DNA from: Nitrospirota bacterium
GTDB lineage: Bacteria > Nitrospirota > Thermodesulfovibrionia > Thermodesulfovibrionales > UBA1546
NCBI GenBank assembly: GCA_016208915.1
Contig: JACQXE010000001.1
Location: 1 to 31,394, forward strand
Direction of reading: 5' to 3'
DNA length: 31,394 nt
Below the pieces are notes generated by a model. It saw only the letters and a list, made by a program, of their open reading frames with translations. It made no database searches and was not told the origin of the DNA. Made by a program: the position numbers and the translations under genes. How positions within the stretch are numbered: position 1 is the stretch's first letter; every line of letters begins with the position of its first letter. Shown piece after piece: positions 1 through 31,394 of this stretch.

Positions 1-45
1 CGTTAACTCCCTTTGACTCATCCCGATTATGTCCTTTCCTGCCAT
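1..45 (-). CDS. Start (15 codons, MAGKDIIGMSQRELT...) of an unidentified gene that runs off the window start
   Basis: On the minus strand, TAAGGAGG is followed 4 nt later by ATG (rc of 43-45); the frame stays open to position 1. A TATACT -10 element lies ~25 nt upstream. Too short to identify. Confidence 0.35.
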   Translation of the reverse strand, partial: MAGKDIIGMSQRELT

Positions 46-91
46 CTCGCCTCCTTACTAAAAAAGAGGCAGTATAGCACTTGTTGGATTA

Positions 92-128
92 GGACATTTC
101 TATTGTGGCAAAACCGGACATTTCTATT
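92..128. promoter_or_regulatory. Perfect 13-bp direct repeat GGACATTTCTATT x2 (92-104 and 116-128, 24-nt period), overlapping the -35 region of the minus-strand gene that starts at 45
   Basis: Exact repeat read directly in the sequence. Its position relative to TATACT and the RBS-ATG suggests an operator or activator site. Confidence 0.4.
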
Positions 129-630
129 TTGGTATTACATATCGGCCATTGCCGTGCTTAGCTTTTCTCTTGCTTAAATCCCCTATTTTTGGTATAAAAT
201 AATTAAGAAAGGGGAAAGGGTATTTGCCTGCCCTGTTTGTGATAGATGAAAATGTTGATCCGGCAAATTAGATCTTTGGGGAGTCTATGTAAGGAAAACG
301 GTGTGCATGCCCCGTATCAAATTGCGGGGAAGCCTAAAGTTTCCTTTAGGACACCCACCTATATTTCAGGCGGATCTAATTATTCATTTACACGGCAGGG
401 CGGGTTTATTATAGCGATCTGCTTTTTATTGCATATCGCTCTGAGGATAATCAGGCAGACTTTTATAATGGAAATCATGTTTCTTAAGGAAAATTCAGAT
501 AAAATAACGAAGGGAATTCTTAGGTTCAGATTTTTGAGCCATTCAGCAGAGGCATATCAGGATATATATTCCTGGTCTCTGTTCCCATCAGCCCCTTAAA
601 GAAACAATAACTCCATAATTCCTGCCTGAG

Positions 631-676
631 TGCATAAGAACCAGTTTCCCCGGTTTCTGTAGATTATTCTTATGCA
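631..676. repeat. Perfect 10-bp inverted repeat TGCATAAGAA / TTCTTATGCA with a 26-nt loop in the long rny upstream region
   Basis: Read directly; the loop contains a CCGG-centred sub-palindrome. Confidence 0.4.
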
Positions 677-760
677 TGCACGTATAAAAGGGTCAAGGTA
701 AAAAAAACAGCCTTGCCTTTTACTTAATAGAAGATAAAAAAATGAGGAGGATAATATCCA

Positions 761-2326
761 ATGCCTGATATATATTATTTAACACTTCTCGCCATTGGTG
801 TCGGAGCTGCTGTTGGTTTGCTCATGAGCATTCTTTACAGGAACACTCTCAAAAAACAGCAATTAACATTAGAAAAAGAAAAGGAAAAAGTTTTTGAAGA
901 GACAAAACGGGAGGCAGAGACCATCAAAAAAGAGGCTGCACTCCAGGCAAAAGATGTTGTCTATCAGGCAAAATCGGAAGTCGAAAAAGAATTGAGGGAA
1001 AGGCGTTCTGAACTTAACCAACTCGACAAAAGACTCAGGCAGAAAGAAGAGGTATTAGAGAGAAAACTTGATCAGATAGAGAAGAGAGAACACGAGTTCA
1101 ACAAACGTGACAGGGAATATAACAATAAAGAGCGGGCACTACAGGAAAAGGACAACCAGCACAACCAGATTCTAAAGGAACAAACCCTTCTGCTCGAAAA
1201 AATTTCAGGGATAAGCTCTGCAGATGCAAGACAGGAACTCTTCAAAAGAGTAGAAGAAGAGTCGCGTTTTGATGCAGCAAAACTTGCAAAAAAAATCGAA
1301 GATGAGGCAAAGGAAAACGGAGAGAAAAAGGCTAAAGAAACAATAAGCCTTGTTATACAGAGATATGCCAGTGAGTATGTGGCAGACGCCACGGCATCAG
1401 CAGTAAGCCTTCCCAATGATGAGATGAAAGGGAGAATAATAGGAAGGGAAGGAAGAAATATCAGGGCGCTCGAGGCAGTGACAGGCGTTGACTTTATCAT
1501 CGATGACACCCCTGAGGTTGTAACACTCTCATCATTTGACCCTGTGAGAAGAGAGATAGCACGGGTGTCGCTTGAAAGGCTTATCGCAGATGGAAGGATT
1601 CATCCGACGAGAATTGAAGAGATCGTTGAAAAGGCAAAAAAGGAGATCGAGATAAATATAAGGGAAGAAGGAGAAAAGGCTGTATTCGACCTTGGTCTTT
1701 CAGGAATCCATCCTGAGGTAATAAAGCTTTTAGGCAGACTAAAGTACAGAACATCTTATGGCCAGCAGGTGCTTCAGCACTCAAAGGAGGTCGCATATCT
1801 TGCAGGCATGATGGCAGGAGAGCTCGGCGTTGATGTCAGGCTTGCAAAGAGGTCAGGGCTGCTTCATGATATTGGCAAGGCTGTAGACCATGAATTCGAG
1901 GGTTCACATCAGGAGATCGGAGCAAATCTTGCCAAAAAACACGGAGAGAACCACAAGGTGGTAAATGCTATACTGGTTCACCATGGAGAAGGCGACCCAC
2001 TGACCCCTGAGGCTGCCCTGGTTGCCGCTGCTGATGCACTCTCTGCTGCAAGGCCGGGAGTAAGAAGAGAGAGCATTGAGAGCTATCTCAAGAGACTGGA
2101 GGCCCTCGAACAGATGGCAATGTCATATAAAGGTGTGGACAAATGTTATGCGATCCAGGCAGGAAGAGAGATAAGGATAATCGTTAAACCTGAAGACATG
2201 ACAGATGACATGTCAGCAGTAATATCCAAGGAACTTGCAAAAAAAATAGAGTCTGAGCTCACATATCCCGGACAGATAAAGGTTACTGTCATCAGAGAAT
2301 CAAGATACGTGGAATATGCGAAATAA
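761..2326 (+). CDS. rny: Ribonuclease Y
   Basis: N-terminal TM helix, long coiled-coil, KH motif ([11 protein letters not shown]) and HD motif (LLHDIGKA). AGGAGG RBS 11 nt upstream of the ATG. Confidence 0.95.
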
Positions 2327-2371
2327 CAAGGTGATACAAGATACAGGATGCAGGATACAGGATTAATATAC

Positions 2372-2406
2372 CATGCATCTTGAATCGTGAATCATGCATC
2401 TTGAAT
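2372..2406. repeat. Direct repeat CATGCATCTTGAAT x2 (2372-2385 and 2393-2406), ending directly at the ymdB start codon; preceded by ATACAGG/ATGCAGG heptamer repeats (2337-2362)
   Basis: Read directly in the rny-ymdB intergenic region. Confidence 0.4.
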
Positions 2407-2407
2407 T

Positions 2408-3190
2408 ATGAAAGTTCTTTTCATAGGCGACATCATTGGCAAGACAGGCAGAACAGTTCTCAAAACACTTCTGCCAAATCTTGTTGACAGATTCAAGATA
2501 GACATGGTAATTGCGAACGGTGAGAACGTTGCCGGTGGTTTTGGAGTAACAGACAAAACAGTCGCCGAGTTGCTGAATTATGGCGTCCATATAATCACAA
2601 GCGGCAATCACATCTGGGATAAAAAAGAATCCATTCCGTATATTGCAAAAGAAAGCAGGATATTAAGGCCTGCAAACTACCCTCCCGGCGTGCCTGGTTA
2701 CGGTAGCGTAATTCATACGCTTCAGAATGGCTTAAAGGTCGGAGTTATAAATCTCTCAGGCAGGGTATTTATGGCGCCAATTGATTGCCCTTTTCGAACA
2801 GGCAACGAAGAGATTAAAAAAATCAAAAAAGAATCTAATATTATTATAATTGATTTTCATGCAGAAGCAACCTCTGAAAAAATAGCGTTCGGCTATTATG
2901 TCGATGGCAAGGTAAGCGCAGTGGTTGGAACACATACGCATGTCCAGACAGCAGATGAAAAAATCCTTCCTGCCGGAACTGCATACATCACAGATGTAGG
3001 CATGACAGGCCCGTCAAATTCTGTCATAGGCATAGAAAAGGAGCAAATCATAGAACGTTTTTTAATGCATATGCCTATGAAATTTGAGATAGCAAAAGGG
3101 GAAAGCATCTTATCAGCAGTAGTTATAGAAGTTGATGAAAATACAGGAAAGTCAACTGCAATACAGAGGTTACAAATCAAATATCCTTAG
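2408..3190 (+). CDS. ymdB: YmdB-family metallophosphoesterase (2',3'-cyclic-nucleotide phosphodiesterase)
   Basis: Near-colinear match to YmdB signature blocks (MKVLFIGDIIG, ANGENVAGGFG, TSGNHIWDKKE, DFHAEATSEK, GTHTHVQTAD); conserved rny-ymdB pairing. Confidence 0.9.
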   Translation: MKVLFIGDIIGKTGRTVLKTLLPNLVDRFKIDMVIANGENVAGGFGVTDKTVAELLNYGVHIITSGNHIWDKKESIPYIAKESRILRPANYPPGVPGYGSVIHTLQNGLKVGVINLSGRVFMAPIDCPFRTGNEEIKKIKKESNIIIIDFHAEATSEKIAFGYYVDGKVSAVVGTHTHVQTADEKILPAGTAYITDVGMTGPSNSVIGIEKEQIIERFLMHMPMKFEIAKGESILSAVVIEVDENTGKSTAIQRLQIKYP

Positions 3191-3325
3191 CTTAAGCAGA
3201 ATATAATATTTGAGCGGCATTATTTTGCTGATATTCCAACAGTATTTTTAAAAATAATCGAGAGGCAAAATACCTCGGAGGGCGATAGCCCGAGAATGAG
3301 CGAAAATGCTATATCCTGCCTTAAT

Positions 3326-4558
3326 CTATTTTTTGAATATATTCGGTTCTCCGCCTTTTACAAATTGCAAGCTTATCAGACCGAGCAAAAAGAATAATGC
3401 CACTGAGAGTATTGCATATCGCTGGCTTCCAAAATAAGATGACACGCAGCCGAATAGTAAAGGCCCGAAAATAGCCGAAGACTTTCCTGCCATCGAATAT
3501 GCGCCAAAATATTCTGATTCATGCCCTATAGGAACAAACTGGGTGAAGAATGCCCTTGATGCAGCCTGAACAGTTCCAAGTCCAAGACCCGCAATAAATG
3601 CAACTATCCAGAACTGCAATTTTGTCTGGACAAGATACGCGATTATTGTTACAGCAGACCACAGAAATAATGACATGGTGACAACCTTCTTAGGCCCCCA
3701 TGAATCTATAGGTCTGGCCATAACAAATGCGCCAAGCAAAGCAGTTGTCTGAACAATAAGATAAAGCATTATCAGTTCCTGCGTATGAAATCCAATTGTG
3801 GTTGCAGCAAAGATACTCGAGAACACAATCACTGTATTTACACCGTCTTCGTATATCAGATAAGATATCAGAAACCTTCTTGTGTCCTTTTTTGACCATA
3901 TGTCTTTAAACGTATTCCATGTATATTTCAGACCTTTTGATGCTGAGTGTATTAATCCTGAATTTCCCCTCGTATCCTTCGGCAGAAACAAAAATGCAGG
4001 TATAGAAAAAACAGCAAAAAATCCTGCAACCATAATCCAGGTCAGGTCAAAATATCCCCTCTTAACCAATGGTATTGCAAAAAGCAAAGACAGTATCGAG
4101 CCAAGATAACCTATCCCATATCCCCATGCTGAGACCCTTCCCTGATATTTTTTTTCTGCAATATCAGGTAAAAATGAATTGTAAAATACGAATCCTCCCT
4201 CCATTCCAATGTTTGCTATAGTTGCAAGAATGAAACCTTCAATGACCATGCCTTTCTGAATCAGAGAAAATGATGCGACTGCAAAGATACATAAAAGGGT
4301 ATATATAAAAAGAAGTCTTTTCCTGATGCCTCCATAGTCTGCAATGCCGCCAAGCAGAGGGGATATCAAGACTACAAAGGCCATGCTTAAAGATATTGCT
4401 CTGCCCCACCATAAATCACCAAGCCCTGATTCATTTCCAACTATATAATTTGCATAATAGACAGGGAATATGACAGCGCTTATCACAGCAGAATAGCTTG
4501 AATTGGCAAAATCAAAAAAACACCAGCTAAGGATTTGTTTTTTATTTTTCAGAGGCAT
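3326..4558 (-). CDS. Major-facilitator-type membrane transporter (about 12 predicted TM segments)
   Basis: 410-aa highly hydrophobic protein with repeated helix pattern; last gene of the minus-strand etfB-etfA-fabD block. Confidence 0.6.
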   Translation of the reverse strand: MPLKNKKQILSWCFFDFANSSYSAVISAVIFPVYYANYIVGNESGLGDLWWGRAISLSMAFVVLISPLLGGIADYGGIRKRLLFIYTLLCIFAVASFSLIQKGMVIEGFILATIANIGMEGGFVFYNSFLPDIAEKKYQGRVSAWGYGIGYLGSILSLLFAIPLVKRGYFDLTWIMVAGFFAVFSIPAFLFLPKDTRGNSGLIHSASKGLKYTWNTFKDIWSKKDTRRFLISYLIYEDGVNTVIVFSSIFAATTIGFHTQELIMLYLIVQTTALLGAFVMARPIDSWGPKKVVTMSLFLWSAVTIIAYLVQTKLQFWIVAFIAGLGLGTVQAASRAFFTQFVPIGHESEYFGAYSMAGKSSAIFGPLLFGCVSSYFGSQRYAILSVALFFLLGLISLQFVKGGEPNIFKK

Positions 4559-4569
4559 ACAGTATTCCT

Positions 4570-5514
4570 TTAATCCTGAATCTCTTTTAATCCTACTATT
4601 GTCTTTTCAAGGCTTTCACTGTCTTCTACATTAAAAATTATCGTCTGAGGTTCGATTCTCTTAATAAGTCCTGAGAGAACCTTGCCGGGGCCGACTTCTA
4701 TAAATATCTTTACGCCTGACTCAAAAATTGTCTTTATGGAATCTTCCCATAAGACAGGGCTGTAAAGCTGTTTTAACAGAGATGCTTTTATGTCAGCAGC
4801 ATTATTTATAAATACTGCATCTGCATTGCTGACGATGGGGATCTCAGGGTTTTTCATCTCTATTTTTTCAAGAGACATAAATTCAGAGAGCTGATCAGAG
4901 GCTTCCCTCATGAGATTACAATGAGACGGAGCGCTCACTGACAATGGAAGCGCCCTCTTAGCACCGGCCTCTTTTGCACGATTTATTGCTTCTTTAACAG
5001 CACCCTTCTCACCTGCGATAACGATCTGGCCGGGACAGTTGTAATTAGCCGGGGCAACATAGCCGGAACTGACTGAAGAACATATAGCCTTCAGCTTTTC
5101 TTTATCCAATCCAAGAATTGCAGCCATGAGTCCTTTTCCCTCGGGGACGGCCTGTTGCATTAACTGACCGCGCTTTTCAGTGAGTTTTACAGCATATCTG
5201 AGCGGAAAAACTGAAGCTGCAACGAGCGCTGAATATTCTCCTAAGCTATGTCCCGCAACAACAGAAGGTGTTATCCCTCTCAATTTTAATACGGTATAAG
5301 CGGCAATACTTGCCACAAGAAGGCACGGTTGTGTTCTATAGGTTTTATTCAATTCTTCTGCTGGTTTATTAAAAGTTAAATCAGCAACATTATATCCTAG
5401 TGTATCAGAGGCTTCCCTGTAGAGAGATTTTACCTCTTTAAAATGCTCATACAGGTCTTTGCCCATTCCGACATATTGTGAGCCTTGGCCTGGGAATACA
5501 AAGGCAAGTTTCAT
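4570..5514 (-). CDS. fabD: Malonyl-CoA:ACP transacylase
   Basis: FPGQGSQ and GHSLGEY active-site motifs; 314 aa. Confidence 0.9.
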   Translation of the reverse strand: MKLAFVFPGQGSQYVGMGKDLYEHFKEVKSLYREASDTLGYNVADLTFNKPAEELNKTYRTQPCLLVASIAAYTVLKLRGITPSVVAGHSLGEYSALVAASVFPLRYAVKLTEKRGQLMQQAVPEGKGLMAAILGLDKEKLKAICSSVSSGYVAPANYNCPGQIVIAGEKGAVKEAINRAKEAGAKRALPLSVSAPSHCNLMREASDQLSEFMSLEKIEMKNPEIPIVSNADAVFINNAADIKASLLKQLYSPVLWEDSIKTIFESGVKIFIEVGPGKVLSGLIKRIEPQTIIFNVEDSESLEKTIVGLKEIQD

Positions 5515-6710
5515 GCTTTTAGCTCTTTAATCTTCTTTATCAAAAGAGGCAGCACTTCAAAAATGTCGCCGACTATTCCGTACGTTGCAACATTAAATAT
5601 AGGCGCCTCAGGATTTTTATTGATCGCAATAATGATATCTGACGACTGCATGCCGACAAGGTGCTGCACAGCGCCTGATATGCCGCAGGCGATATATATC
5701 TTTGGGCATACTGTCTTGCCTGTCTGGCCTACCTGATGACTGTATGGTATCCAGCCTTCATCAACCGCTGCCCTCGATGCGCCAACAGTCCCGCCCAAAC
5801 TTTCAGCAAGTTCTGTAAGAAGCTCAAATCCCTTTGTGCCGCCAATGCCTCTGCCTCCTGCAATAATTATATCCGCCTCCTGAAGATTTACTTTGCATTC
5901 TGAGGTCTCTTTTACAGTCTCTATTACCTTGGTCCTACAGGCAAGATTTTCTGCGTTAACAGCTATGAGCTCACCCTTTCTGTCGGGATTATACTCTCCT
6001 TTTTTCATAACCCTTGGTCTTACCGTAGCTATTTGGGGCCGATAATTAGGACAGAGTATTGTTGCCATTATATTCCCGCCGAATGCAGGACGGATCTGAA
6101 GGAGATTGCCTGTTTCCTTTTCTATCTCGAGTGATGTGCAGTCTGCAGTAAGGCCGGTTCTTAATCTCGCTGCGACCCTCGGAATAAATGAGCGGCCGAT
6201 CAGCGTAGCACCTGCAAGGACAATCGCAGGCTTATAGTCATTAATAAGCCTGACGAGAAGTTTGGAGTATGGCTCGTCATTAAATTTTTCAAAGATAGTA
6301 TCTTTCGCATGATAAACTTTATCTGCTCCCCACTTTATAAGCTCATGCGCATTATTTTCAGCAGCGCCAAATAATACAGCAGAGAGTTCTGCTCTAAGTT
6401 CATCTGCAAGCCTTCTTCCTACACCGAGCAGTTCAAGAGAAACAGATGCTAAATCTTTCTCCCTCTGTTCAGCAAATATCCATACGCCTTTATAGGCTGA
6501 GGGCTGATAGCTGATTGCTGATTGCTGTGTGCCTTCTTCTGGTATTTCTTTTATCGCTCCTTCCGGACACGCTGTTATACATGCCATGCATATCTGGCAA
6601 TATTCATTGATAAAAGCCTTGCCATCTTTGATCTCAATAGCAGTAAACGGGCATACACTAACGCATGTCTCACAACCATTACATTTGTCTCTGTTAATTA
6701 TTACAGACAT
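5511..6710 (-). CDS. etfA: Electron transfer flavoprotein alpha subunit with N-terminal 2x[4Fe-4S] ferredoxin domain (FixB-like)
   Basis: Two CxxCxxCxxxCP clusters in the first 60 aa, followed by an EtfA FAD-binding domain. Start overlaps etfB end; stop overlaps fabD start. Confidence 0.85.
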   Translation of the reverse strand: MSVIINRDKCNGCETCVSVCPFTAIEIKDGKAFINEYCQICMACITACPEGAIKEIPEEGTQQSAISYQPSAYKGVWIFAEQREKDLASVSLELLGVGRRLADELRAELSAVLFGAAENNAHELIKWGADKVYHAKDTIFEKFNDEPYSKLLVRLINDYKPAIVLAGATLIGRSFIPRVAARLRTGLTADCTSLEIEKETGNLLQIRPAFGGNIMATILCPNYRPQIATVRPRVMKKGEYNPDRKGELIAVNAENLACRTKVIETVKETSECKVNLQEADIIIAGGRGIGGTKGFELLTELAESLGGTVGASRAAVDEGWIPYSHQVGQTGKTVCPKIYIACGISGAVQHLVGMQSSDIIIAINKNPEAPIFNVATYGIVGDIFEVLPLLIKKIKELKA

Positions 6711-7483
6711 CTCATTCCCTTTAACTCTTCTATAAGCTGGCCTATCTGTTCTTCGATGCTTCCATTTAAAGGCTTTCTGTCTTTCCTTGCCTCTGGAGCA
6801 AAGATGTTCTTTACCTGTGTGGGTGAGCCTTTCAGTCCTGTGTCTTTTTCATCGACATCCAGATCAGTATGTCCCCATTTTTTAATCTCTGCCTTTTTAG
6901 CAGCTATTTTCCCTTTTAAAGAAGGAAGCCTTGGCTGATTAAGTTCCTTCACAACTGTTAATAGCACCGGCAGAGTTGATTCGACAATGTCATAGCCCTC
7001 ATCCATCATTCGCTGAACCCTTATTAAATCAGGTTTTACCTGCTCAATCTTTCTTATATATGCAATATGCGGGATATTAAGGAACTCTGCTATTTCTGGC
7101 CCAACTTGCGCTGTATCGCCATCTATTGCCTGTTTGCCGCATATGATTATATCTGCGCTTATCTTTGATATTGCCTTTGAGAGTGTATATGCAGTTGCCC
7201 ATGTGTCAGAGCCTGCGAATGCCTTATCGCTTAAAAGCACTGCCTCATCAGCTCCCATTGAAATTACCTCTCTCAATGCAGACTCTGACTGCGGAGGACC
7301 CATAGTAAGCACAGTAACCTTACCACCTGCATTTTCCTTTATATGCAGTCCTGCCTCGACTGCATGCATGTCATAAGGGTTGATTATCGTAGGAACACCA
7401 TCCCTTATTAAGGTGTTGGTCTCAGGATTAATCCTTACTTCTGCCGAATCAGGCACCTGTTTTATGCAGACGACAATGTTCAT
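6701..7483 (-). CDS. etfB: Electron transfer flavoprotein beta subunit (FixA-like)
   Basis: MNIVVCIKQVPD... EtfB N-terminal signature; 260 aa. Confidence 0.85.
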   Translation of the reverse strand: MNIVVCIKQVPDSAEVRINPETNTLIRDGVPTIINPYDMHAVEAGLHIKENAGGKVTVLTMGPPQSESALREVISMGADEAVLLSDKAFAGSDTWATAYTLSKAISKISADIIICGKQAIDGDTAQVGPEIAEFLNIPHIAYIRKIEQVKPDLIRVQRMMDEGYDIVESTLPVLLTVVKELNQPRLPSLKGKIAAKKAEIKKWGHTDLDVDEKDTGLKGSPTQVKNIFAPEARKDRKPLNGSIEEQIGQLIEELKGMRCL

Positions 7484-7530
7484 GATTCCTTTTTTTGAAT
7501 TTAGTCTTGCATCGAATGATACAGAGAGTA

Positions 7531-7560
7531 ATTATACGATTTTAACAGGAGTGGTGTAAA
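7531..7560 (-). promoter_or_regulatory. Putative sigma-70 promoter for the etfB-etfA-fabD-MFS operon (TTTACA, 18-nt spacer, TATAAT)
   Basis: Consensus-like hexamers read on the minus strand ~45 nt upstream of the etfB ATG. Confidence 0.4.
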
Positions 7561-7562
7561 GG

Positions 7563-8927
7563 CTAAGCGCTTATATCTGTTGGTCCGATAAGAAGGCTCG
7601 GAGTTCCGATATTCCCATAAAATCTCAGGTCATCCCCTATTGCTTCTATCTTGCTGAAGAGGCTGAGCATGTCGCCTGATATAACTGCCTCTTTCACCGG
7701 AAATTTAACCTTACCTCTTTCTATCCACAACCCTGAAACGCCTACGGAAAATTCTCCTGATATGGGATTTGCAGTGTGCACCCCCATTGCCTCAGTTATA
7801 TAAAGACCATTATCAAGAGAATTTAACAAACTGATGAACGGCATAACATCAGATGCGCTCACAGCGCTTATAGAAAGATTTGTTATACCTACTGAAGGCA
7901 GCCCGGAATATCCGCCTCTTACTGCATTGCCTGTAGAGTTGACGCCTGCCTTTTTTGCAGTATATGTATTGTGCAGATAATGCTGGAGAATTCCCTCTCT
8001 TATCAAGACCTTTTCTGATGTTGCGACTCCTTCACCGTCAACAGGCACTGTCCCAAGTCTGCGGGGCGTAATTCCGCTGTCAACAATATTTATTCCTGAA
8101 GCCATTACCTTATGACCTATCTTGTCCTTTAGCAGAGACCTTCCCTTCTGAACTGATTCTGCTGAGAGCGATGATGCTAATATGCCTAAGAATTCTGATA
8201 CCACAGAATTATCCAATATGACAGGAACCTTTGCCGTGCTGATCTTTCTTGAACCAAGCAACTGCACAGCCCTTTTTGCGGCATTTCTTCCTATCTCATC
8301 GAATGACAGATCTTTTAAAAATCTGCTCCCGTTAAAATCCCATCCCATCTGTCCCTCTCCGTTTTCCTCAGCAACAGCCATCACCTGAGCTATACACTTT
8401 GTGTATGGATAGAATATGTCAACTCCATTTGAGTTTAGTACATAAATCTCTCCATTTGTGAACGTGGCTGATGCCTTTCTTATCTTTTTTATCCTGTTGT
8501 CAAAATCCTTTGCTGCCTTTTCTATTGTAAGTACATATGTTATCGCCTCTTCTTCCTTCAGGGCTTCTATTTCCTTGTCAAATATCTCAAGGCTATCTAA
8601 TCGCCCTGTACCTAAAGCCTCATGCCTGCTGTTTGACGGCAGACCAAGATATTCATCTGCATCACTCCACTCTGACGATTCGATCGCATTCTTTACGACT
8701 GTTCCTGTCTCGGAATCTGATGTCGAATAGGAAAATCCAAGTCTCTGGTTCTTTATAATACGGAGGGAATAGCCAAAGCTTAATGATGACTCAACTGCAT
8801 CTATCTCCTGATTCTTTACCTCCAAGGTGAGACTGCCGGCTGATTTAAGATACACCTCTGCCTGTTCTGCACCGCTTTTGAGTGCAAGCGAGATGACTTC
8901 AGATGCAAATTCCCTCTTATCCCTCAT
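7563..8927 (-). CDS. TldD/PmbA-family metallopeptidase (U62)
   Basis: Full-length TldD/PmbA-like protein. Start placed at the internal Met (MRDKREF), because the longer ORF would overlap queD by 68 nt. Confidence 0.8.
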   Translation of the reverse strand: MRDKREFASEVISLALKSGAEQAEVYLKSAGSLTLEVKNQEIDAVESSLSFGYSLRIIKNQRLGFSYSTSDSETGTVVKNAIESSEWSDADEYLGLPSNSRHEALGTGRLDSLEIFDKEIEALKEEEAITYVLTIEKAAKDFDNRIKKIRKASATFTNGEIYVLNSNGVDIFYPYTKCIAQVMAVAEENGEGQMGWDFNGSRFLKDLSFDEIGRNAAKRAVQLLGSRKISTAKVPVILDNSVVSEFLGILASSLSAESVQKGRSLLKDKIGHKVMASGINIVDSGITPRRLGTVPVDGEGVATSEKVLIREGILQHYLHNTYTAKKAGVNSTGNAVRGGYSGLPSVGITNLSISAVSASDVMPFISLLNSLDNGLYITEAMGVHTANPISGEFSVGVSGLWIERGKVKFPVKEAVISGDMLSLFSKIEAIGDDLRFYGNIGTPSLLIGPTDISA

Positions 8928-9288
8928 AATATGTTGCTGATGCCGAATCCGATTCCCATACTGTAACAGCAGACATCTGGACATGCTCGTTTTGAAGCTT
9001 TTTGTTCATTGAATCATAAATCCATTTAGCTACATTTTCTGACGATGGATTTTTTTCTGTGAAAGGGAATATATCATTCAAAAACGAATGATCCAGCGGC
9101 TCTAAAATCTCGTTCTGAAGTTTTTTCAGATCATGGAAATCGATTGCTATATCTATATCATTGAGTCTTTCAGCCAATACATGCACCTGAACTTTCCAGT
9201 TATGCCCATGCATCTGTTCGCATTTTCCTTTGTATCCTCTCAATTGATGTGCAGCAGAAAAGGTTGTCTCCACCATTAGTTCAAACAT
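8917..9288 (-). CDS. queD: 6-carboxy-5,6,7,8-tetrahydropterin synthase (QueD)
   Basis: 123 aa with the Zn-binding CxxxHGH motif (CEQMHGHNW) and EXXH context typical of QueD/PTPS. Confidence 0.85.
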   Translation of the reverse strand: MFELMVETTFSAAHQLRGYKGKCEQMHGHNWKVQVHVLAERLNDIDIAIDFHDLKKLQNEILEPLDHSFLNDIFPFTEKNPSSENVAKWIYDSMNKKLQNEHVQMSAVTVWESDSASATYYEG

Positions 9289-9316
9289 ATAAGTATCCCT
9301 GCCTCCTTATTCCGTA

Positions 9317-9838
9317 TCACTTGGTCTTTTTAAATATCGATATGTACGGAAGGTTTCTGAATTTGTTGTCGTAATCGAGACCGTAACCTACCACATATTC
9401 ATTTGGTATCTCGAAGCCTACATAGTCTATCGGCACTTCTACCACTCTTTTCTCTTTCTTATCGAGAAAAGCGCATATTTTAAGACTCCTTGGACCCCTT
9501 GCGAGCACCCTCTCTCTTATATAATTGAGAGTTATGCCTGAGTCAATAATATCCTCTATCAGAAGCACATCTTTGTCTCTTATGTCTTCCCTTATATCGT
9601 AATAGACCTTAACTTCTCCTGTCGTGCTTGTTTTCAGATAGCTTGAGGCTATTATAAAGTCAACAGACAGGGGAACGTTTATCATCCTGACAATATCAGA
9701 GTAAAACATAAACGCTCCCTTCAGTATACCAACAGCCAGAAGATTCTTACCTTCATAGTCCGCAGATATCCTGTCAGCAAGTTCTCTTACTCTGTTCTGA
9801 AGCTGTTCGACTGTGAAAAACGGCTTTTCTATTACCAT
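9317..9838 (-). CDS. hpt: Hypoxanthine-guanine phosphoribosyltransferase
   Basis: PRPP-binding motif VLLIEDIIDSGITL; 173 aa. Confidence 0.9.
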   Translation of the reverse strand: MVIEKPFFTVEQLQNRVRELADRISADYEGKNLLAVGILKGAFMFYSDIVRMINVPLSVDFIIASSYLKTSTTGEVKVYYDIREDIRDKDVLLIEDIIDSGITLNYIRERVLARGPRSLKICAFLDKKEKRVVEVPIDYVGFEIPNEYVVGYGLDYDNKFRNLPYISIFKKTK

Positions 9839-9862
9839 TGCATCCTCCTCGTCTTTAACTTT

Positions 9863-10888
9863 TTAGTCCGAGACAAAGTGTATCTTCAGTGTGGTATCGC
9901 CCATTTGTATTATATCACCGCTGGACAACACAACTTCTTTAACCTCTCTACCGTTTACAAAAATGCCATTTATACTGTCCAGATCCCTGAGTATAATCTG
10001 ATTTCCCGAAACCTCAAATAATGCGTGTCTTTTTGAGACTGTCATATCCCTGATTCTGACATCAGCATCTCTCCGGCCTATTGTAAACGGCAGGGGGATA
10101 TTAAACTTATTGCCCTTTTGAGGTCCTCCTGTAATCTCAATCCTTATTCTCTTCGGCCCTTTTTCTGCCGGTTGTATCTTAGGCTGTTGCTCAGCCTGCG
10201 TGGGCTGGAGCGGCGTGACGGCGTCTTCAGATTTCACAGGGTTTGCAGCAATCAATGAGCTGATCGCACATGAATCATCTGCCTCAAGGGTTGTAATATC
10301 ACTATAAACCAGCACATCTACCAGCGTTTTATCAGAAGGATATGCATAAAAAAGCATCTGTTCCCTTACAGATTTCTCATCCTGCCTGACAGCTGTATCT
10401 GCAAAATGCGCCATCTTTGGTTCCCCTGAATGAATATAAAAAAAATTGTGCATATTGTTCTTTCTAAGGACAATAAAAGCCGATATGCTTTCATTCTTAA
10501 TCTTCATAAGAATATTTTCAAGATCAATAATATCCGTTGTTACTCTTGAAGAAGGTTCCTTTTGAAAAAATACGAGCATCCCTTTGAACAATACGGGATC
10601 TGTTTTATAGAGAGAAATCATACTTTGTTTTTTATCCGAAGATATGTCTTTCAGAAAATCTTTTATGCTGAGATTCACCGGTCTGCTGTTTGAAATGAAA
10701 CCTGCTGCATATGCATCTCCCATAAGACAAAACAGAAAATATGCGGCCTCTGGCTCATCAATTTTTAATATGCCTGTAAACAGTCCGTCTGCCCTGTTTA
10801 TCTCGTCTGTAATGAGATTAAAAACTTCAGCTGTATAGCGTTTGTCTTTCAATAGAACATGACCTTCAGAAAAAACCTCTTTTATCAT
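9863..10888 (-). CDS. FHA-domain protein with an uncharacterised ~240-aa N-terminal domain
   Basis: C-terminal FHA signature (GRRDADVRIRDMTVSKRHA...NGIFVNG); N-terminal part has no motif I recognise. Confidence 0.7.
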   Translation of the reverse strand: MIKEVFSEGHVLLKDKRYTAEVFNLITDEINRADGLFTGILKIDEPEAAYFLFCLMGDAYAAGFISNSRPVNLSIKDFLKDISSDKKQSMISLYKTDPVLFKGMLVFFQKEPSSRVTTDIIDLENILMKIKNESISAFIVLRKNNMHNFFYIHSGEPKMAHFADTAVRQDEKSVREQMLFYAYPSDKTLVDVLVYSDITTLEADDSCAISSLIAANPVKSEDAVTPLQPTQAEQQPKIQPAEKGPKRIRIEITGGPQKGNKFNIPLPFTIGRRDADVRIRDMTVSKRHALFEVSGNQIILRDLDSINGIFVNGREVKEVVLSSGDIIQMGDTTLKIHFVSD

Positions 10889-11109
10889 CCCCTATTGTTT
10901 TATATACTTCCCTTTTTGTCAACCATAATTCCCCATATAAATTACTATCCTTGACTAAGACCTTTTATTTCTGTTAGTTTAATCAATTATCTCCGAGCTA
11001 CTATAGGAGTCCTCTCGTAGACAGAGAGAGCGCATTTAGATAGCTGGTTCTCGGACAAGATACGATTTTGGCTTTCAGCCAGTATCAGGAAAAACTTAAG
11101 GAGTCAATA

Positions 11110-11616
11110 ATGAAAAAAAATAAAAAGTCAGTTAAGCTTTCAACAAAACCAAAGAAAATACAGAAAACTAAGCCGACTCGGTCAACGAAACCCTCAAAAA
11201 AACAAGTTGCCGTCAAAAAACAGGTAACGAAAAAGAAAAAGGCAGACAAACTAACTCCCAAGGCAAAAAAGCTTCAGGATATAAGGAAAAAACTGTTATG
11301 TCAAAAAGAAGCTCTTCTTGCAGAGGCAGAGGAGGCGCTGAACACACTACCGGGTCAGATGACATTCCCTGATATGAGTGACCAGGCAAGCGCTGAAACA
11401 GAAAGAAGTTTCATGCTGAGGCTGAGAAGCAGGGAGCAGAAACTGCTAAAAAAAATAGAAGAGGCAATTGAGAGGATAGACAACGGCACATTCGGGATAT
11501 GCGATTCCTGTGCTTTGGATATAGATATGAGAAGACTCGAGGCAAGGCCTGTAACAACACTGTGCATAGACTGCAAAACTCTGCAGGAAGAAGAAGAAAA
11601 ACTAAGAGAGGGATAG
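11110..11616 (+). CDS. DksA/TraR-family C4 zinc-finger protein with a lysine-rich N-terminal tail
   Basis: C-terminal CDSC...17 aa...CIDC zinc finger after a coiled-coil. Residues 1-55 are KK/KP-rich. AAGGAG RBS 6 nt before the ATG at 11110; the ORF track starts further upstream at 11068. Confidence 0.7.
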   Translation: MKKNKKSVKLSTKPKKIQKTKPTRSTKPSKKQVAVKKQVTKKKKADKLTPKAKKLQDIRKKLLCQKEALLAEAEEALNTLPGQMTFPDMSDQASAETERSFMLRLRSREQKLLKKIEEAIERIDNGTFGICDSCALDIDMRRLEARPVTTLCIDCKTLQEEEEKLREG

Positions 11617-12402
11617 ACCGTACTTATCTCTCAGGGCATCTCCCACCATATTGAAACACAGCGCTGTTATGGCAATAGCAATGCCTGGGAATAATACCAT
11701 CCATGGTTCTGATGCTATATACGCCCTGTTCATGCTCACCATAGAACCCCATGTTGGCATTGGCGGCTGGGCGCCTAATCCTAAGAAACTAAGCGAGGAC
11801 TCCGTAAGGACATAACCTCCGAGCTTGATTCCTGCCATTACAAATGTTATCGGAAGACACTGAGGCATAAGGTGAACAAATATTATTCTCAATCTGCTGC
11901 ATCCGATCGCTCTTGCAGCCTCCACAAATTCAGCATCTTTTAATGTCAGAACATAGCCTCTTACAAGGCGGGCAAATGAAGCCCATCCCACAAACGCTAT
12001 TGCTATCATAACTGTATATATGCCGGAAGGAAATATTATAGATACACCTATCGCAAGCAGCAATGAGGGGAACGCCAGTATAAGGTCTACACCTGCCATT
12101 ATTGCCATGTCAACCTTTCCTCCAAAATATCCGGCAAACAGACCCATTAAAAGTCCTGTTGTCATAGAGATAAAAGCAGCTATCAGGGCAATGATTATTG
12201 ATACTCTTCCACCGTAAAGCACCCTCGAAAATATGTCCCTCCCCTTATTATCTGTCCCGAATGGATGACTGGGACTTGGAGGCTCTTTTATGCTGTCAAG
12301 GTCAATCTTTTCCGGTTCATACGGGGATATCACAAAAGAGAACAGAGAAAGGCCTAATATAATTATCAAAATACAACCTGCTATCTTACCTGTCAGCGGC
12401 AT
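11602..12402 (-). CDS. ABC transporter permease (DppC/OppC-like)
   Basis: 266 aa, 6 TM segments, EAA-like loop (AARAIGCSRLRIIFVHLMP). Confidence 0.8.
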   Translation of the reverse strand: MPLTGKIAGCILIIILGLSLFSFVISPYEPEKIDLDSIKEPPSPSHPFGTDNKGRDIFSRVLYGGRVSIIIALIAAFISMTTGLLMGLFAGYFGGKVDMAIMAGVDLILAFPSLLLAIGVSIIFPSGIYTVMIAIAFVGWASFARLVRGYVLTLKDAEFVEAARAIGCSRLRIIFVHLMPQCLPITFVMAGIKLGGYVLTESSLSFLGLGAQPPMPTWGSMVSMNRAYIASEPWMVLFPGIAIAITALCFNMVGDALRDKYGLSLS

Positions 12403-13318
12403 AGAGCCTTATCCTCGGATCAAGATAGTGATACAGGACGTCCACTATAAGGTTAATCAGAACAAATACAACTGTCCCTATTATTATGCATCCCATAACT
12501 ACAGGATAATCCCTTTTTATTATTCCGTCCATTGCAAACCTTCCTATCCCATCCCATCCAAATATTGTTTCTGTAAGCACTGCGCCATTAAGGTAGCTCC
12601 CGAAATCGAGACCTATGACTGTTACTAAAGGTATTATAATATTTCTGAATATATGCACAGCATTTATCCTGAAAACAGTCATGCCCTTAGCCCTCGCTGT
12701 GTTTATGAAAGGCATATCTGCTATTTCTATTACAGAAGTCCTCGTAATCCTTGCGAGCGTTGCAATTGCAGGCAGGGAAAGCGTCAATGAGGGCATAACA
12801 AGAAACACTATGTCTCCTGTCCCTGACGGCGGGAGAAGTTTCAACTTAAGGCTCAATAAAAGCATTATCAGAAGCCCGCTCCAGAACACAGGAATACTAA
12901 GACCTGTTATGGAAACCGCTGAGATTATCCTGTCTGTGTACTTATTCCTTTTATATGCCGCCAGGAAACCCAGAAAGAGCCCTGTCGGAACAGCAATGAG
13001 CATTGCGCCTGATGCGAGCTTCATTGTATTCGGGAATTTCATTAGTATGTCATCAAGCACCTTCCTGTTCGTATAATAGGACCTCCCCATCTCTCCCCTG
13101 AGCAGCAACTTTATATAGCCTGAATACTGGCTGAATATGCCTTTGTCAGCGCCTATTTCCTTCCTTATCTTTTCTATCAGTTCGGGTTGTGCCCTTTCAC
13201 CAACAAGGCTCTGAACAGGGTCACCCGGCAATGCCTTTGTAAGTGAGAATGTAAGGAGCGTTATCCCGAATAAAAGCAGAATTAAGAGAAAAAATCTTTT
13301 TAAAATATATTTTCTTAT
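12386..13318 (-). CDS. ABC transporter permease (DppB/OppB-like); start uncertain
   Basis: Aligns to DppB from IRKYILKRFF...LLTFSL...PGDPV onward. GAGGAGG RBS sits 6 nt before an ATA codon at 13318. The ORF stays open upstream to a TTG at 13426 with no ATG, so the start is non-canonical or there is a base error. Confidence 0.7.
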   Translation of the reverse strand: MRKYILKRFFLLILLLFGITLLTFSLTKALPGDPVQSLVGERAQPELIEKIRKEIGADKGIFSQYSGYIKLLLRGEMGRSYYTNRKVLDDILMKFPNTMKLASGAMLIAVPTGLFLGFLAAYKRNKYTDRIISAVSITGLSIPVFWSGLLIMLLLSLKLKLLPPSGTGDIVFLVMPSLTLSLPAIATLARITRTSVIEIADMPFINTARAKGMTVFRINAVHIFRNIIIPLVTVIGLDFGSYLNGAVLTETIFGWDGIGRFAMDGIIKRDYPVVMGCIIIGTVVFVLINLIVDVLYHYLDPRIRLYAADR

Positions 13319-13419
13319 TGTCAGCCTCCTCTCGGAACGATTATACAACAAAAGATATTTCTGCTGAAAGATATTAACTTGATTTAATAAGCTGGCTTTG
13401 TTACATAATATTGAGAACC

Positions 13420-14175
13420 ATGGCAAAGAAATATGATGAAGTAAGCCTTAAATTAAGCGCCCTTTCAGAGTTTAATACTGCTGTGACAATAGGGGGTAAG
13501 ACCTATCATGTCCAGACAGAGCATGGCAGTCAAAAAAATCCCCAACTCACAACGCTCATTTACTACAAGGGAGAAATCGTCTTCTCTGCAAAAACTGATT
13601 ATTCCGATATCATGCATACAAAGGACTTTGATAGTAAGCTGAAGGATATGCTAAAAAAGCAGCACAAAAATTCTATAACCAACTTCACACGTCGGATTGA
13701 GGAAGCAAAGAAAAAAACAGAATATTTCGATGCGGTTAAAAAACTTCTCCAGAGAGGTAACAGCAAACAGGCGTTAAAGATACTAAAAGATGCGCTTGAA
13801 GAATTTCCTGAAGACCCTTTTATAATGTCTTATTATGGCTGCTTAACTGCAATTGTTGAGAAAAAATATGACGAAGGCATAAATATATGTCAGACTGCAT
13901 TAGAAAAACTCAGTCCTGATATTTCCCCTGATGAGAAACCTTTGTATACAACATTCTATCTCAATCTTGGAAGGGCATACCTTGCTGGCGGAGAAAGAAA
14001 ACTTGCAATCGAGTCGTTCCAAAACGGGCTGAATATCGATAAGGAAAATCACGATCTGCTCTGGGAAATCAAAAAACTCGGCACGAGAAAAAAAACACCC
14101 ATCCCCTTCTTGTCGCGGAACAATCCTCTCAATAAATACTTAGGTATCTTCCTCTCGCAGTTGAAAAGAAAATAA
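13420..14175 (+). CDS. Hypothetical protein with TPR-like helical repeats in the C-terminal half
   Basis: 251-aa ORF between convergent genes; helical-repeat-like sequence (YLNLGRAYLAGGERKLAIESFQNGL). No specific family recognised. Confidence 0.45.
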   Translation: MAKKYDEVSLKLSALSEFNTAVTIGGKTYHVQTEHGSQKNPQLTTLIYYKGEIVFSAKTDYSDIMHTKDFDSKLKDMLKKQHKNSITNFTRRIEEAKKKTEYFDAVKKLLQRGNSKQALKILKDALEEFPEDPFIMSYYGCLTAIVEKKYDEGINICQTALEKLSPDISPDEKPLYTTFYLNLGRAYLAGGERKLAIESFQNGLNIDKENHDLLWEIKKLGTRKKTPIPFLSRNNPLNKYLGIFLSQLKRK

Positions 14176-14193
14176 ACTTTATACAAAAGATAT

Positions 14194-15075
14194 TCATTGC
14201 TTGGTAAGGATCTCTATAATCTCCTTGTATCTCGCAGCGGTCTTTTCAATGATCTCATCCGGAAGTTTTGGGCCCGGGTATGTCTGGTTCCAGTCGAGGG
14301 TTAAAAGATAATCCCGTACAATCTGCTTGTCAAAGCTGTCCTGACCTTTTCCGGGTTTATAGTCCTTCATAGACCAGAACCTCGATGAATCAGGCGTAAG
14401 AAGTTCATCAATCAGGATTAGTTTATTCTCATAAATTCCAAATTCCATTTTTGTATCAGCAATAATGATGCCCTTCTTCTCTGCCATTGCCCTCGCCTTT
14501 TTGTAAACCTTAAGGCTTGTATCCCTGAGCTTGTTTGCAGTATCATCACCAACAATCTTTTTCATCTCATCAAAGTTTATGTTTATGTCATGCCCTGCTT
14601 CAGCCTTTGTGCTCGGTGTGAATATCGGCTCATCCAGTCTTGATGATTCAACAAGCCCTTGAGGAAGTTTTATACCGCAGACAGTTCCTTTCTCGTTGTA
14701 TTCTTTCCATCCCGAGCCTGAGAGATAGCCTCGTACAATACATTCAACAGGCATCGGCTTTGCTTTCTTAACAAACATGCTCCTTCCTTCAAGGATGTCG
14801 CTGTATTTATGGAGAACCTGTGGATAATCCTTAACATCAGTTGCAATGATGTGATTTTCGATTATATCCTTCATCTGTTTAAACCAGTATATTGATATCT
14901 GCGTCAACACTCTGCCCTTATCAGGAATCCCATTGGGCAACACAACATCGAACGCTGAGACCCTGTCTGTTGCGACAATTAACAAGTTATCCCCAACTTC
15001 ATACACATCTCTAACCTTCCCGCGCTTTTGAAGTTTTACATCTTTAAAATTCGTCTCCATAATAACATCAGCCAT
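14194..15075 (-). CDS. purC: Phosphoribosylaminoimidazole-succinocarboxamide synthase
   Basis: Long-form SAICAR synthetase blocks ([25 protein letters not shown]-like). Start overlaps the ATPase stop by 8 nt. Confidence 0.9.
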
Positions 15076-17791
15076 TTTTTCTCCTCCTTATTAATTTTTC
15101 TACCTCAACTGCAAAGAATACTACAGATGACAGGCCGAGTGTAAACACCAATTCACCGAAAGTCAAAGGCTCTGTCTTGAATATAGGATTTAAGAAAGGC
15201 ACATATATTGTTGCCATCTGCAAGGCAAAAGTCAAAGCAAAGGCGCCAACAAGAGGCTTGTTTGAAAACAACCCCTGCTTGAAGAGGGATTCCCGGTCTG
15301 ACCTTATTGCGAGCACATGCCCCATCTGGCTTAAACACAAAACAGTAAAGACCATTGTCTGCCAGTGGGCATGGCCTGTTTTGATAGACCAGGCCTGTGT
15401 AAATAGGGATACAGCACCCATCAGGAGCCCTACCCATACGATGTGGATACCAAGGCCATGGGCAAATATGCTCTCCTGCGGGTGTCTTGGCGGTCTGTTC
15501 ATGACCCCTTTTTCCGATGGTTCTGCGGCAAGGGCAAGTCCCGGCAGGCCGTCAGTAACAAGATTGATCCAGAGTATATGGATCGGCAATAAGGGGATCG
15601 GTAAGCCGAAAAACGGGGCAAGGAATATGGTCCATATCTCACCTGAATTGCTCGTCATTGTATATTTTATAAACTTGCGGATATTGTCAAAGATTCGCCT
15701 GCCTTCTTTTACCGCCTTCACAATAGTAGCGAAATTGTCGTCCAGGAGTATCATATGGGCCGCTTCTTTTGAGACATCCGTCCCTGTTATCCCCATTGCA
15801 ACTCCGATATCCGCCCTCTTTAATGCAGGGGCGTCATTTACACCATCCCCTGTCATAGCCACGAACTGGCCCTTGTCCTGAAGCGCCTTGATTATTTTGA
15901 GTTTTTGCTCAGGCGCCACCCTCGCATAGACCCTGAGATGGTCAACCCTTTCCTCAAACTCCTCCATGGACAGCTTTTCAAGTTCCCTTCCGGTAATGAC
16001 TGTCTTTGAGCCATCTTCAATAATGCCGAGCCTTCTGGCTATCGCCATTGCCGTGATCGGATGATCGCCTGTTATCATCACAGGCTTAATGCCTGCTGTT
16101 TTACATAATGAAACAGCCTCTTTTGCCTCTTCCCTCGGAGGGTCCATTATCCCGACCAGACCTAAAATAGTAAGCGATTTCTCAACGTGCTCAGGCGACA
16201 TGTCATCAGGCAGCGCATTCCAGTCCCTCATGGCAATACCGAGGACCCTCAGCCCGTCCGCTGCCATCCTGTTGTTCATCCTGTGAAGCTTCTGCACATC
16301 AAAAGGCATTAATCCATCTGATGTGAGAATGTTATCCGCCTTCTCAAGCAGCACATCCACACCGCCTTTTGTAAAAGAGATGATACTGCTTTCACCCTCA
16401 CCCCCTCCCATCAAGGGAGGGGGAATAGTTGGGATGTCTCTCATCAATGGAGAAGAAAGTCCCCTCTCCCCTTGCGGGAGAGGGATAGGGTGAGGGGGGA
16501 TTCTATGAAACGTCGTCATGCACTTTCTGTCAGAATCAAACGGTATCTCTGCAACACGTGGAAACTCTTTTTCCAGCTTGCTTTTGTCAAAGTCTTTTTC
16601 TTTGGCGATGTTATACAAAGCAGTTTCTGTCGGATCGCCGATGATGACGCCGGACGCATCCTTCTGTGCGTCATTGCTTAAAGCCAATGCTGTCATTAGA
16701 TAGGTGTGGGGTGTGAAATGTGAAGTGCCTGTTATATCTTCCTGACTCCTGACTATTTTCCCATCCACATAAATCTCTTCCACAGTCATCTTGTTCAGTG
16801 TGAGGGTGCCTGTCTTGTCTGAACAGATGTATGTGACAGAGCCGAGTGTTTCTACTGCAGGGAGTTTTCTTATAAGGGCGTTCTGCTTTACAAGCTTTTT
16901 GGCCCCAAGCGCAAGTGATATGGTTATTACAGCCGGAAGCGCCTCGGGTATTGCTGCAACTGCGAGGGATATGGCGGTCAAGAGCATCAACAATGGAGGT
17001 TCGCCCCTGAAAACCCCTATGCCGAATACAATGGCACATATTGCAAGCACTGCAAAGGCAAGATTTTTTCCGAACGTTGCAAGCCTTTTCTGAAGAGGGG
17101 TTTTGACCTCTTCCTCTTCCTGAAGCATGGTGGCGATCTTTCCAAGTTCTGTATTCATGCCGGTGGCCACGACAATGCCGGCGCCTCTGCCATATGATAC
17201 TGCAGTGCCTTTGTAGGCCATGTTCTTTCTATCGCCCATGGGCAGGTGTTCGTCGTGCAGTGCTTTGGTGTTTTTTTCAACAGGCACGGATTCTCCGGTA
17301 AGAGCAGCCTCTTCCGCCTTTAACTGGGCGGTCTCTGTAAGTCTCATATCAGCCGGCACAACCTTGCCGGCTTCGAGCAACACGACATCACCCGGCACAA
17401 GCTCTGATGCAGGAATATTCGTATGCTCACCGCTTCTTAATACAAGGGCGGTGTGAGCAGCCATTTTCTTAAGGGCAGCCATGGCCTTTTCAGCCCGGTA
17501 TTCCTGAACAAAGCCGATCACTGCATTCAGCAGTACTATTACTATTATCGCAATCGTGTCTTCAGGGTCTCCGACAATCCCTGATATGATTGCAGCAGCA
17601 ATAAGGACAAGGATCATGAAGTCCTTGAACTGGTCAAGGAACATCATGAACGGCGTCTTTTTCTTTTTCACTTTTAATTCATTCGGGCCGTATTCCAGGA
17701 TCCGCTTCCGGGCCTCTTCTGAAGATACACCCTTTAAAGACGAGTTCAGTTCTTCAATAACATCTTCAATTGTTTTTTGGTGCCAGCGCAT
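15068..17791 (-). CDS. P-type cation-transporting ATPase (type IIA/IIB Ca2+-ATPase-like)
   Basis: DKTGTLT phosphorylation motif, [17 protein letters not shown], 10 TM helices; 907 aa. Contains a ~42-aa in-frame insert (see repeat at 16376-16501). Confidence 0.9.
16376..16501 (-). repeat. In-frame 126-nt GC-rich nested palindromic element inside the P-type ATPase N-domain (encodes [42 protein letters not shown])
   Basis: Minus strand reads CCCTCACCC ... [CCCTCTCCC-GCAA-GGGAGAGGG] ... [CCCCCTCCC-TTGAT-GGGAGGGGG] ... GGGTGAGGG. That is two 9-bp hairpins nested inside an outer 9-bp stem. The insert interrupts the normally short segment between FDSDRK...FHR and FTKGG. Confidence 0.5.
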
Positions 17792-17811
17792 ATATCTCCC
17801 TTATTGAGTTC

Positions 17812-17854
17812 CCGGATTCAAAAGAGCCGGGGCAATGAAAACATTCCCCCGGCT
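17812..17854 (-). terminator. Intrinsic terminator after the zf-TFIIB gene (GAGCCGGGG / CCCCGGCTC stem, then CTCTTTTGAATCC)
   Basis: 9-bp GC-rich hairpin read on the minus strand immediately 3' of the 17884 stop. Confidence 0.5.
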
Positions 17855-17883
17855 CCTGAATCTTGTGTTTTGTATTCTCTTAA

Positions 17884-18189
17884 TTATTTTTTGAAAACAC
17901 TGAACAGTTTGTCCAATCCGCCTTTTTCAAGCTTTGCTACTGCCTCAAGTTCTCCTGCATCAAGCCAGATCCCTTCACACTCAGAGCACTTGTCCACCTT
18001 TATTTCTTTGTAATCTATCTCAATTAGTTCCATTCCGCACTTGGGACATCTCATGGAATGAAGTTCCTTCAGTTTTTTCCTTTCCTCTTTCTTAAGCATC
18101 TTATGTTTCTCTTCCTCAAGCTTCTTCTTTTTATCAAACTCCATCCTTGAAATGTACTCTGCTTCTCTCTCACTTGGTTTCATTGACAT
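17884..18189 (-). CDS. zf-TFIIB-type zinc-ribbon protein with N-terminal charged coiled region
   Basis: CPKCG...(22 aa)...CSECEGIWLDAGELE is the zf-TFIIB (PF13453-like) signature; GAGGAGG RBS. Confidence 0.65.
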   Translation of the reverse strand: MSMKPSEREAEYISRMEFDKKKKLEEEKHKMLKKEERKKLKELHSMRCPKCGMELIEIDYKEIKVDKCSECEGIWLDAGELEAVAKLEKGGLDKLFSVFKK

Positions 18190-18233
18190 TTCCTCCTCTG
18201 TTAATTTTATTGAACTTGCTTTTTGCCTTTGTT

Positions 18234-18277
18234 AACAACCTTTTTGCCCAGATGAATTCAGTGGCGAAGATTCCCAG
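18234..18277. repeat. Copy A of a 44-nt duplicated segment (89 percent identical to 19428-19471)
   Basis: AACAACCTTTTTGCCCAGATGAATTCAGTGGCGAAGATTCCCAG vs AACAACCTTCTTGCCCAGATGAATTCCGTGGCAAGGATGCCCAG. Minus-strand translation is LGIFATEFIWAKRLL, in frame directly after the TGA of the 18278-18550 ORF. Confidence 0.6.
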
Positions 18278-18550
18278 TCACATTTTGTTATTAACCTTGA
18301 TCATCTCTATGGGCAGTTCCCTGCCACAATGCTTGCAAACTATTGCATCTTCTTTAATAATCTCTGCACAGTAGGGACATCTTTTGGTATATCCTTTAGA
18401 TACCATAGGTGGAAGCAATGCAATAACAATAATAAGCAAAGGGAAAAGGGCACATAATATAAACCACCATATCGGGCTGCGCCCTTTTCTTATAGCTATA
18501 ATGCTCCCCATAATACCTGCAATAGTAAGCAGAATAACATATCTAAACAA
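18278..18550 (-). CDS. Small membrane protein (2 TM) with C-terminal CxxC...CxxC zinc ribbon
   Basis: 90 aa; hydrophobic N-terminus then CPYCAEIIKEDAIVCKHCG. The stop is followed in frame by a PGPGW-like C-terminal motif relic. Confidence 0.5.
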   Translation of the reverse strand: MFRYVILLTIAGIMGSIIAIRKGRSPIWWFILCALFPLLIIVIALLPPMVSKGYTKRCPYCAEIIKEDAIVCKHCGRELPIEMIKVNNKM

Positions 18551-18607
18551 TGGGATTCTCTACTTTCTTATGATTATTTGTTTATCTCTTTTGTATATCT
18601 CCCACAC

Positions 18608-19384
18608 CTATAAATGGCACTGCCCCACCGCCTGTAACCTAAGCTCTATAAGGTCCGGTGAAATATTTGCCCTTTGTAGCCTCAGGGACTCTGCCTCTGC
18701 CTTTGCTGCTGTAATCTTCTGTTCTGCCTCTATCTTTATCCTCTCCAGGTCCCTATTCGCCTTCAGTGCAAGCTGTTCTGCTGTCTGCTTTGACTCAATG
18801 GCTTCCATAAATATCTTGGAGAAGCTGAAACCGACGATAGAGAATGCATCAACCGCTATGTTGTACGCCATGAGCCTTTCAGTAAGGTTTGCTCTCATTG
18901 CATCGCTCACCGCTGACCTCTTTGTGATAAGCTCTTCTGCTGAATACCTGGCTGACACAGCCTTTACCACCTCCTGCACTGCAGGGTCTATGATTCGCTC
19001 CTTAAAGTCTATGCCGATGGTTTGATAGACAATATTTGCCTTATCAGGAACTATGTGATAGTTAATCGCAACAGTAGAGCTTACATCCTGAAGGTTGGAT
19101 GATGCAGCTGCTGCATCAGTCGTTGCCTTCTGCACCTTGACATCCATTATGGCAACCGTCTGCATTATAGGCACCCTGAAATGCAGCCCTTCATCCAACA
19201 CTTTATCCTGAACGGCGCCAAAATTAAGGACAATCCCTCTTTGACCTGCACCAACCTGAACCCATGGCCTTAAAAACAGAAAAAACACCAGAATTGCTCC
19301 AATAATCAGCGCCACCCTCATAGGACCTTTCTTCATCGCAGACTGCATTACCTCCTTAGCCCTGTAAACATCACTTTCATCCAT
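18608..19384 (-). CDS. SPFH/band-7 (prohibitin-like) membrane protein
   Basis: One N-terminal TM then an SPFH domain (GIVLNFGAVQDKVLDEGLHFRVP...) and C-terminal coiled-coil. Start taken at the internal ATG (MDESDVY) with a GGAGGC RBS 8 nt upstream. Confidence 0.75.
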   Translation of the reverse strand: MDESDVYRAKEVMQSAMKKGPMRVALIIGAILVFFLFLRPWVQVGAGQRGIVLNFGAVQDKVLDEGLHFRVPIMQTVAIMDVKVQKATTDAAAASSNLQDVSSTVAINYHIVPDKANIVYQTIGIDFKERIIDPAVQEVVKAVSARYSAEELITKRSAVSDAMRANLTERLMAYNIAVDAFSIVGFSFSKIFMEAIESKQTAEQLALKANRDLERIKIEAEQKITAAKAEAESLRLQRANISPDLIELRLQAVGQCHL

Positions 19385-19606
19385 CTTGCTGCCTCCTTTT
19401 GATTTTAAATTATGTTTAAAAACTTTTAACAACCTTCTTGCCCAGATGAATTCCGTGGCAAGGATGCCCAGCCCTATTGGTATTACAATTATAGCAGGTC
19501 CCGGCAATACAATCATTGCAATGCCGGCCATAAGAATTGTGAAGCCGACTATTGCTATTATCAGCCTTCTCGCCTGCTGGACGGTTCTAAGCGTCAACGG
19601 TGTCAT
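19385..19606 (-). CDS. In-frame upstream 74-codon two-TM segment resembling PGPGW-family small membrane proteins (LPGP...LGILATEFIWARRLL); either an N-terminal extension of the SPFH protein or a separate product
   Basis: No stop codon separates it from the SPFH ORF; it contains copy B (19428-19471) of the 44-nt duplicated segment. Family assignment is from memory of the LPGPG...LA.EF.WA.R motif. Confidence 0.35.
19428..19471. repeat. Copy B of the 44-nt duplicated segment
   Basis: See copy A at 18234-18277. Confidence 0.6.
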
Positions 19607-19673
19607 GGGTTATTTATCTCCTCAAGCATGCTCCAGAGTTTTGATTTGTCCCCGTCCTTTACCATTGGAACCT

Positions 19674-20321
19674 TCACCTATTTCCCTTTATACTCCGTTC
19701 GCTGATGAGTTCGAAAACATCTTCCGCTGAATTGTAGTAATATATGCTTCCTGTTCTTATGTTGTAATACCAGCCGTGGAGATGAAGCGCACCTGTGTTT
19801 AATGCATCCAGAACAAAGGGATATGTCTGGATGTTATTCAATTGGCAAAGCACGTTTTCCTCTTCGGTGATCCGAAGACGGATTGCAGCAGGCGCTTCCT
19901 GATAATGCCTTAAAACAATTTTTTTCACAGAATCAGCCAGTTGAAGCCATTCTCTTAAATGAGGCATATTATTAAATTCCTTTTCATCCCTGTACAGCGC
20001 TTGCATTGCTCCACAATCGGAATGACCGCATATGATGATATCTTTTACCCTCAAATCCAGCACCGCAAACTCGATTGCCGCTGCTACGCTGTTCTTGTCC
20101 TTTATGGCATCATAGGGAGGTATAATGTTTCCCATATTCCTTACTATGAAAAGCTCCCCCGGTCTGCTTTGAGTAACCAGATTAGGATCTATCCGTGAGT
20201 CAGCACACGTTATGAAAAGAATCTCCGGTGATTGTCCTTCGGACAGCCTACGGAAAAAATCCTTTTCCTTACCGAAGTGCAACTCCTGAAAATTCCAGAT
20301 GCCTTTATATAGTCTATCCAT
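19674..20321 (-). CDS. Beta-class carbonic anhydrase
   Basis: CADSRID and ICGHSDCGAM zinc-ligand motifs; 215 aa. Confidence 0.9.
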   Translation of the reverse strand: MDRLYKGIWNFQELHFGKEKDFFRRLSEGQSPEILFITCADSRIDPNLVTQSRPGELFIVRNMGNIIPPYDAIKDKNSVAAAIEFAVLDLRVKDIIICGHSDCGAMQALYRDEKEFNNMPHLREWLQLADSVKKIVLRHYQEAPAAIRLRITEEENVLCQLNNIQTYPFVLDALNTGALHLHGWYYNIRTGSIYYYNSAEDVFELISERSIKGNR

Positions 20322-20538
20322 ATATGCTGTAAAGTTCCGGGGCTTCAGTCTCAGTCACTGGTTTTGCTCTGTACATTTTGAGGACGATCTTGTCGCTGAA
20401 CCAATACGTAATAAAGTTTATTCCAAAGGCCATAATTAGGGCAAAGGTCATCCCTGTTTTACCTCCAAGCAAACCTCCTACAAACACCAGCATAAGGGTA
20501 AGTGTTACCATTAAGACCGTTGTCTTTAATCCGTTCAT
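20314..20538 (-). pseudogene. HtpX-like protease N-terminal fragment (74 aa; lacks HEXXH domain)
   Basis: MNGLK...FGINFITYWFSDKIVLKMYRAKPVTETEAPELY matches the HtpX N-terminal two-TM region up to the conserved PELY. It then stops, overlapping the carbonic anhydrase start by 8 nt. AGGAGG RBS present. Confidence 0.5.
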
Positions 20539-20565
20539 TTCCTGCCTCCTGCTTTTTTAAAACAA

Positions 20566-20613
20566 TAAAAAAAAGACCTTTACCACGCATTCTTAAGCAC
20601 GCGGTAAAGGTCT
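20566..20613 (-). terminator. Intrinsic terminator (AGACCTTTACC...GGTAAAGGTCT stem, then an 8-U tract on the minus strand), 25 nt upstream of the htpX-stub RBS
   Basis: 11-bp stem plus poly-T read directly. Confidence 0.55.
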
Positions 20614-20735
20614 TGCTTGTTAGTTTTACCTAACCAGCGGTACCGGGACTGTTCAGACCGTGTTGACGATAGCCGCTGACTCAGCTACTCCCCTTTACTG
20701 TTTTTAAATTACCTTAATCCTCAAACAAAAGTCAA
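20614..20735 (-). ncRNA. Putative structured leader or small RNA (~140 nt) from a TTGACT-18-TAATTT promoter to the terminator at 20566-20613
   Basis: Promoter-like hexamers at 20730-20735 and 20706-20711. Internal hairpins (CAGCGG...CCGCUG; GUUAG-GUAAAA-CUAAC). AGUAAAGG near the 5' end can pair with the terminator's 5' arm CCUUUACC, giving an antiterminator option. Class not identified. Confidence 0.3.
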
Positions 20736-20898
20736 TTAGCAGGTTCAATTTATTTTTCTATGGCTCTTTTACGCTTCTGTTCTTCCGTACCTTTGATAAA
20801 AAAACAGAAAAAATGTAAACTACAGATTATTAAGTCCTGGATAGCTTTACTTCAAATTCAATTTATAACTGTCAAAATAATATTTTGGAGGTAAATGT

Positions 20899-22242
20899 AT
20901 GGATGCTGTCATAAAAAAAGTTGAAGCGCTTGCATTGCTCCATGACAAGATAGATCCGAAGATCGTCAAAGAAAAAAACATCAAGTTAGGCCTGAGAAAT
21001 GAAGACGGCACAGGAGTATTTGTCGGCATTACAAGCAAAGGACAGGTTATCGGGTATGAGAAGGTCATAAGCGGCGATGGCTCAGAAAAAGTTAATCCGA
21101 TACCTGGAAAACTTTACTATTGCGGCTATGACGTTGAAGATTTGGTGGCAGGAAAGGAAAAAGAACAGCGATTCGGATTTGAAGAGACAATATACCTCCT
21201 CCTGACCGGAGAACTTCCAGGGAAAGAAGACCTGAAAAGCTTTTCAAAAGAGCTTGGGAGAAAGCGGGCACTGCCAAGGGAAGCAAAAGAGATAATACTC
21301 AACAGGCCTAAGCACGATGACCAGATGGGTTCGCTTCACACAATTGTCTCAGCCATGCATCTTTTTGACAAGAACCCGAATTCAACAGATATAAAGGATG
21401 TAGTGAGACAGTGCATTGACTTGATAGCAAAGTTTCCATCAATCATAGCCTATAACTATCAGGCTGCATTGATGATGAAAAAAGATTTCAATAAGCTTAT
21501 CGAGCCTGATCCTGACCTCAGCACTTCTGAAAACTTTCTCCTGATGCTCTCCGGTAAAATGCCTGACAGATTCACCGCAGAATTGTTTGACACGATGCTG
21601 ATATTTCACGCTGAGCATGGCGGTGGGAACAACTCAACGTTCTCAACACGATGCGTTTCATCCTCTGGTGCTAACACATATATGGCGCTATGCGCAGGCA
21701 TCGGCTCTCTTTCGGGCCACCTGCATGGAGGCGCAAACGAAGCTGTCGTAAGAATGATAAGTGACGTCAAGCGGAAAGTCAGAGATTGGGAAAGTGATAA
21801 AGAGATCGCATCTTATCTTGAAATGATCCTTGAAAAGAAAGCAGGGGATAAGACCGGAAAGATTTATGGCTTGGGTCATGCGGTCTACACGCTGTCAGAC
21901 CCTCGAGCAGTTTTTCTCGAAAAAAAGGCGGAAGAACTTGCAACTATGGCAGGAAAAGAAAAAGAGTTTTTCCTGTATAAGAAAATTTCAAGGATAGCGC
22001 CGCAGCTTGTCAGGGAAAAGAAAGGCAAAGTTGTGTGCACAAATGTTGACTTCTACTCAGGCTTTGTCTACCAGTGCATGGGGATACCAAAAGCTCTCTT
22101 CACCCCGATATTTGCAATGGCAAGGGTCTCGGGCTGGTCTGCACATAGAATTGAGGAGATAGTTCAGGGAAGGATTATAAGGCCTTCATATGTTTCGTCA
22201 TTGAAAGGGGAAAAACATTACATATCGATATCCAAACGTTGA
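20899..22242 (+). CDS. Citrate synthase family protein (non-canonical GLGHAVY motif; possibly citryl-CoA lyase-like)
   Basis: HGGANE and G-x-GH-x-VY blocks, DPRA and C-terminal CS-like region; 447 aa with an extended N-terminus; GGAGG RBS. Confidence 0.8.
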   Translation: MDAVIKKVEALALLHDKIDPKIVKEKNIKLGLRNEDGTGVFVGITSKGQVIGYEKVISGDGSEKVNPIPGKLYYCGYDVEDLVAGKEKEQRFGFEETIYLLLTGELPGKEDLKSFSKELGRKRALPREAKEIILNRPKHDDQMGSLHTIVSAMHLFDKNPNSTDIKDVVRQCIDLIAKFPSIIAYNYQAALMMKKDFNKLIEPDPDLSTSENFLLMLSGKMPDRFTAELFDTMLIFHAEHGGGNNSTFSTRCVSSSGANTYMALCAGIGSLSGHLHGGANEAVVRMISDVKRKVRDWESDKEIASYLEMILEKKAGDKTGKIYGLGHAVYTLSDPRAVFLEKKAEELATMAGKEKEFFLYKKISRIAPQLVREKKGKVVCTNVDFYSGFVYQCMGIPKALFTPIFAMARVSGWSAHRIEEIVQGRIIRPSYVSSLKGEKHYISISKR

Positions 22243-22592
22243 GGTCACATCTGACCTGATCTGAACGATAAATTCGTTGACAGGCACCTTACGATTAAGT
22301 CTTCATCTTAGGCAGGAGTTTTAATCATTTTGTAATCTGCCATTTATTAATAAGATTTCTTTTATGTTTTTCCAATCACAAAAAGCAGTTTTCCTTCCTA
22401 AACAGCATCTTTGAGTTTTACGCAGACTTCAGCTATAAAAGGTTCTTTAATAGCACTCTTCATTCTGAGTCCTGCAATGGTTTTATGTATTAAATTAGCT
22501 AAAGCGAAAATTTATGTAAATGAATACATTAGGTAGGACTTTTGAAAAACAAAATGAAAAGTGTTAAATTAATAGCAGCTAAAGGAGAAATA

Positions 22593-23066
22593 ATGCAGAG
22601 AGTCCCGATAACACGCAATGGCTATCAGAAACTTCAGGAAGAGCTCGAGAGGCTACTGAAAGTTGAAAGGCCGCAGATTATAAAGGCAATTGCAGAGGCG
22701 CGTTCACACGGCGACTTATCTGAGAACGCAGAATACCATGCTGCAAGGGAAAAACAGTCGTTTATAGAAGGAAGGATTAATGAACTCCAGTCAAAACTAT
22801 CGCTTGCAGACATAATTGACACATCCAAGATAACCCAGTCAACCGTCGCATTTGGTGCAAAAGTCAAGGTACTGGATATCCAGGCAGATGAAGAATATTC
22901 TTTCACGCTTGTAGGTCCTGATGAGGCAGATGTGAAAAGCGGAAAAATATCAATAAGTTCTCCTGTCGGCAGAGCCTTGCTCGGCAAAAAGACAGGAGAT
23001 ACCGCAATCATCAAGGCGCCTGCAAGGACAATGGAATATGAAATATTAGAGATAAACTTTGAATAA
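22593..23066 (+). CDS. greA: Transcription elongation factor GreA
   Basis: RPQIIKAIAEARSHGDLSENAEYHAARE and C-terminal FKBP-like domain. Start at MQRV with AAAGGAG RBS; the upstream in-frame ATG is rejected. Confidence 0.9.
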   Translation: MQRVPITRNGYQKLQEELERLLKVERPQIIKAIAEARSHGDLSENAEYHAAREKQSFIEGRINELQSKLSLADIIDTSKITQSTVAFGAKVKVLDIQADEEYSFTLVGPDEADVKSGKISISSPVGRALLGKKTGDTAIIKAPARTMEYEILEINFE

Positions 23067-23095
23067 ATACATAAGAAAGATTACTTTTATCAGCT

Positions 23096-24537
23096 ATGTC
23101 TAGTCGAATTGAAGATATTGATTATTCTATAATTCCTGAAGAATCAACCCCAATGTATAGAATCCACAGATACTGGGGAAGAAAACCATGGAATATTTTT
23201 GGTAAATACATTGAAAAATACACTTCCGAAGGGGATATCATCTTAGACCCTTTTTGTGGCAACTCAAAAGGAAAGTAATCGGTATTGATCTTAATCCAAT
23301 GGCTACTTTCATTACTCGTCAAATGATCTCTTATGTTGATTTGAGGGATTTCGAAGATGCATTTAAAAATATTTTGGAAAATGTAAAAAAAATATTTAAA
23401 GAAAATTATTCAACAAAATGTAAGAAGTGTGGTGCTAAGTCAGAGGTAATACATTTCAGGTGGGAAAGGCAAGAAAAAGATATAAAAATAAAAAGATTAA
23501 AAGATGCAGGAGAAATAAATCGCAATTTAGTCTCTATAACATATAAATGTGAAAATTGTGGATATGGAAGTGATAAACCTGAAAAATATGATATAGACGT
23601 CTCTACGCAGCCATATTTAAACAATTCACCAAAATATCTCATTAATAAGAAACTACAATTAAAGCACAGTTCAGAAGCAAAGGATTATTTTGATTTATTC
23701 ACCCCTAGAAATTTATTTTTTTTATCTGTTATATATGATGAAATTAATAAAATCAGTGTCAGCAAAATTAAAGATTTGATGAGGTTAGTTTTCTCGTCCT
23801 GTCTTACACAAAGCAGTAAACTTATTATGTATACCGAGAAAGGTATACGCCCTGAAGTTAGTGAACGAAGTAAAAGCTGGATAGCCACACGATTTCACAT
23901 CCAGAGAAATTATCTTGAAAAAAATCCATTAATTAATTTTAAAAACAGCTTTGAAACCGTATTTAAAGCAAAAAAGGAAAGTAATAATTTGATTGAAGAT
24001 TGTATCTTTGTTGATACATTTGAAGATCTATTTAAGGGGAAGGGGAATGTTTTGATTATAAATGATTCTGTCGATTATATAAATGATATCCCGCCAGAAA
24101 GTATTGATTATGTTATTACAGATCCACCATTTGTGAAAGATGTTAATTATATCGAGTTATCACAGCTATGGTTATTCTGGTTATTTAACAAAGACCCAGA
24201 TTTTGAAAAGGAAATCAGATGTAAAGAATCTATGGATAATTATAAAAAGCAAATGATTAACGTCTTTGAAAAGATTAAAAAGGTACTTAAAAAAGATAAA
24301 TACCTAACAGTTACATATCGGGCTGATGAACCTAAAATGTGGGACACAATGATACAATGCCCAACCGAAGCTGGTTTCTACTTAACAAAAATAGTGCCAC
24401 ACGCAATCGGGCATAGTATCGGAGCAAGGTATCGGCAACTTATGGCAAAAGGAACACCTGATATGGCAGAAGAAAAACATAAACTAATTCTTGGTTATTT
24501 CTACTTAACGTTTAATAAAAAAGAGCAATTAACTTGA
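23096..24537 (+). pseudogene. Frameshifted alpha-class (motif I...motif IV) N6A/N4C DNA methyltransferase with an internal Cys4 zinc ribbon
   Basis: ORF 23096-23278 ends ...YWGRKPW...ILDPFCGNSKGK*. ORF 23254-24537 continues in the -1 frame with VIGIDLNP... (AdoMet motif I split at the AAAAGGAAAG run). CKKCG...CENCG zinc ribbon; DPPF motif IV (VITDPPFVKD). Lower GC than flanking genes. Confidence 0.7.
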
Positions 24538-26492
24538 TGTCAAATAATTCTAATTTAAATCAAAGAATAATACAGAGAGCTGCGCAGATTATCGAAAAGC
24601 GGCAAGAGCCTACTCCTTTAATTTTTATCCTAATGAATCTTTACGAAAAATTGACACCGCCAGAAATAAAAGCATTATCTGTTCACAATATCATAGAAGA
24701 GCTCAATAAAAGTGGACGTCTCCAAGGAACAACTGAGTATAAAGAAAATCCCTTGTGGCAAAAATGGACACTGAAAAACGTGAAATTTGATAGGAAGAGA
24801 GCTTTGGAAACAATTATAAAAAATGAATTGGAAGAATTATTGCTTTATGAAAATGAGACAACAAATTTCTATATTAAGCATATCTCGAGTACTTTCAAGG
24901 GCGATCTAATAGTCAGTGCTCAAAGAGTTAAGAGGTTATTGGAACAAATTGCAAAAGCGGATGAGAAAACAGGAATCTTGGAACTTACAAAAAATAAGGG
25001 CAAAATACTTCATAGGAAAAGAGAAGAGACAATTAATAATCTGGCAGAATTAGGAAGAAAATATAAGTTCCATTCATTAAACGTTAAGAAAAAGATAGAC
25101 ATGCAATATGATGAGCTTAGTTTGGCGATTAAGAAGTTTATACCTAGAACATCAAAAAGACTCGGTGAATCTGTTCTGTTTTGGTTAAAAAATAACAAGC
25201 CTGTCATAATGTACTACATAACATTAACAGGTAGAAAACCAAATGTTGACATAAAAACCGTCAGTAAAGCATTGTCTAACAATATTGTAGGTTTTCAGAA
25301 AATTATGATTTTTCCTTCTAAATTTGAAAAATATTTCAAAAGGATGAAAGAACATTGGGATTATATTTTGCTTGAGAATATAGAAAAAGTAATGAAAGAA
25401 AAGAAAGTTATAGATAAGATGCCCAGATTAAAATACACAAAAAAAGAACATGGGAAGCCAAAGAAAAGAGTAATGGCAACCGTTATTAAAAATATCCCTT
25501 ACCAAGTAGGATCAGAAATCAAATATTTTCGCTTGGTGTTAGAAAAACCACATATCCAACAGAATGCTAAACCAGGTCAATTCATAAATATTTTATGTCC
25601 AAGTCACAATTCGGTGAAAAAACATCTTGTTTTTGATACAGAAGAAACATATAAAAAATATCTAAAAGAAAAAAAGGAACTGTACACACCAAAACCTTTA
25701 TTGCGAAGACCAATAAGTATTCATAGGATTTATTATGAAGGCTTTGACCCAAGAACTTTGAAAGGGAAAAGACAATTGCCTCCAGAAATTAATCAGTATC
25801 TGGAAGGTGGAATAAGAAATCGTTTTGATATACTTGTTAAAATTGTTGGCAAGGGAACTAAAGCATTATCAGAAGTAAGAGAAGGAGATAAGCTTGATAT
25901 TATCGGGCCTCTTGGCCATGAGATTAATATAAATCCTTCACTTAAAAAAGCATTATTAGTGGCTGGTGGCATTGGCATTGCCCCTCTTTATGCGTTGGCT
26001 GAAAAACTGAGATGGGAGAATAAAAATGTCGTCCTCTTTTTGGGCACATTTGCAGAGCAAGACCTTAAAATGCTAGATTCTGGTTATACGATGGGTAATA
26101 TTGAAGCCAAAGAACTAATCAAAGAGTTTGAAGAAATGGGAATTGAAGTAAAGATATGTGCACAGGAAAAAGGATATAAAGGCCTATTTCGAGGAAAAGT
26201 TCATGAGATTTTCAGAAATTACATAGAAAAAAATAAAAACATTAAAGATTTCTCATCAAACACGGAAGTTTTTTCATGTGGACCAAAAGAAATGTTAAAA
26301 GAAATTGTAAAAATAGCGACGGAGTTTAATTTGCCACATCAGGTTTTACTAGAAGAAAGAATGGGGTGCGGGCTGGGTGTTTGTCTTTCTTGTGTATGCC
26401 CGACAATAGATAACAATGAAATTAAATACAAACAAATTTGTATGGAGGGACCAGCTTTTAATGCAGAAGAAATTGCCTGGGATAAATATTGA
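24537..26492 (+). CDS. Fusion protein: uncharacterised ~310-aa N-terminal domain plus divergent PyrK-like FAD/NAD-binding [2Fe-2S] reductase domain
   Basis: ATG overlaps the MTase TGA (TGATG). C-terminal 340 aa carry KPGQF, RRPISI, GGIGIAPL and CGLGVCLSCVC...C, as in the dihydroorotate dehydrogenase electron-transfer subunit, but with two ~25-30 aa inserts. The N-terminal domain has no motif I recognise. Confidence 0.7.
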   Translation: MSNNSNLNQRIIQRAAQIIEKRQEPTPLIFILMNLYEKLTPPEIKALSVHNIIEELNKSGRLQGTTEYKENPLWQKWTLKNVKFDRKRALETIIKNELEELLLYENETTNFYIKHISSTFKGDLIVSAQRVKRLLEQIAKADEKTGILELTKNKGKILHRKREETINNLAELGRKYKFHSLNVKKKIDMQYDELSLAIKKFIPRTSKRLGESVLFWLKNNKPVIMYYITLTGRKPNVDIKTVSKALSNNIVGFQKIMIFPSKFEKYFKRMKEHWDYILLENIEKVMKEKKVIDKMPRLKYTKKEHGKPKKRVMATVIKNIPYQVGSEIKYFRLVLEKPHIQQNAKPGQFINILCPSHNSVKKHLVFDTEETYKKYLKEKKELYTPKPLLRRPISIHRIYYEGFDPRTLKGKRQLPPEINQYLEGGIRNRFDILVKIVGKGTKALSEVREGDKLDIIGPLGHEININPSLKKALLVAGGIGIAPLYALAEKLRWENKNVVLFLGTFAEQDLKMLDSGYTMGNIEAKELIKEFEEMGIEVKICAQEKGYKGLFRGKVHEIFRNYIEKNKNIKDFSSNTEVFSCGPKEMLKEIVKIATEFNLPHQVLLEERMGCGLGVCLSCVCPTIDNNEIKYKQICMEGPAFNAEEIAWDKY

Positions 26493-27438
26493 AAAGCCTG
26501 ATTTAAGCGTAGAGATTGCAGGCATCAAGATGAATAACCCTATTATGATTGCATCTGGAACCTTTGGTTATGGTACAGAATTCTCTGAAGTTGAAGGTTT
26601 TTCTCATGATGAAGTAGGTGCAATTGTATTAAAGGGAACCACCCTTAATAAAACACGGGGGAATCCTATTCCGAGAATTGCTGAGGTAGACTGCGGGATT
26701 ATCAACTCCATCGGGTTGCAAAACCCAGGTATTGATTTTGTTCTGAAAAATTATATTCCTAAGTTACGTCAATATAAAACTAAAATTATTCTGAACATAG
26801 CAGGCTACAGCGAGGACGAATACAAAGAAATTGCTAAAAGAATTAATGACGTAAATGGTGTTCATGGAATAGAAGTAAATATCTCTTGTCCAAATATAAA
26901 AGAAGGTGGAATGCAGTTTTGTTTGGATCCTAAAATGACATTTAGAGTTATTGAAAAGATTAGAGGTGAGACAAAATTACCTCTTATAGTAAAATTATCA
27001 CCCAATGTAACTGATATCGTACAGATAGCCAAAGCTGCTATCGAAGGTGGCGCTGATGCCTTATCTTTAATAAATACTGTTACTGCTATGGCAATAGATA
27101 CTAAAACAAAAAGACCTAAATTGGGAGCTAATTTTGGTGGATTGTCAGGACCTGCAATAAAACCTATAGCTATACACAAAATATTCCAAACATATCAGTA
27201 TATAAGTCAATATGTGAAAGACAAAAAAATACCTCTGATTGGGATAGGTGGAATTGAAAGCGCGGATGATATCATTGAATTTATTCTTGCTGGCGCTAAT
27301 GCTGTTCAAATTGGCACCAGTACAATGATATATAAAACGACTATCGAACAAATTATTTCTGATATTGCAAATAGACTGTCAGAACTTAACGAGAAAAAAA
27401 TAAACAATCTCGTTGGAAAAGTAATTCTAAATACTTGA
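26461..27438 (+). CDS. pyrD: Dihydroorotate dehydrogenase catalytic subunit (class 1B)
   Basis: [36 protein letters not shown] and GANAVQIGT blocks. Start at the ATG (MQKKLPG...) overlapping the preceding gene by 32 nt; the ORF track begins at 26416. Confidence 0.85.
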
Positions 27439-27439
27439 G

Positions 27440-27592
27440 TTCATGCTGGCAGGGGCAACTGCAGTGGCTGTTGGAACTGCAAATTTTGTTAATCCCTATT
27501 CAACCATTGATATAATTAACGGGATAGAATCCTTTATGGAAAAGAATAATATAATAGATGTAAAAGAACTTATAGGAGGTTTAAGATGCTGA
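27440..27592 (+). pseudogene. pyrD: 3' remnant (~50 codons) of a second, resident-type pyrD, out of frame with and directly abutting the complete pyrD
   Basis: Translates to [50 protein letters not shown], a close match to the PyrD C-terminus. Higher GC than the upstream island. Its stop overlaps the RBS and ATG of the next gene. Confidence 0.7.
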
Positions 27593-28398
27593 CCCGTATG
27601 CCCCTGATAACTCTTACAACAGACTTTGGGTATAAAGATCCATTTGTAGGAATGATGAAGGGAGCGATATTTAATATAAACCCTTCTGCCCTAATAGTTG
27701 ACATAACCCATGACATAAATCCTTATAACATACGAGAGGCAGCGATAGCTGTTGATGTTAGTCACAGCTTCTTCCCTCCTACAACAGTTCACGTGGTTGT
27801 TGTTGACCCTGGTGTTGGCTCAAACAGACGGCCCATACTCGTTGTAACGGACCAGCATTACTTTGTAGGGCCTGACAATGGTGTGTTTTCGCTAATATAT
27901 ACTTCAAATAGCAGGACGCTTGATGTAAGACATATAATCTCAGAGCATTATTTTCTGCCTCAGAAAGGATCAACTTTTCATGGCAGAGACATATTTGCGC
28001 CAGTTGCCGCATGGCTTACTAAAGGGATAGAATCAGCCAAATTCGGTGACATTATCACCGACTATGTAACCCTGCCTTTCCCCTCAGTCTCAATGCCGAC
28101 AAAGACAACACATGAAGGAGAGGTTATCTACATAGATCGCTTTGGTAATGCAATAACCAACATAAAGTCCTCAGAAGTTGATGCGCTCTACAGCATTAAT
28201 CCTGAGGCAAAACTTAGAGTCTTGATAAAAGGCAAAAGGGTAGAGATCAAAAACTATTATTCCCAGGTTTCAGACAAAGAACTCTATGCATTAATAAACA
28301 GCTCAGGGTATCTTGAGCTTTTTGTTTACAGAGGGAATGCAGCTGGTGAATTCAATATAAAAACAGGGGATACTGTTGGTGTTATTCTTAACGTATAG
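27586..28398 (+). CDS. SAM hydroxide adenosyltransferase (DUF62 / SAM hydrolase family)
   Basis: [26 protein letters not shown] and FHGRDIFAP signature blocks; GGAGG RBS. Confidence 0.85.
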
Positions 28399-28524
28399 CA
28401 CCTTAATAAAAACTCAACCTCTTTTCGGGCTATTATGAATATAGAAAAGGCCATCCAGAAAATTATAGCAACAAAATTCAAACTGTAATATAATAGGCTT
28501 GATTCTATAATTAGGGAGGAGACA

Positions 28525-29571
28525 ATGATAATTAAAAGAATTGGTTATATGTGTGTTTTGACATTTTTGTTTTTCGTCTTTGCCTATTCATATTTATTCG
28601 GACAGGAAATGGAATACAAGGAATATAAAATCCAGAAAGGCGATACGCTCTGGGATATTTCTTCTAAGGAGTTTGCAGAAAAGGACCCTTTTCTCTGGCC
28701 AAAGATATGGAAGGAAAATCTTGATATTAAAAATCCTGATCTGATATATCCGGGCCAGACTATAAAAATACCGCTGAAGCTCCTTCTTAAGGAAATGCCT
28801 GAGGAAGCAGTCCCTGAAGAAAAGGTTGCACGTCCAGAACCTGTAAAAACAGAGCCGCCCAAAAAAGAAGAACCTCCCAAACCTGTTGAGAGAAAGATAG
28901 AACCCATTACAAAGGGCTATGTCGCAGATAAGGACCTGTTAATATCGAGCGGTTATATTACTGACTATATCTCGGACCAGGTGAAAAACGTAGGCAGAAT
29001 AGTTAGCTCTCCATCTGGAAGAACATTGTTAGGAGAAAGCGACTTTGTATATATCAAGACAAACAATCCTGTAAATATAGGCGAGAAATTTTATATTCTA
29101 CGCTCAGCTGCGCTCGTGAAGCATCCAAAAACAAAAAATAAGTTAGGCCATCTTATTGAAGTTCCTGGGATTGTAGAAGTGGTTGGCACAGAGAATGGAT
29201 CAATAAAGGCTAAAGTTATACAGTCTTACAATGATGTGCGTATCGGAGACTTGCTCGATACCTATTATGAAGTCGAACCTGTAATGGAAGAAGATTCACC
29301 GAGAACACCAGAGGTCAGCGGATATATCGTAGCAACACGGCATATGAAGATTATAAGCAGCTCTTATGACATACTTTTCATTGACAAAGGAAGCAGCAAT
29401 GGGCTTGAAGTAGGCGATATGCTAAAAACAATTTCCATCGATCCTGAGAACAAATCGAGAACAACAGGTGCTATACAGATTATAAGCTTAAAGAACACCA
29501 CAGCAACTGCTATTATTAAGAGAAGTGAAGGTGCTGTAGGTACAGGAGACGCGGTAGTAAGCCTTAAGTAA
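28525..29571 (+). CDS. Secreted/membrane-anchored LysM-domain protein with Pro/Glu/Lys-rich linker and uncharacterised C-terminal domain
   Basis: N-terminal hydrophobic segment, LysM motif (YKIQKGDTLWDIS...YPGQTIKIP), PEEAVPEEK...KPVERK linker. Confidence 0.8.
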   Translation: MIIKRIGYMCVLTFLFFVFAYSYLFGQEMEYKEYKIQKGDTLWDISSKEFAEKDPFLWPKIWKENLDIKNPDLIYPGQTIKIPLKLLLKEMPEEAVPEEKVARPEPVKTEPPKKEEPPKPVERKIEPITKGYVADKDLLISSGYITDYISDQVKNVGRIVSSPSGRTLLGESDFVYIKTNNPVNIGEKFYILRSAALVKHPKTKNKLGHLIEVPGIVEVVGTENGSIKAKVIQSYNDVRIGDLLDTYYEVEPVMEEDSPRTPEVSGYIVATRHMKIISSSYDILFIDKGSSNGLEVGDMLKTISIDPENKSRTTGAIQIISLKNTTATAIIKRSEGAVGTGDAVVSLK

Positions 29572-29572
29572 T

Positions 29573-30994
29573 TTAGGTTGTAAGGGTTTTAAGCGCCTTA
29601 AGCCTGCTTGGGTGTTTGAGTTTTCTCAATGCTTTTGCCTCTATCTGGCGTACCCTTTCCCTTGTAATGGAAAGGTGTCTGCCGACTTCTTCGAGCGTAT
29701 GATCCCTGTCAGCGCCTATGCCGAATCTCATTCTTATAACCCTTTCTTCCTTTGGAGTAAGGGTCTTCAATATCTGCTGCATCTGCTCTGATATCTCACT
29801 CCGTTCTGCATCAGCATCTGGAGAGGGACTATTTTTGTCTCCGATAAAATCTTCGAGTTCTGTATCCTCATCGCCAACAGGGGTCTGAAGTGCGATGGGA
29901 TCCTGGATAGCCCTGAATACCTCCTCGACCTTTCTTGTTGGCACTCCAAGTTTTTTTGCTATTTCCTCGTTGGAAGGCTCTCTGCCGAGCGTTTGAGTCA
30001 GCTCCCGGGACGCCTTTGTAACTCTGTTGTAAAATTCCATCATGTGTACCGGCACACGGATCGTCTTAGTCTGATCTATGAGCGCTCTTGTTATTGCCTG
30101 CCTTATCCACCAAGTGGCATAGGTCGAAAATTTGAAGCCTTTCTCATACTTGAACTTGTCAACAGCCTTCATGAGACCGATATTGCCTTCCTGAATGAGA
30201 TCAAGAAGCGGAAGTCCTCTGCCTACGTAGTTCTTAGCAATATTTACCACAAGCCTGAGGTTCCTCGTAATCAGCTCATTCTTTGCCTCCATCACAAGCG
30301 CTCGAGCCTTAGAGAGACGATCCCATAAGCCCTTGAGATCATCAATCTTTACCCCTATTTCTTGTTCAAATTTCCTGTATTCCTGCTGCACCTCTTTTGC
30401 AATAACATCAAGCTTCTTTGTATTTATGCCTTTATTCTTTTTCTCATGTATTGCCTTCCTGAGTTCTTTGAAAGAACTATAACGAAGAATCTTTCTGTCT
30501 GTCTGGGCAACTGCTTCCATCAATACGCCAAGCCTATTAAGGGTTTTCAAGAGCAACTCATCAGCCCTTTCTTCTTCAGACAGAGGCTCTTCATCTTCCT
30601 CCTCAATGAGAACTTCCCCTCTCTTGTAAATCGGCAGTGCAGTTATTATATCCTTTATTATCTTTTTGCCTTCTTCTAGCCTTTTTGCAAGTTCTGTTTC
30701 TTCATATCTCGTAAGGATCGAGATATTGCCCATAGAATGAAAATAAGCCTGAACAAGATCTTCTGTCTTTTCATATTCTTCGATCTCTTCTTCCGGCACT
30801 TCTTCTTCCATAAGGAGTCCTTCCTCTTGCTCTACAACCTTGACTCCCATATCCTGCAGCAGGTCCATTAAGTCCTCTAATTCATCAGGTGAGAAAAATT
30901 CGGAAGGAAGAGCTTCATTTATCTCGTCGTAGGTAATAACTCCGCGCCTCTTACCTACTTCAAGTATCTCTTCAAATATATCTCTTTCTCTCAT
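29573..30994 (-). CDS. rpoD: RNA polymerase primary sigma factor
   Basis: Region 1.2 through 4.2 present (DLIQEGNIGLMKAVDKFKYEKGFKFSTYATWWIRQAITRA; C-terminal HTH); 473 aa. Confidence 0.95.
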   Translation of the reverse strand: MRERDIFEEILEVGKRRGVITYDEINEALPSEFFSPDELEDLMDLLQDMGVKVVEQEEGLLMEEEVPEEEIEEYEKTEDLVQAYFHSMGNISILTRYEETELAKRLEEGKKIIKDIITALPIYKRGEVLIEEEDEEPLSEEERADELLLKTLNRLGVLMEAVAQTDRKILRYSSFKELRKAIHEKKNKGINTKKLDVIAKEVQQEYRKFEQEIGVKIDDLKGLWDRLSKARALVMEAKNELITRNLRLVVNIAKNYVGRGLPLLDLIQEGNIGLMKAVDKFKYEKGFKFSTYATWWIRQAITRALIDQTKTIRVPVHMMEFYNRVTKASRELTQTLGREPSNEEIAKKLGVPTRKVEEVFRAIQDPIALQTPVGDEDTELEDFIGDKNSPSPDADAERSEISEQMQQILKTLTPKEERVIRMRFGIGADRDHTLEEVGRHLSITRERVRQIEAKALRKLKHPSRLKALKTLTT

Positions 30995-31054
30995 TATGCT
31001 CCCCGCAGGTCCAAGACCTTAAAACTTAGAGAATAAAAAAACCCCTTTCCCCTA

Positions 31055-31082
31055 ATTTTACTCTTTTTTTTATATTTGACAA
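31055..31082 (-). promoter_or_regulatory. Putative sigma-70 promoter for rpoD (TTGTCA, 16-nt spacer, TAAAAT)
   Basis: Hexamers read on the minus strand ~60 nt upstream of the rpoD ATG, between the 23S 3' end and rpoD. Confidence 0.35.
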
Positions 31083-31161
31083 GGGGATCAGGGGATTAAA
31101 ACTATTTTTTATTTTTAAACAGTTTTCTATCCCAACTGTTGACAACAGAAGGAAATAAAAT

Positions 31162-31394
31162 AAGGGTCAAGTCGCACGGCCTATTAGTACTGGTCAGCTG
31201 AATGCATTACTGCACTTACACCTCCAGCCTATCAACGTGGTAGTCTACCACAGACCTTTAGGTGGCTTACGCCACGGGAGACCTAATCTTGGGGTGGGCT
31301 TCACGCTTAGATGCCTTCAGCGTTTATCCTCTCCAGACATAGCTACCCGGCATTGCCATTGGCATGACAACCGGAACACTAGAGGTCTGTCCAT
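31162..31394 (-). rRNA. rrl: 23S rRNA, 3'-terminal ~230 nt (gene continues beyond the window end)
   Basis: The reverse complement matches the universally conserved 23S domain VI and 3' end (GTTGTCATGCCAATGGCA...GCTGAAGGCATCTAAGCG...GTTGATAGGCTGGAGGTGTAAGTGCAG...GTACTAATAGGCCGTGCGACTTGACCCTT). Confidence 0.9.

Follow-up and report, generated by a model that had tools for sequence, protein, structure and literature searches.

How did a GC-rich, palindromic stretch of DNA come to lie in frame within a gene for a P-type ATPase, and to what kind of element does it belong? We have investigated this question in a 31,394-nucleotide stretch (the window) of a contig from a Nitrospirota metagenome-assembled genome (MAG). 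The host ORF (Table 1) conforms to the P2-type, Ca2+-ATPase-like class in both domain order and catalytic motifs: five Pfam domains occur in order (Cation_ATPase_N, E1-E2_ATPase, Cation_ATPase, Hydrolase and Cation_ATPase_C) and DKTGT (residues 325-329), KG (475-476), TGD (574-576) and a ten-residue motif (648-657) are all retained. Homologs number ∼8000, with source annotations of cation- or calcium-translocating P-type ATPase, the invariant columns of the homolog alignment are preserved, and Listeria LMCA1 is the best solved relative (E = 7e-189). Length variation in the protein is confined to two segments, residues 350-365 and 432-469. The former, a second loop of the nucleotide-binding (N) domain, is also hypervariable among orthologs that are otherwise 75-85% identical. 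Rfam matches in the window at gathering thresholds are limited to 6S RNA and the end of an LSU rRNA, with no match at the ATPase insert.

The segment is an insertion. It sits in frame with the ATPase ORF between a 13-residue conserved block and SFTKGG, where it takes the place of ∼3 residues in an ancestral loop of 7-10 residues (HKWxDGKFI). The in-frame position between conserved blocks given in the original prediction is thus borne out by the 907-aa ORF, and the proposed length of 126 nt, or 42 codons, is revised by ortholog alignment to 37 codons. The short loop is kept in 30 of 120 protein homologs and 28 of 74 metagenomic orthologs, scattered over the whole of a neighbor-joining tree that is poorly resolved, and the nearest relatives of the window gene have either no insert or another insert; the long loop is therefore unlikely to be ancestral. 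In LMCA1 the insert site is occupied by ∼5 residues, the alignment breaking at query residues 431/472 versus chain residues 439/445. Homologous peptides in orthologs from unrelated lineages had been named in the original prediction as the sign of an ancestral loop, and such peptides do occur in five orthologs from other clades that bear the triplex motif (TM) described below (P0019, P0037, P0083, L157 and L159), with identical junctions and frame, but the wide occurrence of the short loop still makes an ancestral origin improbable. Loop length within the TM-bearing set ranges from 22 to 47 aa, the differences being hairpin-sized indels. From sequence comparison, the common junctions and frame would fit a single ancient insertion, followed by losses or transfers, and independent site-specific insertions equally well. 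Target-site duplications were absent beside the window copy (AGAATC and AGTATC match at only 5/6 positions) and at the intergenic pairs L040, L041 and L044, and none was consistent by eye in five copies; the TAAAAT found on both sides in L001-L003 comes from a pre-existing palindromic flank. No tract of locally raised identity indicative of recombination was seen next to the insert between the window and TM-bearing alleles; this ungapped comparison loses its reliability past ∼180 nt upstream owing to the second indel site.

The AF2 model gives residues 435-465 pLDDT values <50 and no secondary structure; strands 424-431 and 469-477 flank them in an N domain that otherwise has pLDDT values of 88-93. 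Outside the N domain the model is poor, with a whole-protein mean pLDDT of 61. The insert is predicted by this model to be an unstructured surface loop of the cytoplasmic N domain that tolerates extra residues, and the ortholog alignments, LMCA1 and the model all agree with the earlier proposal of a lineage-restricted, in-frame insertion in a tolerant surface loop. All five orthologous copies, although differing in length, are in frame, stop-free and avoid the one TGA-containing frame, which is what translation of the insert would predict. Removal by ribosomal bypass or an intein-like process was set aside on the same observation.

Table 1. Features of the ATPase insert, its host gene and related arrays in the window.
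Feature	Position	Strand	Description
Host ATPase ORF	15068..17791	(-)	907 aa, P2-type Ca2+-ATPase-like, intact
In-frame ATPase insert	16391..16501	(-)	111 nt = 37 codons, I431-E467; GC-rich; from ortholog alignments and codon view
Unit B, decayed type b triplex motif	16393..16423	(-), coding strand	From hairpin and ortholog comparison
Left half of the earlier outer stem, CCCTCACCC	16395..16403	(+)	Complement of the residual third strand of unit B
Unit B hairpin	16401-16423		CCCCCTCCC-atcaa-GGGAGGGGG
Spacer between inverted units	16424..16461	no strand	38 nt, AT-richer; codes part of a 12-residue stretch
Unit A, canonical BoxC/TMECO triplex motif	16462..16496	(+)	From sequence, hairpin and fit to published pattern
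Unit A hairpin	16462-16484		CCCTCTCCC-cttgc-GGGAGAGGG
Unit A C arm	16462-16470		CCCTCTCCC
Unit A loop 1	16471-16475		CTTGC
Unit A purine arm	16476-16484		GGGAGAGGG
Unit A loop 2	16485-16487		ATA
Unit A third strand	16488-16496		GGGTGAGGG, followed by G
Heptamer-type array	2333-2406		
Heptamer-type array	6503-6527		

The insert consists of two units of ∼35 nt, inverted around the spacer, with 32-nt arms that are 75% complementary (Table 1). Each unit contains a perfect 9-bp hairpin with a 5-nt loop. Unit B reads CCCCCTCCC-TTGAT-GGGAGGGGG on the minus strand with TGAGGGTG directly after it, a 6-nt in-frame deletion relative to L001 and L002 (GGGAGGGG-ATAAA-GGGGAGGGTGAA) having removed loop 2 along with a portion of its third strand; its hairpin and loop (CCCCTCCC-atcaa-GGGAGGGG) recur beside a gene for a DUF559 nuclease in L332. 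The spacer is only 9 nt long in the ortholog L002 and contains a third hairpin in L001. The nested palindrome of the original prediction held with respect to the two perfect hairpins, which lie within 16395-16403/16488-16496, and these outer segments do pair (15-nt arms, 87% complementary), but what had been taken for an outer stem is really the two third-strand segments of an inverted triplex pair. The GNRA-like loop did not survive: the 9-pair register leaves a pentaloop (GCAAG on the coding strand) rather than a GNRA tetraloop, loops vary across the family, and the resemblance is without weight since both hairpin loops are pentaloops. A search for the hairpin pattern gave one match in the window and none in 100 dinucleotide shuffles; in the 31 kb neither a further GC-rich perfect hairpin of that kind nor a second copy of the motif was found, as the original prediction had noted. 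Folding energy is a weaker test of the palindrome than this search, with z = -1.96 for the insert as DNA (8 of 200 shuffles folding equally well) and z = -4.1 as mRNA (0 of 200), energies which reflect Watson-Crick pairing only.

This architecture places the insert in the BoxC/PIT/TMECO repeat family, which is already known. BoxC or PIT (potential intrastrand triplex) repeats were reportedly described in E. coli and other bacteria by Bachellier and co-workers in the 1990s and by Hoyne and co-workers in 2000. Unit A (16462-16497, plus strand) fits the TMECO pattern of Holder et al. 2015 exactly, CCCTCNCCC N3-6 GGGNGAGGG N3 GGGNGAGGG[GTC-], and unit B falls outside it because loop 2 is missing. 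As in the E. coli consensus, the third segment of unit A mirrors the purine arm (GGGAGAGGG versus GGGTGAGGG); the orthologous type b unit, GGGAGGGG / GGGGAGGG, is a perfect mirror, and arm and third strand co-vary in the variant copy L330 (GGGAGAGAG / GAGAGAGGG). Since the third segment is the mirror rather than the complement of the purine arm, a purine-motif triplex is possible, and PMC4666352 reports triplex formation in vitro for the E. coli consensus, together with a link between the family and local DNA instability in E. coli. The window pair combines type a (CTCTC) with type b (CCTCC), as do L040, L041, L044 and L002, and pairs in E. coli are described as always type A plus type B (PMC4666352).

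The genome of an alphaproteobacterium (Dongia), L021, contains a 35-mer identical to unit A, loops included. The compound motif CCTCACCC-N2-4-CCCTCTCCC-N4-6-GGGAGAGGG, for whose 26 fixed bases we estimate <0.01 chance matches, was found at at least 120 loci in at least 15 phyla among genome contigs and at at least 120 loci among viral contigs, that is, at at least 240 loci over the two collections, several of which hold 2-5 copies. Inverted pairs with facing hairpins account for ∼10% of copies, their units separated by 9-97 nt (median 29). These genomes are not densely populated by the family, since neither the window nor the 20-23 kb around two TM-bearing orthologs holds a second copy. Copies in frame within other genes are also observed: 8 of 143 sampled TMs (∼6%) lie in frame in genes with Pfam domains on both sides, encoding LigA, PriA, CheA, GLF, VgrG, an HrpB-like helicase, a transketolase-like protein and PMT_2, and all three C-strand reading frames are in use (PSPxPSP, LTPxLS and PHPxPLP). 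Published copies come from Proteobacteria and Cyanobacteria and are called 'always intergenic' in E. coli K-12 (PMC4666352).

The ATPase loop is a hot spot for repeats of several kinds. Inserts in orthologs comprise TM pairs, nested CCCCCC/GGGGGG hairpins, heptamer palindromes, tandem heptamers and composites, amounting to at least four palindromic or heptamer-repeat families besides the TM pairs; the heptamers form (GGGGTCA)n, (GGGGCAT)n and (GATACAG)n arrays, and palindromes are also composed from them. In the region downstream of the insert, 60-nt blocks of the window gene show 87-100% identity to L124-L126, whose inserts are unrelated, and in these alignments the turnover of inserts outpaces divergence of the flanking sequence. 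The insert of the ortholog P0091 is 85% identical (60/71) to the intergenic element at 2333-2406 of the window (aligned over 2333-2402), and by sequence similarity the inserts at the loop are copies of dispersed repeats.

Association of the motif with genes for DUF559 nucleases was regular. In seven of seven arbitrarily chosen DUF559 nuclease genes a TM lies just upstream of the start codon, and the five DUF559 genes met in TM loci are all TM-flanked. Typically a gene of ∼115 aa lies between inverted TMs, with a G-rich third strand 5-60 nt upstream of the start codon; for most of these genes the third strands face the gene, an orientation opposite to that of the window pair. In L069 (Gastranaerophilales), PriA contains in frame a TM(+), a DUF559 domain (Pfam E = 3.8e-37) and a TM(-), with the hairpins inward, as in the window. 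The window itself contained no DUF559 by tblastn (best E = 2.8), the 3' end of ycjD is a single-copy region in E. coli with no dispersed remnants found, and a DUF559-BoxC partnership was not found in the literature. By analogy, the linkage suggests a partnership resembling that of REP and RAYT, in which BoxC/triplex repeats could be the cognate DNA of a DUF559 (Vsr-like PD-(D/E)XK) subfamily, a proposal we put forward tentatively and at somewhat less than even probability. Orphan motifs and orphan pairs such as that in the ATPase would then be products or targets of the nuclease, and a DUF559-TM system could colonise coding loops, since five of the six frames through the motif contain no stop codon. 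If so, a few tolerant loops, two of them in the ATPase, would have been turned into cassette-like hypervariable sites, the repeat family known since the 1990s would have its first candidate mobility or maintenance factor, and E. coli YcjD would be assigned a role.

Combined, these results make it probable that the insert is an orphan (gene-less), inverted BoxC/PIT/TMECO pair residing as a neutral passenger in a tolerant loop. The repeat pair would have inserted where the gene encodes the tip of a beta-hairpin loop in the cytoplasmic N domain. It persists because five of its six frames are free of stop codons, its nucleotide count is divisible by three and additional residues can be accommodated in the loop. 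Translation of the pair is most likely and would give a disordered, Pro/Gly-rich loop extension of 37 residues, most likely neutral for pump function. As DNA, the pair acts, like the family elsewhere, as a site of local instability subject to in-frame indels and to replacement by other repeat families. Its insertion may have been driven by a nuclease or by repair, with DUF559 as the candidate, rather than by classical transposition.

One variant of this explanation specifies the origin of the pair, which would be the remains of an in-frame TM-DUF559-TM unit, a small selfish nuclease gene whose ORF was later deleted to leave the 38-nt spacer. The PriA arrangement in L069, with its inward hairpins, and the consistent TM flanking of DUF559 genes (7/7 and 5/5) argue for such an origin, but the spacer has no detectable DUF559 similarity, most DUF559 genes have their TMs in the opposite orientation and orphan pairs with short spacers are common, and we regard it as unlikely. 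Growth of the palindrome in place, whether through slippage during replication or through synthesis templated by a hairpin, from a small palindrome such as the ATAAAT..ATTTAT of some ancestral loops, is highly improbable. Certain ancestral loops are indeed small palindromes (L130, CATAAATGGCCTGACGGCAAATTTATC), several insert families extend an ancestral palindrome (AAATCCCCC...GGGGGATTT) and the tandem heptamer arrays at the site resemble slippage products; against this, unit A is identical over 35 nt to an alphaproteobacterial copy and fits a cross-phylum consensus, another insert family at the loop has an intergenic counterpart in the window with 85% identity, and the ancestral palindrome is missing from many short-loop orthologs. 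Virtually no weight falls on a chimeric join or binning error in the metagenome-assembled contig, even though the contig is from a MAG and GC-rich hairpins can cause assembly errors, as the reading frame is unbroken, every conserved motif on either side is intact and independent assemblies (ENA, NCBI, Logan and JGI) have homologous elements at the same codon position.

Two further readings look to the ATPase itself. Maintenance of the structure for gene function, either as mRNA hairpins that pause ribosomes between the folding units of the N domain or modulate mRNA stability or as a DNA contingency locus generating loop variants, would accord with the mRNA fold (z = -4.1, 0/200 shuffles), with retention of the hairpins in five orthologs despite indels and with the instability of the family in E. 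coli (PMC4666352). This is nevertheless improbable: copies of the motif are found in every orientation, between genes and within unrelated genes of different phyla, so that its conservation is not tied to the ATPase gene; a third of orthologs are functional with no insert, unit B has decayed, the loop is cytoplasmic with no apparent selective reason for variation, and earlier work saw no promoter, terminator or polymerase-blocking activity of the E. coli copies in vivo (PMC4666352). A protein loop that is ancestral or under functional selection rather than selfish DNA, such as a Pro/Gly-rich N-domain segment with a regulatory or interaction role, is already largely refuted and hardly credible. 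The homologous peptides at the same position in the five orthologs, which belong to another part of the tree, speak for it; short loops all over the tree, nearest relatives without the insert, hairpin-sized indels within the TM-bearing set and the predicted disorder speak against it, and what is conserved is the three-segment motif in the DNA, common to non-coding copies in other phyla.

With the orphan repeat pair as the preferred reading, the BoxC/PIT/TMECO family itself and in-frame palindromic insertions (in Rickettsia) were already known, whereas the present results extend the family over bacterial phyla and viral contigs, beyond Proteobacteria and Cyanobacteria. Neither is the family 'always intergenic', as ∼6% of the sampled copies would, judged from their reading frames, be translated parts of real proteins. 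In a single P-type ATPase family, two loops serve as traps for the TM family together with at least four further repeat families, and these loops offer a naturally occurring setting in which to examine the generation of protein loop variation by selfish structured DNA. The DUF559 linkage makes the long-open question of the origin and spread of these repeats testable.

Like BoxC/PIT/TMECO repeats, unit A of the window copy has 9-nt stems, a 5-nt loop 1, a 3-nt loop 2 and a third strand mirroring the purine arm; the copies form inverted pairs of two subtypes, and the family is linked to local instability of the DNA. The window copy differs from published copies in that it occurs in a Nitrospirota MAG, in frame in an essential-type gene and with one unit decayed. 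Heptamer repeats of the STRR type are known in cyanobacteria. The arrays at ortholog loops and in the window are likened to these, and to the G-rich heptamers of Xanthomonas and Nostoc in PMC4692102, by description, and they constitute a sequence family other than the TM element. The absence of a mobility function near the repeats in the work of Holder et al. 2015 (PMC4666352) contrasts with the DUF559 genes flanked by the motif described here. Rickettsia RPEs, as outlined in PMC10969869, likewise are palindromic repeats in frame in unrelated conserved genes, their translated peptides apparently compatible with fold and function; they are ∼150-bp families confined to Rickettsia, each with a conserved peptide (Ogata et al. 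2000, 2002, in PMC10969869), unlike the present 35-nt, three-segment G/C motif (105 nt as a pair), which occurs across phyla and in any frame, so that the likeness is one of behaviour only.

The proposal of a MITE/REP-like element held insofar as this is a dispersed repeat family, but not for the classical MITE/REP features of a target-site duplication and a GTAG head. With MITEs, including QMITE1 of Coxiella, intragenic ERIC and Correia elements as summarised in PMC10969869 and PMC5896051, the pair shares small size (∼105 nt, below ∼300 bp), terminal inverted repeats in the form of its 32-nt arms, non-autonomy and ORF compatibility. Unlike MITEs, it has no target-site duplication, and no parent IS with a DDE transposase, nor any transposase sharing the TM ends, was found; a TM-flanked DUF559 nuclease, which is not a known transposase, does exist. 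TMs share with REP/BIME elements a short, GC-rich and structured sequence, a frequent arrangement as inverted pairs and the lack of target duplications. REP/BIME repeats and their RAYT transposase are said to have been described, as a 'REPtron', by Nunvar and co-workers in 2010 and Ton-Hoang and co-workers in 2012. A REP has a 5' GTAG next to an imperfect palindrome, and RAYT is a Y1 HUH transposase. No GTAG heads the units of the window copy and no RAYT gene was found in the window; TMs differ from REPs in their three-segment architecture of hairpin plus mirror strand, rather than a simple hairpin, and in lacking the conserved GTAG head. As in the REP/RAYT system, the gene for the presumed cognate enzyme is flanked by inverted repeats, here DUF559 and TMs, and by analogy a Vsr-like PD-(D/E)XK nuclease would take the place of the Y1 HUH transposase.

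The minus-strand ORF 15068-17791 encodes a P-type ATPase of 907 aa, for which the Pfam domain set is complete, all catalytic motifs are intact and Listeria Ca2+-ATPase LMCA1 is the closest solved structure, and the segment lies in frame within it, as the original prediction held. Two perfect 9-bp hairpins are present as described, both enclosed by the arms CCCTCACCC and GGGTGAGGG in a structure spanning window positions 16392-16496. The hairpin pattern matches once in the window and not at all in 100 shuffles, and no further comparable GC-rich hairpin occurs anywhere in the 31 kb, in keeping with the single copy claimed. Against shuffled sequences, the folding energy of the segment stands out only moderately for DNA (z = -1.96) and clearly for mRNA (z = -4.1).

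Features located in the window
Feature	Position	Strand	Detail
6S RNA gene	222-410	+	93 bits
Heptamer-based imperfect palindrome (GATACAG)n ... (ATCNTGA)n	2333-2406		intergenic, between RNase Y-like ORF 761-2326 and ORF 2408-3190
Tandem heptamer (GCTGATT)x3.6	6503-6527	minus	in frame, inside ORF 5511-6710
Left outer-stem segment CCCTCACCC	16395-16403	+	seen in sequence
Perfect 9-bp hairpin CCCCCTCCC-atcaa-GGGAGGGGG	16401-16423		inverted-repeat search
Perfect 9-bp hairpin CCCTCTCCC-cttgc-GGGAGAGGG	16462-16484		inverted-repeat search
Right outer-stem segment GGGTGAGGG	16488-16496	+	seen in sequence
Second hypervariable ATPase loop, residues ~346-365	16697-16756	minus	2 to 34 residues long in 120 homologs
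23S rRNA gene, 3' end	31163-31394	-	cut by contig end

Comparison with orthologs delimits the insert proper as I431-E467 (16391-16501), a real in-frame insert of 37 codons rather than the 42 originally assigned. Among 120 homologs 75-84% identical to the window protein, 30 have a short loop of 7-10 residues between the MTTFH and SFTKG blocks, typically KWxDGKFI, the others carrying very diverse inserts of up to 47 residues. A short loop is also found in 28 of the 74 orthologs in which the loop was resolved from a second set of 80, obtained as DNA from metagenomes. Short loops are scattered over the whole of a neighbour-joining tree built with the loop masked, on which the window protein clusters with homologs P0003, P0005, P0009 and P0002, all without an insert or with a different one. 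The phmmer alignment to LMCA1 breaks at the insert (query 5-431 and 472-902 against chain 5-439 and 445-875), indicating that 40 residues in the window protein replace ~5 in LMCA1. An AlphaFold2 model, poor overall (pLDDT 61) and confident in the N domain (88-93), renders residues 435-465 as coil with pLDDT below 50 between strands 424-431 and 469-477. The tree-wide short loops, the ~5 residues of LMCA1 and the disordered model loop bear out the predicted insertion of the segment into a surface loop of the ATPase. The 75-84% identity holds between MAGs labelled Nitrospirota/Thermodesulfovibrionales and those labelled Smithellaceae, Syntrophaceae, Desulfovibrionales and Thermodesulfobacteriota (P0001-P0120), which is unusually high across phyla and points to horizontal gene transfer or else to binning or label errors.

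Codon-level comparison with three orthologs bearing a homologous insert (L001, L002 and L003) resolves two units in inverted orientation where a simple nested palindrome had been proposed. Unit A, taken on the coding strand, is CCCTCACCC-TAT-CCCTCTCCC-GCAAG-GGGAGAGGG. Unit B reads CCCCTCCC-TTGAC-GGGAGGGG-ATAAA-GGGGAGGG in L001 and L002, relative to which six bases are deleted from the window copy, leaving GGGAGGGGG-TGAGGGTG. These sequences indicate three segments per unit, a hairpin and a third segment mirroring its purine arm; what was taken for the outer stem of a nested palindrome is pairing between the third-strand segments of the two units. TMECO, a motif formerly known as BoxC or PIT, is defined as CCCTCNCCC N3-6 GGGNGAGGG N3 GGGNGAGGG (Holder et al. 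2015, PMC4666352), a pattern which plus-strand positions 16462-16497 fit exactly. By this match the insert belongs to the known BoxC/PIT/TMECO family, and its identification as a classical MITE or REP element was rejected. Holder et al. (PMC4666352) report 3610 copies over 262 proteobacterial genomes, 23 copies in E. coli K-12, 'always intergenic', five inverted pairs, each joining a type A to a type B copy, in vitro triplex formation and association with locally rearranged DNA; they found no mobility functions near the copies and report no phage association.

The triplex motif was sought as CCTCACCC-N2-4-CCCTCTCCC-N4-6-GGGAGAGGG in one genome per GTDB species, yielding at least 120 loci, the chance expectation for its 26 fixed bases being estimated at far below 1. 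The matches listed include Alpha-, Beta- and Gammaproteobacteria, Desulfobacterota-type MAGs, Chloroflexota, Planctomycetota, Acidobacteriota, Nitrospirota, Nitrospinota, Cyanobacteria, Melainabacteria, Elusimicrobiota, Bacteroidota, Verrucomicrobiota, Armatimonadota, Atribacterota and others. The same pattern occurs at a minimum of 120 loci in IMG/VR viral contigs, in which host flanks are possible; it is common in these viral or proviral contigs (L204-L323), some of which have 4 copies in 6 kb (e.g. L227 and L264). Among the matches listed, ~10% of copies are paired with an inverted copy so that the hairpins face each other, the arrangement seen in the window; the median spacing is 29 nt. 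Window 16462-16496 is matched at all 35 nt by one such partner, from a Dongia genome (L021), and CTCTC-type with CCTCC-type pairing recurs in L040, L041 and L044 (Nitrospiria genome). No flanking direct repeats are apparent around the pairs in these three loci or in the window. A Dehalococcoidia chromosome (L101 1391-2100, OZ220748.1) carries five ~143-bp tandem units, each with one inverted pair.

Only one of the six frames of the motif contains a stop codon (GGG TGA GGG), and 8 of 143 sampled copies lie within ORFs having Pfam domains on either side: LigA, a transketolase-like fusion, a PMT_2 glycosyltransferase, PriA, CheA, UDP-galactopyranose mutase, an HrpB-like helicase and VgrG. In-frame copies are a general property of the family. 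Their reading frames differ (PSPxPSP, LTPxLS, PHPxPLP), which argues that the DNA motif rather than the encoded peptide is the conserved entity.

ATPase length varies in two segments only, residues 350-365 and 432-469. Inserts in the latter loop comprise triplex-motif pairs (L157, L159), nested hairpins with stems of up to 19 bp (AATCCCCCC..CCCCCCTTT-aga-AAAGGGGGG..GGGGGGATT), long heptamer palindromes (GGGGTCA)n...(TGAACCC)n, plain tandem heptamers and a composite of two families (L131). The former loop also holds repeat-derived inserts in orthologs, including heptamer palindromes and, in P0039 and P0044, the triplex motif GPSPQPSPPRGEG; in the window a short remnant is left, (GTCAGGA)x2 and (TCACANN)x3. 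The insert of P0091 (L329), KIQDTGYRIQDGKNRASCIMNHASF, is 85% identical (60/71) to the intergenic heptamer palindrome at window 2333-2402. The tandem heptamer inside ORF 5511-6710 encodes QQSAISYQPSA between a Cys-rich N-terminal part and the remainder of the ORF, and similar QQSA-type inserts recur at the ATPase hot spot in P0006 and P0103. The loop inserts are copies of dispersed repeats.

Turnover is fast, as judged by sequence comparison. P0035 and P0048 are almost identical proteins with unrelated inserts. In 60-nt blocks 3' of the insert, L124-L126, which carry unrelated inserts, match the window gene at 87-100% identity, and alleles bearing the triplex motif do so at just 72-87%. The latter have exactly the junctions and frame of the window copy but lie elsewhere in the tree, pointing either to site-specific re-insertion or to a single old insertion with later loss or transfer. 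Structural tolerance alone could suffice to explain why two loops are affected; target preference could also do so, being conceivable because some ancestral loop sequences are small palindromes.

An unexpected association links triplex motifs with genes for DUF559 (PF04480), a family of small Vsr-like nucleases. In a Gastranaerophilales MAG (L069 1774-4404), a PriA gene contains a complete in-frame DUF559 domain between two inverted motifs, placed between the 3'-DNA-binding domain and the helicase core. A search seeded with this domain showed ORF ends running into triplex-motif DNA in 17 of its best 120 homologs. Seven arbitrary homologs without such ends (L324-L327 and L330-L332, from Cysteiniphilum, Methylomonas, Ignavibacteriaceae, Dehalococcoidales, an Actinobacteria MAG and two others) all have a motif that precedes the start codon by 5-60 nt, its G-rich third strand being proximal to the gene, and most have similar copies directly downstream; the L330 variant CTCTCTCCC / GGGAGAGAG / GAGAGAGGG retains the three-segment logic. 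GAGGGG of the third strand could serve as ribosome-binding site. All five DUF559 genes met incidentally among the 240 listed loci are motif-flanked (L012, L069, L099, L226, L227). DUF559 is absent near ~98% of motifs and was not found in the 31-kb window. E. coli K-12 ycjD, a DUF559 gene (L328, NC_000913.3 1351200-1351800), ends in a similar motif, with a canonical TMECO ~170 nt downstream. Of 5426 complete E. coli genomes, only 3378 contain a 231-nt stretch of the ycjD 3' end and adjoining downstream DNA that ends before the TMECO, always in single copy or nearly so; this patchiness agrees with the variability reported for TMECO loci. In the papers searched, the titles and abstracts of those mentioning DUF559 suggest no link to triplex repeats, nor do those on intrastrand triplexes in bacteria point to one.

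We conclude that the observation is real and the insertion reading right, the element most likely being a translated, neutral passenger in a tolerant ATPase loop. Its interest beyond that of a routine repeat lies in the cross-phylum spread, the coding copies, the hot spot at two sites, with its cassette-like turnover, and the association with DUF559. The same behaviour, a palindromic repeat residing in frame within genes, is described for the Rickettsia palindromic repeats (PMC10969869).

What the first reader, a model, noticed from the sequence alone, without database searches (positions are those of the whole stretch)
18234..19471. 44-nt duplicated segment encoding a PGPGW-like C-terminal motif, once inside a gene and once as an in-frame relic after a stop codon
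Copies at 18234-18277 and 19428-19471 are 89 percent identical. On the minus strand both encode LGI(F/L)ATEFIWA(K/R)RLL. Copy B lies within the two-TM leader joined in frame to the SPFH gene. Copy A follows the TGA of the 90-aa Zn-ribbon membrane protein in frame, as if a PGPGW-like gene had acquired a zinc-ribbon-encoding segment ending in a stop. Both copies sit just upstream of the RBS of the next gene (SPFH, zf-TFIIB), so a role as a shared 5'-UTR element is also conceivable.
Basis: seen in the sequence. Interest (0 to 1): 0.55.

Follow-up and report, generated by a model that had tools for sequence, protein, structure and literature searches.

The report
Leftover 3' end of a deleted gene
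The second copy of the 44-nt segment is the decaying tail of a small membrane-protein gene (PGPGW family) that lost its front two-thirds in an old deletion; this is ordinary gene decay, not a new element.

Summary
Copy A (18233-18277) and copy B (19427-19471) are 40/45 identical, and no shuffle of the window gave a second match. Both encode LGI(F/L)ATEFIWA(K/R)RLL on the minus strand.

Copy B is the 3' end of the only intact PGPGW gene. Copy A is a gene remnant. In 23 related loci a complete second PGPGW gene (P2) lies between the Zn-ribbon membrane gene (ZnR) and the zf-TFIIB gene. In the window about 211 nt are missing: the ZnR-P2 spacer plus P2 codons 1-45. Codon 46 therefore abuts the ZnR stop codon.

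The same junction (ATGTGA|CYGGGAAT) occurs in six other contigs. There the remnant decays: W to G or R, a stop, an indel. Three differently placed deletions hit the same gene in other relatives.

The remnant diverges faster than its flanking genes, has no RNA structure and matches no Rfam family. Its 3' half looks overwritten by copy B through gene conversion, which partly explains the 89% identity.

The idea that a PGPGW gene captured a zinc-ribbon segment is wrong, and the 5'-UTR idea is unsupported.

Also seen: a 55-nt frameshifting deletion in SPFH and a one-off in-frame PGPGW-SPFH ORF. Interest is low.

The parts
19385..19606 (-). PGPGW1: the only intact PGPGW-family coding segment in the window. 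It forms residues 1-74 of the 332-aa ORF and is a two-TM small membrane protein.
   Evidence: Pfam PF09656 hit of 66 bits (cutoff 23.3) over residues 14-65. TIGR02611 partial hit. tblastn of the whole window finds no other full copy.
19427..19471 (-). Copy B: 15 codons, LGILATEFIWARRLL. This is the functional 3' end (second TM exit plus basic tail) of PGPGW1.
19385..19426 (-). PGPGW1 tail (KVFKHNLKSKGGSK) containing the SPFH Shine-Dalgarno sequence AAAGGAGG. There is no stop codon, so PGPGW1 runs in frame into SPFH.
   Evidence: Relatives end PGPGW1 by a 1-nt or 8-nt overlap with the SPFH ATG, in another frame. The window has 7 nt between GGAGG and ATG; L138 and L160 have 8.
18608..19384 (-). 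SPFH/Band_7 gene starting at its own ATG (19384). Its C-terminus is destroyed by a 55-nt frameshifting deletion whose junction lies at 18641/18640 (AG microhomology).
   Evidence: Pfam Band_7 hit, E=6.5e-32. Alignment with five relatives shows the 55 missing nt. Relatives end ...KIEANLKAIDKWNGILPQVTGGGAVPFIGVGDIQKR.
18278..18550 (-). ZnR: a 90-aa membrane protein with a C-terminal zinc ribbon. It is the conserved partner gene of SPFH and its stop codon is TGA at 18278-18280.
   Evidence: Pfam Zn_ribbon_3 hit, E=5.9e-9. Orthologues of 61-92% identity lie downstream of SPFH in about 100 loci.
18275..18280 (-). Deletion junction: the ZnR stop TGA is joined directly to PGPGW codon 46 (CTG).
   Evidence: Alignment with L003, L034 and L008. 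The same junction, ATGTGAC[TC]GGGAAT, occurs in L015, L081, L090, L107, L124 and L160.
18233..18277 (-). Copy A: the relic core, 15 codons LGIFATEFIWAKRLL, from the 5'-truncated second PGPGW gene. Nt 1-23 are orthologous to the relics of L090 and L124. Nt 24-45 are nearly identical to copy B.
18170..18232 (-). Relic tail (TKAKSKFNKINRGGNVNETK*). It carries the zf-TFIIB Shine-Dalgarno sequence (GGAGG, 18196-18192). The old PGPGW stop (TGA, 18172-18170) overlaps the zf-TFIIB start.
   Evidence: The tail is orthologous to the tail of the intact PGPGW gene that overlaps zf-TFIIB in L107. Coordinates were read.
17884..18189 (-). zf-TFIIB-type zinc-ribbon gene. The true start is probably the second ATG at 18183, because relatives begin MKPSE and that ATG lies 8 nt after GGAGG.
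   Evidence: Pfam PF13453 hit, E=1.9e-15. Relatives' ORFs.

Best explanation
Copy A is a non-coding gene remnant. It comprises the last 15 codons, plus the basic tail, of a second PGPGW-family gene (P2) that once lay between the ZnR gene and the zf-TFIIB gene.

Shown:
- The ancestral order HtpX/CA - PGPGW1 - SPFH - ZnR - PGPGW2 - zfTFIIB - P-type ATPase survives intact in relatives.
- Relative to those loci the window lacks about 211 nt: the ZnR-P2 spacer, the P2 start and P2 codons 1-45. Codon 46 now abuts the ZnR stop codon.
- The identical junction occurs in six other contigs.

Inferred:
- The deletion was a single old event whose product spread or persisted while the flanking genes recombined.
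- The remnant is not translated. It has no start codon and no Shine-Dalgarno sequence, and it follows a stop.
- It survives because its last ~40 nt are the ribosome-binding region of zf-TFIIB, and because it is short.
- Its high similarity to copy B has two causes: common descent from PGPGW coding sequence, and a short gene-conversion tract (at least 20 nt, relic nt ~24-45) copied from PGPGW1 in the window's lineage.
- P2 is dispensable because PGPGW1 remains, which explains why it was lost repeatedly.
For: 1. An intact PGPGW gene sits at this position, about 76 nt after ZnR, in 23 loci. Examples are L003, L008, L034, L096, L118 and L145. The nucleotide alignment places the window's gap exactly from the base after the ZnR TGA to P2 codon 46.

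2. The junction ATGTGA|C[TC]GGGAAT is shared by L015, L081, L090, L107, L124 and L160.

3. The relic decays in those loci:
- TGG becomes GGG in L090 and L124.
- TGG becomes CGG in L107.
- L160 has an in-frame TAA.
- L015 and L081 have a 2-nt indel followed by scrambled sequence.
- L124 has a 1-nt insertion that puts ZnR out of frame with the relic.

4. Other, differently placed deletions hit the same gene:
- L092 keeps P2 codons 1-11.
- L138 keeps the start of the ZnR-proximal spacer plus the P tail.
- L035 lost most of ZnR together with P2.

5. The relic tail is orthologous to the tail of the intact PGPGW gene that overlaps the zf-TFIIB start in L107. A fused PGPGW-zfTFIIB protein followed by the ATPase exists elsewhere. 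The relic is therefore the original PGPGW of a PGPGW-zfTFIIB-ATPase module.

6. The relic is 72-82% identical to the relics of L090 and L124. The flanking CDS are 89-92% identical, and their third codon positions 86-88%.

7. The relic is a mosaic. Nt 1-23 differ from the L090 relic at 1 site and from copy B at 4. Nt 24-45 differ from L090 at 9 sites and from copy B at 1 (Fisher p=0.017). In a window/L160 four-sequence comparison, 5 informative sites group the sequences by genome and 0 by orthology.

8. There is no RNA family hit and no excess structure.
Against: - No intact relative in hand combines the ZnR-proximal spacer with a PGPGW gene whose tail overlaps zf-TFIIB. All intact P2 genes have a different tail and a ~100-nt spacer before zf-TFIIB. 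L138 links the two only indirectly.
- Loci carrying the junction are not monophyletic in the ZnR or SPFH neighbour-joining trees (short sequences, support values not inspected). A single origin therefore needs later recombination in the flanks.
- In L107 and in L015/L081 the unit SPFH-ZnR-relic sits apart from an intact PGPGW-zfTFIIB pair. A simple deletion does not explain this.
- The gene-conversion inference rests on 45 nt.
- No expression data are available.
Confidence: 0.85

Rival explanations
1. Cassette insertion or mobility. The ancestral state was PGPGW-zfTFIIB-ATPase. The SPFH-ZnR segment then entered at the 3' end of PGPGW, by homology-facilitated illegitimate recombination or by Campbell-type integration of a circle, and duplicated the PGPGW 3' end. 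The two direct repeats would now allow precise excision, which regenerates an intact PGPGW-zfTFIIB pair and frees a movable SPFH-ZnR-relic unit.
For: - The 45-nt direct repeats exactly flank SPFH-ZnR.
- L107 has CA-PGPGW-zfTFIIB contiguous. Its PGPGW has a 5' part like the window's PGPGW1 and a tail like the window's relic tail. ZnR-relic lies 2.8 kb away beside the citrate-synthase gene.
- L015 and L081 have PGPGW-zfTFIIB-SPFH-ZnR-relic. The relocated unit begins ~28 nt before the SPFH ATG and ends ~25 nt into the relic.
- PGPGW-zfTFIIB-ATPase without SPFH-ZnR exists elsewhere.
Against: - 23 loci have a full second PGPGW at the relic's position.
- L138, L092 and L035 show independent deletions there, so deletion suffices to make the relic.
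- No integrase, transposase or terminal inverted repeats lie in or beside the 1.15-kb segment.
- L107 is a single metagenome contig that ends inside SPFH.
- 45 nt at 89% identity is a poor substrate for RecA.
- This rival concerns how the repeats arose or behave. It does not change what copy A is.
Confidence: 0.1
2. One reading: a PGPGW-like gene at 18190-18550 acquired a zinc-ribbon-encoding segment that ends in a stop codon, stranding its own C-terminus.
For: The relic is in frame with the ZnR ORF, and both proteins are small membrane proteins.
Against: - ZnR and PGPGW share no similarity (E=8.6; no PGPGW Pfam hit in ZnR at E<=1).
- ZnR orthologues, full length including the same C-terminus ...IEMIKVQNKM*, occur with SPFH in many loci without any PGPGW. 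In others they are followed by a ~76-nt spacer and a separate PGPGW gene.
Confidence: 0.02
3. The two copies are a shared cis-acting RNA element (5'-UTR or translational-coupling signal) placed before the ribosome-binding sites of SPFH and zf-TFIIB.
For: Both copies end about 43 nt upstream of the next gene's ATG. The distance from the ZnR stop to the zf-TFIIB start is 88 nt in both the window and L090.
Against: - No Rfam match.
- Minimum free energies are no better than shuffles (z = 0.79 and -0.01).
- The relic diverges faster than third codon positions of its neighbours.
- zf-TFIIB genes in L035, L092 and L138 function with the segment deleted.
- In L107 and in L015/L081 the relic is not followed by any gene it could regulate.
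Confidence: 0.03
4. UGA read-through or recoding extends ZnR by 35 residues encoded by the relic.
For: The relic is in frame. The stop context changed from TGA-T in relatives to TGA-C at the junction. From general knowledge, not tested here, TGA-C is a weak terminator in E. coli.
Against: - The shared frame is inherited from one junction, so it is not independent evidence.
- L124 breaks the frame, L160 has a stop after 19 codons, and the conserved Trp is lost in L090, L124 and L107.
Confidence: 0.02

Closest known systems
Bacterial gene remnants (short pseudogene fragments left by partial deletion of a redundant paralog)
   Same: - Homologous to a functional gene.
- Lacks a start codon and the 5' two-thirds of the gene.
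- An intact copy sits at the same position in relatives.
- Inactivating changes accumulate in relatives.
- It evolves faster than its neighbours.
   Different: - It is very short (15 codons plus tail).
- It is butted exactly against the upstream gene's stop codon.
- It is retained in several lineages, probably because it carries the next gene's ribosome-binding region.
- It is partly refreshed by gene conversion from the surviving paralog.
PGPGW family (Pfam PF09656; NCBIfam TIGR02611), two-TM proteins of unknown function
   Same: Copy B lies in a bona fide member (66 bits). Copy A aligns to profile positions 33-53.
   Different: Copy A lacks TM1, the PGPGW motif and a start codon. It scores 21.9 bits, below the 23.3-bit cutoff. 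It is a fragment derived from the family, not a member gene.
Direct repeats created by homology-facilitated illegitimate recombination or Campbell-type integration (partial duplication of the anchor gene flanking inserted DNA)
   Same: Two direct copies of a gene's 3' end bracket a 1.15-kb two-gene segment. One relative (L107) looks like the empty site.
   Different: Relatives show a full-length second gene where the relic is, together with several independent deletions. The repeat is therefore better explained by paralog decay. No recombinase is present.
Concerted evolution (gene conversion) between a gene and its pseudogene copy
   Same: The relic's 3' half matches the same genome's functional copy better than it matches orthologous relics. 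This holds in both the window and L160.
   Different: The tract is tiny (about 20 nt) and the evidence is limited to 45 aligned positions.

Membership tests
PGPGW family gene (PF09656) | Full-length match to the profile above the gathering score (two TM helices around the PGPGW motif) | tested here: not met
   The relic (18190-18277) scores 21.9 bits against a cutoff of 23.3 and covers profile positions 33-53 only. Copy B's gene scores 66 bits over positions 1-52.
PGPGW family gene (PF09656) | Own start codon and ribosome-binding site | tested here: not met
   The relic begins directly after the ZnR TGA. No ATG or GTG and no Shine-Dalgarno sequence lie upstream in frame.
Gene remnant / pseudogene fragment | Intact homologue at the syntenic position in relatives | tested here: met
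   23 loci carry a complete PGPGW gene between ZnR and zfTFIIB or the ATPase. Alignment.
Gene remnant / pseudogene fragment | Relaxed constraint: disabling changes and faster divergence than neighbouring genes | tested here: met
   W to G or R, a stop and an indel in the relics of L090, L124, L107, L160, L015 and L081. Identity is 72-82% against 89-92% for flanking CDS. Caveat: window-versus-L090 differences are biased to third positions, which I attribute to gene conversion from coding copies.
Structured cis-regulatory RNA / 5'-UTR element | Match to a known family or a thermodynamically unusual, conserved structure | tested here: not met
   No relevant Rfam match at E<=1. z-scores are 0.79 and -0.01.
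Structured cis-regulatory RNA / 5'-UTR element | Conserved association with the regulated gene | tested here: not met
   zfTFIIB lacks the segment in L035, L092 and L138. The relic is not followed by zfTFIIB in L107, L015 and L081.
Mobile element with target-site duplication | Transposase or integrase, terminal inverted repeats, short (2-14 bp) target duplication | tested here: not met
   Only SPFH and ZnR lie between the repeats. No terminal inverted repeats. The repeat is 45-53 nt and 85-89% identical.
Programmed stop-codon read-through | Conserved open, in-frame extension under purifying selection | tested here: not met
   L124 is out of frame, L160 has a stop, and Trp is lost in three loci.
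Repeat-mediated excisable cassette | Detectable empty site and relocated unit whose ends fall in the repeat | tested here: inconclusive
   L107 and L015/L081 fit this. However, there are only three contigs, the left end of the unit in L107 is not available, and no circular junction can be tested with these tools.

The most novel reading that the evidence does not exclude
The two PGPGW 3'-end repeats make SPFH-ZnR an excisable unit. Recombination between them precisely restores an intact PGPGW-zfTFIIB operon, as in L107. It also releases an SPFH-ZnR-relic unit that has re-inserted elsewhere at least twice: beside the citrate-synthase gene in L107, and after zfTFIIB in L015 and L081. The relic would then be the scar and handle of a recombinase-free mobile gene pair, kept similar to its partner by gene conversion.
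Probability: 0.1. Interest if true: 0.4.

Novelty: new member of a known kind. Interest (0 to 1): 0.17.

Why it matters
The main value is for annotation. The 44-nt repeat should not be called a gene, a recoding site or a regulatory motif.

The locus is also a clean small example of how operons of tiny membrane-protein genes evolve:
- a redundant paralog was lost at least four separate ways in related Thermodesulfovibrionales/Nitrospirota genomes;
- the leftover was kept where it carries the next gene's ribosome-binding site;
- the leftover was partly homogenised with the surviving copy.

The window's SPFH gene and its 332-aa PGPGW-SPFH ORF look damaged or atypical. They should not be taken as a natural domain fusion without further evidence.

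Tried and rejected
- Exact-protein look-ups of the window's 332-aa ORF, SPFH from its own ATG, ZnR and zfTFIIB found nothing on record. No same-species contig was available to test for assembly error.
- The first neighbour-joining tree, on a 410-nt SPFH-end-plus-ZnR block, was spoiled by gaps. The ZnR-only and SPFH-only trees are poorly resolved and mutually incongruent. I use them only to say that junction-bearing loci are not obviously monophyletic and that the flanks look recombined.
- A protein search with the PGPGW+SPFH junction region found no fused homologue among the best 120 of 631 hits. All covered 60% of the query or less and had a single Pfam domain, apart from two PGPGW+zfTFIIB fusions.
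- The Rfam scan of 17700-20700 gave only a spurious eukaryotic lncRNA hit, below threshold.
- The promoter/terminator scan gave nothing near copy A above shuffle expectation.
- A literature search for 'PGPGW' gave two irrelevant papers.
- I rejected recurrent identical deletions. The junction has essentially no microhomology (TGA|TCAGG versus GGG|CTGGG).
- I rejected the idea that the ZnR N-terminal TM region is a diverged PGPGW.

Full report
**Observation**

On the minus strand the region reads as follows:
- carbonic anhydrase (CA), 19674-20321;
- a 332-aa ORF, 18608-19606. Residues 14-65 match Pfam PGPGW (66 bits) and residues 117-305 match Band_7/SPFH;
- a 90-aa membrane protein with a C-terminal zinc ribbon (ZnR), 18278-18550;
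- an 88-nt gap;
- a zf-TFIIB-type zinc-ribbon gene, 17884-18189;
- a P-type ATPase, 15068-17791.

The repeat is real. Segments 18232-18284 and 19426-19478 are 85% identical over 53 nt. The 45-nt core is 40/45 identical. A 34-nt sub-pattern with up to 3 mismatches hits only these two places, and none of 100 shuffles gave any match.

Both copies encode LGI(F/L)ATEFIWA(K/R)RLL. The stretch after the ZnR TGA, translated alone, hits PGPGW profile positions 33-53 of 53 (E=1.2e-4). The whole window holds only one intact PGPGW gene plus this fragment.

**What the relic is**

I collected 80 genome loci with the SPFH protein and 80 metagenome loci with the ZnR protein. I mapped the window's six proteins onto them. 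The relatives are MAGs labelled mostly Thermodesulfovibrionales or Nitrospirota.

In 23 loci a complete 73-81-aa PGPGW gene (P2) lies about 76 nt downstream of ZnR. It is usually followed by zfTFIIB and the ATPase. Examples are L003, L008, L034, L096, L118/L119 and L145. Several of these also have PGPGW1 upstream of SPFH.

Nucleotide alignment shows that the window matches these loci through the ZnR stop codon. It then lacks the spacer, the P2 start and P2 codons 1-45. It resumes at codon 46, CTG GGA ATC. In L003 the missing stretch is 76 + 135 = 211 nt.

Copy A is therefore the 3' remnant of a 5'-truncated paralog. Homology between the two copies begins exactly at 18277. The few extra matches upstream fall in ZnR coding sequence and reflect chance.

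**Age and decay**

The identical junction, ATGTGA|C[TC]GGGAAT, is present in six other contigs: L015, L081, L090, L107, L124 and L160. The junction has essentially no microhomology, so I infer a single old event.

In those loci the remnant is decaying:
- the conserved Trp codon is GGG in L090 and L124, and CGG in L107;
- L160 has an in-frame TAA;
- L015 and L081 have a 2-nt indel followed by unrelated sequence;
- a 1-nt insertion in L124 puts ZnR out of frame with the relic.

Against L090 and L124, the relic and its tail are 72-82% identical to the window. The flanking ZnR and zfTFIIB genes are 89-92% identical, and their third codon positions 86-88%.

The same gene has been damaged independently in other relatives:
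- L092 keeps only P2 codons 1-11;
- L138 keeps the first bases of the ZnR-proximal spacer and the P tail;
- L035 lost most of ZnR together with P2.

P2 is evidently dispensable when PGPGW1 is present.

**Which PGPGW was it?**

The relic's tail (TKAKSKFNKINRGGNVNETK*) ends in a TGA that overlaps the zfTFIIB start. It is clearly orthologous to the tail of the intact PGPGW gene that overlaps zfTFIIB in L107 (TKAKNTFSKIKKGGITDETK*). L015 and L081 show the same overlapping arrangement.

A fused PGPGW-zfTFIIB protein followed directly by a P-type ATPase exists in another metagenome. PGPGW-zfTFIIB-ATPase is thus a recurring module, and the relic is what remains of that module's own PGPGW.

The intact P2 genes in hand have a different tail and a ~100-nt spacer before zfTFIIB. 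L138 bridges the two states, because it retains both the ZnR-proximal spacer start and the overlapping-type tail.

**Why the two copies are so alike**

Relic nt 1-23 differ at 1 site from the L090 relic and at 4 sites from copy B. Relic nt 24-45 differ at 9 sites from L090 but at only 1 from copy B (Fisher p=0.017).

I also compared the relic and PGPGW1 of the window and of L160. Five informative sites group the sequences by genome and none by orthology.

This is the signature of gene conversion from the functional PGPGW1 3' end into the relic. It also explains why differences between the window's and L090's relics are biased to third codon positions. The sample is only 45 nt, so I hold this as probable, not proven.

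**Rejected functions**

- There is no relevant Rfam match.
- Neither copy folds better than shuffles.
- zfTFIIB does without the segment in L035, L092 and L138.
- In L107, L015 and L081 the relic precedes no gene it could regulate.
- ZnR shows no similarity to PGPGW. It is a conserved SPFH partner in many loci without PGPGW.
- Read-through is not supported, for the frame and decay reasons given above.

**Open point**

In L107 the order is ZnR-relic, citrate synthase, TerC, CA, an intact PGPGW, then zfTFIIB. The intact PGPGW has a 5' part like the window's PGPGW1 and a tail like the window's relic tail. In L015 and L081 the order is ATPase, PGPGW, zfTFIIB, SPFH, ZnR, relic.

These arrangements fit recombination between the two direct repeats, which would delete SPFH-ZnR, together with relocation of an SPFH-ZnR-relic unit. 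Three contigs and no recombinase do not establish this, and I give it about 10%.

**Other lesions in the window**

- SPFH carries a 55-nt deletion at 18641/18640 that is absent from all five aligned relatives. It shifts the frame and removes the conserved C-terminus.
- PGPGW1 has no stop codon. The spacer between GGAGG and the SPFH ATG is 7 nt here and 8 nt in L138 and L160, which puts PGPGW1 in frame with SPFH.
- No such fusion appears among the best 120 database hits.
- HtpX is reduced to a 74-aa N-terminal fragment abutting CA.

**Verdict**

The feature is an ordinary gene remnant with a small gene-conversion twist, and it is of low interest.

Noticed in passing
window 18630-18650 (junction 18641/18640), minus strand: The SPFH gene has a 55-nt deletion with AG microhomology, absent from L003, L015, L090, L107 and L124. 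It shifts the frame and replaces the conserved C-terminus KIEANLKAIDKWNGILPQVTGGGAVPFIGVGDIQKR with LQAVGQCHL*. The intact ending is still readable in another frame. This is probably a pseudogene or a variant allele.
   Followed up: yes
window 19384-19426, minus strand: PGPGW1 has no stop codon and runs in frame into SPFH, giving the 332-aa ORF. Relatives terminate PGPGW1 by a 1-nt or 8-nt overlap with the SPFH ATG. No PGPGW-SPFH fusion was seen among the 120 best database hits, but two PGPGW-zfTFIIB fusions exist (P0054, P0087).
   Followed up: partly
window 16392-16496 (inside the P-type ATPase ORF 15068-17791, minus strand): An in-frame palindromic insert of about 105 nt lies here. Its arms read TCACCCTCACCCCCTCCC... 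and ...GGGAGAGGGATAGGGTGA, with internal CCCTCTCCC-N5-GGGAGAGGG units. It encodes ...[32 protein letters not shown].... Alignments to all relatives break at 16380-16504. It looks like a REP/MITE-like element tolerated inside a coding sequence.
   Followed up: partly
window 20314-20538 and 20569-20706, minus strand: Only a 74-aa N-terminal fragment of the HtpX protease gene remains, ending at the CA start. Relatives such as L003 and L119 appear to keep a longer htpX here: L003 has an ORF with an HtpX-like C-terminus just upstream of SPFH. Upstream is a leader conserved in L003, L035, L119, L138 and L160. It contains a 17-bp hairpin followed by a T-run (20614-20573) and has no Rfam match.
   Followed up: no
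window 18183-18189: The zf-TFIIB gene probably starts at the second ATG (18183). Relatives begin MKPSE, and GGAGG (18196-18192) lies 8 nt upstream of that ATG but only 2 nt upstream of the first.
   Followed up: partly
loci L001-L160: The SPFH protein is 74-91% identical, and ZnR 61-92% identical, across MAGs labelled as Nitrospirota, Desulfobacterota, Elusimicrobia, Spirochaetota, Ignavibacteriales, Peptococcaceae and others. The SPFH-ZnR pair is conserved as a unit. This means unusually strong conservation, horizontal spread or mis-binning. ZnR may play the role that NfeD plays beside other SPFH genes (speculation).
   Followed up: no
window 18278-18550 versus L003, L015, L090, L107: The window's ZnR looks mosaic. 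Its N-terminus and its C-terminus (…KVNNKM) resemble L090 and L107. Its central TM segment (PIWWFILCALFPLLIIVIALLPPMVSKG) is identical to L003. This suggests recombination within the 270-nt gene.
   Followed up: no

Follow-up and report, generated by a model that had tools for sequence, protein, structure and literature searches.

A probable second class-1B dihydroorotate dehydrogenase operon of Nitrospirota with an orphan methylase fused to PyrK

Introduction

Why would the electron-transfer subunit of a class-1B dihydroorotate dehydrogenase (DHOD-B) be joined to a domain that accompanies a DNA methyltransferase (MTase), and why does such an operon lie beside the 3' end of another pyrD gene? 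Both questions are raised by the window analysed here, a stretch of 31,394 nucleotides from a Nitrospirota bacterium (JACQXE010000001.1). The earlier note on this DNA had described an AT-richer, compositionally foreign block with a Zn-ribbon methyltransferase, a fusion of a domain X to PyrK (X::PyrK) and a class-1B pyrD, all three of which we recovered (Table 1). It had offered two readings, a base-modification or restriction-modification (R-M)-like module, or a xenologous pyrKD replacement that carries an R-M remnant along. Judged from sequence comparison, the block is probably a second, lineage-specific DHOD-B operon of Nitrospirota that spreads horizontally and in which an orphan methylase is fused to PyrK.

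Table 1. Features of the module and its flanks in the window.
Feature	Coordinates	Strand	Evidence and remarks
greA	22542..23066	+	PF03449 and PF01272; left flank of the module
MTase, 5' fragment	23096..23278	+	PF01555 profile positions 161-192; premature stop from a 28-nt deletion
MTase, main ORF (alpha-order amino-methyltransferase)	23254..24537	+	PADLOC PglXI 1.4e-29, MTase_II 1e-21, NF042963 1.7e-9
X domain of the 651-aa protein	24537..25469	+	Winged-helix region and degenerate PD-(D/E)xK-like domain
PyrK-like FAD/[2Fe-2S] electron-transfer domain	25470..26492	+	In frame with X; PF10418, NF000799 E 8e-36
Island pyrD, class-1B DHOD catalytic subunit	26461..27438	+	NF005574 377.2 bits, cutoff 269
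49-codon 3' stub of resident-type pyrD	27443..27592	+	NF005574 positions 256-301 of 304, E 2.4e-12
SAM hydroxide adenosyltransferase (SAM_HAT) gene	27586..28398	+	PF01887 and PF20257; conserved right flank

Results

The island (23096-27439), taken as one 4344-nt block, has the lowest GC content on the contig, 0.324 against 0.425 +/- 0.016 in the other blocks (z = -6.3). The contig-wide minimum for blocks of this size begins at 23030, and 500-nt windows give values of 0.28-0.35 over 23000-27500 against about 0.42 in the flanks. The codons AAA, ATT and AAT occur at 2-2.7 times their frequency in the flanking genes, and GC3 is 0.25-0.28 within the island but 0.37-0.42 in the flanks. GC content, codon usage and GC3 thus confirmed the low GC and foreign composition assigned to the block. 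A GC3 contrast between module and flanks is also found in two other hosts (0.14-0.24 versus 0.54-0.63 in L005; 0.36-0.41 versus 0.52-0.61 in L039), and the state of the resident genes differs from locus to locus, so that the block has both the deviant composition and the variable presence of a genomic island. Simple vertical inheritance does not explain the contrast at a shared locus, since the module GC3 has not shifted toward that of the host despite the same location in lineages with about 72% GreA identity. The MTase, X::PyrK and pyrD genes are the only ones on the island, which bears no integrase or transposase; the window contains no tRNA gene, and no meaningful direct or inverted repeats were detected at the island borders.

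The same module is present in at least seven Nitrospirota lineages, nearly always directly after greA, which lies immediately upstream in L005, L039, L042, L044 and L045 and flanks the module at all loci whose left side can be seen. MTase, X and PyrK form one polypeptide of 1104-1132 residues in four lineages (1119 in L004, 1104 in L039 and L044, 1118 in L045 and 1132 in L047) and adjacent overlapping genes in three. Throughout the module loci, pyrD overlaps the end of the PyrK gene, by 32 nt in the window. In L005, L039, L044 and L045, the SAM_HAT gene comes next on the right, after the resident pyrD or its stub. No further conserved system components were found around the module in the loci compared. 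Within this clade, MTase and X are therefore regular partners of this pyrK, an outcome that the earlier note had set against its own view, and the fusion in four lineages marks the linkage as conserved. The domain combination MTase::X::PyrK was absent from the libraries and papers searched.

Across the seven lineages, 326 alignment columns are invariant, among them those of MTase motifs I and IV, of the four Zn-ribbon cysteines and of the PyrK cofactor motifs. Compared with L051, the omega values are 0.18 for MTase, 0.26 for X, 0.17 for PyrK and 0.22 for PyrD, a comparison of two lineages whose MTase is not fused. Every part of the module (omega 0.17-0.26) is under purifying selection.

The island PyrD exceeds the cutoff of TIGR01037 (334.8 versus 270) as well as that of NF005574, and aligns end to end with Lactococcus lactis PyrD (5UE9/1EP1, chain A). 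It contains every substrate, FMN and catalytic motif of DHOD-B, namely K-x-T-T, N-x-I-G-L-x-N-x-G, N-T and GGLSGP, together with NISCPN bearing the catalytic cysteine (26878-26895). By these features, the predicted protein is a class-1B catalytic subunit of the ordinary kind. About 14 clusters at 61% identity or more make up the distinct clade in which it falls; the nearest pyrD outside this clade is 55% identical and adjoins an ordinary 226-aa pyrK.

The PyrK part is less typical. The X::PyrK ORF encodes 652 or 651 residues, depending on the start (24534/24537-26492), and matches to PF10418 (56.2 bits, cutoff 23.9) and to FAD/NAD-binding models are confined to residues ~330-650. This part aligns to L. 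lactis PyrK (1EP1_B/5KSW_B) and contains the FAD-binding R-x-x-S motif (RRPISI, 25704-25721), an NAD-binding fold (PF00175, 26.9 bits; PF00970, 22.2 bits), the motif GGIGIAP (25965-25985) and the four cysteines of the [2Fe-2S] cluster in a CGxGxCxxC...C arrangement (CGLGVCLSCVC...C, 26367-26441). Its best model, NF000799, gives 123 bits against a cutoff of 314, and it falls below every NCBIfam PyrK cutoff. The FAD domain holds two clade-specific insertions. Given the low score and these insertions, the module PyrK possibly has an altered partner or acceptor specificity. It is not a stand-alone PyrK of about 260 residues, being 651 residues long here and up to 1132 in the relatives, and other lineages do not share the internal methionine at the X/PyrK border.

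What became of the resident genes is seen at the right border. The fragment at 27440-27592 was claimed to be PyrD-like and is matched by the same PyrD model as the island gene. Homology begins at 27437, and the ATG of the stub lies 4 nt past the island pyrD stop in a different reading frame; its own stop overlaps the SAM_HAT start. The stub shares 55% identity with the intact L039 resident pyrD and no more than 32-34% with island pyrDs (34% with that of the window itself). In L039 and L044 alike, the module and the SAM_HAT gene are separated by resident pyrK (259 aa) and pyrD (312 aa) genes, both intact. These intact copies and the identity of the stub bear out the proposal that it marks a displaced resident pyrK-pyrD. 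That the resident pair persists beside the module in L039 and L044 shows that the stub arose when the resident copy was lost at a later stage. Only resident stubs are left in the window, L050 and L005, with two different junctions, and a ParE toxin pair occupies the resident position in L045. The stub itself has an omega of 0.107 against L050 across the shared junction, and this remnant bears the signature of purifying selection, not of decay.

Loss of the resident pyrKD in several module-bearing lineages points to the module as the source of ordinary DHOD activity. This argument would be weakened by a further pyrD (class 1A or class 2) in the part of the genome beyond the visible contig. The loss also bears on the suggestion of a novel base-modifying or R-M-like module, in which MTase::X would direct the DHOD-like pair to DNA or RNA for the reduction or oxidation of pyrimidine bases. 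In its favour, the FMN TIM-barrel fold and action at the pyrimidine C5-C6 bond are common to DHOD, dihydropyrimidine dehydrogenase and Dus, the Dus and PreA models match weakly, and a domain directed at nucleic acids is physically joined to the flavoenzyme pair. However, PyrD scores more than 100 bits over the DHOD-B equivalog cutoff, compared with 168 bits for PreA and 27-29 bits for Dus, all orotate-binding motifs are retained, and the repeated resident pyrKD loss alongside the module fits plain functional replacement. With these canonical motifs, the lost resident genes and the vanished acidic residues of the nuclease-like domain (below), the dihydropyrimidine-forming or R-M-like module of the earlier note was not supported. 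A dihydropyrimidine DNA-modification role is unlikely, and we consider the suggestion as a whole very improbable.

The MTase is of the permuted type, with motif I first and motif IV later in the PF01555 match. Owing to the permuted order and the split of the gene, the two fragments of the window score 23.6 and 17.9 bits against a gathering threshold of 26.7; intact relatives have a precomputed PF01555 match. In the target-recognition region, a Cys4 zinc ribbon is formed by CKKC (23419-23430) and CENC (23548-23559), and motif IV reads DPPF (24121-24132). The four cysteines and motif IV are invariant in seven lineages, down to about 49% identity. The gene had been described as frameshifted. It is indeed split, and the cause is the loss of 28 nt between 23260 and 23261, which takes out most of motif I and leaves the remnant DPFCG (23246-23260) followed by a stop, so that the SAM-binding F-x-G-x-G is lacking. 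The deletion is absent from the sibling assembly L001, which is otherwise 100% identical, has DPFCGSGVSVAEALKLKRKVIGIDLNP at the deletion site and matches the window from 23261 onward; its 28 extra nucleotides restore GSGVSVAEALK. Motif I is intact (DPFCGSG) in L001, L051, L005 and L039 and reads DSFSGSG or DVFSGSG in L004, L045 and L047; the MTase is truncated in L042. By its predicted translation, the MTase of this contig is inactivated by the deletion in the SAM-binding motif, with an intact allele in a sibling population.

The first ~310 residues of the X::PyrK protein had been described as without a recognisable family. We could instead align X to the C-termini of ~830-aa MTase relatives by hhalign (probability score 96.9%, E 1.3e-10, 253 columns), and the module protein is a member of this Zn-ribbon MTase family with both the homologous core and the C-terminal region. 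The PyrK N-terminus is thereby shown, at the level of homology, to carry a complete long Zn-ribbon amino-methyltransferase consisting of MTase, winged-helix and PD-(D/E)xK-like regions. The motif 'ID.IW...FEVENTT' of the relatives reads 'vlFW.K...fYItlTg' in X, with loss of the acidic motif residues. A partner or domain with the PD-(D/E)xK-type acidic/lysine triad of an active endonuclease was not found, and a restriction partner is lacking, as the nuclease-like domain has no acidic motif residues. The PADLOC MTase_II and PglXI models match the MTase at 1e-22 to 1e-30. No complete PADLOC defence system was found, as only the generic MTase_II, PglXI, DUF1156 and HmaB methylase models match, and no PADLOC model matches X. 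Among 1.84 billion cluster representatives, X was not found outside the module.

Could MTase and X be a passive R-M remnant of a xenologous pyrKD, kept since breaks in the N-terminal part would abolish translation of the essential PyrK? The degenerate nuclease-like motif, the broken MTase of the window and the truncated one in L042, and an MTase family typical of R-M and defence loci would fit such an origin. However, hitch-hiking on ORF integrity guards against nonsense and frameshift mutations and not against missense, yet the omega values of MTase and X are low, and motifs I and IV and the four Zn-ribbon cysteines are invariant. Since four lineages make MTase, X and PyrK as a single polypeptide and all parts are under purifying selection, the methylase is a conserved component and no passive passenger. 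We therefore regard the passive remnant as improbable; the second reading in the earlier note comes closer than its first but says too little.

Discussion

The preferred reading, a second DHOD-B operon spreading horizontally, would have begun from an ancestral polypeptide of ~1100 residues, MTase::X::PyrK. The module lies between greA and the resident pyrK-pyrD. In the lineage of the window, a stop and restart presumably split the MTase off, leaving X::PyrK, and the resident pair was later deleted down to the 49-codon stub. The module would now supply dihydroorotate oxidation, with electrons passing from dihydroorotate through FMN, [2Fe-2S] and FAD to NAD+. The MTase part most likely works as an orphan methylase of the DNA N6-adenine or N4-cytosine type that has no restriction partner, and X most likely tethers the MTase to PyrK as a scaffold for DNA binding or docking.

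The fusion might alternatively be a coupled machine, in which DNA methylation or DNA binding by MTase::X is tied to the redox or turnover state of DHOD-B. Conceivable forms are an epigenetic or defence-related methylase under the control of NADH/NAD+ or of the pyrimidine supply, or a nucleoid-anchored DHOD, and the dead nuclease-like domain would be the coupling and docking element. A Rosetta-stone fusion (a single polypeptide in four lineages, overlapping neighbours in three), an X domain unique among the cluster representatives yet with an omega of 0.26, MTase relatives encoded near DUF2357, AAA ATPase and PDDEXK nuclease genes in surroundings of the defence type, and the clade-specific insertions in PyrK are all consistent with coupling. 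However, the sequences suggest no chemical link between SAM-dependent N-methylation and dihydroorotate oxidation, and no other system components are conserved around the module. In the lineage of the window, the MTase is separate and knocked out with X::PyrK and pyrD intact, so the DHOD part does not need methylase activity. With the MTase inactivated in this contig and the intact allele persisting in a sibling population, methylation is dispensable for the DHOD role. Catalytic coupling is not needed to explain the data, and we consider the coupled machine rather unlikely. The long-kept fusion with a presumably catalytically dead and yet well-conserved X nevertheless hints at a functional link beyond two independent activities.

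Among known systems, the second DHOD-B operon most resembles the class 1B PyrD-PyrK heterotetramer of L. lactis (DHODB, 1EP1/5UE9). The likeness covers PyrD over its full length, the FAD RxxS motif and four [2Fe-2S] cysteines of PyrK, and the gene order, pyrK then pyrD, with the genes overlapping. The classical PyrK has ~260 residues, whereas that of the module reaches 651 or 1104-1132 through the N-terminal MTase and X, and the C-terminal 'GTANFxxP' of PyrD reads 'GTSTMIYK' in the island PyrD. A PyrK-type FAD/[2Fe-2S] unit as a domain of a larger polypeptide is also known from PRK12778 (bifunctional DHOD-B NAD-binding subunit/glutamate synthase), NfnA and SudB. Those fusions join redox partners, whereas in the module PyrK is joined to a methyltransferase that depends on SAM, is directed at nucleic acids and has a DNA-binding, nuclease-like domain; no paper naming both fused domains was found in the searchable literature.

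The methylase part is closest to the Zn-ribbon alpha-order N6/N4 amino-methyltransferases of ~810-835 residues (PF01555 and PF27126), which are frequent in DPANN archaea metagenomes. In profile searches, their MTase core is 30-37% identical to that of the module (E down to 1e-95). They share the order of motif I, Zn-ribbon target-recognition domain and motif IV, and their C-terminal region is homologous to X. The acidic 'D...EVE' conserved among them is replaced in the module X, which is also shorter, and the module protein extends into PyrK or, in the lineage of the window, is separate from X::PyrK. The nearest solved chains are CcrM, M.MboIIA and M.RsrI (6PBD, 1G60 and 1EG2), with local motif matches only; compared with these beta-class enzymes, the motif order is circularly permuted, and there is no close solved relative. 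Functional analogues would be the orphan DNA methyltransferases from R-M systems, Dam and CcrM, which are likewise amino-methyltransferases with a (D/N)PP(F/Y) motif and no active cognate endonuclease. Unlike these, the module MTase is covalently or genetically tied to a biosynthetic enzyme.

Gene content and composition of the island

Between greA and the gene for a SAM hydroxide adenosyltransferase (SAM_HAT), the window, which stems from a Nitrospirota MAG, carries an AT-rich block that we refer to as the module or island. It encodes a DNA methyltransferase (MTase), a protein composed of an N-terminal region of about 310 residues (X) and a PyrK part (X::PyrK), and a full PyrD (island pyrD). 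The sliding GC content drops from ~0.42 to 0.28-0.35 across 23000-27500. The 4344-nt block 23096-27439 has a GC content of 0.324 vs 0.425 ± 0.016 in the other blocks of the contig (z = -6.3), and the lowest-GC block of this length on the whole contig begins at 23030. The codons AAA, ATT, and AAT are 2-2.7 times commoner in the island than in the flanking genes. The GC profile and the codon comparison thus confirm the AAA/ATT-rich, lower-GC block described in the earlier note, whose ORF layout also matches our ORF and profile results. The 651-aa X::PyrK protein corresponds to NCBI MBI4683593.1, currently annotated as a "hypothetical protein". A promoter and terminator scan performed no better than on shuffled sequence, with no terminator between greA and SAM_HAT, and an Rfam scan of the island returned no regulatory RNA.

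Features of the island, its flanking genes, and other parts of the window
Feature	Coordinates	Remark
6S RNA gene	222-410 (+)	near left contig end; Rfam, 93 bits
RNase Y and YmdB	761-3190	
EtfB and EtfA	5511-7483 (-)	EtfA with N-terminal ferredoxin (2x[4Fe-4S]) domain
P-type cation ATPase	15068-17791	
greA	22542-23066	
MTase, split	23096-23278 + 23254-24537	PF01555-type
X::PyrK ORF, 652/651 aa	24534/24537-26492	PyrK-type matches confined to last ~320 residues
Island pyrD, full	26461-27438	NF005574, 377 bits vs cutoff 269
Stub ORF, 49 codons	27443-27592	positions 256-301 of 304 in the NF005574 PyrD model, E 2.4e-12
SAM_HAT	27586-28398	
23S rRNA gene, 3' end	31163-31394 (-)	right contig end

Displacement of the resident pyrK-pyrD pair

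The NF005574 match (E 2.4e-12) bears out the PyrD-like nature of the fragment at 27440-27592, hereafter the stub. Two related loci, L039 and L044, show the order greA, fused module, island pyrD, resident pyrK (259 aa), resident pyrD (312 aa), and SAM_HAT, with both resident genes intact. Island and resident PyrD proteins are 46-48% identical, and the stub in the window is 55% identical to the resident pyrD of L039 vs 32-34% to island pyrDs. From this gene order and the resident-type identity of the stub, it follows that the module entered the locus between greA and the resident pyrKD, both resident genes being lost afterwards. The earlier proposal that the stub is a trace of a displaced pyrK-pyrD pair is well supported by the intact pair and the 55% identity. 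That the stub arose by recent tandem duplication is ruled out, since it is just 34% identical to the window's own island pyrD.

The remnant of the resident pair differs by locus. The window and the related contig L050 keep the 49-codon stub with an identical junction (pyrD stop, GTTC, ATG), so the deletion is older than the split between the two. In L005 the stub spans 67 codons, has another junction, and shows a host-like GC3 of 0.47. At the position of the resident pair in L045 (7161-7674), between island pyrD and SAM_HAT, we observed a 75-aa ORF and a ParE-like toxin gene.

The stub appears to evolve like a protein-coding gene under selection. The 42 codons shared between the window (27443-27592) and L050 (1303-1422) contain 15 synonymous changes on 28.3 sites against 9 non-synonymous changes on 97.7 sites, giving dS 0.92, dN 0.098, and an omega of 0.107 (Fisher p = 1.6e-6), counted over few sites. 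All dN/dS values reported here are pairwise Nei-Gojobori counts. The stub ATG lies 4 nt after the pyrD stop, and its stop codon overlaps the start codon of SAM_HAT, as the resident pyrD of L039 does. A stub serving as a bridge for translational coupling would explain why its frame has stayed open but leaves the conservation of its amino acids unaccounted for. Other possibilities are that the stub is a real micro-protein, or that the deletion allele has spread by recombination into genomes still possessing a working resident pyrD. We rejected a programmed +1 frameshift leading from pyrD into the stub, as the two junction types share no conserved slippery site. The 49 residues of the stub could thus be annotated as a possible micro-gene in their own right.

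Conservation and spread of the module

Further module loci were found through context look-ups and one metagenome scan; several are short metagenomic contigs. The set of MTase, X::PyrK, and PyrD that the earlier note described recurs in several lineages, but in some of them MTase, X, and PyrK form a single chain. The module is split in L005/L006 and L051 and fused in L004 (1119 aa), L039 and L044 (1104 aa), L045 (1118 aa), and L047 (1132 aa). All these loci have their own pyrD overlapping the end of PyrK, and greA lies directly upstream wherever the left flank is visible. The fused form is probably ancestral, as distant lineages are fused and the split occurs only in the group of the window and L005. 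The right-hand context of L047 differs from the other loci, with a 1004-aa CHAT/NACHT/HEAT-repeat protein (4520-7534) directly downstream of the module.

An alignment of seven lineages contains 326 invariant columns, including MTase motifs I and IV, the four cysteines of the zinc ribbon, the X motifs EPTPLIF, KFKG, and WDY, and the FAD, NAD, and [2Fe-2S] motifs of PyrK. The omega values against the close relative L051 are 0.18 for MTase, 0.26 for X, 0.17 for PyrK, and 0.22 for PyrD. The idea that MTase and X are passive remnants carried along with pyrKD is contradicted by these omega values of ~0.2 and by the invariant catalytic motifs. The internal Met of the window at the X/PyrK border (VMATV) is unconserved in other lineages, which rules out a separately translated PyrK starting there and argues that PyrK is made as a fusion.

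The compositional contrast between module and host varies. GC3 is 0.25-0.28 in the module vs 0.37-0.42 in the flanks of the window, 0.14-0.24 vs 0.54-0.63 in L005 (module at 2274-6631), and 0.36-0.41 vs 0.52-0.61 in L039 and L044; in L045 and L047 module and flanks are similar at around 0.3. Since its GC3 is far from that of its host despite the same locus, the L005 module suggests a recent import rather than shared ancestry. Among the three best-sampled lineages, the host proteins are roughly equidistant (GreA 71-73%, SAM_HAT 52-59%), and the module proteins differ similarly (PyrD 70-81%, PyrK 60-71%, MTase 49-74%). Synonymous divergence between the window (23096-27438) and L051 (55-4424) is 0.43 for MTase, 0.16 for X, 0.06 for PyrK, and 0.21 for PyrD. 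This roughly seven-fold range indicates a recombination mosaic between closely related strains. Simple vertical descent is disfavored by the lack of amelioration in the module together with the fall of synonymous divergence from 0.43 (MTase) to 0.06 (PyrK). On the same grounds, we favor recombination through the conserved flanks as the route by which related Nitrospirota exchanged the module. The island and its borders contain no integrase, flanking repeats, or tRNA; site-specific integration is unsupported, as neither flanking repeats nor a tRNA were found.

The methyltransferase and its degenerate C-terminal region

The MTase shows motif I, followed by a region of ~220 residues with the CxxC...CxxC ribbon, and then motif IV (DPPF), an order that we assign to the alpha arrangement. 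PF01555 and the nearest solved chains (CcrM, M.MboIIA, and M.RsrI) are of the beta class, against which the MTase of the window is permuted. Its reading frame is indeed broken, as the earlier note had it with a "frameshift", but the cause is a 28-nt deletion at 23260/23261, identified by comparison with L001, a Logan contig from a sibling sample that keeps these nucleotides. From 23261 onward, L001 matches the window at 100% identity; just upstream of that point it reads AGCGGTGTTTCAGTAGCAGAGGCATTAA, restoring the protein stretch DPFCGSGVSVAEALKLKRKVIGIDLNP. Because the MTase is intact in L001, L051 (86% identical), L005 (74%), and all fused versions, the window carries a recent loss-of-function allele and not an old pseudogene. 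The deletion allele coexists with the intact allele (SRR12113406) in sibling samples. The end of L001 (1-33) falls only a few bases from the deletion point, where the assembly would have been split had that sample contained both alleles.

A profile search with the MTase part returned hundreds of relatives at 30-37% identity in two size classes, ~540-560 aa and ~810-835 aa. The longer class carries PF27126, is often found in DPANN archaea, and may represent uncharacterised single-chain methylase-nuclease enzymes. A common C-terminal "ID.IW...FEVENTT" motif was seen in the nuclease-like domain (PF27126) of P0015-P0045, members of ~810-835 aa, many from DPANN. At L042 (7830-9564), greA is followed by an MTase with homology ending after about residue 229 and a GC content of 0.33 vs 0.40 in the flank, being either a truncated module remnant in a further lineage or an assembly chimera.

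X has no match in Pfam, NCBIfam, PADLOC, or PHROGs. A word-index homology search with X alone retrieved no relatives, and its profile gave no significant match to PDB sequences. A GTDB genome scan revealed no genome with X, just ordinary PyrK relatives at ≤35% identity, and a scan of viral contigs was empty, leaving a phage origin unsupported. An exhaustive phmmer search with residues 1-315 of the 652-aa protein against 1.84 billion protein cluster representatives identified two real relatives, a 650-aa X::PyrK and a 1119-aa single-chain MTase::X::PyrK; X was thus seen solely in this module. The X alignment matched the C-terminal ~350 residues of 19 long MTase relatives in hhalign (probability 96.9%, E 1.3e-10, 253 columns), and the earlier view of a region without recognisable family no longer holds. 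From this match, X appears to be the degenerate C-terminal winged-helix and nuclease-like region of the same methylase family, probably devoid of catalytic activity. Its fold was assigned from a medium-confidence model together with a single profile-profile match. AlphaFold run on the single 652-aa sequence gave a model too poor to use (pLDDT 37). MTase and X together are one family member, and it is this whole protein that is fused to PyrK.

The dihydroorotate dehydrogenase part

The island PyrD aligns end to end with the PyrD of Lactococcus lactis DHODB (5UE9/1EP1), with all checked sequence motifs in place. The PyrK part has the RRPISI and GGIGIAP motifs and the Cys4 cluster, and scores under the PyrK equivalog cutoffs. 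It carries two insertions, one shared with stand-alone PyrK proteins of Planctomycetota and the other specific to the module. The island-type PyrDs make up a clade of their own, ~14 clusters at 61-91% identity; below it the identity falls to 55%, and this outgroup adjoins an ordinary 226-aa pyrK. An ordinary DHOD-B activity of the module is suggested indirectly, the main argument being that, at the loci compared, the resident enzyme has disappeared repeatedly and only alongside the module.

Discussion

The sequences are best explained by an alternative, mobile DHOD-B operon, with an orphan Zn-ribbon amino-methyltransferase and a dead nuclease-like domain attached to its PyrK. On this account, the module has replaced the resident pyrKD in the lineage of the window, and in the window itself the methylase has just been knocked out. 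The dihydropyrimidine-forming or restriction-modification module proposed in the earlier note is unlikely, given a canonical PyrD and the lack of an active nuclease.

The loci capture this evolution in stages: in L039 and L044 an AT-rich xenologous operon has been inserted alongside the resident one; the window, L005, and L045 have since lost the resident copy; and in the window and L042 the methylase, once unfused, has begun to decay.

It is improbable, in our estimate, that the long-kept fusion reflects biochemical coupling. We give a similarly low chance to the joint reading in which MTase::dead-nuclease::PyrK and PyrD form a single machine. It would tie site-specific DNA methylation or DNA binding, physically and functionally, to pyrimidine synthesis de novo or to the NAD(H)/flavin redox state of that pathway, with the retained, catalytically dead nuclease fold as an adaptor. 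Such a machine might also include the apparently selected micro-ORF of the pyrD stub.

The searchable literature yielded neither a paper naming both domains together nor a description of a SAM-dependent DNA methyltransferase linked covalently to the electron-transfer subunit of a core biosynthetic flavoenzyme. Should the fusion do no more than anchor an orphan methylase to an essential gene, the module would illustrate neatly how a gene can be retained by fusion. Coupling of the two activities would connect nucleotide metabolism with DNA modification in a new way, and a single machine, if true, would amount to metabolic-epigenetic or defence coupling of a new kind.
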